DNA from: Octopus vulgaris
Lineage: Eukaryota
Length of the DNA stretch: 64,000 nucleotides
Direction: 5' to 3'
Assembly: GCA_951406725.2 (NCBI GenBank)
Contig: OX597820.1
Span: 114,080,001 to 114,144,000 of the forward strand
The notes below the pieces were generated by a model, which was not told where the DNA came from, did no database searches, and saw only the letters and a program-made list of their open reading frames with translations. Shown here in pieces: positions 1-64,000 of the stretch; positions within the stretch are counted from its first letter, which is position 1, and every line of letters begins with the position of its first letter. Made by a program: the position numbers and the translations under genes.

Positions 1-371
1 GTTTTTGTGATCTGGTCATCAAAGATTTGAAACTGACCTGTTTTCCATTACATTTCAGACAGATTCAGTGTTGAGTTATTGAAGCAGAAATATCATTATA
101 GTAAATATTTTGCTCAATACCACAGATTCACTTGTTAGTTACTTGACTGTAACTACTTGAGCATGTCTCTTAGTGGCTGACAATATGTGCATCTCTGATC
201 ATGTGCGGGAGTAGTGACAGGGGTATCATAGCCATATGTTGAGAGGGATTCTTTGGGGTTTGAATAAATGTAACAAAAGCAAAGTTTGAAGGAAATATTA
301 ACCATTTTTCATATTTCCTTGGGATAAGCAAATAGGAAATAACAGTTGCTACCCAAGGACAAAAATCATGG

Positions 372-1251
372 GGATCTTTTCGCTTTGACCAGCAGATTTT
401 AAAAATAATTTCTTTGTAACTAAAAAATATTAAACTCCGTATACTGGTAGAATGTGTTTATAAAACATCTTTTTCTCTTGGCTTTCTTGAGAAAATTCTG
501 TAGTTTGTAAGCTATTTGGTCTTTAATTTCTTGCATTTCGGCAATTTCAACCAATCAATGACGTCTATTGAGGTGAAAACGATTTCTGCCATAATGTATC
601 AACAACAATTATTTCCGGTGTCATATGAAATTGTCCCTGTTATTTATGAGAAAAAAGATACTCTGTGGCCATAAAATGAGGAGTCACTCATAAACAGAGG
701 TGAATAACAAAACCATTCCCTCTTTAGTGTCCACCCATAATTATGACCCTAGTATCAATCTATTACATTTCAATCTGTTTTAGGGTTAGGGTTAAGGGTG
801 GGGGGAAGGGTATCTTTTTTTCTTCAGAAATGTAAATAAACCCAATCTGTTTCTTAAACGAATATATATGTAATGTGTATATCTGTGCAACAGAGAGGAA
901 AATTAAAACTGCATATGTTGTGAACTTAGAATATGTGTTTATTAATAAAAGTTTAATAACGATAATCTTTTATTCATACGAATGTAACTGATATGAAATA
1001 TGTCATAAATAACAGGGACAATTTCATGTTGACACATTACGGCACAGAATGTTTTCACCTCAATAGACGTCATTGATTGGTTCGAAATGCAAGAAATTAA
1101 AGACCAAATATCTTACAAACTATAGAATTTTCTCAAGAAAGCCAAGAGAAAACAATGTTTTATAAACACATTCTACCAGTATACGAAGTTTAACATTTTT
1201 TAGTTACAAAGAAATTATTTTTAAAATCTGCTGGTCAAAGCAAAAAGATCC
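372..1251. mobile_element. Non-autonomous DNA transposon (MITE) with long TIRs, Merlin-like
   Basis: ~230-bp inverted termini GGATCTTTTCGCTTTGACCAGCAG… / …CTGCTGGTCAAAGCAAAAAGATCC; flanking 8-mers aatcatgg / agtcatgg; internal TTAGGG repeats. Superfamily inferred from GG ends plus the 8-bp TSD. Confidence 0.75.
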
Positions 1252-1913
1252 AGTCATGGTATACATTATAAGTATTATTTTTACTTATTACAAGAAAGAG
1301 AGGCAGGTGCTGTGACTTCTGTTCTTCCCAGGTAGTAAGATTGATGTAGTTAATTTTTTGCCTTCATCCTTATATGAAGGTTGATGCCTGTAAAAGAAAA
1401 AGAGGATATTGCATAGAGCTACAATTCTGGTGGAAGTACTTAGTATGCGATCTAAGATCGAGGTACATTAGATTGATGAGAAGAAGTGCATTGGGTGAGC
1501 TTGGACAAAGGCGGTGCAAACAATGTTAATTGAGGAATTGAGGAACACAGAAGTTATAGAAATAGAAGAAAGAGACAGAGGAAAGATATAACATGTATAA
1601 AAATAGGTTTCTGGTTATAATTTCACTGTTAATATTCATGAGAAAGATTTTACTGAATGCCACAACATCCTATTTGATATTTTCTTGTGAATTTGAAGCT
1701 TTGCACCTATGTAAGAAATTAATATTTTATGTCACTAAATCCTTTGAGAAACACTTTGTCATATTCGTATTCAGTATATCCAAATCCTTGTGCCTGCATA
1801 ACAAATGAATTTAATTTTTCTTATTGTTTTTCTATGTTTTGTGAGGGTGAGCAGATCAATTTCCAAGATTCAGTCTACTTCAGGGAATAAATTGTAAGTA
1901 TCTATCGTCTAAG

Positions 1914-1960
<47 letters not shown>

Positions 1961-2291
1961 TACATATGAAAATAGTAATGCAATACGAGAGTATTGCTTT
2001 CCAGTAAAGGATAGCTCGTGAGGGTAAAATTTATTTACTTTTATGTATATACATACGTATATATATATATCTATTTTCCAGTAGATATCGGTGCTTCGTT
2101 GTACCATTTATTTACTTTTATGTATATACATACGTATATATATATATAAGTGGTTGGCGTTAGGAAGGGCATCCAGCTGTAGAAACTCTGCCAGATCAGA
2201 TTGGACTCTGGTGCAGCCATCTGGTTTGCCAGACCTCAGTCAAATTGTCCAACCCATGCTAGCATGGAAAGCGGACATTAAACGATGATGA

Positions 2292-2339
<48 letters not shown>

Positions 2340-2376
2340 TCGTGCGCACACACACACCTTAACATATATGTATATA

Positions 2377-3612
2377 TTGGGTTGGCAAGAAAGTAATTTC
2401 AGTTTTTTAGTGTGAAATAAAAGTCTTTTGTTTGATAACCATTTACTATCTCTCTGGCAACTTCATGATTCCACACTCATAGAACTTCTGGTCCTTATCA
2501 ACCAAAAGCTGAAGCAAGTGTGATTTCAGGTCATCATCATTATTGAAAGTTTTACCACTCAAAGAATTTTGCAAACTTCGAAATAAATGGTAATCTGATG
2601 GTGCAAGGTCAGGGCTATTTGGTGGATGTGACATCACTTCCCAACTAAGCTCCAATACTTTTTCATGAGTTAGCAAAGACATGTATGGTCTAGTGTTATC
2701 ATGGTGGAACACGATTCCTTCATGATTTGCCAATTATGGCCATTTTTCTTTGATTGCTTCCTCCAGTTTCATTAGTTGTTGACAGTAAACACCTGAATTG
2801 ATTGTTTGGTTCCTTGGAAGCAGCTCAAAATACAAAATACCATTGTAATCCCACCAAATTGACAGCATGACCTTTTTTTCGGGCAGTTCAGCATTCGATG
2901 TGGTTTGTGCTGGTTCATTACGCTTGGACCATGATCGTTTTTGATTGAGGTTATTGTAGACAATCCATTTTTCATCACCAGTGATGATTCGTTTCAAAAA
3001 AAGGGTCAGTTTCATTGCCTTTGGGATGCAAATCTCAAATATTGATTCGTTGTGTTAAGTGAATCCTTTTCAATTTATGTAGAACCCAAATAACGGAGCT
3101 TCTTAACGAGTCCAAGACATTTTAAGTGATTCTCAATTGTTGTGTGTGATACATTTAACCTCTCTGCAATCTCTCGCACAGTTATACGACAATCATTCAA
3201 TAACGGCTTTGATTTGGTCATCATCAACTTCAATAGGTTGACCAGAACGTTGGTCATCTTTGAGGGAAAAATCTCCAGAATGGAATTTTTAAAGCCATTT
3301 CTGACAGGTGCATTCTGTCAAGCAACCAACACCATAAACTTCACATATCTCTTTGTGAGCTGTGGCAGCTTTCTTGCTTTTACAGAAATAAAAAAGTAAA
3401 ATATGGCCAAAATGTTTGTTTTTGCACTCCATGTTAAAATTGACACTGAACTGACAGCTGTAAACAAAATTACAGGTAATTTGCTTCTAAAGTAAGCTAA
3501 AAGTAACGGCTATCAAATGTCAAAAGGAAAAAATCATAACATTGACACAAGTCATTAAAAAAAAATGTAACTGTATTTGCGTAAAATGAAATAACTTTCT
3601 TGCCAATCCAGA
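2377..3612 (-). mobile_element. Degenerate mariner (DD34D) transposon
   Basis: TIRs ttgggttggcaagaaagtaatttc / gaaataactttcttgccaatcca; broken transposase with ITGDEKWI, HHDNTRP and SPDLAPSDYHLF motifs. Confidence 0.93.
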
Positions 3613-3632
3613 ATATATACATTGTGTGTGTG

Positions 3633-4220
3633 TTATCCCATAAATAATGTGTTTTTTTATACTTCTTTTATTCTTCAAAATTGAGATAAACAAAGTTCTT
3701 TTTTAATCTAAAATATACTCTCCTTCATTTTCTTCCATCTATCTGGTAGACTTGCAAAGCCTCTCTTCCAAAATTCACTTGTCTGTGACGAAAAATACTC
3801 TTCCACTACCGTTCTGATCTCGTCTACAGAATTCGTATTTTTTCTGCCCAAATGATTTTGATAATTAGATGGGGTGAATTTGGTGGGTGGGGCATCGTTT
3901 CCCATTCAAACTGCTCCAGCATTTGGAATATCATCCTCACTGTATGTGGCCAAGCGATGGAAGAACACCTTTTGTCTTGAAACCAAAGATGGTTGTTTTT
4001 CTTCTAACACTGACTTGAATGACTGGTTGAATGACCAAATCCAAGCTTCTCTGCTAGTTCTTCAACAGTTACAATGGGATTTTGTTCCACTAGGGTTTGC
4101 AGGAAGTCCTTGTCAAGCTCTACAGATCTTCCAGGATGAGGCTCATCTTCTGAGCTGTAGTCTCTGGCTTAGAATTTCTGGAACCACAGTTGAGACTGGC
4201 TTAGGCTTATTATCCAATCC
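3633..4220 (-). mobile_element. Second mariner fragment, internally deleted
   Basis: Transposase C-terminus VEEYFSSQTSEFWKRGFASLPDRW; ttatcccataaataatg TIR-like end. Confidence 0.65.
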
Positions 4221-4233
4221 CCATATATTGCAT

Positions 4234-4448
4234 TTAACCATTTAGCATTTAGATTAATCTGTCAAAGCCTGTAAAGCCTGTTTAATTACATTGTTTTAAA
4301 TTAATTGTACAGCATCTTGTAACTCTGAGAGTTTATTTTTAGAATGACTTTGTAGGGTAGGTGTGAGAGGTCAGAGCTGGCTGGTTTGAGCATAAAACAG
4401 GAAGACAATTTTGGCCTGATATGGCCGGTTTAAACACTAAAGAGTTAA
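4234..4448. mobile_element. piggyBac-like MITE (TTAA-flanked); related pieces near 22050-22230, 28140-28240 and 36890-36980
   Basis: ttaa-ccatttagcattt…aaacactaaaagag-ttaa; the copy at 22230 ends aaatgctaaagggttaa. Confidence 0.6.
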
Positions 4449-5714
4449 TATTCCTCACACTTTCCATTGAATTGTTGCCTTTGTTGATCTCATAAAGCAC
4501 TTTCTTTTTCTATTATAGAAGATCCCAGAGATTGAGCCAACAGACATCTTCACCTCCAAGATCTTCAAGACAACCAATGTAATTGAGATTTCTGTCACAT
4601 TCTTTTTGAAGTCATGGTGGTGGTGGTGTACATGGCATTTCTTGCAATGATTGTATTGAGGAAAATTGGTGTATCTGGCAGTACTAGTATTGATGGTAGA
4701 GGGAGATGATTGTGATGATACGAAGTGCATTACAGAAGTTTTAAGACTTTTTGAGGAGAGGCAGTTGTAACTGTCCTAGATTATTGTAATTTAAGTATCA
4801 TTATCCGAGCGTGATCGTTGCCAGAGCGGCTGTCTGGCCTCCGTTCCGGTGGCACGTAAAAGACACCATCACTCCAGTGCAAAATACAACAAATGAAAAA
4901 TTACTAGTGGTCAGGTGTTTCTGAGAAAATTCAGTAAAGACTCATAACCAATATATCACTTAACCAAACAACTCTTTAGTCCTCAATCTTTATCTATAGA
5001 ACTTCTTGCATCTAAGGACGATTCCTTTGTCTTAATGGATCGTGAGGATATCGTGAAACACTGTAATGAGCGCTTAACTGTTCATTCTGCCCCAAATGGA
5101 CCATTTCCCTACCAATAAAAAAAAAAAATGTTTTATATATATATAAGCACAAGCATGGCTGTGTGGTAAGAAATTTGCTTCTCAACCACATGGTTCAGGG
5201 TTCTCTCCTGCTGCAGAGTACCTTTGGAGAGTGTTTTCTGCTATACCATCAGGCCTTGTGAGTGGATTTGGTAGAGGGAAAATGAAAGAAGCCTGTCGTA
5301 TGTGTTTATTTTTGTTCCCCTCTGCTTGAAAAACATTTAAGTCCCCATAATTTAGCAGTTTGGCAAAAGAGACCAATAGAATAAATACCAGGCTTGAAAA
5401 GACAATAAGTACTGGAACTGACTAGTTTGACTAAAATTTCTCAAGGTAGTGCCCCAGCATGGCCACAGTCTAATGACTGAAACAAAATAAAAGATAAAAG
5501 ATATCACATGTGCATGTGTATGCATGGAAAGATGGGTGATAACACTATGATGGTCATGATATTGATAATTTTATTGTGCAATTAATAACCTCATCAACCA
5601 GCCAGTGATAGAGACAGGGTTAAACCCCTGTTGATCATTTCTGTCTTAGATATGTTTAACATTATTTTATTACAACTTTTGTACATAATTCATGATTGTT
5701 ATTGTTATTTTCAG

Positions 5715-5774
5715 AAATAGCGAAGTAACTCGTACTCCAAAAATGGACCCATCTCCAAGTCTACCAACCATGAT
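5715..5774 (+). CDS. Gene A exon 1 (NSEVTRTPKMDPSPSLPTM)
   Basis: ttattttcag|A...AT|gtaagt; 60 nt, phase 2-2. Confidence 0.65.
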
Positions 5775-7136
5775 GTAAGTTGAGGATTCTATTCTTGAGT
5801 GTGTGTGAGTGTATGTGGATACCATCACCATCATTTACCATCCATCTTCCATGCTGGTATGGGTTAGACGGTTTGACAGGGTCCAATGGGTAGAGAAACT
5901 GCATTGAGCTCTAATGTTCTCTTTGGCATGCTTTCAAAGGCTGGATGTCCTTCCTAATGTCAACCACCTATTGTACTAAATACTATTTTTGTTGGCACCA
6001 ACACTAGTGTAGTTGACATGTGACTTGCAAGATTAAAAAAACCCTTCAACTTTCTGGGAGTAAAGGAGATGGGAGGCAGTGTTTCATCATAGAGAAAAAA
6101 GAACAGATTTCTTGCTATAGAGGAGATACATGGCAACAATGAATTATATTTGGGTTATATAAAGGTGGGAGTGAGATTTTGTGGTGGAACTGAAAACTCT
6201 GTATGTATATGTATATATATATATATGTGTGTGTGTATGTATTTATAAATGGATATATATATATATATACAGGGTGCGATGGGTAAATTGTTGCCATCTT
6301 ATATTTTTTATTTTGTGCATGCACATTGCTTGTTTTTGATTTTGTCAACTGCACAGTAAAGTAAGGTCAGTTGGGTACTGTCAGTGAGAAAAACAGCACC
6401 ATTACACAATTCACTCTGCCAGTAATTTGGAAACGACATGTGGTACTGCTTGGCATTTGAGCCAGAAGCTCCAATACAAACATTTCAGAGTGTTTGGGTG
6501 TCAATCTGAGGACATACACCAAGAGTGATAAAAATCAAACATCCCGTCAACGTCATGATGTTTGGAATGATCACTAGTGATGGCGACATTATGCCTCTAT
6601 TAATCTTCCCACACGGCCTCAGACTCAACATGGAGGCCTACATCCAGTGCCTGGAGGAGGTAGTGCTGCCCTGAGTCACGAGGGTGGCTGCTGGAAGACC
6701 CTATGTTTGGAAACAGGACTCTGCACCATGCCACACAAGCAGGAGAACCCAGTCATGGCCGTCAGACAATTTCTGCAACCGCATCACCCCTAACATCTGG
6801 CCACCTAACTCTCCAGACTGCAACCCCCTTGATTATTATGCGTGTGGTGCAGTTGAACAAGAGACCAACAAAACTCCTTGTAACACCAAAGATTAACTGA
6901 AGGCAAGGATTATGGCAGTATTCACCAACTTAAACAAGGAGACCATCCAGGAGAGTTGTAGGAGGTTCTGAAGTCGTCTGGAGGCCGTGGTTGAAGCCAA
7001 TGGTGATTTTATTGAATAAATTTACTCTTTAGTATTTCAAGATATTTTTATATAATTTTGGTAAATATATCTGTTAAAATGAGATGTCAATGTTATTTTC
7101 ATTTTTATGTAATTTGGGCAGCAGTTTATTCACTGC

Positions 7137-7181
<45 letters not shown>

Positions 7182-7913
7182 AATGAAAGACGGAAGATGG
7201 AATATACGAGAATTTATTATTAATCTTGACAATTGCTTTGATGTATTTAGCATCGATTCCTCTTGGGTGGGACACCCAACAAGTGGTTCAGGAGCATCCG
7301 GTGGTGCAGATGTATCTCGTTGGGTGATAAATAAATATAACTCATTAAAATAACTGTTCTGCAATGTAACTTCTCCTTTTGTAGAAAGAAAAGCAGTCAG
7401 ACGGAGGAAATATCTTCATTTATATAGAAGATCGAAAATAAAATCACAGATGGCAAAAAGAGAAATGAACATACAATCTAGCAAGAAAAGTATCAAAAGT
7501 GACCCTTAACAAATATGGATGTATAAATGCCCTTGGGCAAGCTGTGTGGCGTGAGTACACTCACTCATACAAGCATTTGCAAAAATGTGAACATACACAC
7601 ACACGTGAGGTTTGGTACACTCATGATCAGAAAGCGAGTTAGCTGTCTACTTGGTGTTTGTAAGAATGGGGAGGTTAAAAGTAAACTTAAGTCATTCATA
7701 CCTTAAAGTAAATCAAATTATGTTAACGGTTACTCAAAATTCATTCCCACTGTATTGTGCAAAAGTACATTTATATGCATGTAGGCATCTCGAGAGTCGT
7801 TCAGAAATTCTGTTAATGATCTTCTCGTTAGTCCATACAAAATCTGCCAAAGATGTTGAATGTCTCTTATTGATTGTATTAAAGCTGGCAACATGATTAT
7901 GATAACAATTCTT

Positions 7914-7948
<35 letters not shown>

Positions 7949-8081
7949 TGTCACTATTGTATGGTTTTGCATACCTTACTATGGATCATTTAATGCTGTA
8001 CTTCATCTTATCCTCCTTCAGTCGCCATACAAAATCTGCCAAAGATGTTGAATGTCTCTTATTGATTGTATTAAAGCTGGC

Positions 8082-8127
<46 letters not shown>

Positions 8128-10676
8128 CAATTTCAGGTTATGTTTGCCTCATGAAGGGATGGTGTCATTCAAGGAAATACTGGTTCAATACCTAATATTT
8201 TTAGGAGAATTGATTTCCTTAAAATAGTAGTTATGTATATAGAAACCTGTAGTTTATCTCTATATATATAAACGGCAAAATGTCTGTGTGTGTGTCCTTT
8301 ATACAAATCCACAATTTTTCAGTTGGAGGGCTTGCACTTTCTATGGTCATTGAAAACTGTCCAAGGGTGGTTGTGCACATCTTTACATTTCCCCAATCAC
8401 TCCGCAAAGCCATTAAAAAATCAATAGAAGTTACTTTTTTGTGAATTTTCTATCCCAAACCCAATCAAAATGCCCGAAACTTAATACACCAATTGAATGC
8501 CAGTTAGCTGTATGTGATTGGTCGGAGATTTGGACAGTACTCGCGTGTATGTGCGCATGCACGCAGCTGTGCTAGTATTCATATAAAGGAAGAGGAAGAA
8601 AATGGAGATTGTGAAGTTAATAAGAGTTTATTATTAACAACAAATCAAACATCATCCCTTACACCTGTTTCAATTATACACAGTCAATTAATTAAATATT
8701 AAGTTCATATTTCTGAACATAATATCTTCAGAAAGAACAAAAATATACCAAAATGTGTATGTATATGGATACATGGATGTATATGTCAGTGTGCATATGT
8801 ATTAATGTATTCATGCATATACATATATGTACATAAGTGTATATATATATGTATGTGCGTGTGGATGTATATATGTGTGTAAATATATGCGAACGTCTGT
8901 GTCTGTACGTATATATATATAGCACGGATGAATGTATGTATCCATGTATATACGTACATGTGCCTTATATATATAATGGTAAAGTATTGCTAAGGGTGCA
9001 TGAGTAGGGAGTTCACATGAATGTGAAGAAGGGAGAGAGTGCAGTGGCTGGTGAAACCTAGGTAAATAGAGTGAGGGACAACAGGATAATATTGATACTG
9101 TGGGCAGGGCAGTGAGGACAGGCTTGGGCTGCAAAAGTGGAGAGAAAGAGAGATAAGTATAGCGCATGAAAAAAAAATAAATGTGGGTAAGAGGTGAAGG
9201 GGAGATGTAGTTTGGTTTAGTTGAGTAGGGTGTGTGAAAAATTTTACGCATCACTTCCAGAACTCAATTTTGCTGAAGTGGGCAGGTCTTCTCAAGAAGC
9301 TCATAATGCCAGACACCTTGGTCCATTGTCATCTCCTCCATCATCATTTTTTTGTTTCAATGTCTATTTTTCCATTCTTGCATGTGTTAAACAGCTTATT
9401 GAGGCAGATTTTCCATGACTGGATACCTTTCCTTTTGCCTACCCTCATCTGTTTCCAAGCAAGTTAATGGTTCCACACAACCAGCCATGTTTCCGCAGAA
9501 TATTGGAAAGGAATAGCACTGCTTGTATGACAGCTAACACTCGTTTACAGCTACCAAAATCAAGAGAGACAAATGCAACTAGCGCTCCTTTGGTTGCTAC
9601 GATGACAAGTATTCCACTTGTTCCGATGAATGAAACAGCCTGCTCTGGAAATTAATGCTCAAGTGTCTGAGCATACCCTTAACATAGCTCTCAGGGAAAT
9701 TCAGTGTGGTACAGAATGTGACAAGGCTAGCCCTTTGAATCTCAAGTACAACTCGTTTTTGCCAGCTGAGTGGACTGGAGCTAAGGAGCAACATGAAGTA
9801 AAGTGTCTTGTTCAAGGAAGCAACATGCCACCAGGAATCAAACTCACAACTTTATGATCATGACCTGAATACCCTAATCACCAAGCCATGTGCCTTCACA
9901 GAGCCAAAAAACACTTCCCCCTACACACAAATAATAATAATTATTTTTATTTTTTTCTTCTTCACATTTTGGCACAAGGCCAACATTTTTGGGGGAGAGG
10001 GTCTTTTGAACCCAAAGATATGAAAGGCAAGGTGAACCTTGGCAGAATTTGGGCTATAGTAGGAGACACTTTCCCAAGGTATCACATAGTTGGACTAAAA
10101 AACCCAAATCCATATAGTTGTGAAGCAAACTTCTTAACCACATAACCATGCCTACACACACACACACACACATATATGGGTAGTATTTAATGTGCAAATT
10201 AACATCAAATTTTAACGGAAGTTTTAATTTAAATCACTTTAACCCTTTTGTTATCATATTTCTTAAAAAAAAATACCTTTGTCTCTATTAATTGTGGGAA
10301 TGATGAAAAATTTAGTAGAATACCTTTGTCTTAATTAGTTGGTATTTAGAATGTAAGCTGACATGAAAATTTTAATGGAAAGTTTGATTTAGATTACTTT
10401 AAAACAGGACATTTGTATTATGGAACCAGAGATTTTTATCAGACAAGCTGGCATCAAAAGGGTTAAGTAAAGGATTTTAAAAATCCCAGATGTCTTTGAA
10501 AGCACAGAATAATCAGTTATAATGTTAACAAGGAATATGAATATCTTCACATCATCACCATTTCACTCAAGCAGTGACATGTATGAAATAATAACTTTCA
10601 TACACATCTGTGTGCACATGCACACACACACACTTGATGGGTTTCCTGCAGTTTCCATCTACCACTTTAACTCATA

Positions 10677-10723
<47 letters not shown>

Positions 10724-13700
10724 TTAGTGATGCAAACTGGAAAAATAGAACTCAAAACATGAGTATGTACTCTCTTTTACTTGTTTCAGTCATTTGACTG
10801 CGGCCATGCTGGAGCACTGCCTTTAGTCGAGCAAATCGACCCCGGGACTTATTCTTTGTAAGCCCAGTACTTATTCTATTGGTCTCTTTTGCCGAACCAC
10901 TAAGTGACGGGGACGTAAACACACCAGCATCGGTTGTCAAGCAATGCTAGGGGGACAAACACAGACACACAAACACACACACACATACATATATATATAC
11001 ATATATACGACAGGCTTCTTTCAGTTTCCGTCTACCAAATCCACTCACAAGGCATTGGTCGGCCCGGGGCTATAGCAGAAGACACTTGCCCAAGATGCCA
11101 CGCAGTGGGACTGAACCCGGAACCCTGTGGTTGGTTAGCAAGCTACTTACCATGCAGCCACTCCTGCGCCTATATGTATATTTTTTATTAATATTTAGTA
11201 AAAGCAACAGAGTGACTCACCCCTTGGTTTCAAATTTTGGTATGGGGCCAACAGTTTTGGGAGAGGGCTTAGTCAATTACATCAACCCCTGTGCTGTCAA
11301 CCTCAAAAGGATGAAAGGCAAAATCAACTTCAGTGGAATCGAAACGCAGAATGTGCAGATGGATGAAATGCCATTACGCATTTTGCCTGGTCTGCTAATG
11401 ATTCTGCAACCCCGCCAACTTAAATCTGTAATGATGGTTTCAAATTTTAGCACAAGGCCAGCAATTTTGAGGGAGGAGTAAGTCAATTACATTAATCCCA
11501 GTGTTCAGTGGGTAACTTATCTTCATCATGTAAGGGTGCTTCTCTGCATATGTTCATTCTACTAGAAATAGCAGTTGAATCTCTCTCAAATCACATCCTA
11601 CCATCTTAAAAGGACACATCAGATAATGTGGTCCTGAATGTACTATGTCTGAATAAAAGATGAGGTGGTCAGCACTGATTTGAGACTAAACCACATCAAT
11701 AACCGTTTCCCTTCAGCCACTAGCTGTCTAAAGTTCCATCACAACTGTTGAAGTACATAAGCAGGTCCCTCCATATTTCCAGACCAGACTTCACTCATGG
11801 CATCACCACTATTGAAACTGTTTAGAAGCAGTGTATTAATGTTGTGGTATATTTTCTCTCTAGGAATGAACCCTTGACCCCTGCTGAAACACCACCCATT
11901 CATACAGCAGATGCAGACCTGCCATCGTTCCTGTAAGTAGAGCTGAATGAACTATGTTTTATTAACCAGCTAGGGTATTATTACAGTATACACGGTCAAG
12001 GCTGTATGTAGACATGATTGTCAAAGGTGTGTGCTTGCTTAAATACTTTTACAATAACAAATAATACTACTGTTTAACACATTTTTTGTCCTTGGGTAGC
12101 AGCTGTTATTTCCTATTTGCTTACCCTTAAAAATTATGAAAAATGGCTATTTTGATCAACTTTTGCATTTGTTATATTTATTCAGACCCCAAAGAATCCC
12201 TCAACGTATGGCTATGATGTTCCCTCATTACTCTTGCTTGTGATGCGCATATTATCAACCACTAAGGGACATGCTCAAGTGGTTAAGATCAAGCAAATCT
12301 GTTGTCCTAAGCAGAATATTTGCTTTAACAATGTTTCTACTTCAACAACTCAGCAGTGAATTTGTGTGAAATGTAATGGAAAACCCTTCAGTTTCAAAAC
12401 AAATGCAAAATTTGAAGGGAATAGTAGTTGTTTCTTTATATTTGTAGATAGAAACAAATAGGAAATAACACTTACTGACCAAAGATATAAAAAAAATTAA
12501 AATAAAAGATAAAACTTTGTTACACAGTGTAATCATTTGTGATCTGTTTGCAGAAAGAGATAGACGGAAGAAGTCGAAAAATTGCGTGCTTACTTCTCAG
12601 AGCTGTATGTAGATAGGGTGGCATAAAAGGCATATGCTGATGGTGGAAGATATTTGTGACATAGGAAGAGGGCACATAAAAAGCACCATCTGAACGTGGC
12701 CGTTGCCAGTGCCGCCCCGACTGGCTTCTGAGCCGGTGGCACATAAAAAGCACCATCCGAACGTGGCACATAAAAAGGTCCAACCGATCATGGCCGATGC
12801 TGGAGCCCCCTAGCACCTGTGCAGGTGGCACATAAAAAGCACCCACTACACTCGCGGAGTGGTTGGCATTAGGAAGGGCATCCAGCTGTAGAAACACTGC
12901 CAGATCAGACTGGAGCCTGGTGCAGCCCCTGGCTTCCCAGACCCTGGCTTCCCAGACCCTGGTCGAACCATCCAACCCGTGCTAGCGCGGAAAACGGACG
13001 TTAAACGATGATGATGATGATGAGGGAGAAATAATAAGGTTTTTTTCTCAGAATGTTGGATTTCACTGATGAGGTGATGGTACTAGACTTGGATGAGTGC
13101 TTATGTGACATATTTTAACATTTTCTTCTCATACTGTTTAACTCATAACAGTATAGAAGATGGATGTGGTAGCAAGAGGAGTGGTGATGGTAATGCCATT
13201 GCTGTTGACTTTCATGAATATTATTATTGTTTTTAGAGGTATTTGGTGTGATTGGGGTGGGGCAGGGTAGAGATGAAAATAACAGTGATGAGACAGCTGT
13301 AATGATATGCATAAGATCTGGTCATCAAATCTAAGTAGAGATTTCAAACATAAAATCTTCAAAGCCACAGTCAAACCAATTCTACTATATGGCTCAGAAA
13401 CCTGGACGTTACCAAAGAAGCCTGAGAGGCGGTTGGATGGAACTTACATTCGTCTCCTTATGAGAGCTCAAAATCTCTCGTGGAAGCGTCATCCAACCAA
13501 AGTACAAATATATGGGAAACTACCACCTGTATCATCTCTTGTGAAAGGTAGAAGAGTCCAGTTTGCTGGACATTGTTGTAGAGCTGAAAATGAGGTAATT
13601 TCTACTCTTCTCCTCTGGAAGCCATCTGCTCGCGATACCAGAGAGCGCACACTCTCCTACCCTGATGTAATCTCCAGGGATACAGGCATCCAGCAACAGG

Positions 13701-15692
13701 ACCTCCGTAATGCTATGATGGACTGTGAAGTCTGGCGTAACATAGTAAATTCCATTGTCTCAACCACGGTCAAACAATGATGATGATGATGATGATGATG
13801 ATGGGCCCCTCAGTGTATAGGGTGAGCAAAAATGAATGGAGCAGAAGAGCCAGGAATGTGTATGGGTCAATGTTGCAAGCATATATACGAAAGTAAGGTG
13901 TGAGGAATGGGGGAAGCAGTGAGTATGATGAATGAAGAACAAGTATTGAGTGGATGATGAGAAGAGAAGGTGGGGAAGTGTAGGTGACAACTGGAAGGGT
14001 TGAAGGGGTGGATAAATGATGGATGAGTGGATTCTGTCTCTAATTAAAATAAAGCTTGCATGGGAAAATGAAACACAAAAAGGTATCACCAGGTTTTTCT
14101 TAATCTTTTAATCCAGGAAGAAGGGCAATGCTCAAGGCCTGTGAGAGACAGAGGAAGGTATCCTCCAACCAGAAGCCTTGGTGGACTCGGCTAAAAGCAT
14201 CCAAGGTGCTGGGCAGCAGATTAAATCTTCTATTCAAGTGAAAAAAAAAAAGATAGGATAAAGATCCTTCCCAAGTCATATAGACTCATTGGGTCAGTTT
14301 CTGTGGTGTATGTTCCCCACTTGGACAGGGCACCAGTCTTTCGCAGGATTACTCATTTTTGTCAGCTGAATGAACTGGAGCAATGTGAAATGAAATATCA
14401 TTTGTTAAATAGCCAGAGCAAATATTGCAAGTTATCTTTCAAACATTTTAACAATACTGCCAGTTCGCTGCCATAATAATAATATTCATTTTAGACGCAG
14501 ATGTTCTGGGTTCATTCCTACTGTATGGCACATTGGGCAAGTGTCTTCTACTATAGACCTGGATTGACCAAAGCCTTGTGAGTGAATTTGTTAGTTGGAT
14601 ACTGAAAAAGGCCCATCACCTGTGTATGTGTTTTGTCTTGACATTGTGTCGTACAAGTGGTGTTGTTCATTTTTAATATTCTGTGGAAACCTGTTTGCCA
14701 TGGGGAAATATTACCTTGCTTAGAAACAGGTGAAAGTTGGCAACAAGAAGGGCATCAAGCTGTAGAAAATCTGCCTCAAATAAACTCTGTCTGACCCATG
14801 CATACATGGAAGCGGTCTTTAATTATTATTATTATTATTATTATTCTGTTCTATATTTTAGAGATGAAGAATTCTGTACATTATTTGCATTGGATGGATA
14901 TTTGTCCTTATCTGGTTTGTTGTTACCATAGCGTTTCAGCAGATTTACTCTCCAGCCTTCATCAGGTGTCCTAGTAGAATTCTGAACCCAACCCTGGGTT
15001 CTTGTTCCTAAGGTATTTTTTTGCTGATGTTATTATTTTTTCATTCAAGGTACTGTCTGGAATTGAATTGGAATCTTAGGGGTTAGTAGCCTGCACTCTT
15101 AACCATTACACTTGAATAAATAATAATAATAATAATAATAATAACATCAGCAAAAAAACATACCTTAGGAATGAGAACCCAGGGTTGGGTTCAGAATTCT
15201 ACCAGGACACCTGATGAAGGCTGGAGAGTAAATCAGCCGAAACATTGTGGTGACAACAAAGAAGATGAGGAAACATATCCATCCAATATAAATAATGATT
15301 ATTATTATTATTATTATTTGTACATAGTCATAAATACAAAAACGGTTTATAGACAATATGTAGTAACTTCTGTGGTTTTGGTCTACTTTCAGGAAGGACC
15401 AGGCCTACCCTATCAAATGTCCACCTTTCTGTAACAAATGCTGCACCAACAAACACAGCAAACTACTTTTAGCTCTTCTTAACTGTGATGACAGTACTGA
15501 CGACTTTAAGGAGTCAGTTTCTTTCAAGAATTTCCTGAACACTATTAATTATTATGAGGTTGGTATCATTTCTGAGGTATTCAATTTTGTCATACTCTTT
15601 TTCCTTCTGAATACCTCTGACTCTCTTTATCTCTCTCTGTCTGGCTGTCCATTTATGTATGTATGTATCTATCTCTGTCTGTCTCTCTCTCT

Positions 15693-15741
<49 letters not shown>

Positions 15742-18700
15742 GGCGGTGAGCTGGCAGAAACGTTAGCACGCCAGGCGAAATGCGTAGCCGTATTTCGTCT
15801 GTCGTTACGTTCCGAGTTCAAATTCTGCCGAGGTCGACTTTGCCTTTCATCCTTTCGGGGTCGATAAATTAAGTACCACTTACGCACTGGGGTCGATGTA
15901 ATCGACTTAATCCCTTTGTCTGTCCTTATTTGTCCCCTCTGTGTTTAGCCCCTTGTGGGCAGTAAAGAAATATATATATACATAGTGAAACCACATGGCT
16001 TAGTAGTCAGGGTGTTGCACGCAGGATTGTGAGATCATGGTTTCAATCCCCAGATCAGGTGTTGCGTTGTGTTCTTGAGTAAACTATTTCATTTCACATT
16101 GCTTTGCGATTATTTCGTCATCTGACATGTGGCACATTGTGCACCTGTACAGGCAATGTCCATTTGATGGAGAGAGTGAGTTTACGTGAACACAAACATT
16201 TGATCACTATAAACGAATCACATGTGGTTATTGAGTAAGAAATTACAGAACCTGCAGACATTATTCTCATTTTCTCACTCTCATGGTTTTAAGGTCAGAT
16301 TAATAAGCTTCATAATGATCCCACTAAACTGGAATCATCATGATTTAATGTCTGTTATCCATGCTGGGCATGGGTTGGATGGTTGACCTGAGCTGGCAAG
16401 CTGGAAGACTGCACCAGACTCCATTCTGATTTGACATGGTTTCTACGGCTGGATGCCCTTCCTAATGCCAACCACTCCAAGAGTGTAATGGGTGCTTTTA
16501 TGTGCCACTGGCACAGGTGCCATTTGCATGACACCAGTATCTGCCACAACTGTGATTTTACTTGGCTTGATGGGTTTTCTTCTGAAGCACAGCGTAATGC
16601 CAAAGATCTCGGTCATTGGACATTGCCTCCGTGAGGCCCACACTCGAAAGGTGCTTTTCATAAGCCACTGGCATCAGCCACCTTGTCTCCGTGGGGCCCA
16701 ATGTTTGAAAGATGCTTTTTACATGACATCAGCATTGGCCACGGCTGTGATTTCACTTGACTTCACAAGTCTTCTCAAGCACAGCGTATCACTAAAGGTC
16801 TCGGTCACAATCATCATTCTTTATTTAACAGATAGCCAATTGTCAAAATTATCAGTAAATTAATTACCTATTTATTAAACAATTGATTTTTTTTTTTTTT
16901 TCAGAAAAAGAACTGGAGGAGAAATTCAGCCATATTTGATGTGAATCCCGAATATCGATACCCTTTGATGCACTGGGCAGCAATTCTTAGTAAGTTTCAG
17001 TTTTGATCTTACTTCCAGTGTAGAGAATGCAAAGAGCAGTAGCTCTGCTAAAAGCTGTCATCCTTATTACTCTGTTGTTTAACCATTAAGCCTCTCAGCT
17101 AGCTTGCTGATTGTTGTAAGAGCATCAGATATGACCAGAAAAATTCAAAAGCCTGTCTGATTTTTTGAATTTCTAATTTGAGAGCTGATAAGTTCTTTGG
17201 AAATTTAATTGCAGCAATATAACTAACCTTATAGAGGTTACTTCATTAGTTTATTCTTTATTCATTAATCAAAATCCTTTGTATAATGATATTTGATTTT
17301 TTTTTAATAGGTAAATTAAACATTTTGAAGTGGTTGGCATCTGCAGGTTATAACATAAATGTTCTACACACCAACACAGGAGACACTGCCTTGCATCGAG
17401 TCTTGCTGTGTATCAGGGCAATACGTTTAAATAATCCTGTAATGGTGAAGAAATTTCCTCAGATTCTTGAAATTCTGGAACCGAATTTAAAAATTAAAAA
17501 CAGGGCAGGTTTAACACCATTCCTCACAAGCTGTGAGACCGTTGGCATGGATGGTCGAGCACATTACCGAAATGTTGATCTTCTTAGAGACATCTTGAAC
17601 TTTGCTAAAGAGCGCCCAGGTGAGTTCTATAAATACAATCCTACACAGTTTTGTTTGTGTGTGTGTTTGTGTGAACATACATGTGCATTTTTGTGTGTGT
17701 GTGTGTGTGCACTTGCAAGCAAACTTTTGGACATATGTTATTGCTCAAAACTTAATACATGTTAATGTAGTTATGGCTGTGTGGGCCTCTTAGACAAGTG
17801 TCTTCTACTATAGCTTCAGGCTAGACAAAGCTGTATGAGTAGATATGGTAGACAGAAACTGAAAGAAGCCCATTGTGTGTATATATGTGTGTGTTTGTAT
17901 GCATATATATGTATATATCATCATCATTTAACATCCATGTTCCATGCTGGCATGGATTGGATGGCTTGACAGGATTTGATACATGACTGTTTTGAGCACC
18001 AATTTCTGCTTTGGCATCGTATTTACACCTTGATGTCCTTCCTAATGCTAACTACTTTACAGCATGGACTATATACATGCATATGTATAAAAAGTACTCA
18101 TGCTGGTGTCACGTAAAAAGTACACAGTACGCTCTGTAGAGTGGTTGGCATTAAGAAGGGTATCCAGCCATAGAAACCATGCCAGAGCAGAGAATGGAGC
18201 CTGGTTTTCTAGCTCTGGTCAAACTGTCCAACCCATGCCAGCATGGAAAAACGGATGTTAAATGATGGTGATGATGATGACAAGAAGGACGACAATGATG
18301 CAGCAATGTCCCGTGTGTTGTTCTTTATTTTAGACAGTAGGGTGTGTTATAAGGATGGTTTGCCTGCTAGTTGTAGCAACTCAACGTACTATATAGAGGC
18401 TCCTTCGTTGTGTCGAGAGAAAGGGAGACAGAAACAATGAAAGAAAAGAAAGAAAGAGTGAATCATTTTATCTAATAAAAATCAAGTTTATACTATTTGT
18501 AACATACATACTTTGAAAATGTTAGCTGAAGTAAACTGTCTAGGGGTGTGGTTGGCATTAGGAAGGGCATCCAACTGTAGAAACTCTGCCTGATCAAGAT
18601 TGGAGCCTGGTGCAGCCATCTGGTTCGCCAGCCCTCAGTCATTCGTCCAACCCATGCTAGCATGGAAAGTGGACGTTAAATGATGATGATGATGATGATG

Positions 18701-21700
18701 CTGATTGATTTACTAAAATCACCTTGAACTATCTAGGGGTGTGGTTGGCATTAGGAAGGGCATTCAGCTGTAAACTATCTATCCATAAACTATCTAGGAG
18801 TGTGGTTCGTTAGGAAGGGCATCTAGCTGTAGAAACTCTGCCAGATCAAGATTGGAGCCTGGTACAGCCATCTGGTTCACCAGCCCTCAGTCATTCATCC
18901 AACCCATGCTAGCATGGAAAGCGGATGTTAAACGATGATGATGATGATTGATTTACTAAAATCACCGTGAAACTAAATCTTACAAAGCAACTGTTATGTT
19001 ATATTGCTGTAAGGATACGGCAGACAGCGTGACAGTCATTTATAAGCTTGTGTGACATGGTTGCTTGTATAATGTCCATGTTTTCATTAATTATTTTAGG
19101 TGCCTGTGTAGTCACAAGCAGACATAGATACTCTCTTGTCTCACCCCCCCCCCACTGCTTTAGCAGAGGAAGTGTGCTGCACAAGCATTTGGCTGGTACT
19201 CAATATCAGCTAAGTGGATAGGAGCATCGAGAAATAATGTACCTGGTTCAAGAGCAGAGCAAGCTGCTCAGATATTGAACGTAGATAGAGAAGCTGGAGA
19301 GAAATGAAGAAAGCATTATCCATTTTTGTGTACTATTATGTGAAAGGTGGACCATTATGTTGATGTTGTGCCCTGGAGAGACATGTAGAGTAATATGTGA
19401 ATGGCATGTGTGGATTATGTCTGTTGGGTGAGAAAATGCTATTTATTCATAATAGAAGAGAAATTAACTTACCAGGTTAGTGTTACTAGAGTAAAAGTGA
19501 CTAAACTAGGACTACTGGAGCCAAACTGACCAGACTGAGGGTGATGATGATGATGATGATGATGGTAATGATAGTGGTGAGGATGAAGATGATGATGATG
19601 ATAGTGGTGAGGATGATGATGATGATGATAGTGATGATGATTTGTTTCTCTATTACATCTACAGGATTACTGAATATTTTGTTCAATCAGCAGACAAAAC
19701 ATGGGCAGAGTGCTCTCCATTTGATTGCTCTGAATGATAAGGCATTAGGGGCAATGAAAATGTTGGTGGCTGCTGGAGCTAACGTGCAGTGTTTAAACAA
19801 AGAGGTAAGCAACACCTTTCCCCCCTCCCCTCTATTGCTTCTTCTCCACTATCTTCCCCAGTACACACTTCTCACCACCACCATTTTTCTCTGTTTTATT
19901 TCTCTTTTGGTTTTGTTGAATGTCAGATAGGAGGAGGTTAAGGTCGAGCGAGGTCGTTGCCAGTACCGCCTGAGTGGCACGTAAAAGTCACCCACTACAC
20001 TCTCGGAGTGGTTGGCGTTAGGAAGGGCATCCAGCTGTAGAAACTCTGTCAGATCAGACTGGGCCTGGTGCAGCCTTCTGGCTTCCCAGACCCCAGTTGA
20101 ACCATCCAACCCATGCTAACATGGAAAGCGGATGTTAAACGACGACAACGATGATGAGGGACAGTGGATGCCTAGTGACCACTTTCTTCATCTCACTTTA
20201 CCCCTTTCATTGTTATTTTTGTCACTGTTTCCTCCCCCTTTCTCTGTCAGTCTTCTCGCTCTGCTCATCTCCATTTGTCTTTGCTAATAAAGAAATCTGT
20301 AGTTGCATAACAGTGTCAAGGCTACGTTTGGCTCAACGATAAGTGAGAACTGTTCAGGCATATCTGGGTATTCTGCTTTATTCTTAACTAAGACACGTAA
20401 CCTATTAGCTCAGTCCACTTAGCTGTAAGTAGGTATCATGTGAAGGTACGGTCTGCTACTAGTGGCAGCAGAAACAGCAGTGGCACTGTCGTTGACCAGT
20501 GGTTCATTAACTTAAAGTGCTTCAGTGAGATCCTGTTCTGCTAATTTGAGATTTACCACCAGCAGTGTTGTACTGTTCAGACTCACATCACAACTTGCTC
20601 CCTGGGTGTTTTTAGTAGAGTCCAGTCTGTTGCAAACACGCAGGCTAGGTTTCCAGTCCAAGACAACTTACTCCCTTCCTCCCGTCATTCATGTAGGCTC
20701 CAAAAAAGGGATCATTGGCAATGGTGCTTCTCTTCTGATCTCTGACCTACTGAATATAATATATCACCAATGATAGTGTACTACAACAGAATATAATTTT
20801 GCCTTTTATTCACTTGACTTTTTTTCAAAACGATACGGCATGGTTCAAGGATATTCTTCTGACAAGACAGGATGGGACAGGATGGAATGCATTGGTTGTT
20901 GATCCACCTTATCACAGCTGATCTGAGGTTTAACAGAAACAAAGAAGTATCTATGCAGTCAATTGGCATGATAGAAACAACAATCAAATCACACCATATC
21001 ATTCTGAAATGTCAATTAATTAAAAAATAGTTTTATACATTCTGTTATAATATATTACCACTGTTAAGGTAGCAAGCTGGCAGAAATGTTAGCACACCGG
21101 GCGAAATGCGTAGCCATATTTCGTATGCCGTTACATTCTGAGTTCAAATACCGCCGAGGTCGACTTTGCCTTTCATCCTTTTGGGGTCGATAAATTAAGT
21201 ACTAGTTACGCACTGGGGTCGATGTAATCAACTTAATCCGTTTGTCCTTTCTGTGTGTAGCCCCTTGTGGGTAATAAAGAAATAGGTATTTTGTCTGTCT
21301 TTACATTCTGAGGTCAACTTTGCCTTTCATCCTTTTGGGGTCGATAAATTAAGTACCAGTTGCGTACTGGGGTTAATCTAGTTGACTAGCCCCTCCCCAA
21401 AAATTTTGGGCCTTGTGCCTAGAGTAGATAAGAATATATTACCAATGTTAGTATACTACCATTGGTAGTAGTGTTGTATTAGTAGTAGTAGTATACCACC
21501 ACTGGTTGTATTTTACCATTGATTATATATCACTAATAATATTATATTTATTAGAGTGTGAGGTTTGTGTGGCTTAGTGGTTAGGGGTATTTAGTTCATG
21601 ATTGTAAGGTCATGAGTTCAGTTCCTGGGAGTGCACTGTGTCCTTGAGCAAGACGATTATTTCATGTTGCTCCAGTCCACTCAGCTGGCAAAAATGAGTT

Positions 21701-24700
21701 GTATTTGTGATTCAAAGGGCTAACCTTATCACATTCTGTATCATGCTGAATCTCTCTGAGATCTACGTTAAGGGTACATGTGTCTGTGGAATACTCAGCC
21801 ACTTGCACATTAATTTCATGAGCAGGCTGTTCCATTAATCGGATCAACTGGAGCCCTTGTTGAAACCAACAAAGTGCCAGTTATAATTATTTGAGGATTA
21901 TCTCACCAGTAGTAATATTCTACCACGTACCACCAGTGGTAATATACTATGTTACTTTTAGTATTATATTTATTAGTAGTATTATTCCACCAATGATAAT
22001 GTAAAAAACTGATGCTAGTGATTTAAGTTTTTGGGTCAGTTTTGATCTCCATTTGTTGTTTTGAACTAATCATGCATTATCTTGTAGCTATGAGATTTTG
22101 ATGAGGTAGCTGTTTATTTTTAAAACGATATTGTAGGGTTGGTGTGAGAGACCAGATCTGGCCAGTTTAAACATAAAACACGTAGAATACTTTTGGCCGG
22201 ATATGGCTGGTTTAAATGCTAAAGGGTTAATGATACTCCTGGGAATTGAACATAGTCTTCACTTGCTTCTTGTTCCCAGTTATGTAACATTAAATATCTA
22301 AGTCAGTTACCCAAATAGATACAATGTTGAACAACTGCTCATATACTGGGTTCAAATCTGCTGAAGGATTTCATTGTGATTCTGTTCAAAACACTTCATC
22401 TCCTGACTATTTCAGTATATCCTGCTACAGACATTGTAGCATCATCACAGTAAACCATTGTGTTGCACTCAAGAGGGGTTCAGCTAGATATATCATTTAT
22501 GTTGTACATATACGATTTTTTTTCTCATATATGTCATACATTTGTGATTCATTTTTTTGTGGAAACTTCCATTTCTTTCCATGTATCACTCATGTTTGTT
22601 TTTAATTTCTTTTGCTTAAATCTAGGGTCAAACCCCTTTCTCACTAGCGGTTAACCTTGGTCAATTACGAGTGGCTCAGTACTTAGAAAAACATTCTTTG
22701 AATATCACTCCTCCATGTATAGACACTCCATTATCGAGCGCACCCTCATCAAGAGCCTCCTCTTCTAACTCTCCATCTGAGAGCAACGGAGACCACTTAC
22801 TTCCACATGAAGCAACAGATGTTGGCCCCAGTGCAGTCAGTTCAACAAGTAATGCTGCCAGTGATGCCAGCACCCCACCTTTTTCAAAGAGAATCAAAGT
22901 GGAAGGCTCTCTGGTGAGTGTTTGTTTTCATTTTATTCTATTTCATTTCTTTTTTCTTTTTATTTATGTATTTAATCAGCACCAAGGGTGTCAGTTTAAG
23001 GTGCTACACAAATCTTATTACCACTGATATACTGAATTCCACTTCCTACAGGTGAGTGATTAGGGGTTGCTACAACCAATAAAGCCTCTAACTCAGCCAA
23101 GTAAGAAGAAATTGATGTGAAACAATAAACAAAACAAATCGATGGGATTGACAGAATCGTTTGATTATTGACGAAATAATTTGTGGGAGTCATTTGTGTA
23201 TCATACTGTTGTATATATACCATTGAAAAGCAGGCTGCTGGGGTTTTTGTCTGAGAGTAGATCTCTTCATTGATATATTGGAGCAAGAACGTTATTGCAG
23301 CAGTGACTCACAACAATGTCAGATGCATTTTGACATTTTGGGCCTTTTCAATAACATGTACTTATTTGTCACATGCTTAAATGAAGTTTGTGCTTTGGTT
23401 TGTAGGAAACAGTGAATAATATTACTGAGATGTACTTGCATAGCAAGTGACTTGATCTGAGATTGTGTGCTGGAATGAAAACAATTGCAGCGTGGAAGGT
23501 GTTTGTAAGCCATTTAAGAAACACACAAAAACCGTTAGATTCACTTCAACATTTAAATTTAATTTGTGTCAAAATATTTTCATTGCTTTGGGACTGCGAC
23601 CTGTTCACTGACAAAACTTTGTGGTGCAGCATGAAGTTTTGTCAGTGAACAGGTCGCAATTTCAGAACGCCGAGAATATTTCGACAAATTAAATTTAAAT
23701 GTTGAAGTGAATCTAACGGTTTTTGTGTGTTTCTTAAATGGCTTACAAACACCTTCCAGTGAATAATATGTTCACTGATATTGTGGAATGCTTGTCAAAC
23801 TGTAAAAAACGAAGTAAATGCAATTGAAGCTACATTAAATTAAAATAGACATCTGTGTATCGTACAGGCAGCTTTGGTTTTTTTGTCTGGTAGAAAACCT
23901 CTTCATAATGGTAATTTGAATCCCTCTTTTCCTATTGCACACTCCAATCATCTTCATGAATCATATGAGAGTATGCAACTTTTACTTCATGCCATTGACT
24001 ATGAAAGATACTCATGGAAAATATGTGGAGATTTAAAAGTCATTGAAATGTTAATGAGAATGCAGTCAGGTTCCACAAAATACTGTTGTTTTTTGTGTGT
24101 ATGGAATAATCAGGCAACTGACAGACATTATTTGGAATCAAACTGGCAGACAAGAACAGCATACCAGCCAGAGCTGTCTATCATCAAGAATACACCTCTT
24201 GTAGATCCATGTAATGTCCTATTGCTTCCTTTGTGCATAAAGATTGGACAAAACAGTTTGTAAAGTTACTAGGCTTGAGTAGAAAAGTTTCCCCAAATCA
24301 CACAGGCATAATTGAAAGTGGGTATCTTTGTTGGACCCCAAATTAGAGAAGTACTCAAAGATGTCAACTTCAAGACAACAATGGATGAACTGGAACTGCC
24401 TGCCTGGAATGCTTTTGGATCTGTGAGAAGGCTAACAAGAAGGCAATGGACTCCAAGGATGGCTTCAAGAATCTTCTGAAATGTTACTAAGAAATGGGTT
24501 GTCGCATGTCACTGAAAGTTTACTTCTTGGACCCCCATCTGGATTTCTTCGTAGATAACCTTGGAGCAGTGTCTGATGAACATGGTGAAAGATTTCACCG
24601 GGACATTAGTGCTGTGGAGAAATGGTGCCAAGGCTTCTGGAATGACAGAATGCTCGCCGACTACTGCTGGACACTTTACCGTGATCAACCAGATCAGGAA

Positions 24701-27700
24701 CACTGCAGGAAATCCAAATCACAATGTTTCTAACTCTATTGTTCTAACTTTGTCTCTTTTGTCTGACCCATTTTTTTTGTGCATTCACTCTTTGTAGAAC
24801 GATAGTGAGGATTTTTAACTCAATATATTCATTTACTTTTTTAAAATAATATGTCCTTATTTGTTACGTTATTGATTTCATATATACAAATATGTAAATA
24901 TTTGAATGTATCTACTCAAAAATTGATGTGCTACATACAAATGGAGTGAAATTTTGAAATCTGTATGAAAAATTAAAAAGGTTGGTTTGCATTAATAATG
25001 AGTATAATACATTTAATTTTGAGTATAATACATTTAATTTTGTTGACCAATGTTATTGGGCACTCAGTTCACTTAAAGTACTCTTTTGACATGATACGAG
25101 GGGCGTTCAATAAGTAATGCCCCTGGCCCACTTCCCATAGCAGTAGAGCAACAAAACTTGGCACAGTTATTAGTCTTTTTCTACATAACCACCCAGTTAT
25201 TAGTCTTTTTCTACGTAACCACCCAGAGTTACGCATTTCTCCCATCGTTTGATGCAGCTCTAGAGACCGTTTTTGTAGAAGACCCCAGCTTGGTCCTCCA
25301 ATCACGACGTGACTTCAGAAATCAAGGCTGCATCATCTGGGAAACGCTTTCCTTTCAAAAACAACTTCATGGCTGGGAAGAGGTGAAAATCAGAGGGTGC
25401 AAGGTCAGGAGAGTAGGGGGGATGGGGGGAGTTCATAACCGCATGCCTGTGCTTCTGATCTGGCGACACGCGAGTTGTGGACCAGAGCGTTGTCCTGCAG
25501 GAGGAGGATGCCTTTGCTGATCTTGCCCCGCCTCTTGATTTTGATAGCTTCTCTTAATTTCCTCAAAAGTGAATCATAATAGGCTCCTGTAATTGTGGTA
25601 CCCTTTGCCAGGAAATCAGTCATCACTACTCCGTCCTGGTCCCAGAAGACTGTGAGCATGACCATGCCAGCAGAAGGCTGCACCCTTGCCTTCTTTGGAG
25701 GAGGTTAGTCACGGTGCTTCCACTGCATTGGCTGTGCTTTGGTCTCTGGATCATAGTGATGGACCCAGGTTTCATCCTTGTGTAATCAGTCTTTTGAAAA
25801 ATTTTGACTCATCTTCTTGGCACATCTCCAAATTCATCCTCGAGCACTCGACGCGTTCTTGCTTCTGGAAAGGTGTGAGCAACCTGGGAATTCATCTGGC
25901 AGACACCTTTTGCATATGCAAATGGTCATGAATGATATTTTCCACAGACCCGGTACTAATCTTCACCTGATGGGCTATTTGGCGAATTGTTATGCGTCGA
26001 TCTTCCAAAATGGCAGCCTCAACTTGACGGACAGATGCCTCATCAATGGCAGAAGGGGGGGTGACCAGATCTGGGAGCTGTTTCCACAGAGTTCCGACCA
26101 TGTTTGAATTCACGATACCAGCGTTTTACAAGGTCATATGATGGGGCTTCATCACCATAAGTTACTTTCATTTCATCAAAAGTCTCCTGTGGTGTGCGTC
26201 CTTTCAAATACAAAAACCGGATCACTGCTCGACACTCAACAGGCTCCATTTCACACTTGACTCAGTTCAAACACCTGTAAATCAGAAACCACAATTAGTT
26301 CAGAGCTGTAATTTGCCATTTAATCTATAGAGATATAAATAATTGCACATGCAAAATTTCAGCTAGATCAAACAACTGCAAGTGAGTCAGGGGCATTACT
26401 TATTGAACGTCCCTCGTATATGCAAGTAGTACTTTGGTACTTCATGTCTCAATGGGTTTTTAAGAAGCTACTCAAATCATCATGGCTCGGCTTCGCGAAC
26501 GAAGATCAGGAAGGCTGTCCACGTTGCATGCATGCATGCTCATGACTGACAAGTCCGATATGGGAAAGGCAGGTCCGTGAGCAGTGTCCACAGACGAAGG
26601 TAACATCTGGTGTGGTGTCAGAGGCAGCTCGCGCCTTCCTCCTGCATCTCTTGTCTTTAAGTGCGTTGCTTCTTTGTTCCTCAAACTTGTTGACTGCATC
26701 AAAGATCGTGTGGCGCCAGACATCACTGTCCGCAGCCAGGTCTGACCAGCATTGGTGGTTAATATGACATGCTACTAGAGACTTCTTGAGGCAGTCTTTG
26801 TAGCGCTTCCTCGGAGCTCCTCTCACTCGGTGGCCGGTGGAGAGTTCGCCAAACAGGGCAATCTTTGGAAGGCTACTCATGTGCACACACAAATCACAAA
26901 TGTAAACCTAGCTGAAGAATTGTATTGAGGCAACATAGTTTATGCAATGTGCACAAATAAAAAGTACTTGCTCCATTGATAGTCAAATAGCCAACTAAAT
27001 AATTCTTTAATATATTGCATTTAGCATGCCATACTTTGATTTACAGCCTATATCAGACAGGTACCTTGTGGGGTAGCGTCTTTTAGTATACTTGATTCTC
27101 CTTTTCTATAGGAACATGTTTTTGACACTGTAACATTGTGACATAACAAATGCAGGCATGGCATCTCGGTAAGTGCATTTATCGTAGCCATGGCAAGTGA
27201 TTTTAGATAAATGGAAACTTTTGGATGGACTGTGCCTGCTGTTCAAATGTCCAGTTTTATCACACGTATGTCACACTGATTATGCCTGAGCAATTAAATC
27301 AAGTTCAGCCACTTTTTATGTTTATTTAATGAGTTGGTTGTCCCATTCATCAAACAGCTGGATGCTCATACATTACAATTGATGTGAGAGTCCATCACTG
27401 AAAGATTAAATGTTGTCTGCTGGCAGGCAATCTTGGTCAGCTGACCTCTCCCAATGTATTTATTTGACTTTACATTCATGTACCAACATTGTTTCACTGG
27501 TTAACTTGCCCAGATTAAATTTAACCAAAAACATTTTCTCTCCCTCTCTCTTCCCTCCATATCAGCCTAGCGACTACGAATCTGATGTCAGTGAAAACAC
27601 AGGACAGTAAGTAATTCAATCCTCTCCTTCATCATTAAATTATTATTGTTGTTGTTGTTGATGTTACAAATGGAATTTGGTAGAGAATCACTCTGTAGAA

Positions 27701-30700
27701 ACCTACAGCAAATGTCTGTGTGTCCATGTCTATTTTTTTACCTTTTATCCGTTATTTGTTTCAGTAATTAGACTGCAGTTATCATGGGGCACCGCCTTGA
27801 AGAATTTTAGTCAACCGAATCAACCCCAGTACTTTTTTTTAAGACTTGTACATATTCTGTTGGTCTCTTTTGCTGAACAGCTAAGTTATGGGGATGTAAA
27901 GACACATTGGAGGTCAAGTCGTGGTGGGGGACAAACACATACACACATAGATATATACATATATGACGGGCTTCTTTCAGATTCTGTCTTCCCAGTACTG
28001 CTGCAATCCAGTGACTGAAATGGTGAGGTGGATGTGATAACAAACTATGAAGAAGACGTTGCCTCCTGTGAGAGGTGTAAAATGTCTCAACCAATTAAAT
28101 ATTTAAGAAAAAGAAAACTCCAAATCAAAATTCACTCATTAGCATTTAAACTAGCTGTATCTAGCCCAAATATATTCTACCTGTTTTATACTCAAACTGA
28201 CCAGATCCAGCCTCTCACACCTGCTCTACAATGTCATTCTAAAACTTGGCTGAGTGGTAAGAAGCTTGCTTCCCAACCAGATGGTTTGAGGTTCAGTCCT
28301 TGGGTAAGTGTCTTCTACTATAGTCTCAGGCTAACCAAAGCCTTGATAGATAGAAGCTCAAAGAAGCTCATTTTGTGTGTGTGTATGTATGTATAATTAA
28401 TCAAGAAAAAAATAAAGAAAATCACAAGAAAAAAACAATAACGCGAGGACATGGTACATGCAAAGTATTAAAAGATGCTCAGGGAAGGAAAGGAAGGTAG
28501 TTTTATGTGTTGAGCAAAGCTCTTCTTCAGAAACAGGAGACAGAGGAGAATCCAAGAGAAAAGGAACATGGAAGAAACAAAATCGCCAATGATCCACATG
28601 TAGTTACATTTTGAAGTGTGTATATGTGTGTATGTAAGGATTGGAATCGAAGGGCCTTAGAGTCAACTTAGCTAAAACCAAAGTCCTAATAAGTAGGAAG
28701 GCAGACAAACCACAAATCCCTGCTCGATCTGTAGAAAAGGTGGAGGTAGAAACTTTATAAGATGTACTCAGTAAGCCAACTGCTCCTTGGCTATTTATTT
28801 GTGTATTTTCATTTGATATACATGTGTGTGTATATTTATATATAGGCGCAGTAGTGGCTGTGTGGTAGGTTCCAGGTTCAGTCCCACTATGTGGCAACTT
28901 GGGCAAATGTCTTCTACTATAGCCCTGGACTGGGCAAGGTCTTGTGAGTATATTTGGTAGACGGAAACTGAAAGTAGCCTGTCGTATATATATATATGTA
29001 TGTATGTATACATACACACACACACACACACACACACATACATACAGTGACTGCCCCCTCGTTATCGAGTATGGCCATTGCACGAAGCTTAATCAATATT
29101 GTTATCGTGCAATGCCTGTGCAAGAAGATTTTTTTTTAAAGTGAGGAAAGGCTGTACACAGAGTCAATCCCACTCACTAAGCAACAGCAGCCATAATCTG
29201 AAAAGAAGAACAAGTCAACAACATCGGTAACCACTGAGCCACAGGTTTTATGCCGGAGTTATCCCAGTTACCTGAGTTACCTTCTCCTAGAAGGATGCCC
29301 TAACAAAGGCTAGGAGTCCTTCACTCCCAATGGTTTAACCGTGCAATCGGGTATTCAGTCTGATTATTTCTATGTCCCCACGCATGATACAGCCTTAAGA
29401 CATTTATTGGATGGCCATTGACTCTCAAGAGTTCCTCTGCCCTTTGACGGGTTTTGTTTTTCATCCCACAGGGTGTCCAATAAACACCTTCCTCACCAAG
29501 CAAGCTTGGTGGGGTTGCCGGTTTAGTCGTCGGCGACCCAACCATGCAACAGGTTGTACTGGGTTACATGTTACCAGTAGCACTCAAAAGTGACCTGACA
29601 CAATATATATATATTTATATATACTTTATTTAAAGCAGCAGAAAATTCAACAAAATCTGTTACTCTGAGTTTCTCGTTGCCATTCATCAGACAGTTTTTG
29701 CTAGAATGGAACCGATATATCAATTCAATCCAGACTCTTACAAATGCTACACCTTTAAAAAAATGGACTTGTTTATCTTCGAGCGATAAACAAAAAATGA
29801 GCTCAAAAATATATGTATATATATATAAAAAAAATTATAAAAATTATAAAATTCGAGGAAAAAACCTTACATTAAATAAAATACATATTGACGTTAATGA
29901 AGAAAATATAATTAATGCATTGAAATTAAAACTTATTATAAATATTACACTGCAATACATATTCATATTAAAGTGTACATATATATATCAACATACACAG
30001 AAGGATGCGTGCAAACGCCATACATATACAGACGTATAAATATAAATCTAAAATATACACAGAAGGATGCGTGCAAACGCCATACATATACAGACGTATA
30101 AATATAAATCTAAAATATACACACAAATGCATGCATACATATATGTACGCAATCTATCTCGCACGTAAGTTAAAATCATCGATGTAGCGTTTCTCATTTA
30201 CGTAGTAAAGCTTAAGTAAGGGGGCGTAAAGTTGTATCAGTATCAGTTAGAGAAAAAACGAAAGAAAGGAAGAGAGAAAAAGGAACGAAGAAGGGGGAAG
30301 GAAAAAAGAAAAAGGAGGGGTGGGGAAAAAAAACGAAATAAGAAAAATTATGTATACAAGCTGCGTAACCGCGTTATTGACATATATGGAGACAAGTATA
30401 CAAATACACAAGTTCGAATGGATACATACACATACAGTTGTGTATGTGTGTGCTTAAGCACAAACATACGCTCACTTACACATACACATAGACGCATGCT
30501 TACAAATACATATCCATGGCTATACACATATTTACATCAAAATTCTAATTTTTGACAACATTGATTTTTTAAAAAAAGGTGAGTGCAATAATGAAAAATA
30601 TACGAAAGACATATAAAATATAACACCCTATTTTGGATCATCTATAAATTAAAAATCAAGGTAATCCTATACAATACAATAACATGAAATAAACAAAGCC

Positions 30701-33700
30701 GAAGGTTTTTCCTAATGTATATGTAGAAATATAAACAAAATAAACAAAATATATGCATGAGACTTTGCTATACGGAATGAAATCTGCATAGCGCAAAACA
30801 AATCCATCGTCGTGTTTACATACTAGTCCAAGAGTCAAAATCAAAATTTCAAAAATCAAAAATACAAAATATATACACTATCCATATGGTATATTTATAT
30901 TTGACATTTTAAATTTGGTTGCGTGTCTACGTAAGTTCATTAGCTCACTTCTTTGATTCAAAGAATTATTGTCTTTGAATAAAATGTATAGTTTTTCTAA
31001 TAGGCAAAGCTTGCATTTAAAATTATTTCTGTGTGCTCCATGCCTGTATGGTGCCGCTCTGTCCAGAATGCTCCATGTCACGTTGAAAGGTGGGGTTTCC
31101 TTTTCTTTTAGTTCCCAGACATATTTTGCTAGGCTGGTCCTCTTCCTATTCTCTGGGTATCTAAATGAATTTTTATGTGAATAAAATCGTGTTTTAAATG
31201 AATTTTCTGAAGCCCCTGTATATGTCTTGTATTCCGATGAGCCTTCTATTTGCACCTTGGCTCTATAAACTACTCCTTTCACTAGACATTTCCCTTCTAA
31301 CGGACAGGAGCTTTCGTTTTTGAAATTGCATTTCTTAATGGGGTCGGCACCATGTCTAATCTCAATATATATATATATATACACATACACACACACACAT
31401 ACATACATACATACATACACACACACACATTGTTACGCCGTCGCTCAACTCAACTTAGGACCCTAAGTCGGCGATGACGACTACGCTCAGTCAAACGGAA
31501 ATCCACCACAGAAAGCGGGGGTGGGCAGTGAACGCAAACCAGTAACCAGAGACAACAGCAACAAAGGAGAGAGACAGCAGAGGCAGTTGCTTACATTTAA
31601 CAACAATTTATATAATTCACAACATCAATTGAAACATTTCAAATACATTTAAAAACAAGGTTAACAGACATTTAACAGACCGTACACAGAGTTGAAAACA
31701 ATCAAAACAATCAATGTCATTTAGCAGAATACAACGTCCGGCAACACCGGGTCATAATGCTAATGTATGCATATACAGCTGTGTGCGGGCACACATACAC
31801 GTGAGTTCTGTCCAAATCTCCAACCAATCACATACAGCTAGCTGGCATTCAATTGGCGTATCAAGTTTCGGGCATTTTGATTGAGTTTTGGATAGAAAAT
31901 TCACAAAAAAGTCACTTCTATTGATTTTTTAATGGCTTTGCGGGGTGACTGGGGAAATGTAACGATGTGCATGAACTCCCTTGGACAGTTTTGAATGACC
32001 ATAGAAAGTGCGATCCCTCTAACTGAAAAATTGTGGATTTGTATAAAGGACTCACACACAGACATTTTGCCGTTTATATATAGAGAGATTTTGTTTATTG
32101 CATGCTTAAGACCATAAGTTGAAAGGACCAATGAAGCAGAACCATTTTCAAATATGTATCCATTAAACTAATTGTGTATGTTTGCTTATAACCTTATTTC
32201 TGTTCCATTTTAAACAAAACTGTCCAACAAACAGGAACAGGAAACTCTGAGTAACAGTTTTTGTGATATTTTTGCTGCTTTTCAATAAAGTATATGTATG
32301 CATACATCTATGTGTTTGTCTCCCCCATCACCGCTTGACAACCAGTGTTGGTGTGTTTACATCCCTGCAACTTAGCAGCTCGGCAAAAGCAACTGATAAA
32401 ATAAGTAGTAGGCTTAATAGATAAGTCTGGGATCAATCCATTGCTCCAGCATGGCCACAGTCAAATGACTGAAATAAGTGAAAGAATAAAAGAACAATTA
32501 TGTCATTGAAATTTTGATGCTACAACATGATAAATGTCAAAATGTAAAGAAATAAACTTTATATTTGCTGGAGTAATCATCATCATCGTTTAACGTCCGT
32601 TCTCCATGCTAGCATGGGTTGGACTCTGAATGCTAATGGGTTGATTACTGAAAACTTTACATGGTCTACTCGAGTAAAGTCTTGGAATTAGCTTTAGAAG
32701 ATTTTAAAGTTTTTCTATGTTTATTTTTGATGACTTTTTACTATGTTTTTTTAAACCTTCTTTCTTATTTTACCAGGTATTCTTCATCAGGAGACTATCC
32801 ATCTAAAGTTAAACATGTATTTAGAAAATGTGAGTATCCATAAATATGAAATATTTAAAACCCTTTCATTACCATATTTCTGTTGAAAGTCACTGCTTTT
32901 GTTTCAGTTACTTTTTAAAAGACTGGGGAACTTAGTAAAATAACTTTTGTCACTGTTCAAGGTAGTTTCTAAAACATAATGTGGAACTTTGATGGAAGAT
33001 TTTTATTTAACCCTTGTGTTATCAAACTGCTGTTGAAATAGACTCTCTTTGTTTCGGTTAGTTTTGAAACCAATGAAGAATTTAGTAAAATAACTTTGAA
33101 GTGGTTGGTGTTGGGGAGAGCATCCAACTATAGAAACCATGTCAAGGTAGACCTTAGAACTATGCCAGCACGGAATGCAAACGTCAAATGGCAATGATTC
33201 ATCATCATCATCATTGCTTAACATCCGTTTTCCATGCTAGCATGGGTTGGACAGTTCGACCGGGGTCCAGGAAGCCAGGAGGCTGCACCAGGCTCCAGTC
33301 TGATCTGGCAGTGTTTCTACAGCTGGATGCCCTTCCTAACGCCAACCACTCCGTGAGTGTAGTGGGAGCTTTTTATGTGCCAGGCGAGGCTGGCAACGGC
33401 CCCGATCAGTTAGTGCTTTTTACGTGCCACCGGCATGGAAGCCAGTCAAGGTGGTGCTGGCATTGGCCACATACGGATGGTACTTTTTAGGTGCCAGGGT
33501 AGGCTGGCAATGGCCACAAACGTTTGGTGCTTTTTACGTGCCACCGGCACAGAAGCCAGTCATGGCGGCGCTGGCATAAGATCAAAATTTCCTCAAATTT
33601 TGGCTCAAGGACTGTAATTTCATTGGAGGTGGTAAGTTGATTACATGAATCCCAGTTCTTGACCAGTGCATATTTTTTCAACCGAAAAGAATCATAAGCA

Positions 33701-36700
33701 AAGTCAACTTCAGGAGTATTTGAACTCAAAATGTAAAGACAGAGGAAACGTTGTTAAACACTCTGCCTGATATGCTAATAATTCAACCAGCTCACCACCA
33801 AGAGACTCTCACTCTTTGTGTCTAGTAGGAATATTTCATTGTCTACTGTCTACTGTCAAGTCTACATCTGCCAGAATACTCTCTCATCGCTCTAACACTC
33901 TTTTCATTCTTCTCTCCCTCCCATTGTGTCATATGACTAAAGATGGCAGTGGATTTCTCCTCCTCATTGTAACTAAGGATGTCACTGGACCTATCTAACC
34001 CTCTCATCTCTTCAACACAACCCCTGCCTCTCTCATCCTCATCAACCTCTATATTTCACTCATCATGAGGCTTATAGATAAAGGATCACATCAGATGTGC
34101 ATGGCACCCTATCCAACTCTACCATTACCTTTTCTATCTTCCTTTCCTTGGACACTTGTTATTGACATTTACTCTTAGCATTTATCCACCTCACCTTTAC
34201 CCACTGACTTTAATTCCTCTTTGTTGACTTCAACTTCTGTGTCTGAAAGATTCTGGGATAGCTGGTCTACTATCCCATTGTTCATGCTGTCAGCCACCTA
34301 GAAAACCCCAGAATAGTTGAACTATGTATGTTACTATCCATCTCTCTCTCTCTCCCCCTTTACCACTATCCTGACCCCATTACTCTGTTTTTACCATCAC
34401 ACCCTTACTCCTTTCATCCACTTATCCTGATTCTTTCATCTTCCTTTCTTTTATTCACTGCCTCGGCCATGTAGCCCTACATGTAGCCCTACAAAAACAT
34501 GTATAGAGTGATGAGGGCTATTAAGATAGAAAGCAACTTCACTAATTGGTGCCAAAAAATAAAAGTGTTGCTAAGTGAGTGTAAAGTGGTTGGTAACTGA
34601 GTGGAAACATGGGGAGAGGTTGAGAGGACCCTTTAGGCTTGTTGATACCTGATAATCTGTCAAGTATTGGTGTTGTGATAAAATGCACCCAGTCCACTCT
34701 GTAAAGGGATTGGTGTTGGGATGGGCATCCAACCTTAGGAAACCAAACTGTAAATTAAATGTAATAACAAGGTGTAGTCCCCAACCCATCTAGGAGGGCA
34801 GTAATTCTGAATATAAACTGGTTTGGACCGTGATGACCTGGTCAACTCTTACGAGCATTCTACAGCAAAATTATGATTCAATTTTTTTAAATTAAAAATA
34901 TATTTTTTTCATTTTATCAATTTTGTCAATTCACTTTAAGGTTCTAACAACACTTCTGACGGAATTTTGAAGCAATATTTCCACATCTGCAATGACAGTG
35001 CTCGAGAAAACCTTATTGCCAGTATCAACATGGACAAAAACAAGTGTTTGCAAGATCTGAAGGTCACAGAAGAAAGATTGGCAGGTTCGTGAAAAAACAG
35101 AGATTCCCTTCTTTTATCTCATCGTTTATATAGATTGGTGGTGGTCTTGGTCTTATGTTATAATTCCATTCACATCTAATATGATTTATAGGAATATTAA
35201 ATTGATCTAAGTACTTGGCTGGTACTTTATTTTAGTTCAGTCCTCTCTGCCTCGCTCAGGCAATGCATATAGGCTAAAGGGTCAAATACTTGTGATTCTG
35301 AGATACCTGCTGATAACATTGAAGGGTTTCCAACTTTGTGGTGGATTTAGAAGAGCCTGCAAAATCTGAGTAGCTCCTGCAGTTTCAGCATGGGACAAAG
35401 TATCTCTGGTATTTATTTCACCTTATATGGAACCCAAAAGCACGAGAGGCACAGGGGTTCTCAGTAGGATTTGAATTCAGAATGTGAGAGGCCATCACTA
35501 AATATCACAGGCATTTTGTCTTACGATTCTGCTAATCCACCATCTTGATTGTCATGGTTGGTGGTGGTGACGTAGGGGTGGCAGGGGCAAGGGTGTCATG
35601 GTTGGTGGTGGTGACATAGGGGTGGCAGGGGCAAGGGTGTTCATGCTCAGTCAGCCCTAATTCTGCTGATCTGTCTTCTTCTTGTCTTGAGACAGCATTC
35701 ACCCGGGGTGGGTTGTGCTGGCTTCATTCATCTTCAATGCTGCATCTCTCACAAACGCCGACCAGACCTGGCGATTTGAGGCTCCAACCACTCTTTATTC
35801 CAGTGGCAAACGCCGTAGATATGGGGTCCTAGGTTGGGTTCCAGACCAGCCTTGACTGTCATCAGCCAGGTTTTACGTTGTCCACCACATCACTTTCACC
35901 AGCCCTGAAAGGGAGCTGGGGCAATTGCTTCGTAGATCTGTGATCAAATATGTCCTTCCTTTTATTAAAATCGTAAACTTATAATCTTTTCTACAATAGG
36001 TGCAAGGCCTGAGATATTGGAGGAAGTTACTAATTGATTACATTGGCCTCTAGTACTCATCTGGAACTTATTTTATCAACCCCAATGAGATGGAAGGCAA
36101 GGTCAACCTTGGTGGGATTTGAACTCACAATGTGGTCACTAATCATTCTGTCTAGTATGCTAATAATTCACAATGATGATAATAATTCTTTATAATTTTG
36201 GCAGAAGGCCAACAATTTTGAAGGGAAGGGAAAATCAATAACATTGACCCCAGTTTTTGTCTGGTACTTATTTTATTGACCCTGAAATTATGAAAGACAA
36301 AGTCGACCTTGGCAGCATTTGAACTTAGATTGTAATGCTAAAAGAAATGCCACTCAGCATTCTGACCCAAGATAACAATTCTGCTAGCTTGCCCTGTCTT
36401 GATAATAATAATGATTATGATGATGATGATGATGATGATCATCATCATCATCATCATTTAGCGTCCGCTTTCCATGCTAACATGGGTTGGACGGTTCAAC
36501 TGGGGTCTGGGAAGCCAGGAAGCTGCATCAGGCCCAGTCTGATCTGGCAGTGTTTCTACGGCTGGATGCCCTTCCTAACACCAACCACTCCGTGAGTGTA
36601 GTGGGTGCTTTTTACGTGCCACCTGCACAGGTGCCAGATGGAGCTGGCAATGGCCACGATCGGATGGTGCTTTTTACGTGCCACCGGCACGGGGGCCAGG

Positions 36701-37300
36701 CGGGGCTGGCAACGGCCACGAACAGATGGTGCTACGTGCCACCGGTACGGGGGCCAGGTGAGGCTGGCAATGGACACGAACGTGCCACCGGCACGGAGGC
36801 CAGTCGGGGTGGCGCTGGCAACGGCCATGATCGGATGGTTCGCTTACTTAATCCTTTCTACTATAGGCACAAGGCCAATAACAATTTAGAATAGGTGTAA
36901 GAGGCTGGATGTGACCAGTTTCAACAGACAACAGGTAGAATATTTGGAGTGCTATGGCTGATTTAAATGCTAAATAGCTAATCATTCACCCATTTATGTA
37001 AATGTCAACTTGAAAAAAGAATACTGTTTTGTTTTTCTCATAATTCATTCACCATTTGTTTTTGTTTCTCTTTATCTCTCCATTGCAGCTTTATCTCGAC
37101 AGATTGAATCCATATGTACAGAGAAACACAAAAAAGAGACTGAAATACGTCGACTTATGATAGAGATAAAAGGGTTTGATCAGAGCTTGGAGAAACTGAA
37201 AGAAGAGAAGCAAGAGCTGACAGAAAAGTCCTCCTCACTTGATGCTAAAATCTCTCTATGTGTGTCTGTCTTAAAGATGGTCCTCAACAAAAACACATGA
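5715..37300 (+). CDS. Gene A (11-exon model): ankyrin-repeat plus coiled-coil protein with a Cdc10/Swi6/Mbp1-like ankyrin domain; 5' end possibly outside the window
   Basis: Exons 5715-5774, 11864-11932, 15393-15558, 16905-16989, 17311-17619, 19665-19804, 22626-22913, 27566-27606, 32777-32829, 34941-35084, 37089-37300. All are AG/GT bounded with matching phases (2,2,0,1,1,0,0,2,1,1) and join into one 1567-nt open frame ending at TGA 37298-37300. First in-frame ATG at 5743 (512 aa), but the frame is open upstream of it. Confidence 0.85.
6270..7142 (+). mobile_element. Degenerate Tc1/mariner element of maT/DD37D type
   Basis: CAGGGTG… / …CACCCT TIRs inside a TA tract; QDSAPCH…WPPNSPDCNPLDY catalytic region. 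Confidence 0.85.
8257..8575 (+). mobile_element. Non-autonomous Helitron-like element
   Basis: A|TCTCTATATATATAAA 5' end, CTAG|T 3' end preceded by a GC-rich palindrome (gtgcgcatgcac); second copy inverted at about 31760-32088. Confidence 0.7.
10239..10466. mobile_element. piggyBac-like MITE (second family)
   Basis: TTAA-CCCTTTTG…CAAAAGGG-TTAA. Confidence 0.7.
10790..11168 (-). mobile_element. tRNA-derived SINE family 1, young copy
   Basis: Near-identical to 39993-40410 (+) and 55890-56225 (-); A/B-box-like head GTGGCTGTGTGGT…GGTTCAGTCCC. Confidence 0.85.
11864..11932 (+). CDS. Gene A exon 2 (NEPLTPAETPPIHTADADLPSFL)
   Basis: ttttctctctag|G...CT|gtaagt; 69 nt, phase 2-2. Confidence 0.75.
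12650..13022 (+). mobile_element. SINE family 3 with (GAT)n tail; other copies at about 2149-2295, 16340-16800(-), 18090-18280, 18540-18950, 19940-20155, 33200-33580(-), 36440-36840(-), 48640-48797, 61835-62090
   Basis: Recurrent core gagtggttggcgttaggaagggcatccagctgtagaaac…ggacgttaaacgatgatgatg. Confidence 0.85.
13305..13803 (+). mobile_element. RTE-clade LINE, 3' fragment
   Basis: KIFKATVKPILLYGSETWTL…QFAGHC RTE C-terminal motifs followed by a (GAT)n tail. Confidence 0.9.
14820..15325. mobile_element. Penelope-type fold-back terminus with inverted arms
   Basis: 14820-15040 is the reverse complement of 15135-15325; each arm carries a hammerhead motif. Confidence 0.7.
15206..15251 (+). ncRNA. 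Minimal type-I hammerhead ribozyme motif, canonical CUGAUGA core; inverted copy at 14925-14970(-)
   Basis: gacac-CTGATGA-a-GGCTG(gagagtaaat)CAGCC-GAAA-ca-TT-gtggt; stem III appears CpG-decayed. Confidence 0.65.
15393..15558 (+). CDS. Gene A exon 3 (KDQAYPIKCPPFCNKCCTNKHSKLLLALLNCD...NYYE)
   Basis: ctactttcag|G...GAG|gttggt; 166 nt, phase 2-0, open frame. Confidence 0.8.
15740..15972 (+). mobile_element. SINE family 2; other copies at about 21066-21430, 41046-41275, 44223-44378, 60290-60500(-), with many degenerate copies at 35980-36400 and 61200-62980
   Basis: aggcggtgagctggcagaaacgttagcacg…gccgaggtcgactttgcctttcatcctttcggggtcgataaattaagtacc. Confidence 0.85.
16905..16989 (+). CDS. Gene A exon 4, ankyrin repeat start (…NPEYRYPLMHWAAIL)
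   Basis: poly-T tcag acceptor, A|gtaagt donor; ankyrin-type PLMHWAA motif; phase 0-1. Confidence 0.9.
17311..17619 (+). CDS. Gene A exon 5, ankyrin repeats (KLNILKWLASAGYNIN…GDTALHR…NRAGLTPF…ILNFAKERP)
   Basis: tttttaatag|GT...G|gtgagt; 309 nt, phase 1-1; GDTALH and GLTPF ankyrin motifs. Confidence 0.92.
19665..19804 (+). CDS. Gene A exon 6, ankyrin repeat (LFNQQTKHGQSALHLIA…LVAAGANVQCLNKE)
   Basis: tctacag|GA...GAG|gtaagc; phase 1-0; GQSALH and GANV motifs. Confidence 0.92.
22626..22913 (+). CDS. Gene A exon 7, last ankyrin repeat (GQTPFSLAVNLGQLRVAQYL) plus Ser/Pro-rich linker ending KRIKVEGSL
   Basis: aaatctag|GGT...CTG|gtgagt; 288 nt, phase 0-0. Confidence 0.9.
23429..23758. mobile_element. 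Penelope-type fold-back element carrying GUGAACA hammerhead-like motifs (older copy)
   Basis: Hairpin 23495-23758 plus a unique arm; homologous to 53270-53583. Confidence 0.7.
23890..25052 (+). mobile_element. Chapaev3-type DNA transposon, degenerate transposase with right TIR
   Basis: HNGN..PS.P.AHS, ICGDLKV, QSGSTKYCCFLC, GIFVGPQIR, GCRMSLKVYFL..HLDFF..NLGAVSDEHGERFH, MLADYCW motifs; ends tgttgaccaatg. Confidence 0.8.
25097..26416 (-). mobile_element. Full-length (1320 bp) mariner element with frameshifted transposase
   Basis: TA-CGAGGGGCGTTCAATAAGTAATGCCCCTG / CAGGGGCATTACTTATTGAACGTCCCTCG-TA TIRs; HTH region (RAVIRFLYLKG…VKRWYREFK), VMLTVFWD, LLLQDNA. Confidence 0.95.
26475..26880 (-). 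mobile_element. RTE-clade LINE 3' fragment with C-terminal C2H2-like motif
   Basis: LPKIALFGEL..G.R.RGAPRKRYKD…FVCGHCSRTCLSHIGLVSH. Confidence 0.9.
27566..27606 (+). CDS. Gene A exon 8 (PSDYESDVSENTGQ)
   Basis: Pyrimidine tract, atcag|CCT...CA|gtaagt; phase 0-2. Confidence 0.75.
29040..29600 (-). mobile_element. Probable LINE 5'-region fragment
   Basis: GC/CpG-richer island with the motif ctagcctttgttagggcatccttctaggagaaggtaactc on the minus strand, which I recall from RTE-like 5' UTRs; no ORF support. Confidence 0.35.
29620..31365 (-). mobile_element. 5'-truncated Penelope-like retroelement (Neptune-type GIY-YIG endonuclease, long 3' UTR, terminal hammerhead)
   Basis: ORF 30878-31360: CN..SCPLEGKCLVKGVVYRA…YTGASENSFKTRFYSH…WSIL…CKLCLLEK…LNQRSEL; hammerhead at 29657-29694 on the same strand. 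Confidence 0.88.
29657..29694 (-). ncRNA. Hammerhead ribozyme motif at the 3' end of the Penelope element
   Basis: ctgt-CTGATGA-ATG(GCAA)CGA-GAAA-CTC(A)GAG-TA-acag; stem II imperfect. Confidence 0.65.
31431..31746. mobile_element. Possible solo LTR
   Basis: 316-bp CpG-rich island with TGTT…AACA ends; no TSD recognised. Confidence 0.35.
31760..32088 (-). mobile_element. Helitron-like element, second copy
   Basis: Reverse complement of 8257-8570. Confidence 0.7.
32777..32829 (+). CDS. Gene A exon 9 (YSSSGDYPSKVKHVFRK)
   Basis: ttttaccag|G...AAAT|gtgagt; phase 2-1. Confidence 0.75.
34941..35084 (+). CDS. Gene A exon 10 (…LKQYFHICNDSARENLIASINMDKNKCLQDLKVTEERLA)
   Basis: cactttaag|GT...G|gttcgt; 144 nt, phase 1-1; similar to gene B exon 53854-53994. 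Confidence 0.85.
35548..35640 (+). repeat. Two tandem copies of a ~46-bp G-rich unit
   Basis: gtcatggttggtggtggtgac(g/a)taggggtggcaggggcaagggt x2. Confidence 0.85.
35675..35940 (-). mobile_element. RTE-like LINE extreme 3' fragment
   Basis: Minus-strand translation GW*K*CGGQRKTWLMTVK…GPHIYG…WNKEW…VWSAFVRDA, followed by a caagacaagaagaag tail. Confidence 0.65.
37089..37300 (+). CDS. Gene A terminal coding exon, coiled coil (LSRQIESICTEKHKKETEIRRLMIEIK…KISLCVSVLKMVLNKNT*)
   Basis: Strong pyrimidine tract, ttgcag|CT; heptad-like hydrophobic spacing; TGA stop. Confidence 0.88.
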
Positions 37301-37539
37301 TCTCAACTTTGTATGTTCTGTTGCAGAATGCAGCTCATTCTGAGAGTTTACCACCCAAGAAATTATTCTAGCAACCCTCCCCCAAAAACCATCCATTTCT
37401 TTCTCGTGTTGAAGAAACCAATGAGAAGGAAGGGGAACGAAAAAAATAACCCAGAAAATTGGAGAAAATGAAGAGACAGAAATGACTTTATATTTTATAT
37501 ATATAAATATATATCATATATATATATATATAAATATAT

Positions 37540-37576
<37 letters not shown>

Positions 37577-37613
37577 TATATAGATATATATATAAATATA
37601 TATCATATATATA

Positions 37614-37654
<41 letters not shown>

Positions 37655-37725
37655 TGCACATATTCATAATACACACACCTAGTGTCTTGACTTTTGAGTT
37701 TAATGATATCAATACATACACATGC

Positions 37726-37757
<32 letters not shown>

Positions 37758-39301
37758 GATGCAGGTATAGGTGTACGGCTAAGAAGTTCACTTCCCAGCC
37801 ACATGGTTTCAGGTTCAGTCCCACTGCACAGCATCTTGGGCAAGTGTCTTCTACTATAGCCTCAAGCTGACCAAATCCATGTGAGTGTATATGGTTGGCA
37901 GAAACTGTAAGAAGTCCATGTGCATCATATATACATGTATATGTATATATGCATGAATATGTGTGTGTGTTTGTTTATACATGTGTCACCTTGTCTTGAC
38001 ATCATATGATAGTTATAAACAAGCGTCACCATACAAGCAGTGTTGTTCATTTTCAATCCTCCATAAAAACATGCCTGGCTATGGGGAGATATCACCTTAC
38101 TTAAAAACAGGTTCAGGTTACAACAGGAAGAGCATCCAGCTGTAGAAAATCTGCCTCAATAAATTCTTTCTGACCTATGCAAGTATGGAAAAGTGGGCAT
38201 TAAAATGATGATGACGATGACGATGATGATGATGATGATGATACAAACAGCACACACACACACATTTTCCTTCTCTTCGTTGTCATTTTAATATCCATTT
38301 CTGTTGTATTGGCATAGGTTGGATAAGTCTGCACTGCAGCAAGCATATTACCATTCTTTATGTTGTGTCATCTCATTTGTGAATCTTAACGTTCTGAGAT
38401 CCAACATCTTCACCTACTCTATGTTGCTCTACCATTTTTTGCTTCCACTGATGCTTCAGTCAAATAACTTGGCATACATCATCCACTCAAATCACATGTC
38501 CTGTATGTTTCAGATGATATCTTTAATGCCTGAACCATTCTCTGACCTCTCCCAATCATCCACATTTGTCTCTCTCTGCTACATAGCGTATTTTCGTATA
38601 CATATTTCCTGCAGAGAGGAAAGCTTTCTAAACAATTCCTTAAATCTCTAGTTACTATGCCCTTGTAATTACTTTTTATGCTAATCAGATCACTTCAATA
38701 ACACACCACCATCTATGTCTAGTGAGCTGTCTGAAATTATGTTCAAGCATTCCAGGGCTTATATTTCAAGAGTGCTATGTCTGTATATCTTTCATCTTTG
38801 CAGTCCTGGTCCTCTCTCTAATAATCTACCAGAGATTTCACTTCATCTTTAGTATGCACACATTGTTTGTACTAAATATACACCATCAGGTTCCTATCTA
38901 TTCCCTTCCTATATACTGAGTAAGGCCACAACTGAAATGGTTCTGGTATTTTGTGTTTTCTTTCACTAATTAGTGCTTTGTATTTTACTATGTTGACTGT
39001 TGGGCCTTTGGATCATTCTTTAAGGTTTGAAATTTTCTGCACATGATCAACAAATTCTACAATGAGATCTGGATCATCTAGCATATAGAATATCCCAAAA
39101 ACAACCAACTTTGAACACATACAGTATTATATCCTCATTCTCTATAATGAATAGTTGTAGGAGGCGGAGGACAGAGTTCTGGTTAACACCTACCTCATAG
39201 AATTCACTGCAGGTGTTTATTTATGTATATTCTAGCTTTGGCATCTTTTCTTTGCAATGTCTTTTGTTTTTTTTAACTTTCTTTCTCTCATTTTATCCCT
39301 T

Positions 39302-39342
<41 letters not shown>

Positions 39343-39992
39343 ACAAATATTTTTCACTCATGCTAATGAAACAGCATCAACATGGTTGCACAGCCTGTTA
39401 GTATCTGCAACCAGTTCTCCACCAAGTCCCATCCTGCTGTTTTAAATGTTCCCCCATATTGTAGATCTGTTCAATCAGGGCTTGGTAAAAACAGCAGCAA
39501 CATCTCTCAAGCTTGGGTATCAAATGTAATTTAAGTTTTCTGCATCTTCACTACTCATGTCACTTGTTAATTCCATTATAGAAAAGTGCAGTTTTTGAGG
39601 TGCATTGCCGGCTCTGAAGAGTTCAGCTACTAATCTTTTTGGGTGCCCTCACAAAACAGGTTCAAGATCTTGCCATAAAGATGTAATCTTAAATTTTGTA
39701 ATATAAATGAAATTAAATGCAAATTTCCTAATATAATATTTAATTATAATATATATATGTGTGTGTGTATGTGTACCTATGTAAGAATATATATAAATCT
39801 GTTTGCATGTGTATATATGTGTATGTATATCTGTGTGTGTGATAATATAAACTAACAAGTATGATACACTCAAAGATGGATCTGAGTGATTAAAGTTGAG
39901 ACTTTACTTACCATAAAAATATCTCAGACTATACACAGCACTTCAAATGCTGTAATCAAAAACACCTCAACCTTATTATATGCTTATAGTTA

Positions 39993-40151
39993 GGAGTGGC
40001 TGTGTGGTAGGTAGCTTGCTAACCAACCACATGGTTCCGGGTTCAGTCCCACTGCGTGGCATCTTGGGCAAGTGTCTTCTGCTATAGCCCCGGGCCGACC
40101 AATGCCTTGTGAGTGGATTTGGTAGACGGAAACTGAAAGAAGCCTGTCGTA

Positions 40152-40183
<32 letters not shown>

Positions 40184-40410
40184 AGTGTGTGTGTATATGT
40201 TTGTGTGTCTGTGTTTGTTCCCCTAGCATTGCTTGACAACCGATGCTGGTGTGTTTACGTCCCCGTCACTTAGCGGTTCGGCAAAAGAGACCGATAGAAT
40301 AAGTACTGGGCTTACAAAGAATAAGTCCTGGGGTCGATTTGCTCGACTAAAGGCGGTGCTCTAGCATGGCCGCAGTCAAATGACTGAAACAAGTAAAAGA
40401 GTAAAAAAGT
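39993..40410 (+). mobile_element. tRNA-derived SINE family 1, full-length young copy; more degenerate copies at about 5150-5500, 28845-29000, 37760-37920, 59585-59950
   Basis: Complete head, internal (TA)n and tail ending gaaacaagtaaaagagtaaaa. Confidence 0.9.
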
Positions 40411-40785
40411 AACAAAATAGTAATCAGAAAACTGATAATGTAAAACAGATTTGTGAAAACTGAGATCCTAAGATGAAACGTACCAAATAACCAATGAAAT
40501 TGTGCCTCATGTATTTATATTATATAATATTGTGTTGTTAAGGAAGGTACTTCATTTTTATATTTCTTCAGTCTATTCAGCTGAAATGAAAGCCAATAAT
40601 AAAAGGGATTTGATTTTGCAATAAATGGACTGGGCTCTTGTACAAAGGGGGATGCTGTACTCTGAATTGTCATGGCTTATATACTTTAAATAATTGGCTG
40701 GAGAAACATTTTAAACCTATTGGTTGTGTGTGTGTGTAGAAACGAACCATGCAAGCATGGAAAACACATTGAATGACAACAGCAA

Positions 40786-40831
<46 letters not shown>

Positions 40832-40863
40832 TTTATTTAAAAGCAGCAGAAATATAACAAAAC

Positions 40864-40901
40864 CTGTTACTCGGAGTTTCACGTTCCCATTCATCGGACA
40901 G
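40864..40901 (-). ncRNA. Hammerhead motif, CCGAUGA core variant, in a solo Penelope terminus
   Basis: ctgt-CCGATGA-ATG(GGAA)CGT-GAAA-CTC(C)GAG-TA-acag. Confidence 0.65.
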
Positions 40902-41272
40902 TTTTGTTATATATATATATAACAGCTTTTGTTATATTTCTGCTGCTTTTAAATAAAGCATATTACTCTACCTCTGGTATTTGAGTACTCTTTTTTCTGC
41001 CTTGTTTCACATTTGTGTTTACTCCGGTATATATATATATATATAGGCGAGCTGGCAGAAACGTTAGCACGCCGGGCGAAATGCGTAGCCGTATTTCGTC
41101 TGCCGCTTCGTTCTGAGTTCAAATTCCGCCGAGGTCGACTTTGCCTTTCATCCTTTCGGGGTCGATTAAATAAGTACCAGTTACGCACTGGGGTCGATAT
41201 AATCGACTTAATCCGTTTGTCTGTCCTTGTTTGCCCCCTCTGTGTTTAGCCCTTTGTGGTCAGTAAAGAAAT

Positions 41273-41319
<47 letters not shown>

Positions 41320-42164
41320 CAGGCATACACACAAATATACATACATACAAAAACATATACATACATACAAAAACACGTACACACATATATGCACATGTGC
41401 GTTTATATGGCATCACAATTTTCTTTTCAATAGTGGCAAAACATTGGCTGAATGAAAACAATAGGCTGTGAGAGAATTAGGAGATGGCTTCTAAGGTGGC
41501 AGCTTTGGCTAAATGATTATTGGGAGGGTTGAAAGTAAAAACATTTTTGGTAGCGTACAAAAATTCTATATTTGTGTAATAATAAGATTAGTCAAAAGTA
41601 GAGGAATTGTTCCCTAGTTTATTCATATACTGGTACAGAAAGTTTTAAAGTTTTTGAAGGAACTGTATGGGATTACTAATGGTTAGAGGGTGAATTCTTA
41701 TATCTAATAATGTAAATATTCTATTTTATTTCATTTCATTTCAAAACTTTTTGTTTTGCTTATATTTCTCCTCCGACCAACTTTATTGTTAATACTAATA
41801 TATATGTAGATGGATATATATATATAAATGTGTGTGTGCATATGTATGTATATATTTATGTTATAAATAGTTGGCAGAAGTTATAGAGTGACTCAATGAG
41901 TAAGAATTTTGTGCATTGGCACAAAACTCCCAGAACCTCTGCTGAATATTGATAAGAAAATATATATATATATATATACACACACACATACACATGTATA
42001 TATATATATATATAAAATAGGTGAATGAATTATCCTATGTTTATCGTCAGCATAGAAAATTCGTTTAACCGAAACCTGGGTAGTAAATTCACGTCAGAAA
42101 CACGGTTGAAGCAACCTGTCCAAGGGTAGAAACTCCGGGTTCATGTGCAGAAATTTGTGTGTTG

Positions 42165-42355
42165 TATATGAATAAATGAAAGAATGGAGACGAACGAAGA
42201 TGTTAACAAAATTCCTTTACTCTCGACATATGTTTCGAAGACAACATGTCTTTATTCCTTTGGAATGAAAACATGTTGTCTTTGAAACATATGTCGAGAG
42301 TAAAGGAATTTTGTTAACATCTTCGTTCGTCTCCATTCTTTCATTTATTTATATA
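42165..42355. repeat. Near-perfect ~90-bp-arm palindrome (Penelope-type fold-back; only the 3' half of a hammerhead, GAAACATATGTC, is retained)
   Basis: gaaagaatggagacgaacgaagatgttaac… / …gttaacatcttcgttcgtctccattctttc. Confidence 0.8.
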
Positions 42356-42649
42356 TATATATATATATATATCCAAAATATGGAACAAGAACAGGACAGA
42401 CAACAAAAAACATCCAGACAGATAGACAATACAGACGGGCAAGAAAAAACAAGGATGGGTCATTTGCAGCCTTCTCTCTGCAGTCAAGTTTCCAGTTATC
42501 CTTACAGTTTCAGCCAGTTACTCTTGAGACTGTTCAAATCTGGCTGGTCCCAAAAAGCTAAGCTAAGAGCATTAAATATTTTGGGAGAAAGAGAGTGAAT
42601 GTGTACAACAAAGACAAAAAAAAAACACAGAAAATGTTACACAATTACA

Positions 42650-42765
42650 TCATCGTCATTGTTCGACCATGGTCGAGACAATGGAATTTACTATGCTACA
42701 CCATACTTCACGGTCCATCATAGCATTACGGAGGTCCTGTTGCTGGATGCCTGTATCCCTGGAGA
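42650..42765 (-). mobile_element. 5'-truncated RTE LINE insertion with a 13-bp TSD
   Basis: Reverse complement of 13670-13787; flanked by ttacacaattaca at 42637-42649 and 42766-42778. Confidence 0.85.
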
Positions 42766-43494
42766 TTACACAATTACAAATACAAACAAGAAAATAACAA
42801 CAGGTGTCTTTCAGCTATTAGCTGAAATATAAAGACAAACATGTATGTTATACGAGGTGAAACTCTGTGATTAAGAAGCCCAATTCTCAATCAAGATTTC
42901 AATTAGGATACTGAGTGTTCTTGGGTCCATCTTGGAGAGAAACCCTTCTAATTTTTGACCATAAGGACTACCTATAGGTGTGAATATATTAATAGACAAT
43001 ATGTACACACACTGCTGGGCATGGCTGTGTGATTAAAGAACCTTACTTTCCAACCAGAAAATTTTGGGGTCAATCCCATTGCATGGCATTTTGGACAAGT
43101 GTCTTCTACTTCAGTCCTGGGCCTACCAGAATCTTGCGAGTAGATTTAGTAGATAGAAACTGAAAGAAACTTGTCATATGTAGGAACATGGCTCAGTGGT
43201 TAGTGCATTGGGCTTACAATTGTGAGGTTGTGAGTTCGATTCCTGCACCAGGCTGTGTGTTCTTGAGCAAGACTCTTTACTTCACATTGCTCTTCTTCAC
43301 TCAAGTGTAGAAATGAGTTGCAAGGTCACTGGTGCCAAGCTGTATCGGCCCCTTTGCCTTTCCTTTAGACAATGTCAGTGGTGTGGAGAGGCGAGACTGG
43401 TATGCATGGGCAACTGCTGGTCTTCCACAGACAACCTTATCCAGACTTGTACCTCAAAGGGGAACTTTCTTGATGCAATCCCATGATCATATAT

Positions 43495-43526
<32 letters not shown>

Positions 43527-43819
43527 CTTTAAATACATTGTGTCTCTGTGGTTGTTTAATTTTGCACTTGCTTCTAAGAAAGCTATGACCTGCAACCAGT
43601 GATGGTCGTGTCACTTCTGTCAAAAAATCATCTGCTCACTTTGCATCTTCAAAGCTGTATAGAATAAAGTTGTACATGAAAAACAGGTACTTGTTTTTGG
43701 GGGGATCTATCCAAGGTGCTGTGCAATGAGATTGATACCCAAATTTTCTGTACTTGTATAAAAACAAACTAGGGGACAATGCCTATATTTCTCTGCTGAC
43801 TAACTTTATTGTTAATACT

Positions 43820-43833
43820 AATATATATGTAGA

Positions 43834-43868
<35 letters not shown>

Positions 43869-44023
43869 ATGTGTGTGTGTGTACATATATATATATGTAT
43901 GTATGTATATATATGTATGTATGTATATATATATATATGTATATATATATATGTATGTATATGTATATATATATGTATATGTATATATATGTATGTATAT
44001 ATATATGATATGTATATATTATG

Positions 44024-44056
<33 letters not shown>

Positions 44057-44159
44057 ATGTATATATATATGTGTATATGTATATATATATATATATGTGT
44101 ATATGTATATATATATATATATGTGTATATGTATATATATGTATATATATATATATGTG

Positions 44160-44198
<39 letters not shown>

Positions 44199-44220
44199 AA
44201 TATATATATGTATGTATATT
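43820..44220. repeat. Long compound (TA)n/(TATG)n microsatellite
   Basis: Direct inspection. Confidence 0.95.
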
Positions 44221-44966
44221 TTAAGGCGGCGAGTTGGTAGAAACGTTAGCTCGCCGGGCGACCTGCGTAGCCGTATTTCATCTGTCGTTACGTTCCGAGT
44301 TCAAATTCCGCCGAGGTCGACTTTGTCTGTCCTTGTTTGTCCCCTCTGTGTTTAGCCCCTTGTGGGTAGTAAAGAAATATATATGTATGTATATTATATG
44401 TGGTGACGCTCTGTGGTTAAGAATCCCACTTCTCAACCACAAGGTTTCAGTTAGGAAACCTGCGCAGCAGAAGGAGTATCAAACTTTAAATAATGCATCA
44501 ATATTTTCATGTAACTTATGCTAGCATGGAAAAATTAGTATAAAAACGAACATAGTAATATTATAGGACAAGCAGCCATTTTGAGTATTTTTGCTTCCCC
44601 TCCACTCATGGATAATAGCTGCCTGGCAGAAAGAAGGAATTAAAGCCAGGTAAGATGGTAATGTTAGCCCTGCATCTATTACACAACTTAAATGAATGTA
44701 ATTGCCATTTGAATATTTGAAACTCAGTTATGAAGCTGGAGAAGGTGAATATCTGTTCTGCCTCTCATGTTATGATGTAGATTTATTTATTTGAGTGCAT
44801 GTCAGCATCAGAAAGGAGAGAGGAAAAAAATCCCACATTAAAATGTTGATCAGCATGTTTGTATGATTGTATTTATATGTGTGTGGTTTATGTGTGAAAG
44901 CAATAAAATGCACTAATGTGTTTTATTGGTTGTAGTAAAATGTGTAGCCTCATATATGTGTGTGTG

Positions 44967-44999
<33 letters not shown>

Positions 45000-46209
45000 G
45001 GAAGGAAGGAATAAGTAGGTAATTCTTTATATCATGGTTATTAACAAGAAACCAAGTAGATGCTAGTAACCTTCACTTGATGTAAAGTAGCAGCAGTAAT
45101 GGAAATGGTGAAAAAAATATATGTATGTGTGTGTATTTGTATATATATATATAAATATGATTCGTATACACATGCAACAGTATTGGTGGAACATGTTACC
45201 AACCAGCTGTACTGAGGCATACATGCTAGTGTGTCTTGCAATGATGCCTTTAACATTATATATCGATAGTATCGTTTGAATTTGCAGATATGTTATCATT
45301 AGGGAATATTTTGCTGCTTTTTATCAAACACACATACACAGATTTGATACTTCAACACATTGTCAGAACAAGCAGAGCAACTCCCTGTCGTTATAACATC
45401 AACCACTTCCCAGTGCACCAATGGAACGGTCTGTTTCTCAAGTGGATGTCAAATCACAGTACACGTGGGAAAGAAAGATGAACAATGCTTGCATGTGGTA
45501 GGCTTGAACTTGTGAACCCAGCATTTAAACAACAGCAACCTAACAACATATACCCATATTTGTTCTGTATTATCTTCTTTTTCTTGCATCTATTTTGGTC
45601 ATTTTGTATTTTGTTTTTTCTTCTTTTCTCTTTACTTTTCTTTCATCTGTTTTCTTTTTTATTTTCCTCTTCTGACCTCCACCTCCTTCACTGGGGATGG
45701 TCATTATGTTGATCACAGGCAATGGAGATTCACCAATATGGAACCTAATACCACCACTCTTTGCATACACACACACACATTTACACTCTGAATTACCAGA
45801 GAAGAAAGGGTAGGCCTACCCTTCAACCTAATGTTAACATTACCCTCTCCTTCCCATCCCTGAAAACTTCACATTGATGTTTGCTGTGCCCTCTTCCATT
45901 CCAACACTTATCTTAGGTTCATATGTAATTTTCTATAAATATGTTAAAATTTAATATTGATACTGACAAATTCACTGCCACCATCTTCAACCAAAATCAT
46001 CATCACCATCCCTTTCAAACCAAAATAACTACCACCCCCTCCTCCTCTTCCTCCTTTTTCAAACTTTTTTCCTTTGTTTTCTTTTGCTCTTGATTTCCAA
46101 GATTATAAGAAAATCCTATTTCCTAATGAATAAAAATAAAATCCTGTTTTATTATCACCTGTTTACTATTTTTTGTGTTATTTTTAACTACCAGTCTGTT
46201 TGTATATAT

Positions 46210-48010
46210 TTTGTTTAGCATGTAGCTAACTCCACCAAAAGTATCAAAAGTAACTATAGATTACCCCACCAGGCATCCTAACACCCACGTGTTCGCCCCG
46301 TTTGCTTTGTCACAAGTTCTTTGTATTCTATTCCATTCTTTGTTTCTATATCTAGGGCAGGTACCACTGGTATCATTATGTATAATGTTATCTAATTTAC
46401 AAAGTCATCTACATATCTACTCTACAGTAGATATGTAGATGACATTAATATAATAGTTAGAACCAACTCTAGTGATGTAGAGACTGAGAAGAACGTAATG
46501 GAGAGCATCCAGCAAATAGCTAACTCCATCCACCAAAGTATCAAGGTAACTATAGATTACCCCACTAAGAACCCTAACAATAGACTCCCTGTACTTGATA
46601 CTGAACTTTGGTTAGAGACTGTAAACAACAGAGTGCAACTCCTCCACACCCATTACATGAAACCTATAGCTTCTAAATACTGGTAGCAGGCCTAGTTAGG
46701 ATAATGTACAACATGTCCCCACTATGCGAAGCCTATGAAACAAAAAAAAGCATGTACAGAACTTCATGCAATTCTCTGGATATGATCAGAAAGATAGGGT
46801 CTGGGCATACAGAGGTGCTTGAAAGAAGTTAGTATTATAAATAATGAAACCAATGGTACCTGGCCTAGAGATAAGAGTAAAGACTGGAATAGGACATAAA
46901 GAGTTTGTGACAAAGCAAACGGGGAGAACACATGATATAGCTTGACAAATATCAAGGAGTGATGTTTGTAGAGGCCACAGCCCATGAAGAACTAGCCCGT
47001 AGATTTAGGAATGCTCTGAAGGAGGCTAATCTCAATATTAAGATCATTGAAAAGCCAGGGAGCTCCATCAGATCACGACTATGTAGGATGTACCCCTTTG
47101 AGAATACCACATGCACCAATGATAACTGCATAGTATATAAGATTAACCCTGGCATTAACTGTAGAATTAGAAATGTAGTCTACAGCATACGGTGCATAGA
47201 GGGTGCTTGTAAAGACAAGAATGTAATATACGTAAGTGAAACATCTAGAAGCATTGCAGAGAGACTAAATGACCATCTGAGACAATATGATGACAAAAAA
47301 ACAATCCTCCATGCTCTACCAACATGGAGGCACACTTGGGTCAACTTGACATCCACATTTTATCCAGGCTCCTGAAGGACCCAACACTCAGGCAAATACA
47401 AGAGTACATCCGCATTAATGAAACATCCCCAGTACTAAATAGGAAATATACATAGGTGTCATATCCACAGTTTATATAAACACAAGCACATGGATATGCA
47501 GAATACATACATACAAACGTGCATACATATATATATATGCACAAACACGTGTATGCACACAAACAAAAAGAAGAATAGTCAACAACTATTGAAAAGGTTG
47601 CAAGATGCAATGAACATTTTAGTAAAGTAAATGAGTGGAAATCAGACCGGTGAATGTGTTAAATTAATAAGGCACTAAAAGAGAATGACTCTCCCCAGAC
47701 ACAATATATATATATGTTTATAAAAAAGAAGTTTGAAAATGCCACTATATAAGATAAATTTTAATTTTCTTAGAAATTTTACATGTTTCGGTTCTTCTTT
47801 AAAAAAACGAACCTTATCAAAAATATTTTAAAAAGTTAAGTGTAATAAAAAAGTTCATAATTGTTTCTTACTAGTCTCAACAGAATCCACGTGGTGGTTT
47901 AATATTTTTGATAGGGTTCGTTTTTTCAAGAAAAACCGAAACATGTAAGATTTCTAAGAAAATTAAAATTTATCTTATATAGTAGCGTTTTCAAACTTCT
48001 TTTTTATAAA
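46210..48010 (+). mobile_element. Penelope-like retroelement (second family), degenerate RT thumb plus GIY-YIG with a fold-back terminus
   Basis: IANSIHQSIKVTIDYP…LPVLD…HYMKP; MFVEAT…IIEKPGSSIRSRL…PF…C…C…C…VVYSIRC…IYVSETSRSIAERLNDH; hairpin 47720-48010. Confidence 0.85.
47774..47824 (-). ncRNA. Hammerhead motif with U3-A8 core (UUGAUAA); inverted copy at 47904-47952(+)
   Basis: attt-TTGATAA-GGTTC(loop)GAACC-GAAA-CATG-TA-aaat. Confidence 0.6.
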
Positions 48011-48129
48011 TATATACCCACTCGTATACCACCTACACTTATTATAAATAAATATATATATATATATATATATATCGAAAAAAAAAAGTCAAGATAGAAA
48101 ATGCTAAAATGATTTTATAAGAAACATTT

Positions 48130-48165
48130 CAGTACCAGTTTCAGTCATTGAGACTTTTTCAACTG
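48130..48165 (-). ncRNA. Hammerhead motif with U3-A8 core (UUGAAAA), separate family
   Basis: cag-TTGAAAA-AGTC(tcaat)GACT-GAAA-CTGG-TA-ctg. Confidence 0.55.
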
Positions 48166-48797
48166 TAAGTATGGAGAACAATAAAATTTTGGAAAAATTA
48201 AAAGAAAAGTTTTTTAAAAGAATATTTGCATAGTGTTCAAATACAAGTGGCATTTTCCTTGTTTCTGCTTGTCTCTGTCTCTCTTGTATACTGGTCGATG
48301 AATTAGAAAAGAACAGGAGTTACAGAATCAGTTTCTTAAGGCTGGTCCTGCTATATAAATGTACTCAAACCTGAGTGCTCATACAGCATCTTATACTTTC
48401 ATCAGAGCGATTTAACTATATATGTGTGCGTGTATGTACACACACAGAGAATATATAAGGAGTATTCATCAACTGACTTTGTACTATGAGTGCTCTGTTT
48501 AGTTTACCACTAAAACTCTGGTTTGAACAGCAACTGAACATGAGCTCTTCAGACTGCCTATCAGAAATCACTACAGGTGTTTTTTTTTTTCTGTGAGCAG
48601 GTAGATACAGATAAAAGAGAAAATGAAAAAGCAAGCTCTTTGGTATCATTTGTAAAAAGCACCATCCGATCATGGTTGATACCAGCCTCCTCTGGCTTCT
48701 GTACTGGTGGCACATAAAAAAAGCACCCACTACACTCTCGGAGTGGTTGGCGTTAGGAAGGGCATCCAGCTGTAGAAACACTGCCAGATCAGATTGG

Positions 48798-50140
48798 TGC
48801 ATGTAGAGACTGAGAAGAAGGTAATGGAGAGCATCCAGCAAATAGCTAACTCCATCCACCAAGGTAACTATAGATTACCCCACTAAGAACCCTAACAATA
48901 GACTCCCTGTACTTGATACTGAACTTTGGTTAGAGACTGTGAACAATAGAGTGCTCCTCCACTCTTATTACATGAAACCCGTAACTTCAAAATATGTTGT
49001 TCACAAGAACTCAGCTTTGTCACACAACATGAAAAGTAACATACTGATAGCAGACCTAGTTAGAATAATGAACAATGTGTCCCCACAATGCGAACCCTAT
49101 GAAATGAAGAAACATATACAGAACTTCATACACTGCATGCAGTTCTCTGGATATGATCAGAAAGATAGGGTTTGAGTATACAGGGGGGCTAGAAACAAAT
49201 TAGATAACATTATACGTAATGATACCAGTTGTACCTGCCCTAGATATAGAAACAAAGAATGGAATAGAATACAAAGAACTTGTGACAAAGCAAACAGCGC
49301 GAACATGAGGTATAAAACCGACCAATATCAAGGAGTGATGTTTGTAGAGGTCACAGCCCATGGAGAACTAGCCTGTAGATTTAGAAAAGCTCTGAAGGAG
49401 ACCAAACTCAACATTAAGATTGTTGAAAAGCCAGGGAACTCCATCAGATCACAAGTATGTAGGATGTACCCCTTTAAGAATACCGTATGCACCAATGATA
49501 ACTGCATGGTATGTAGGATTAGCCCTGGTATTAACTGTAGAACACGAAATGTAGATAGGTATATAGTCTATATACCTATCCGTCTGTATACTGATCTGTT
49601 TATTTACATATCTATATGCTTACATAGAGAAAAAAAGTGCATACTCACACACTCACACCCACATACATACATACCTTTATCTACCTAACAGTCCACTAAC
49701 TAGTTAATGGACTGTTAGGTAGATAAATGTATGTATGTGGGTGTGAGTATTCACTTTTTTTTTCTCTATGTAAGCATATAGATATGTAAATAAAGAGATC
49801 AATATACAGACGGATAGGTATATAGACTATATGAACAGACACATATGGAGACACGGATCCACACATATAAAGATGCACATCCATGCATACAAACATGGTA
49901 CATAGTTACATAACACACACACACAAGGAGACAGAGGTGCATATATATATATACAAACACATGCTCAAACACACACATACATAGAAAATACACAAACACG
50001 GACAGGCAAGCACATAAATATACAGGATACGTACATACAGATGCACACACATACATATACATATGCATACACACACATATATACATACATACACATGCAA
50101 AAACACACACACATACATACGTACATGCATGCATGTATAG

Positions 50141-50177
<37 letters not shown>

Positions 50178-50352
50178 TACAAACAAACAAAACGCAGTGT
50201 AAATAACGGACAGAGTCAGAACTATCGAAAAGGTTGCAAGGTACAACGAAAAGTTTAGGAAATTAAAAATAAGGAAAAAAAGTGGAAATTTTACCGGTGA
50301 GTGTGTTAAATAATAAGGCACAAAAAGAAAATGACTCTCCCCAGACACAACA
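48798..50352 (+). mobile_element. Second copy of the 46-48 kb Penelope-like family, with an internal inversion
   Basis: ORF fragments 48939-49175 and 49305-49550 are homologous to 46480-47180; fold-back at 49562-49832; 3' part 50180-50350 matches 47560-47705. Confidence 0.85.
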
Positions 50353-51516
50353 GTATATATATATATATATATATAGTTCAGGTAAAACTGTAACTAATGA
50401 TGTGATGTAATAGGTGCTCAAATTGACTTACTAGTTAAAACACTAACTTCAACTGCGATGAAGACAAAAAGTGCTGTTGTAGCTACCTAGCAATGAATGG
50501 CTATAAGTGGCTTATCATTGAGCAGGTACATAAGCAGTAAAAAGGCATACCTTAATCTGCATACCTTATTTCTTATGGTACACTCTAACAACTCTATTGT
50601 AACAACTTAGCAATTACGTTTAAATATATAAATTCCATGCTTTTTCTGTATGTATATATAAAAGGGTCAACAGTAAAGATCCCCTTTGGTGATGAATGAC
50701 CATGGGATTGCACTTAGTTCCCTGCCGAGGCACAAGTCCGGGCAGGTTGTTTATGGAAGACCAGCAGTCGCTCATGCATACCAGCCTCTCCTCTCCATGC
50801 CATTGATGTTATCCAAGGGAAAGGCAAAGGGGCCGATACAGCTTGGCACCAGTGACATTGCAATTCATTTCTACACTTGAGTGAACTGGAGCAATGTGAG
50901 GAGATAAAGTGTCTTGCTCAAGAAAACAACCCACAGCCTGGTCCGGGAGTTGAACTAACTACTTCATGATTTTGAGTCTAATGGTCTAAGCACCGAGTCA
51001 TGCGCCCTCACATGTGTGTGTGTATGTGTGTCACCGTGTCTTGACATCTTATGATAGTTGTAAAAGAATGACGTTCATTTCCACTGGAAAAACATTCAGC
51101 AAAAATATGTCTGTCTTTGGGGAAATATTACCTTGCTTGGAAGCAGCTGAGGGTTGGCAACAAAAGGGCATCCAACAGTAGAAGATCTGCCTCAACAAAT
51201 TTTGTCTGACCCCTGTAAGCATGGAAAAGGGGACTTTAAACGATGATGATGAAGAATGATGAACATAAATACATGCAAATATATTTGTAGTTTTTGAGAA
51301 TATTTTTATTTTGTATTTTTAAGAATATTTTTCTTATTTTTTCTCTTTTCTTGATTAAAATTTTATAAATTTTATATTTTCGCAAACAAAATAAATTTTG
51401 ATGGAAAAAATAATAAAGAAAAGAAAATAGTGGTGACAAATTTCAAAGTTTATCAGATATTCTGGAAAAGAACACAAAAATTATGTTCTCTACTCTCTCT
51501 CTCTCTCCTGCTAAAG

Positions 51517-51767
51517 TCATTTTACTGACATTTGAAGTTCTTTGCCATTTGTCATGGCATTCAAAGCAGAGTCACAAAGCGAGACTTTCTTGCTGTACTG
51601 TTTTAGCTTATCCTGAAGCTGTGTTTCCTGTTGCGTTAGTTCTGTGTTCCGTTGTTCTAGAAGAGTATAGTCTGCTTGTACCTGACTGACTTCGGAAAGT
51701 AACTCTTCTAGTCGGTCTTTTTTCCTCTGTTGCTTCTGCCGCACTTCTTGCAATAAACAAGACACAG
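51517..51767 (-). CDS. Gene B terminal coding exon, coiled coil (VSCLLQEVRQKQQRKKDRLEELL…KKVSLCDSALNAMTNGKELQMSVK*)
   Basis: ttttttag|CT acceptor; heptad pattern; KVSLCDSAL matches gene A KISLCVSVL. Confidence 0.85.
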
Positions 51768-53582
51768 CTAAAAAAGTAAGACAAATATTACATTAGTAAT
51801 AATAATAATAATAATTTTATATTTTGGCACAAGGCTAGCAATTTCAGGGGAAGGGATAAGTTGATTGCAGTGACCCCAGTGTTTGACCAGGACTTATTTT
51901 ACCAACCCCAATAGGATGAAAGACAAAGTCAACCCTGGTGGCATTTGAACTAAGAACATAAAGATAGATGAAATGTTGCTGAGCATTTGGCCCAGCTTGT
52001 TAATGATCCTGCTACCTTAAGAACAACACAAGAGCAGCAGCAGGGAGGCGCAATGGCCCAGTGGTTAGGGCATGCTGTATGTTTCATACAATTTCATGGA
52101 CCAGAACTACTGAATGGATCCTTATGATATTTGGAACTTAGATTCAATGCATAAGGACGGGTATAATGTAGTATGTTTAGTTTGAATTTGAGGTGGCTTA
52201 AAGGGGGCAGAACCCCCCATGAAAATTCATAAATTTCCAATGTTGATGAAATTTCAACCATAGGTAATTGACACACATCAAGAAGTATTCCCAAAGTTTC
52301 CACTTTTCATGAGGATTTTAAGACCCCTAATGGGGGCCTTAACTACCAAATTTTAGTCATTTTTTTATGATCCAAAACTAGGTCAAAAGTACTGAATGGA
52401 TCTTTATGAAATTTCGAAATTATATTCTATGCATAAGGAGAGATGTAATGCAGTATATGTTTGAAAGTGAAGGGGAACAAATGAGGTCATAACCCCCATG
52501 AAAATTCATATATTCTTGCTGTTCATGAGATTTTAACCATAGATATTAGACACAAATGAAGTAATATCCCCCAAATTTCAACTTCTTAGGAGTTAGTAAG
52601 AACCCTTAATGGTGGCTTAACCCCCACAATTTAGTCATTTTTTTTCCTAAGCCAAGATGAATACAATTGCAGTCGTTGAAACTGTAGGGTCACCCGAGCA
52701 TAAAAGATGAGCGTTATTTGTAATTCAATGGTACAACAGTGTAAGAGTTTGCTTTGAGATATACTTCGATTGTGATTTCTGTAATGTGATTTCTGTTATT
52801 TTGAGTAAAGTTATTTGTTGCACACCTCCTTTGAGTCTTTTTATTATCAGTGGGTTAGAGATAGTCCCCAGATGGTAACATTGATTTCAAAACCTTTCCA
52901 GATAAGTGATTGGTCATTCAAAGAGATTTATAGATTGCAAATTTATTCTGTTCAGTTGCCTATCGGCATAGTGATCATTGGCAAACTCCAGAGGTGCACT
53001 TTCATTTCCTCTTAGCCCTCATGTCACACAGTTGTTAATGTTTATTTGAGCTGGGTCATGTCCTTCCAATTGCTACAGATCGGTAATTCATCTTATGGCT
53101 GTGCCGGTCACCTATATGGCGAGGAATCCTACATTGGGGAGTGGTAACGACTAGGGTAGGGTAACTGACTGCTTATTGTGATCATTTGTCTTTTGGTTTC
53201 CTGTGGCTTTACTCACTTTTACAAACCCAGTGAACATTCATATATTTCCGATTTCAAAGAAATTTGAAGAAACACACAAAAAGAAACACACAAAAGCCGT
53301 TCGATTCACTTCAGCATTTAAGTTTAATTTGTCAAAATATTTTCGTCGCTAAAATCCGCGACCTGTTCACTGACAAAGTCCGTGCTGCACGGACTTTGTC
53401 AGTGAACAGGTCGCGGATTTTAGCGACGAAAATATTTTGACAAATTAAACTTAAATGTTGAAGTGAATTGAACTGCTTTTGTGTGTTTCTTAAATGGCTT
53501 ATAAACACCTTCCACGCTGCAATTGTTTTCGTTTCAGCACACGATCTCAGATCAAATTACTTGCTATGCGAGTACATCTCCG

Positions 53583-53640
<58 letters not shown>

Positions 53641-56600
53641 GTACATTCAGTTCTAATATAGTCTAATATCTCACGTGCTTAATATGTATATGCTATCAAA
53701 ATATATTTATGTTTCATTTCATAATGATAAAGCATTTTGCTGACAATTTCCTTTATCAATACCTACTGCTGCCTGCTCTAATTATTTACTGATAACATAT
53801 ATATATATAACATATACACACGTATACATAATATATAAAACAGTTACCCTTACATTTTAGCTCACTACTCATGCTGTCCAGAGCCAATGCATGTTGATCT
53901 CTGTCGTTTCGCATTACATCAAGGAAGGTCTGTCGCGTACTGTTATCACAGATTTTGAAGTATTCAGCAATAGAATCAATTTCACCATCAGTAGCTGTAA
54001 ATATAAAGGGTTATGTCATTAATCCTTCCCCCAACTTAAAAAGCGCAAAAGACCACCCCCACCTCCTTCCAGTTGGATACCTTTTATTTATATAACTATT
54101 TGTGAAGCTTTAAAAAAAATGTGTAAATGTAAATGCCTCTTCCATCCTCTCATCCATTCTGCCCATTTTGATACTTTGCTCCCTATCAAAGCCACAAACA
54201 AAGCTTTGGTCAGACTGAGGCTACAGTAGAAGACACTTGCTCAAGATGCCATGCAGGTTAAGTAGCTTATTCCACTCAAAAAGTCCCTGAATAAGGGTTG
54301 TTTAAGGATGTTGAATGAAACACCCATGTTTCCTGAGGGGTATTAGTCAAACCCCAAGGAATTTGTCTCAACATATGGATATGATGCTCCCCCATTACTT
54401 CTGCTCATGATTAGAGATGCACATATCGTCAGCCACCAAGGGACAAGATCAAGCAACTGACAAGCAAATCTGTGATACTGAGCAGAATATTTGCTGTAAG
54501 CCATCTGTTATGCCATGACAAAACATGTATATGATAATACAATCAGTTAAGGTCAGAAACCATGAGAGCCAGTGCCTGGTATTGCAGAGGGCATATAATC
54601 ATCATCACCACCACCACCACCACCATAATAATAATATATCTGTATATATATTTAGAAAGAGAGAGAGAGAGAGAGTCCAAGGAGGTTGGGAAGCAGACTT
54701 CTTACCACACAGCCACACCCGTGTTTGTGTGTGTGTGTGTAAGTATGCATGTATGTAAAGTGATAGAAAGGCTATAATGAAATTGCCACAAGACATGGAA
54801 TATCCAGCCATTCAGGCAGTGCCAGTTTCTCAAACATTGCAGACTGTTCTGGCCACATCAATTTCACTGTGTTTTTTCTGTCACCTTTTCCAAATAATAC
54901 AGGTCTTGAATACAGGACAACCTCCAACCTCCTTGGACTCTCTCTCTCTCTCTTTCTAAATATATATACAGATATATTATTATTATGGTGGTGGTGGTGG
55001 TGATGATGATGATTATATGCCCTCATGCAATACCAGGCACTGGCTCTCATGGTTTCTGACCTTAACTGATTGTATTATCATATACATGTTTTGTCATGGC
55101 ATAACAGATGGCTTACAGCAAATATTCTGCTCAGTATCACAGATTTGCTTGTCAGTTGCTTGATCTTGTCCCTTGGTGGCTGACGATATGTGCATCTCTA
55201 ATCATGAGCAGAAGTAATAGGGGAGCATCATATCCATATGTTGAGACAAATTCCTTGGGGTTTGACTAATACCCCTCAGGAAACATGGGTGTTTCATTCA
55301 ACATCCTTAAACAACCCTTATTCAGGGACTTTTTGAGTGGAATAAGCTACTTAACCTGAAGAAAATTCTAACTGGGCCCCACCTGCAAAGTCATGTTCTG
55401 TTAATCTTGATATGAGATCACCATGTTGCGTACATATGGTTGTGATGTAATGCACCTGGTTATATCCTTATCAGACGGGTAGTCATGATGGATATATTGG
55501 ACTTCCTATATTTGTACCCCAGTGTCACTTTGATGTCATGTGCTGCTCTTTCACCCCTCCTCCTCAACAATAATAACAGCAACAACAACAGCAGCAGCAG
55601 CAGTGGAGGCACAATGGCCCAGTGGTTAGGGCAGTGGACTTGCGGTCAGAGGATCGTGGTTTCGATTCTCAGACCGGGCGTTGTGTGTGTTTATTGAGCG
55701 AAAACACCTAAAGCTCCACGAGGCTCCGGTAGGGGGTGATGGCAACCCCTATTGTACTCTTTCGCTCCATCTTTCTCTCACTCTTTCTTCCTATTTCTTG
55801 TCCCCAACTTCCTACGCAACCACCGAGCCTGGATGCGTATTCATCCATCCATCGATGCTCTCGTTGTCGGGGGTTGACCTGATTTCTCTTTAGTCGAGCA
55901 AATCGACCCCGGGACTTATTGTTTGTAAGCCCAGTACTTATTATATTGGTCTCTTTTGCCGAACCGCTAAGTGACGGGGACGTAAACACACCAGCATCGG
56001 TTGTCAAGCAATGCTAGGGGGACAAACACAGACACACAAACACACATATATATATATACATATATACGACAAGCTTCTTTCAGTTTCCGTCTGCCAAATC
56101 CACTCACAAAGCATTGGTCGGCCCGAGGCTATAGTAGAAGACACTTGCCCAAGATGCCACGCAGTGGAACTGAACCCGCAACCATGTGGTTGGTTAGCAA
56201 GCTACTTACCACACAGCCACTCCTGCAAGTTTTTCCTTCACATCTCTGCTCACAAACTTTGCTAACACCTTGTAATTTTTCCGTTTTGTATTGTTAATAA
56301 AGTTCTCACAATGTAATATTGAACCCCTTATCAATTTAATTGGCCCATATTACAATAGGGATTTTCATAATATCTGGCTGGCAAGACCTAGTTTCTCCTT
56401 CAATCCAACCCAGAAAGGAAAATGAGTTTGATATCCCTGATGTAAAGAAATAACAAGGAAGAGAGCCAAGAAACTTTCAGCTTACATTTGGTGATGCTGT
56501 TCGTTTTTATAGAGTTGCTGGAACTGTGGGAAATTGTGTTGGAGATTTCTAGGTCTGGCAGAAGATTGGCGTGAATGTTTTTCTCATTGTCACCATTCCT

Positions 56601-58763
56601 GGAATGTCAAGAGAGAGGCAAATAGCAAAGATTTACATTCACACACAGACATATAATACATAAAAGGAAGGTCAAGGTTCTATGGGCAGACCTGTGGAGA
56701 CTGGAATCTTTCTGTATCTCCTTCTTGCAGTGGGTGGTGTATAACACACTTCCAACCTGCACAGATGGAGTTTGAAGGAGAACCAGCTGTGCAGACTATG
56801 TAGAGAAAGGAAGCAATCAAATCGAGGAGGTAAAGGTGTATATCTGCTTAGGGCCTGCAGTGAATATACACTGAGATAGGGATGCTGAAATCTCAAAGAG
56901 AATAAGAGTAGGATGGAAAGCATTTAACTCAATAATGGATGTACTCTAAACAAAGCTAGACAATGCCAAACATGCCAGACTCTTCAGTAGCACTGTCCTA
57001 CCTGAGCTCTTATATGCAGGTGAAGTGTAGGCTAATACAAAGAGGGTAGAACACTGATTGGCTACAACACAAAGGGCCATGGAAAGATCTGTGCTCAGAA
57101 TATCAGTAACAGAGCACATTTGAAACAAAAGAATTCAAGGATTGGCCAGAACGAATGATGTGATCACAGAGTACCATATCGCAAGATTCATAAACAATGG
57201 GTGGACCTTTGCAGTTGCTGAGTGGTATCCAAGAGATTGGAAAAGGCCATTTGCAAAACCTCTATGGCAATGGGACGACAATTTAGTTAAGTAATTTTGG
57301 TAAAGATGGAAAAGAACAGTGCAATCAAGACAGAACTGGAAGTGCTCTGTGACCAGTGGCATACAACAACATCTGATGGTCTGGTCAGTACTGTGATATA
57401 TATTTCATGTTTCTGGCACCAGAATTTTCAACTCAAGTCAAATACAAGAAACTACTCCAAATCCTTGTTAGAATCAAGACAGGTTCATTTCTGCTGGCAT
57501 CAAGTTGTATAAATTGTAACATTAAAATGAAACCAAATAATATTTTGAAAATATTTAATGTTTCAGATCTGTATAATTCCTATTATTTATTATAATACAG
57601 ATCTGAAACGTATATATTAAATGCTTTCAAAATATTGGTTTCAAATTTTGGCACAAGGCCAGTAATTTCAGGGGAGAGGTAAGTCAATTGCATTGATCCC
57701 AGTGTCCAACTGGTACTTAGTTTATCAACCCCAAACGAATTTAAGGCAAAGCTGCTAAGCATTTCGCCCAGCACAGTAACGATTCTGCCAGCTCATCGCT
57801 TTCAGAAATGCTTTCAAAATATCTGGTTTGACTTCCTTATTACAATTTATACATGTGTCTGTGTGCCATTGGCATCATCATCATCAACATCAAAGGATTA
57901 TGTCATGCATCAATGCTTGCTTTGGCATGATTTCTATGGCTGGATACCCTTCCTAATGCCAACCACTTTACAGAGTGTAATAGGTGGTGCTTTCTGTCAT
58001 GACACCAACCTAGAAATTATTGTCTCATAACTTGCAAGGTTAAGGCCTTGATATAGTCTTTATAACTATGGGAGAACAGAAGAGAGAGTGGGTGATGATC
58101 CTAAGCAGAGGATTGAGGGAATGAAAAGAGGGGAGGCTGGGGTGGGGGGCATATGGCAGACAACAGGGAGAGGGAAGGGGTTTGTTGCATACATACACTT
58201 ACATCTATCCATATGTGCACGCATGTGCATGTGTGTGTATTTTGCAAGATTCTTGATGTGAAAGGATAAGGATACGCACTAATGGAAAAGAGAATGGACT
58301 CAACAAAACAGGATGAGATATGTGGGATGGAGAGTCCCTGAAGAGGTCACAGGATGTGTGATGAAAGATTTCAGACAAAGGATACTAAAATAATAATAAA
58401 GTTGAAGAGAAGAATGAGTATAAAGTGCATGTGGTTATTTGGCAAAAAAAAAAAAGAAATCATCCCTAAATATAAAAAAAATAATAAAAACGTATATAAT
58501 TGTTATTCTACCAATTATATACGTTTTTATTATTTTTTTGCAATTTACTTAATCATTGGTATTTTATTGTTATTTTAATTTTAGTATTTCTATTATATGT
58601 AATTTTCTAGATGGTGTAATTTAATTGTTCATTTTGAATTGATAAAAGGTGGGTTTTTTTCTAATTTTTTATATATATATATATATATTCTGCGAAATTT
58701 GATTTAGTATTTCTAAATTGAATTTTTTTCCTGTAAGTTAGGATTAATATTCCCTCAAATAAT

Positions 58764-58800
<37 letters not shown>

Positions 58801-59058
58801 AGAGTAAACACATAAATGTGAAACAAGGTGGAAAAAAGAGTACTCAAATACCAGAGGTAGGGTATTATGCTTTATTTAAAAGCAGCAGAAATTTAACAAA
58901 AGCTGTTACTCGGAGTTTCACGTTCCCGTTCATCGGACAGTTTTGTTATGAACATACTGGACAAAACTGTCCGACGAACAGGAACGAGAAACTCCGAGTA
59001 ACAGCTTTTGTTAAATTTCTGCTGCTTTCAAATAAAGTATATATATATATATATTTAT

Positions 59059-59091
<33 letters not shown>

Positions 59092-60682
59092 CACAATATT
59101 CAGAAACCTGACCGCTTGCAAACTTTCTCTCCTCATGTCACTTGCATACGTACAGACACTAAACACTCATAAAACACTCAGCTACAGGAAGATAATACAG
59201 TAAAGATAAGTTGATGGCCATTCTTACCTGGTGTGGCAATTTTCATTATTTACTGCAAACTGTGAGGGTTGCAGGAGTTCAATCTGGGCAGCAATGATAT
59301 CTTTTGATTCTATCATATCACAATCATCTATACTGGGAAGACAAATCAACATCATCATCATCACCTTTATTTATATTAGTATCATCATCATCATCAGTAG
59401 TAGTAGTTGGCATGGCTGTGTGATTAAAAAGCTTGCTTCTCAGCCATGTGGTCTCAGCTGCAGTCTCACTGCACGACACCTTAGGTAAGCATCTACTAAT
59501 ATAGCCCTAGGCCAACCAAATCCTTGTGAGTGAAACTAGTGGATGAAAACTGAAAGAAACATGTTGTTTTACATATGTATAGGTGCAGGAATGGCTGTGT
59601 GGTAAGTAGCTTACTTACCAATCACATGGTTCTGGGTTCGGTCCCACTGCGTGGCACCTTGGGCAAGTGTCTTCTACTATAGCCTGACCAAAGCCTTGTG
59701 AGTAGATTTGGTAGACGGAAACTGAAAGAAGCTCATCGTATGTGTGTGTGTGTGTGTGTGTTTGTCCGCCCAACATCACTTGACAACTGATGCTGGTGTG
59801 TTTATGTCCCTGTAACTTAAAAGTTCAGCAAAAGAGACCCATAGTACTAGGCTTACAAAGAGTAAGTCCTAGGGTTGGTTTGCTTGACTGAAGGCAGTAC
59901 TCCAGCATGGCCACAGTCAAATGACTGAAACAAGTGAAAGAGTAAAAGAATACATAAATGAAGCTTGTCATTTTGTATTTACATACACATGCATATATTT
60001 CATTATTAATGCTGGAGGCAGATAAATTAGTTCAAAATTTGCGATCAGTGTATACACTTCAAGTGTGTATACTATTGAAAGCCTTCTAAGCTGCAGTATC
60101 CATCTCGAGAAAGTATCTTATAGATGGATAGTGTTAAAAACTGAAAGACAGCAGCAGCTGCAAGTCACCCAGCATTGTTGGTGAAATTGCAAGATCTAGA
60201 TTTCGCTTGTTATCTTCATCGGTAGCAGATGTCCACGTCACTTCATGTCAAGCAAATACTGGTTGGTAGCTGATGTATATATCTTTACTACCCACAGGGG
60301 GCTAAACATAGAGGGGGCAAACAAGGACAGACAAAGGGATTAAGTCGATTACATCGACCCCAGTGCGTAAACTGGTACATCCCGAAAGGATGAAAGGCAA
60401 AATCAACCTCGGTGGAATTTGAACTCGGAACGTAGCAGCAGACGAAATACGGCTACACATTTTGCCTGGCGTGCTAACGTTTCTGCCAGCTCGCTGCCTT
60501 TTGCTAGCTGATATAGTTAAACAGCAATTGAAAGGTCACTGATTTTGCATTTAGCCAAAATTTAAAACGATATCATTATCAATAATATTAATACGCTAAC
60601 TTTTTGTTTTTGTATGTACCTGTTGTGTGCGTCACACTTCAAAGAAGTGGCAAAGTGAGAGAGAGGAGGACAGAGAGCAAGT

Positions 60683-60720
<38 letters not shown>

Positions 60721-63423
60721 GAGAGTGAAAGTGAAAGAGACAGTGAGTGGTGACAGCATTTGTTTTGTGTTTTTAAATGTTTCAGAGCGGATGTAAAAGA
60801 GAAAGAAGGAGTGAAAGAGAGTAGAAGAGACAGTGAGTGGTGACGGCGTTCGTTTTGTGCTTTTAAATGTTTATCAAATCGCAAGAGAAGTAGATACATA
60901 GACACATTGTCAAATCAAAAGCGGGAGAGAAGAGGGACACAAAGGAAGTGAAAGAGAAAGAGAGAGAGAGAGACAGTAGATGCATAAATCCAAAGAAAAG
61001 TTCATACATTGATATATATACACAGCAAATATTGGATGGAGGCAACAAGAGAGAAAGAGAAAGAATGGTCATGAGAGAGAGAGAGAGAGAGAAAGAGCTA
61101 GAGAAAAATGTGAAACCATTTACTAATTACCTTATCACACCACTGTCCTGTGTTCGATCTGTTTCTCCAAGTTCTTCTCCGGGCTGCAGACAAAACAAAA
61201 TAATAATCATTCTTCCTAGTAAAGGCATAAGGCCTGAAACTTGGGTGGGAGGGACTAGTCAATTACATTGACCCCCCCAGTATTTGACTGGTACTTATTT
61301 CATCAACCCTAAAAGGATGGAAGACAAAATCAACCTTGGCAGAATTTGAACAGGGAATGTAAAAGAAATGTTGCTGAACATTTTGTCTGATTTGGTTATG
61401 GTTCTGCTAGTTCACCGCCTTAATAATGATAATAAACCTTTCTACTATAAGCACAAGGTCTGAAATTTGAGGGTAAGAATTGGGAACAGTCAATTACATT
61501 GACTCCAGTGCTCAACTGGTACACATTTTATTGACTCTGAAAGAATTAAAGGCAAAACTGACCTTGGTGGAATTTGAATTCAGAATTTTGGATTCAGAAT
61601 TTTGAGGGTGGGGATGAGTCAATTAGATCAACCCTAGTGTGTAACTGGTACTCAATTCATTGACCCCTAAAAGGATGAAAGGAACTCACAACATAGCAAT
61701 GGCTGAAATATTGTTAAGCATTTTGTCCAGCATATTAACGATTATGCCAGCTTGATGATTAATAATAATAATAATTAATTCGTTTTATTGGCCACAAGGG
61801 CTGACAAAAATCATTTATAACATAAAGGGACAACTGTGCCGGTGGCACGTAAAAAGCACCAACCGATCGTGGCCGTTGCCAGCCTCCTCTGGCACCTGTG
61901 CCGGTGGCATGTAAAAAGCACCCACTACACTCGCAGAGTGGTTGGCGTTAGGAAGGGCATCCAGCTGTAGAAACACTGCCAGATCAGACTGGAGCCTGGT
62001 GCAGCCACCTGGCTTCCCAGACCCCGGTCAAACCGTCCAACCCATGCTAGAACGGAAAACGGACATTAAACGATGATGATGATGATGATGAAAATCCTTT
62101 CTTGTTTTGGCACGAGGCCAACAATTCTTGAGGAGTGTAGAAGTCAACTATATGAAGCTCAATTCTCAAACGGTACTTATTTTATTGACTACAAAAGGAT
62201 GAAGGGCAAAGTCAACTTCACTGGCATTTGAAATCTGAACATAAAACCGGAAGAAATGCTGCTAAGCATTTGTCTGGTGCAGTAATAATTCTAATTCACT
62301 GTGTTAATAATAATAATAATAATCCTTTCTTATTTTGGCACAAGGCCAGCAATTTTGAGGAGAGGGGGAAGTCAATTACATCAATCCCAGTGCTCAACTG
62401 GTGCTTATTTTGCTGGCATCAAAAGGATAAAAAGCAAAGTGGACTTCAAAAAGCAAAGGCAGACGAAATGCCACTCAGCATTTTGTCCGACAGGCTAATC
62501 GTTCTGCCAGCTTACCACCTTAATAATAATAATAATAATAATCATTTCTACTATAGGCACAAGGCCTGAAATTTGGGGCAGGGGGATAGTCGATTACATC
62601 TTCCCCCAGTACTCAACTGGTACTTCATTTATTGATCCTAAAAGGATGAAAAGCAAAGTCGACCTTGGTAGAATTTGAACTTAGAATCTGAAGATGGATT
62701 AAATGCCGCCATGTATTTTGCCTGGCATACGAACAATTCTGCCAGATTGCTGCCTTAAATTAATAATAATAATAATAATGGTTTCAAATTTTGCCACAAG
62801 GGCAGCAATTTTGGGGCAGGAGATAAGTTGATTACGTCAACCCCAGTATTCAATCGGTGCCTATTTTAATCAATCCTGAAAATGAAAGGCAAAGTTGACC
62901 TCGGCAGAATTTGAACTCAGAACGTAGGGAGAGGCAAAGTACTGCTAAACACTTCGTCCGATGATTCTGCCTGCTTGCTACCTTATTAATAACAATAATA
63001 ACAACATTACCTTTTGATGGAACTGGTGAATGCTAGTTCTGTCTGAACTGTTCAATAGGTTTATATTTTCTGTTATCAAAGAATTTGATAGACTAATTGA
63101 GGAATTTGGTAGAATGTAAATGTCTTTAGTCACATCTGCTGACTGTAATGGAGTTTTACCAAGGGTTGGTTTGGGTTGAATTGATGAATGAGGGTGTGGT
63201 GAGAGTTGCTGCCGTTGCTCATGGTCTTCTTCTTCTTGAGAAAGGTTGCGGAACTCCGTGGAGCTGACATTATTTATGTTCAGGTCATCCACGACAGTTG
63301 GAAGGCTTGTGTAAGGTGTCATGGAGTCAGGATTGAAATTATCCATTTGTTGGAAGTCTCCATCATCATCCTCATTTGACACTGAGTTATATCTTGATGA
63401 CTGATTCTTCATTTCATCTGACA
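51517..63423 (-). CDS. Gene B (6 visible exons, 5'-incomplete): diverged paralog of gene A covering linker, YFxIC motif and coiled coil
   Basis: Exons 63423-63011, 61183-61131, 59332-59228, 56598-56486, 53994-53854, 51767-51517. All are AG/GT bounded on the minus strand with joining phases 0,2,2,1,1 and give one open frame to a TGA stop. Confidence 0.82.
52095..52650. repeat. Two diverged tandem ~280-bp units, possibly a Helentron-like non-autonomous element
   Basis: tactgaatggatc…atgcataagga…aacccccatgaaaattcata…tttagtcattttttt occurs twice. Confidence 0.6.
53270..53583. mobile_element. Young Penelope-type fold-back element
   Basis: Near-perfect hairpin 53282-53490 centred at gtccgtgc-t-gcacggac, unique arm to 53583; same family as 23429-23758. 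Confidence 0.8.
53395..53444 (+). ncRNA. Hammerhead motif with G3-C8 swapped core (GUGAACA); identical inverted copy at 53328-53377(-)
   Basis: tttgtca-GTGAACA-g-GTCGC(ggatttta)GCGAC-GAAA-ATAT-TT-tgacaaa: 7-bp stem I, 5-bp stem II, palindromic stem III. Confidence 0.7.
53854..53994 (-). CDS. Gene B exon (TDGEIDSIAEYFKICDNSTRQTFLDVMRNDRDQHALALDSMSSELK)
   Basis: tatttacag|CT...T|gtaagg; 141 nt, phase 1-1; YFKICDNSTR versus gene A YFHICNDSAR. Confidence 0.85.
54254..55358. repeat. Near-perfect long inverted repeat (arms 54254-54689 and 54924-55358, spacer ~235 bp)
   Basis: Arms are reverse complements over ~435 bp, including microsatellites and non-repeat sequence. Confidence 0.95.
55890..56225 (-). 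mobile_element. tRNA-derived SINE family 1 copy
   Basis: Near-identical to 10820-11165. Confidence 0.88.
56486..56598 (-). CDS. Gene B exon (NGDNEKNIHANLLPDLEISNTISHSSSNSIKTNSITK)
   Basis: cattccag|G...AAAT|gtaagc; phase 2-1, same ends as gene A exon 9. Confidence 0.75.
56760..57400 (+). mobile_element. Old RTE-clade LINE fragment
   Basis: EISKRIRVGWKAFNSI…LFSSTVLPELLYAGEV*…TTQRAMERSVL…AVAEWYPRDWKRP, with stops and frameshifts. Confidence 0.75.
58903..58940 (-). ncRNA. Hammerhead motif (CCGAUGA core, GNRA-capped stem II, GUA cleavage triplet); inverted partner at 58967-59004(+)
   Basis: ctgt-CCGATGA-ACG(GGAA)CGT-GAAA-CTC(C)GAG-TA-acag within fold-back 58870-59038. Confidence 0.7.
59228..59332 (-). 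CDS. Gene B exon (IDDCDMIESKDIIAAQIELLQPSQFAVNNENCHT)
   Basis: tcttcccag|T...AG|gtaaga; 105 nt, phase 2-2. Confidence 0.72.
61131..61183 (-). CDS. Gene B exon (PGEELGETDRTQDSGVI)
   Basis: ttttgtctgcag|CCC...AG|gtaatt; phase 0-2 and Pro start, like gene A exon 8. Confidence 0.72.
61200..62985 (-). repeat. Head-to-tail cluster of degenerate SINE family 2 copies separated by (AAT)n
   Basis: About seven repeats of ggcacaaggcc…caattacattgaccccagt…aaaggatgaaaggcaaagtcgacc, with one family 3 SINE inserted at 61835-62090. Confidence 0.8.
63011..63423 (-). CDS. Gene B exon, low-complexity acidic/Ser-rich linker (SDEMKNQSSRYNSVSNEDDDGD…HQFHQK)
   Basis: tttttttccag acceptor, AAG|gtaatg donor; 413 nt open frame, phase 1-0. 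Confidence 0.78.
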
Positions 63424-63460
63424 CTGGAAAAAAAAACAAAAAAAAACTGAAATGACAATA

Positions 63461-63551
63461 CACCACATTCACTGTAGACCTTAACTTCCCACAAGACACT
63501 AAAGAAAAAAACACACCACATTCACTGTAGACCTTAACTTCCCACAAGACA
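63461..63551. repeat. Short tandem duplication (~54-bp period) just upstream of the gene B acceptor
   Basis: caccacattcactgtagaccttaacttcccacaagacact x2. Confidence 0.9.
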
Positions 63552-64000
63552 CTTATTAAGAAAAAAAAAAACTCCCAACAAAGACAACTTTTACATGGTT
63601 GCTTCACCTGTGAGAAACAGCACCCAAATCATCCTCAAAATACAAAAACATCTAATGGGGTGAAAGACTAAGTAAACACCAACAAAATTCAAACTTAGAA
63701 GTAAAAAAAAAAATGTTAGTCAATGCTGCAAATTATTTTGTTCAACCTCAATAGGTTCCATTAATCCATAAAACTAACGCTGGCTATTTTGGGAAACAAC
63801 CTTCAACATGTATAACATGTAATCAATTCCTTAGTTTGTGCAGTGATCGTGCTTTTGCACAGTGGTAAATGCCACTACCCTCCACTATTGTTGCTGAAAG
63901 AGCTAAAGTAGGTTTTACCTATAGAATGGCTCAAAATTACCCCCAAAACTGTTCAGAACACCTGTACAAGTTAATTTCTTGACATACTAAAGGCATGATT

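What the first reader, a model, noticed from the sequence alone, without database searches (positions are those of the whole stretch)
16905..22690. An intron-rich animal gene with a fungal Cdc10/Swi6/Mbp1-type ankyrin domain
Seen: spliced exons 4-7 read YPLMHWAAILSKLNILKWLASAGYNINVLHTNTGDTALHRVLLCIRAIRLNNPVMVKKFPQILEILEPNLKIKNRAGLTPFLTSCETVGMDGRAHYRNVDLLRDILNFAKERPGLLNILFNQQTKHGQSALHLIALNDKALGAMKMLVAAGANVQCLNKEGQTPFSL. Recalled, needs confirming: the irregular middle repeats match fungal SBF/MBF subunits rather than generic ankyrins. These are HWAA in repeat 1, an Arg after TALH/TPLM in repeat 2, an insertion ending in an FPxLLxLL helix (Mbp1/Res2-like), RAGxT…CxTxG..GR…LLNWAKK (Cdc10-like) and LLNxQxxxGxTALH…LVxxGA…NKEG. 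Established: SBF/MBF are regarded as fungal G1/S regulators, and animals use E2F/Rb. Inference: a domesticated metazoan relative of the Swi6/Cdc10 ankyrin plus coiled-coil scaffold, either an ancient opisthokont retention or an old horizontal/viral acquisition. No APSES/KilA-N domain is visible in this window.
Basis: partly seen in the sequence, partly recalled or inferred. Interest (0 to 1): 0.85.

Follow-up and report, generated by a model that had tools for sequence, protein, structure and literature searches.

The report
Invertebrate cousin of yeast Swi6 ankyrins
This spliced octopus gene belongs to an unnamed protein family of cnidarians and other invertebrates whose irregular ankyrin domain is likely related by descent to that of the yeast cell-cycle regulators Swi6/Cdc10/Mbp1; it lacks their DNA-binding domain and likely acts as a dimeric nuclear adaptor, which would mean that part of a 'fungus-only' regulator has an animal relative.

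Summary
The four exons splice as read (two junctions seen in 4 of 4 public runs) and belong to a 14-exon, 721-aa Octopus gene (NCBI name 'SWI4-like'). It is one member of an unnamed family: 88 deep-search hits; all 15 named ones are animals (cnidarians, molluscs, brachiopod, annelid, priapulid, hemichordate, echinoderm). The layout is: invariant C/H-x3-C-x3-C-x3-H site (likely zinc), five irregular ankyrin repeats, a disordered linker enriched in NLS and SUMO motifs, and a coiled coil predicted to dimerise. No KilA-N domain (0 of 76).

The Swi6/Cdc10/Mbp1 link survives most tests: reciprocal HMMs, repeat-by-repeat register, two shared insertions, and Swi6 (1SW6) ranked 2 of 997 by structure (201 residues, 2.9 A). 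Against it: whole-domain HH-align and Z scores tie with generic ankyrins, and the tree cannot settle the origin. I put common descent of the ankyrin domain at about 0.75. It is not an SBF/MBF subunit, and no cell-cycle role is shown. Best reading: a likely nuclear, dimeric adaptor that kept the ancestral opisthokont ankyrin scaffold onto which fungi later added the viral KilA-N domain.

The parts
1846..1893 (+). coding exon 2 (aa ~164-179), basic disordered N-terminus; some isoforms start 9 nt further in; exon 1 (aa 1-164) lies about 2.0-2.5 kb upstream of the window
4519..4578 (+). coding exon 3, disordered
5715..5774 (+). coding exon 4, disordered
11864..11932 (+). coding exon 5, absent from isoform records P0006 and P0008 (alternative exon)
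15393..15558 (+). coding exon 6 (aa 244-298): Cys/His site and helical cap of the ankyrin domain
15418..15456 (+). C252-x3-C256-x3-C260-x3-H264, predicted zinc site; the first ligand is Cys or His across the family
   Evidence: C256 65/65, C260 65/66, H264 66/68; position 252: C 46, H 15, L 2
16905..16989 (+). coding exon 7: conserved Asp310 and first helix of ankyrin repeat 1 (HWAA)
17311..17619 (+). coding exon 8: end of repeat 1, repeats 2 and 3 with the two insertions shared in register with fungal SBF/MBF subunits
19665..19804 (+). coding exon 9: ankyrin repeat 4
22626..22913 (+). coding exon 10: repeat 5 and start of the disordered linker
22887..22904 (+). KRIKVE (aa 564-569): overlapping NLS-like and SUMO-consensus motif; the KRIKxE form is kept in P0001, P0003, P0010, P0011 and P0002
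27566..27606 (+). coding exon 11, linker
32777..32829 (+). coding exon 12, linker
34941..35084 (+). coding exon 13: conserved short helix and start of the coiled coil
37089..37300 (+). coding exon 14: coiled coil and stop codon; predicted antiparallel homodimer

Best explanation
The gene encodes a 721-aa member of an unnamed invertebrate family whose five-repeat ankyrin domain likely descends from the same ancestor as the ankyrin domain of fungal Swi6/Cdc10/Mbp1/Res, and which likely works as a dimeric nuclear adaptor that has no KilA-N DNA-binding domain. Shown: gene structure, splicing, family membership, domain layout, and no KilA-N match. Predicted: a zinc site (C252/C256/C260/H264) caps the N-terminal end of the ankyrin stack, and the C-terminal coiled coil forms a homodimer. 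Inferred: import through the PxxK[KR]x[KR] motif, SUMO control through IKxE, and binding of a DNA-bound or chromatin partner through the ankyrin groove, so that the dimer bridges two such partners, as Swi6/Cdc10 or GABP-beta do (their roles are recalled). Inferred history: the scaffold was present in the last common ancestor of animals and fungi; fungi fused a viral KilA-N domain to it, and animals added the zinc cap.
For: (1) Family profile against non-family ankyrin proteins, best single stretch: the fungal KilA-N protein P0222 scores 62.6 bits, against max 49.9, mean 26.3, sd 7.3 for 118 others. (2) Reciprocal: an HMM of 66 fungal domains puts animal members at 35 of the top 40 of 194 proteins, with median span 165 vs 53 columns; P0001 scores 55.9 bits. 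The fungal set is validated by 1SW6 at 178.7 bits in one stretch and by KilA-N-like matches in 71 of 80 loci. (3) Repeats 1-4 each match best the same-numbered fungal repeat. (4) The two inserted segments match in register (HH probability 56 and 79) but not swapped, reversed (3 or less) or against generic repeat halves (about 1). (5) Repeat spacing: P0001 34/43/50/34, fungal median 33/37/51/33, 0 of 55 generic windows. (6) Fungal domains score higher on the animal HMM than on a generic five-repeat HMM in 66 of 66 cases; animal domains prefer the fungal HMM in 61 of 76. (7) A model with pLDDT above 90 over most of the domain aligns to 1SW6_A at Z 16.2, 201 residues, 2.9 A, rank 2 of 997; every other listed row with 194 or more aligned residues has rmsd 3.9 A or more. 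(8) In 67 family tails, [IV]KxE occurs 58 times vs 19.6 +- 4.3 in shuffles, and P-x(0-3)-K[KR]x[KR] 39 times vs 7.1 +- 2.7. (9) Homodimer of aa 603-721: score 0.63 vs best control 0.17, runs agree in 95% or more of contacts, pLDDT 85 or more; in eukaryote calibration 17 of 29 homodimers and 0 of 30 monomers reached the mark.
Against: Whole-domain HH-align does not discriminate: animal-fungal 201, animal-generic 199, fungal-generic 219 (generic profile from 13 proteins only). Single-sequence HH-align gives fungal mean 117 (n=33, max 128) but generic max 141 (mean 97, n=118). Repeat cores 3-5 match a generic repeat as well as or better than the fungal repeat, and repeat 5 fails the register test. 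Z scores are tied within about 1 with generic ankyrins, and Foldseek's listed top rows hold no Swi6. No fungal protein was recognised among the best 150 of 226 hits of the 4-sequence cephalopod profile (49 scanned by Pfam), and that profile missed 1SW6 at E up to 10. The N-terminal cap and the C-terminal tail show no sequence homology to fungal ones. The fungal set was fished with a pattern that fixes W and R, so their invariance in fungi is by design. Only 1 of 7 eukaryote homodimers without an older solved relative passed the dimer mark, so that pass may reflect generic coiled-coil likeness. No partner, localisation or phenotype was measured, and no unicellular holozoan member was seen.
Confidence: 0.55

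Rival explanations
1. An ordinary, animal-born ankyrin family whose two insertions and W/R residues converged on the Swi6 pattern; the 'SWI4-like' name is a best-hit artefact.
For: Whole-domain HH-align, single-sequence HH-align, Foldseek and VIA Z do not separate Swi6 from generic ankyrins. Automatic names in the family are erratic: mucin-like, PPP1R12A-like, adhesin-like. Cap and tail are not shared.
Against: Reciprocal HMM preference; in-register match of both insertions against three kinds of control; W then R in adjacent repeats in 51 of 76 animal members vs 1 of 218 generic repeat pairs; best length-to-rmsd combination with 1SW6.
Confidence: 0.22
2. The domain is homologous but reached animals by an old horizontal transfer from a fungus, or through a virus, before the cnidarian-bilaterian split, losing KilA-N on the way.
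For: No member from sponges or unicellular relatives of animals was seen among the 15 named hits. A tree with animals held together with the Cdc10-like subfamily is not rejected (p-AU 0.43).
Against: In the free tree animals (SH-aLRT 95) and fungi (96) each form one side of a branch, so the animal set is not nested in the sampled fungi. No viral relative: 0 of 8 pattern matches confirmed, and the 11 viral loci found with the fungal alignment all score far higher on the generic ankyrin HMM.
Confidence: 0.15
3. It is a working SBF/MBF-like G1/S regulator in invertebrates: a Swi6/Cdc10-type co-activator that pairs with an unknown DNA-binding subunit.
For: Swi6-like ankyrin domain followed by a coiled coil; NLS and SUMO motifs; four [ST]Px[KR] motifs in the N-terminal 200 residues of P0001; a neighbouring gene shares the C-terminal domain and could be a heterodimer partner.
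Against: No KilA-N match in the own genome (the search works exon by exon) or in 76 members. Full CDK motifs are not clearly enriched in family tails (44 vs 32.6 +- 5.2, shuffle max 50). The fungal C-terminal association region is not matched.
Confidence: 0.08

Closest known systems
Fungal SBF/MBF subunits (S. cerevisiae Swi6, Swi4, Mbp1; S. pombe Cdc10, Res1/2; PDB 1SW6)
   Same: Five-repeat ankyrin domain with insertions after the first helix of repeats 2 and 3, HW in repeat 1, Arg after the repeat-2 motif; ordered domains joined by disordered linkers and a C-terminal coiled region (PMC5448814, passages, for Mbp1/Swi4; for P0001).
   Different: No KilA-N/APSES domain; an N-terminal Cys/His site absent from 80 of 80 fungal loci; the coiled coil is not detectably homologous to the fungal tails; about 20% identity to 1SW6.
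GABP-beta (animal ankyrin plus leucine-zipper transcription cofactor; recalled, not tested as a family)
   Same: Works-like analogue: N-terminal ankyrin repeats, disordered linker, C-terminal coiled coil that dimerises, no DNA-binding domain of its own.
   Different: GABP-beta has regular repeats and no zinc site (recalled); no native GABP-beta structure stands in the listed fold-search rows, which does not exclude it.
IkB/Bcl-3, Notch and other nuclear ankyrin adaptors
   Same: Same fold, Z 15-16.
   Different: They align with rmsd 3.9-4.8 A over about 200 residues, against 2.9 A for Swi6; different flanking domains (recalled).

Membership tests
SBF/MBF (Swi4/Swi6/Mbp1/Cdc10/Res) | N-terminal KilA-N/APSES DNA-binding domain (or its degenerate form) | tested here: not met
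   No Pfam KilA-N in P0001-3 at E up to 1 or in 49 of 88 hits scanned; own fungal KilA-N HMM 0 of 76, best 4.3 bits, control P0222 150 bits; aa 1-228 modelled as disordered. The degenerate Swi6-type N-domain was covered only by the Pfam scan.
SBF/MBF (Swi4/Swi6/Mbp1/Cdc10/Res) | Swi6-type irregular ankyrin domain, by sequence | tested here: met
   Reciprocal HMM, register and insertion tests; whole-domain HH-align was not discriminating.
SBF/MBF (Swi4/Swi6/Mbp1/Cdc10/Res) | Swi6-type ankyrin domain, by structure | tested here: inconclusive
   1SW6 rank 2 of 997 (Z 16.2, 2.9 A, 201 aligned) and rank 7 of 48,161 (Z 15.4, 3.5 A, 198 aligned), tied in Z with generic ankyrins.
SBF/MBF (Swi4/Swi6/Mbp1/Cdc10/Res) | C-terminal heterodimerisation region homologous to the fungal one | tested here: not met
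   HH probability 1.8 (Cdc10-like, 10 tails) and 6.0 (Res-like, 39 tails) vs reversed controls 0.5 and 19.9. A coiled coil is present but is analogous at best.
SBF/MBF (Swi4/Swi6/Mbp1/Cdc10/Res) | Drives G1/S transcription from SCB/MCB elements | not testable with these tools
   Needs experiments.
Ankyrin repeat superfamily | Helix-turn-helix 33-aa repeats | tested here: met
   Pfam Ank_2, Ank_4, Ank and Ank_3 above cut-off; fold searches.
Zinc-binding CCCH/HCCH site | Four conserved ligands in tetrahedral geometry binding Zn | tested here: inconclusive
   Ligand conservation and C-to-H exchange at the first position; pLDDT about 90 there. Geometry and metal binding were not examined.
GABP-beta | Regular 4.5-repeat ankyrin domain that binds the ETS factor GABP-alpha | not tested
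   Recalled analogue only; no direct comparison was run.

The most novel reading that the evidence does not exclude
Cnidarians and many invertebrates keep a descendant of the pre-fungal ancestor of Swi6/Cdc10: a zinc-capped, dimeric nuclear cofactor that still acts in proliferation control, perhaps on E2F/DP targets. SBF would then be a chimera of a viral KilA-N domain and a host cofactor that already sat in the ancestral G1/S network, which would explain how the viral domain was wired into cell-cycle control.
Probability: 0.12. Interest if true: 0.9.

Novelty: new variant of a known kind. Interest (0 to 1): 0.64.

Why it matters
Medina et al. 2016 (PMC4862756; abstract and passages read) found no eukaryotic SBF homologue outside fungi apart from virus-related cases, and traced the KilA-N DNA-binding domain to viruses. 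The word 'ankyrin' does not occur in their main text, so the origin of the ankyrin half is left open there. An animal family carrying that ankyrin domain without KilA-N would supply the missing host half and date it to the opisthokont ancestor. It also defines an uncharacterised, likely nuclear family with a new putative zinc-capped ankyrin module. It is present in Nematostella, where it can be knocked out.

Tried and rejected
Word-index searches with exon 8 or aa 245-505 found only five cephalopod-type proteins plus generic ankyrins. PDB sequence searches with whole repeats are swamped by DARPins and long arrays. The ESM Atlas gave only generic ankyrin clusters for aa 245-505 and nothing above 0.84 for the Cys/His cap of P0047. 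The first AlphaFold model (5 sequences) was poor around repeat 1, and its fold searches did not list 1SW6. Foldseek on the good model did not list 1SW6 in its shown rows; the viral library gave generic ankyrins only. One search returned stale output from a script bug and was discarded; one search is the redo. The four 'subsamples' were the same 13 rows and count once. The AU test for animals with Res-like proteins did not finish. No scan of prokaryote genomes was obtained, so bacterial relatives are untested beyond. No listed holder is on record as RNA. A minus-strand match to repeat 1 about 8.6 kb beyond the window (8 bits, E 0.6) was rejected as chance. No ankyrin exon of the neighbouring gene was found in 414 kb or by own-genome searches. 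Literature: searches found no paper on this family; subscription papers and supplements were not covered. PMC9118731 (passages) compares Notch and Swi6 ankyrins only as generic structural homologues. PMC231255 and PMC88810 were not held. Two look-ups of earlier findings were empty.
Full report
Observation. The four exons have AG/GT ends at 16905-16989, 17311-17619, 19665-19804 and 22626-22913. Exon 17311-17619 is 100% identical to P0001, named 'SWI4-like isoform X2 [Octopus vulgaris]'; its cluster also holds O. sinensis LOC115214145 records. P0001 (721 aa) maps to 13 exons in the window and to one exon about 2.0-2.5 kb upstream. In 4 of 4 runs laid, from 4 studies, a contig joins 16989 to 17311 across a GT..AG intron and runs on from 17620 into the exon at 19666. 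The gene is real and spliced.

The family. A profile of four cephalopod-type sequences (aa 245-440, which leaves out the two regular repeats) was run on 1.84 billion representatives: 226 hits at E up to 0.001, best 150 listed. Of the 149 new ones, 88 had a single stretch of 30 bits or more. I looked up 20 of the 88; 13 are named, all animals: Actinia (2), Nematostella, Lingula, Mizuhopecten ('regulatory protein SWI4-like'), Solemya, Pinctada, Mytilus, Potamilus, Capitella, Priapulus, Ptychodera, Anneissia. Pecten and Argopecten were named. No vertebrate, insect, nematode, sponge or unicellular name appeared, but absence was not tested. The working alignment has 76 rows: 5 cephalopod-type plus 71 of the 88, with 17 short fragments dropped.

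Anatomy. Family consensus begins [C/H]xP[FY]Cx3Cx3HH: C256 65/65, C260 65/66, H264 66/68, and the first position is C 46 times and H 15 times. That exchange suggests metal ligation (inference). A helical cap, Asp310 (73/75) and five ankyrin repeats follow. AlphaFold with 65 sequences gives pLDDT of 86-98 in most 10-residue blocks of aa 241-500 (one loop at 66) and 80-96 over aa 611-710, and under 50 for nearly all of aa 1-228 and much of 509-605. The long basic N-terminus is mostly cephalopod-specific (occupancy about 0.1). In 67 family tails, SUMO-type [IV]KxE occurs 58 times against 19.6 +- 4.3 in local shuffles (max 31), and NLS-type P-x(0-3)-K[KR]x[KR] 39 times against 7.1 +- 2.7 (max 20); full CDK motifs are not clearly enriched. 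Two copies of aa 603-721 fold as an antiparallel coiled coil: score 0.63, best control 0.17, runs agreeing in 95% or more of contacts, pLDDT 85 or more. The mark was reached by 17 of 29 eukaryote homodimers and 0 of 30 monomers, but by only 1 of 7 without an older solved relative. No KilA-N domain was found: Pfam on P0001-3 and on 49 of the 88, own HMM on 76, own genome.

Is the ankyrin domain Swi6-like? A deeper profile hit a fungal KilA-N protein named 'transcriptional regulator swi6' (P0222, E 3e-8) and 1SW6 as one 150-column stretch (E 3e-5, rank 25 by summed score). A pattern scan found 118 metagenome stretches, of which 80 were held; 71 of 80 carry a KilA-N-like match, 66 were kept after removing short and duplicate domains, and a profile of 22 hits 1SW6 at 178.7 bits. 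In favour: P0222 is the best single-domain match of the animal HMM among 119 non-family ankyrin proteins (62.6 vs max 49.9). The fungal HMM ranks animal members at 35 of the top 40 of 194 (means 37.6 vs 27.3). Repeats 1-4 match their fungal counterparts best (48, 34, 31, 50), repeat 5 does not. Spacing is 34/43/50/34 in P0001 (one search prints 35 for the first gap from an anchor one residue off) and 33/37/51/33 in fungi, while 0 of 55 generic windows show it. The two inserted segments match only in register (probability 56 and 79, against 3 or less when reversed or swapped and about 1 against generic repeat halves). Fungal domains prefer the animal HMM to a generic one in 66 of 66 cases, animal domains prefer the fungal HMM in 61 of 76. 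By structure 1SW6_A ranks 2 of 997 (Z 16.2, 201 residues, 2.9 A) and is the only listed row with 194 or more aligned residues under 3.9 A.

Against. Whole-domain HH-align gives probability 99.8 for animal vs fungal, but the same for animal vs generic (201 vs 199), so that number is not evidence of a special link. Single-sequence HH-align lets generic arrays reach 141 while fungal domains reach 128. Repeat cores 3-5 match a generic repeat as well or better. Z scores tie within about 1. The cap and the tail show no fungal homology. The generic controls were themselves picked by searches with family profiles, which makes them harsh in one direction, but they are not a survey of all irregular ankyrin families (TRPV channels, for one, were not compared directly). 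The fungal set is pattern-selected and looks Dikarya-heavy. The signal sits in repeats 1-2 and the two insertions. I put common descent at about 0.75.

Origin. In a quick LG+G4 tree of 75 rows (30 animal, 29 fungal, 16 generic windows; 184 columns) animals (SH-aLRT 95) and fungi (96) each form one side of a branch, and the fungi split into Cdc10/Swi6-like (95) and Res/Mbp1-like (99) groups (subfamily labels are my recalled reading of the motifs). Holding animals and fungi together is not rejected (p-AU 0.77), but nor is holding animals with the Cdc10-like group (0.43). The outgroup windows are not truly homologous, so the root is unreliable. Viral contigs gave no relative of the animal family (0 of 8 matches confirmed) and only generic ankyrins for the fungal one (11 loci). 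Presence in cnidarians, protostomes and deuterostomes dates the family to before their split. Inheritance from the opisthokont ancestor is the simplest reading, but it is not shown.

Mechanism. Shown: gene, splicing, layout, no KilA-N. Predicted: zinc cap and coiled-coil dimer. Inferred: a nuclear, SUMO-regulated, dimeric adaptor whose ankyrin groove binds a DNA-bound or chromatin partner. It works like Swi6/Cdc10 or GABP-beta (recalled roles) but is not a member of SBF/MBF, since the DNA-binding domain and the fungal C-terminal region were tested and not met. Nothing here shows a cell-cycle role.

Prior knowledge. NCBI's automatic names already say 'SWI4-like' for Octopus and scallop, so the best-hit resemblance is on record, but other members carry unrelated automatic names. 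Medina et al. 2016 (PMC4862756; abstract and passages) report no eukaryotic SBF homologue outside fungi except virus-related cases; the passages read rest on the DNA-binding domain, and 'ankyrin' does not occur in the main text. Hendler et al. 2017 (PMC5448814; passages; first author recalled) describe the DBD-ankyrin-C-terminal layout. Eight full-text searches found no description of this family; supplements were not read and subscription papers are not held.

Verdict. Real gene, undescribed family, likely but not proven special kinship with the fungal SBF/MBF ankyrin domain. New variant of a known kind; interest 0.64.

Noticed in passing
window 53854-53994 and 51517-51767, minus strand: Last two exons of a neighbouring gene, tail to tail with this one, that match the family C-terminal HMM (E 0.035 and 1.3e-9 among 9,220 ORFs) and share the phase-1 intron at the same position. 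Likely a paralogue and a possible heterodimer partner; no ankyrin or zinc exon for it was found in 414 kb.
   Followed up: partly
window about 59225-59332 and 63005-63420, minus strand: Two further open, exon-like stretches (35 aa and about 137 aa, low complexity) that probably belong to the same neighbouring gene.
   Followed up: partly
proteins P0051, P0087: The Capitella member has two tandem ankyrin domains and the Nematostella member (1,885 aa) three matching stretches, so the domain can be duplicated within a protein.
   Followed up: no
proteins P0046, P0074 and many unnamed ENA/Logan hits: Actinia has at least two divergent members, and the tree shows several subgroups, which suggests expansion in cnidarians.
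   Followed up: no
proteins P0053, P0190, P0097, P0140, P0169: Short single-exon gene calls from other records lose similarity at the positions of the Octopus introns before and within repeat 1, hinting at conserved intron positions; their taxa are unknown.
   Followed up: no
protein P0222: The fungal record carries about 380 extra N-terminal residues with a DUF2834 match, probably a fused gene model.
   Followed up: no
window 2446-3317 and 25302-25931 (minus), 23844-24733 (plus), 13292-13780, 26506-26907, 30878-31432, 46396-49688: Intronic and intergenic transposon remnants, by recalled resemblance: mariner-type transposase pieces, another DNA-transposon piece, and LINE/Penelope-type reverse transcriptase and GIY-YIG tails (ORFs); not checked with a tool.
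   Followed up: no
window 54540-54680 and 54930-55360: A stretch of a few hundred bases appears in inverted orientation nearby (seen), probably a local inverted duplication of a repeat.
   Followed up: no
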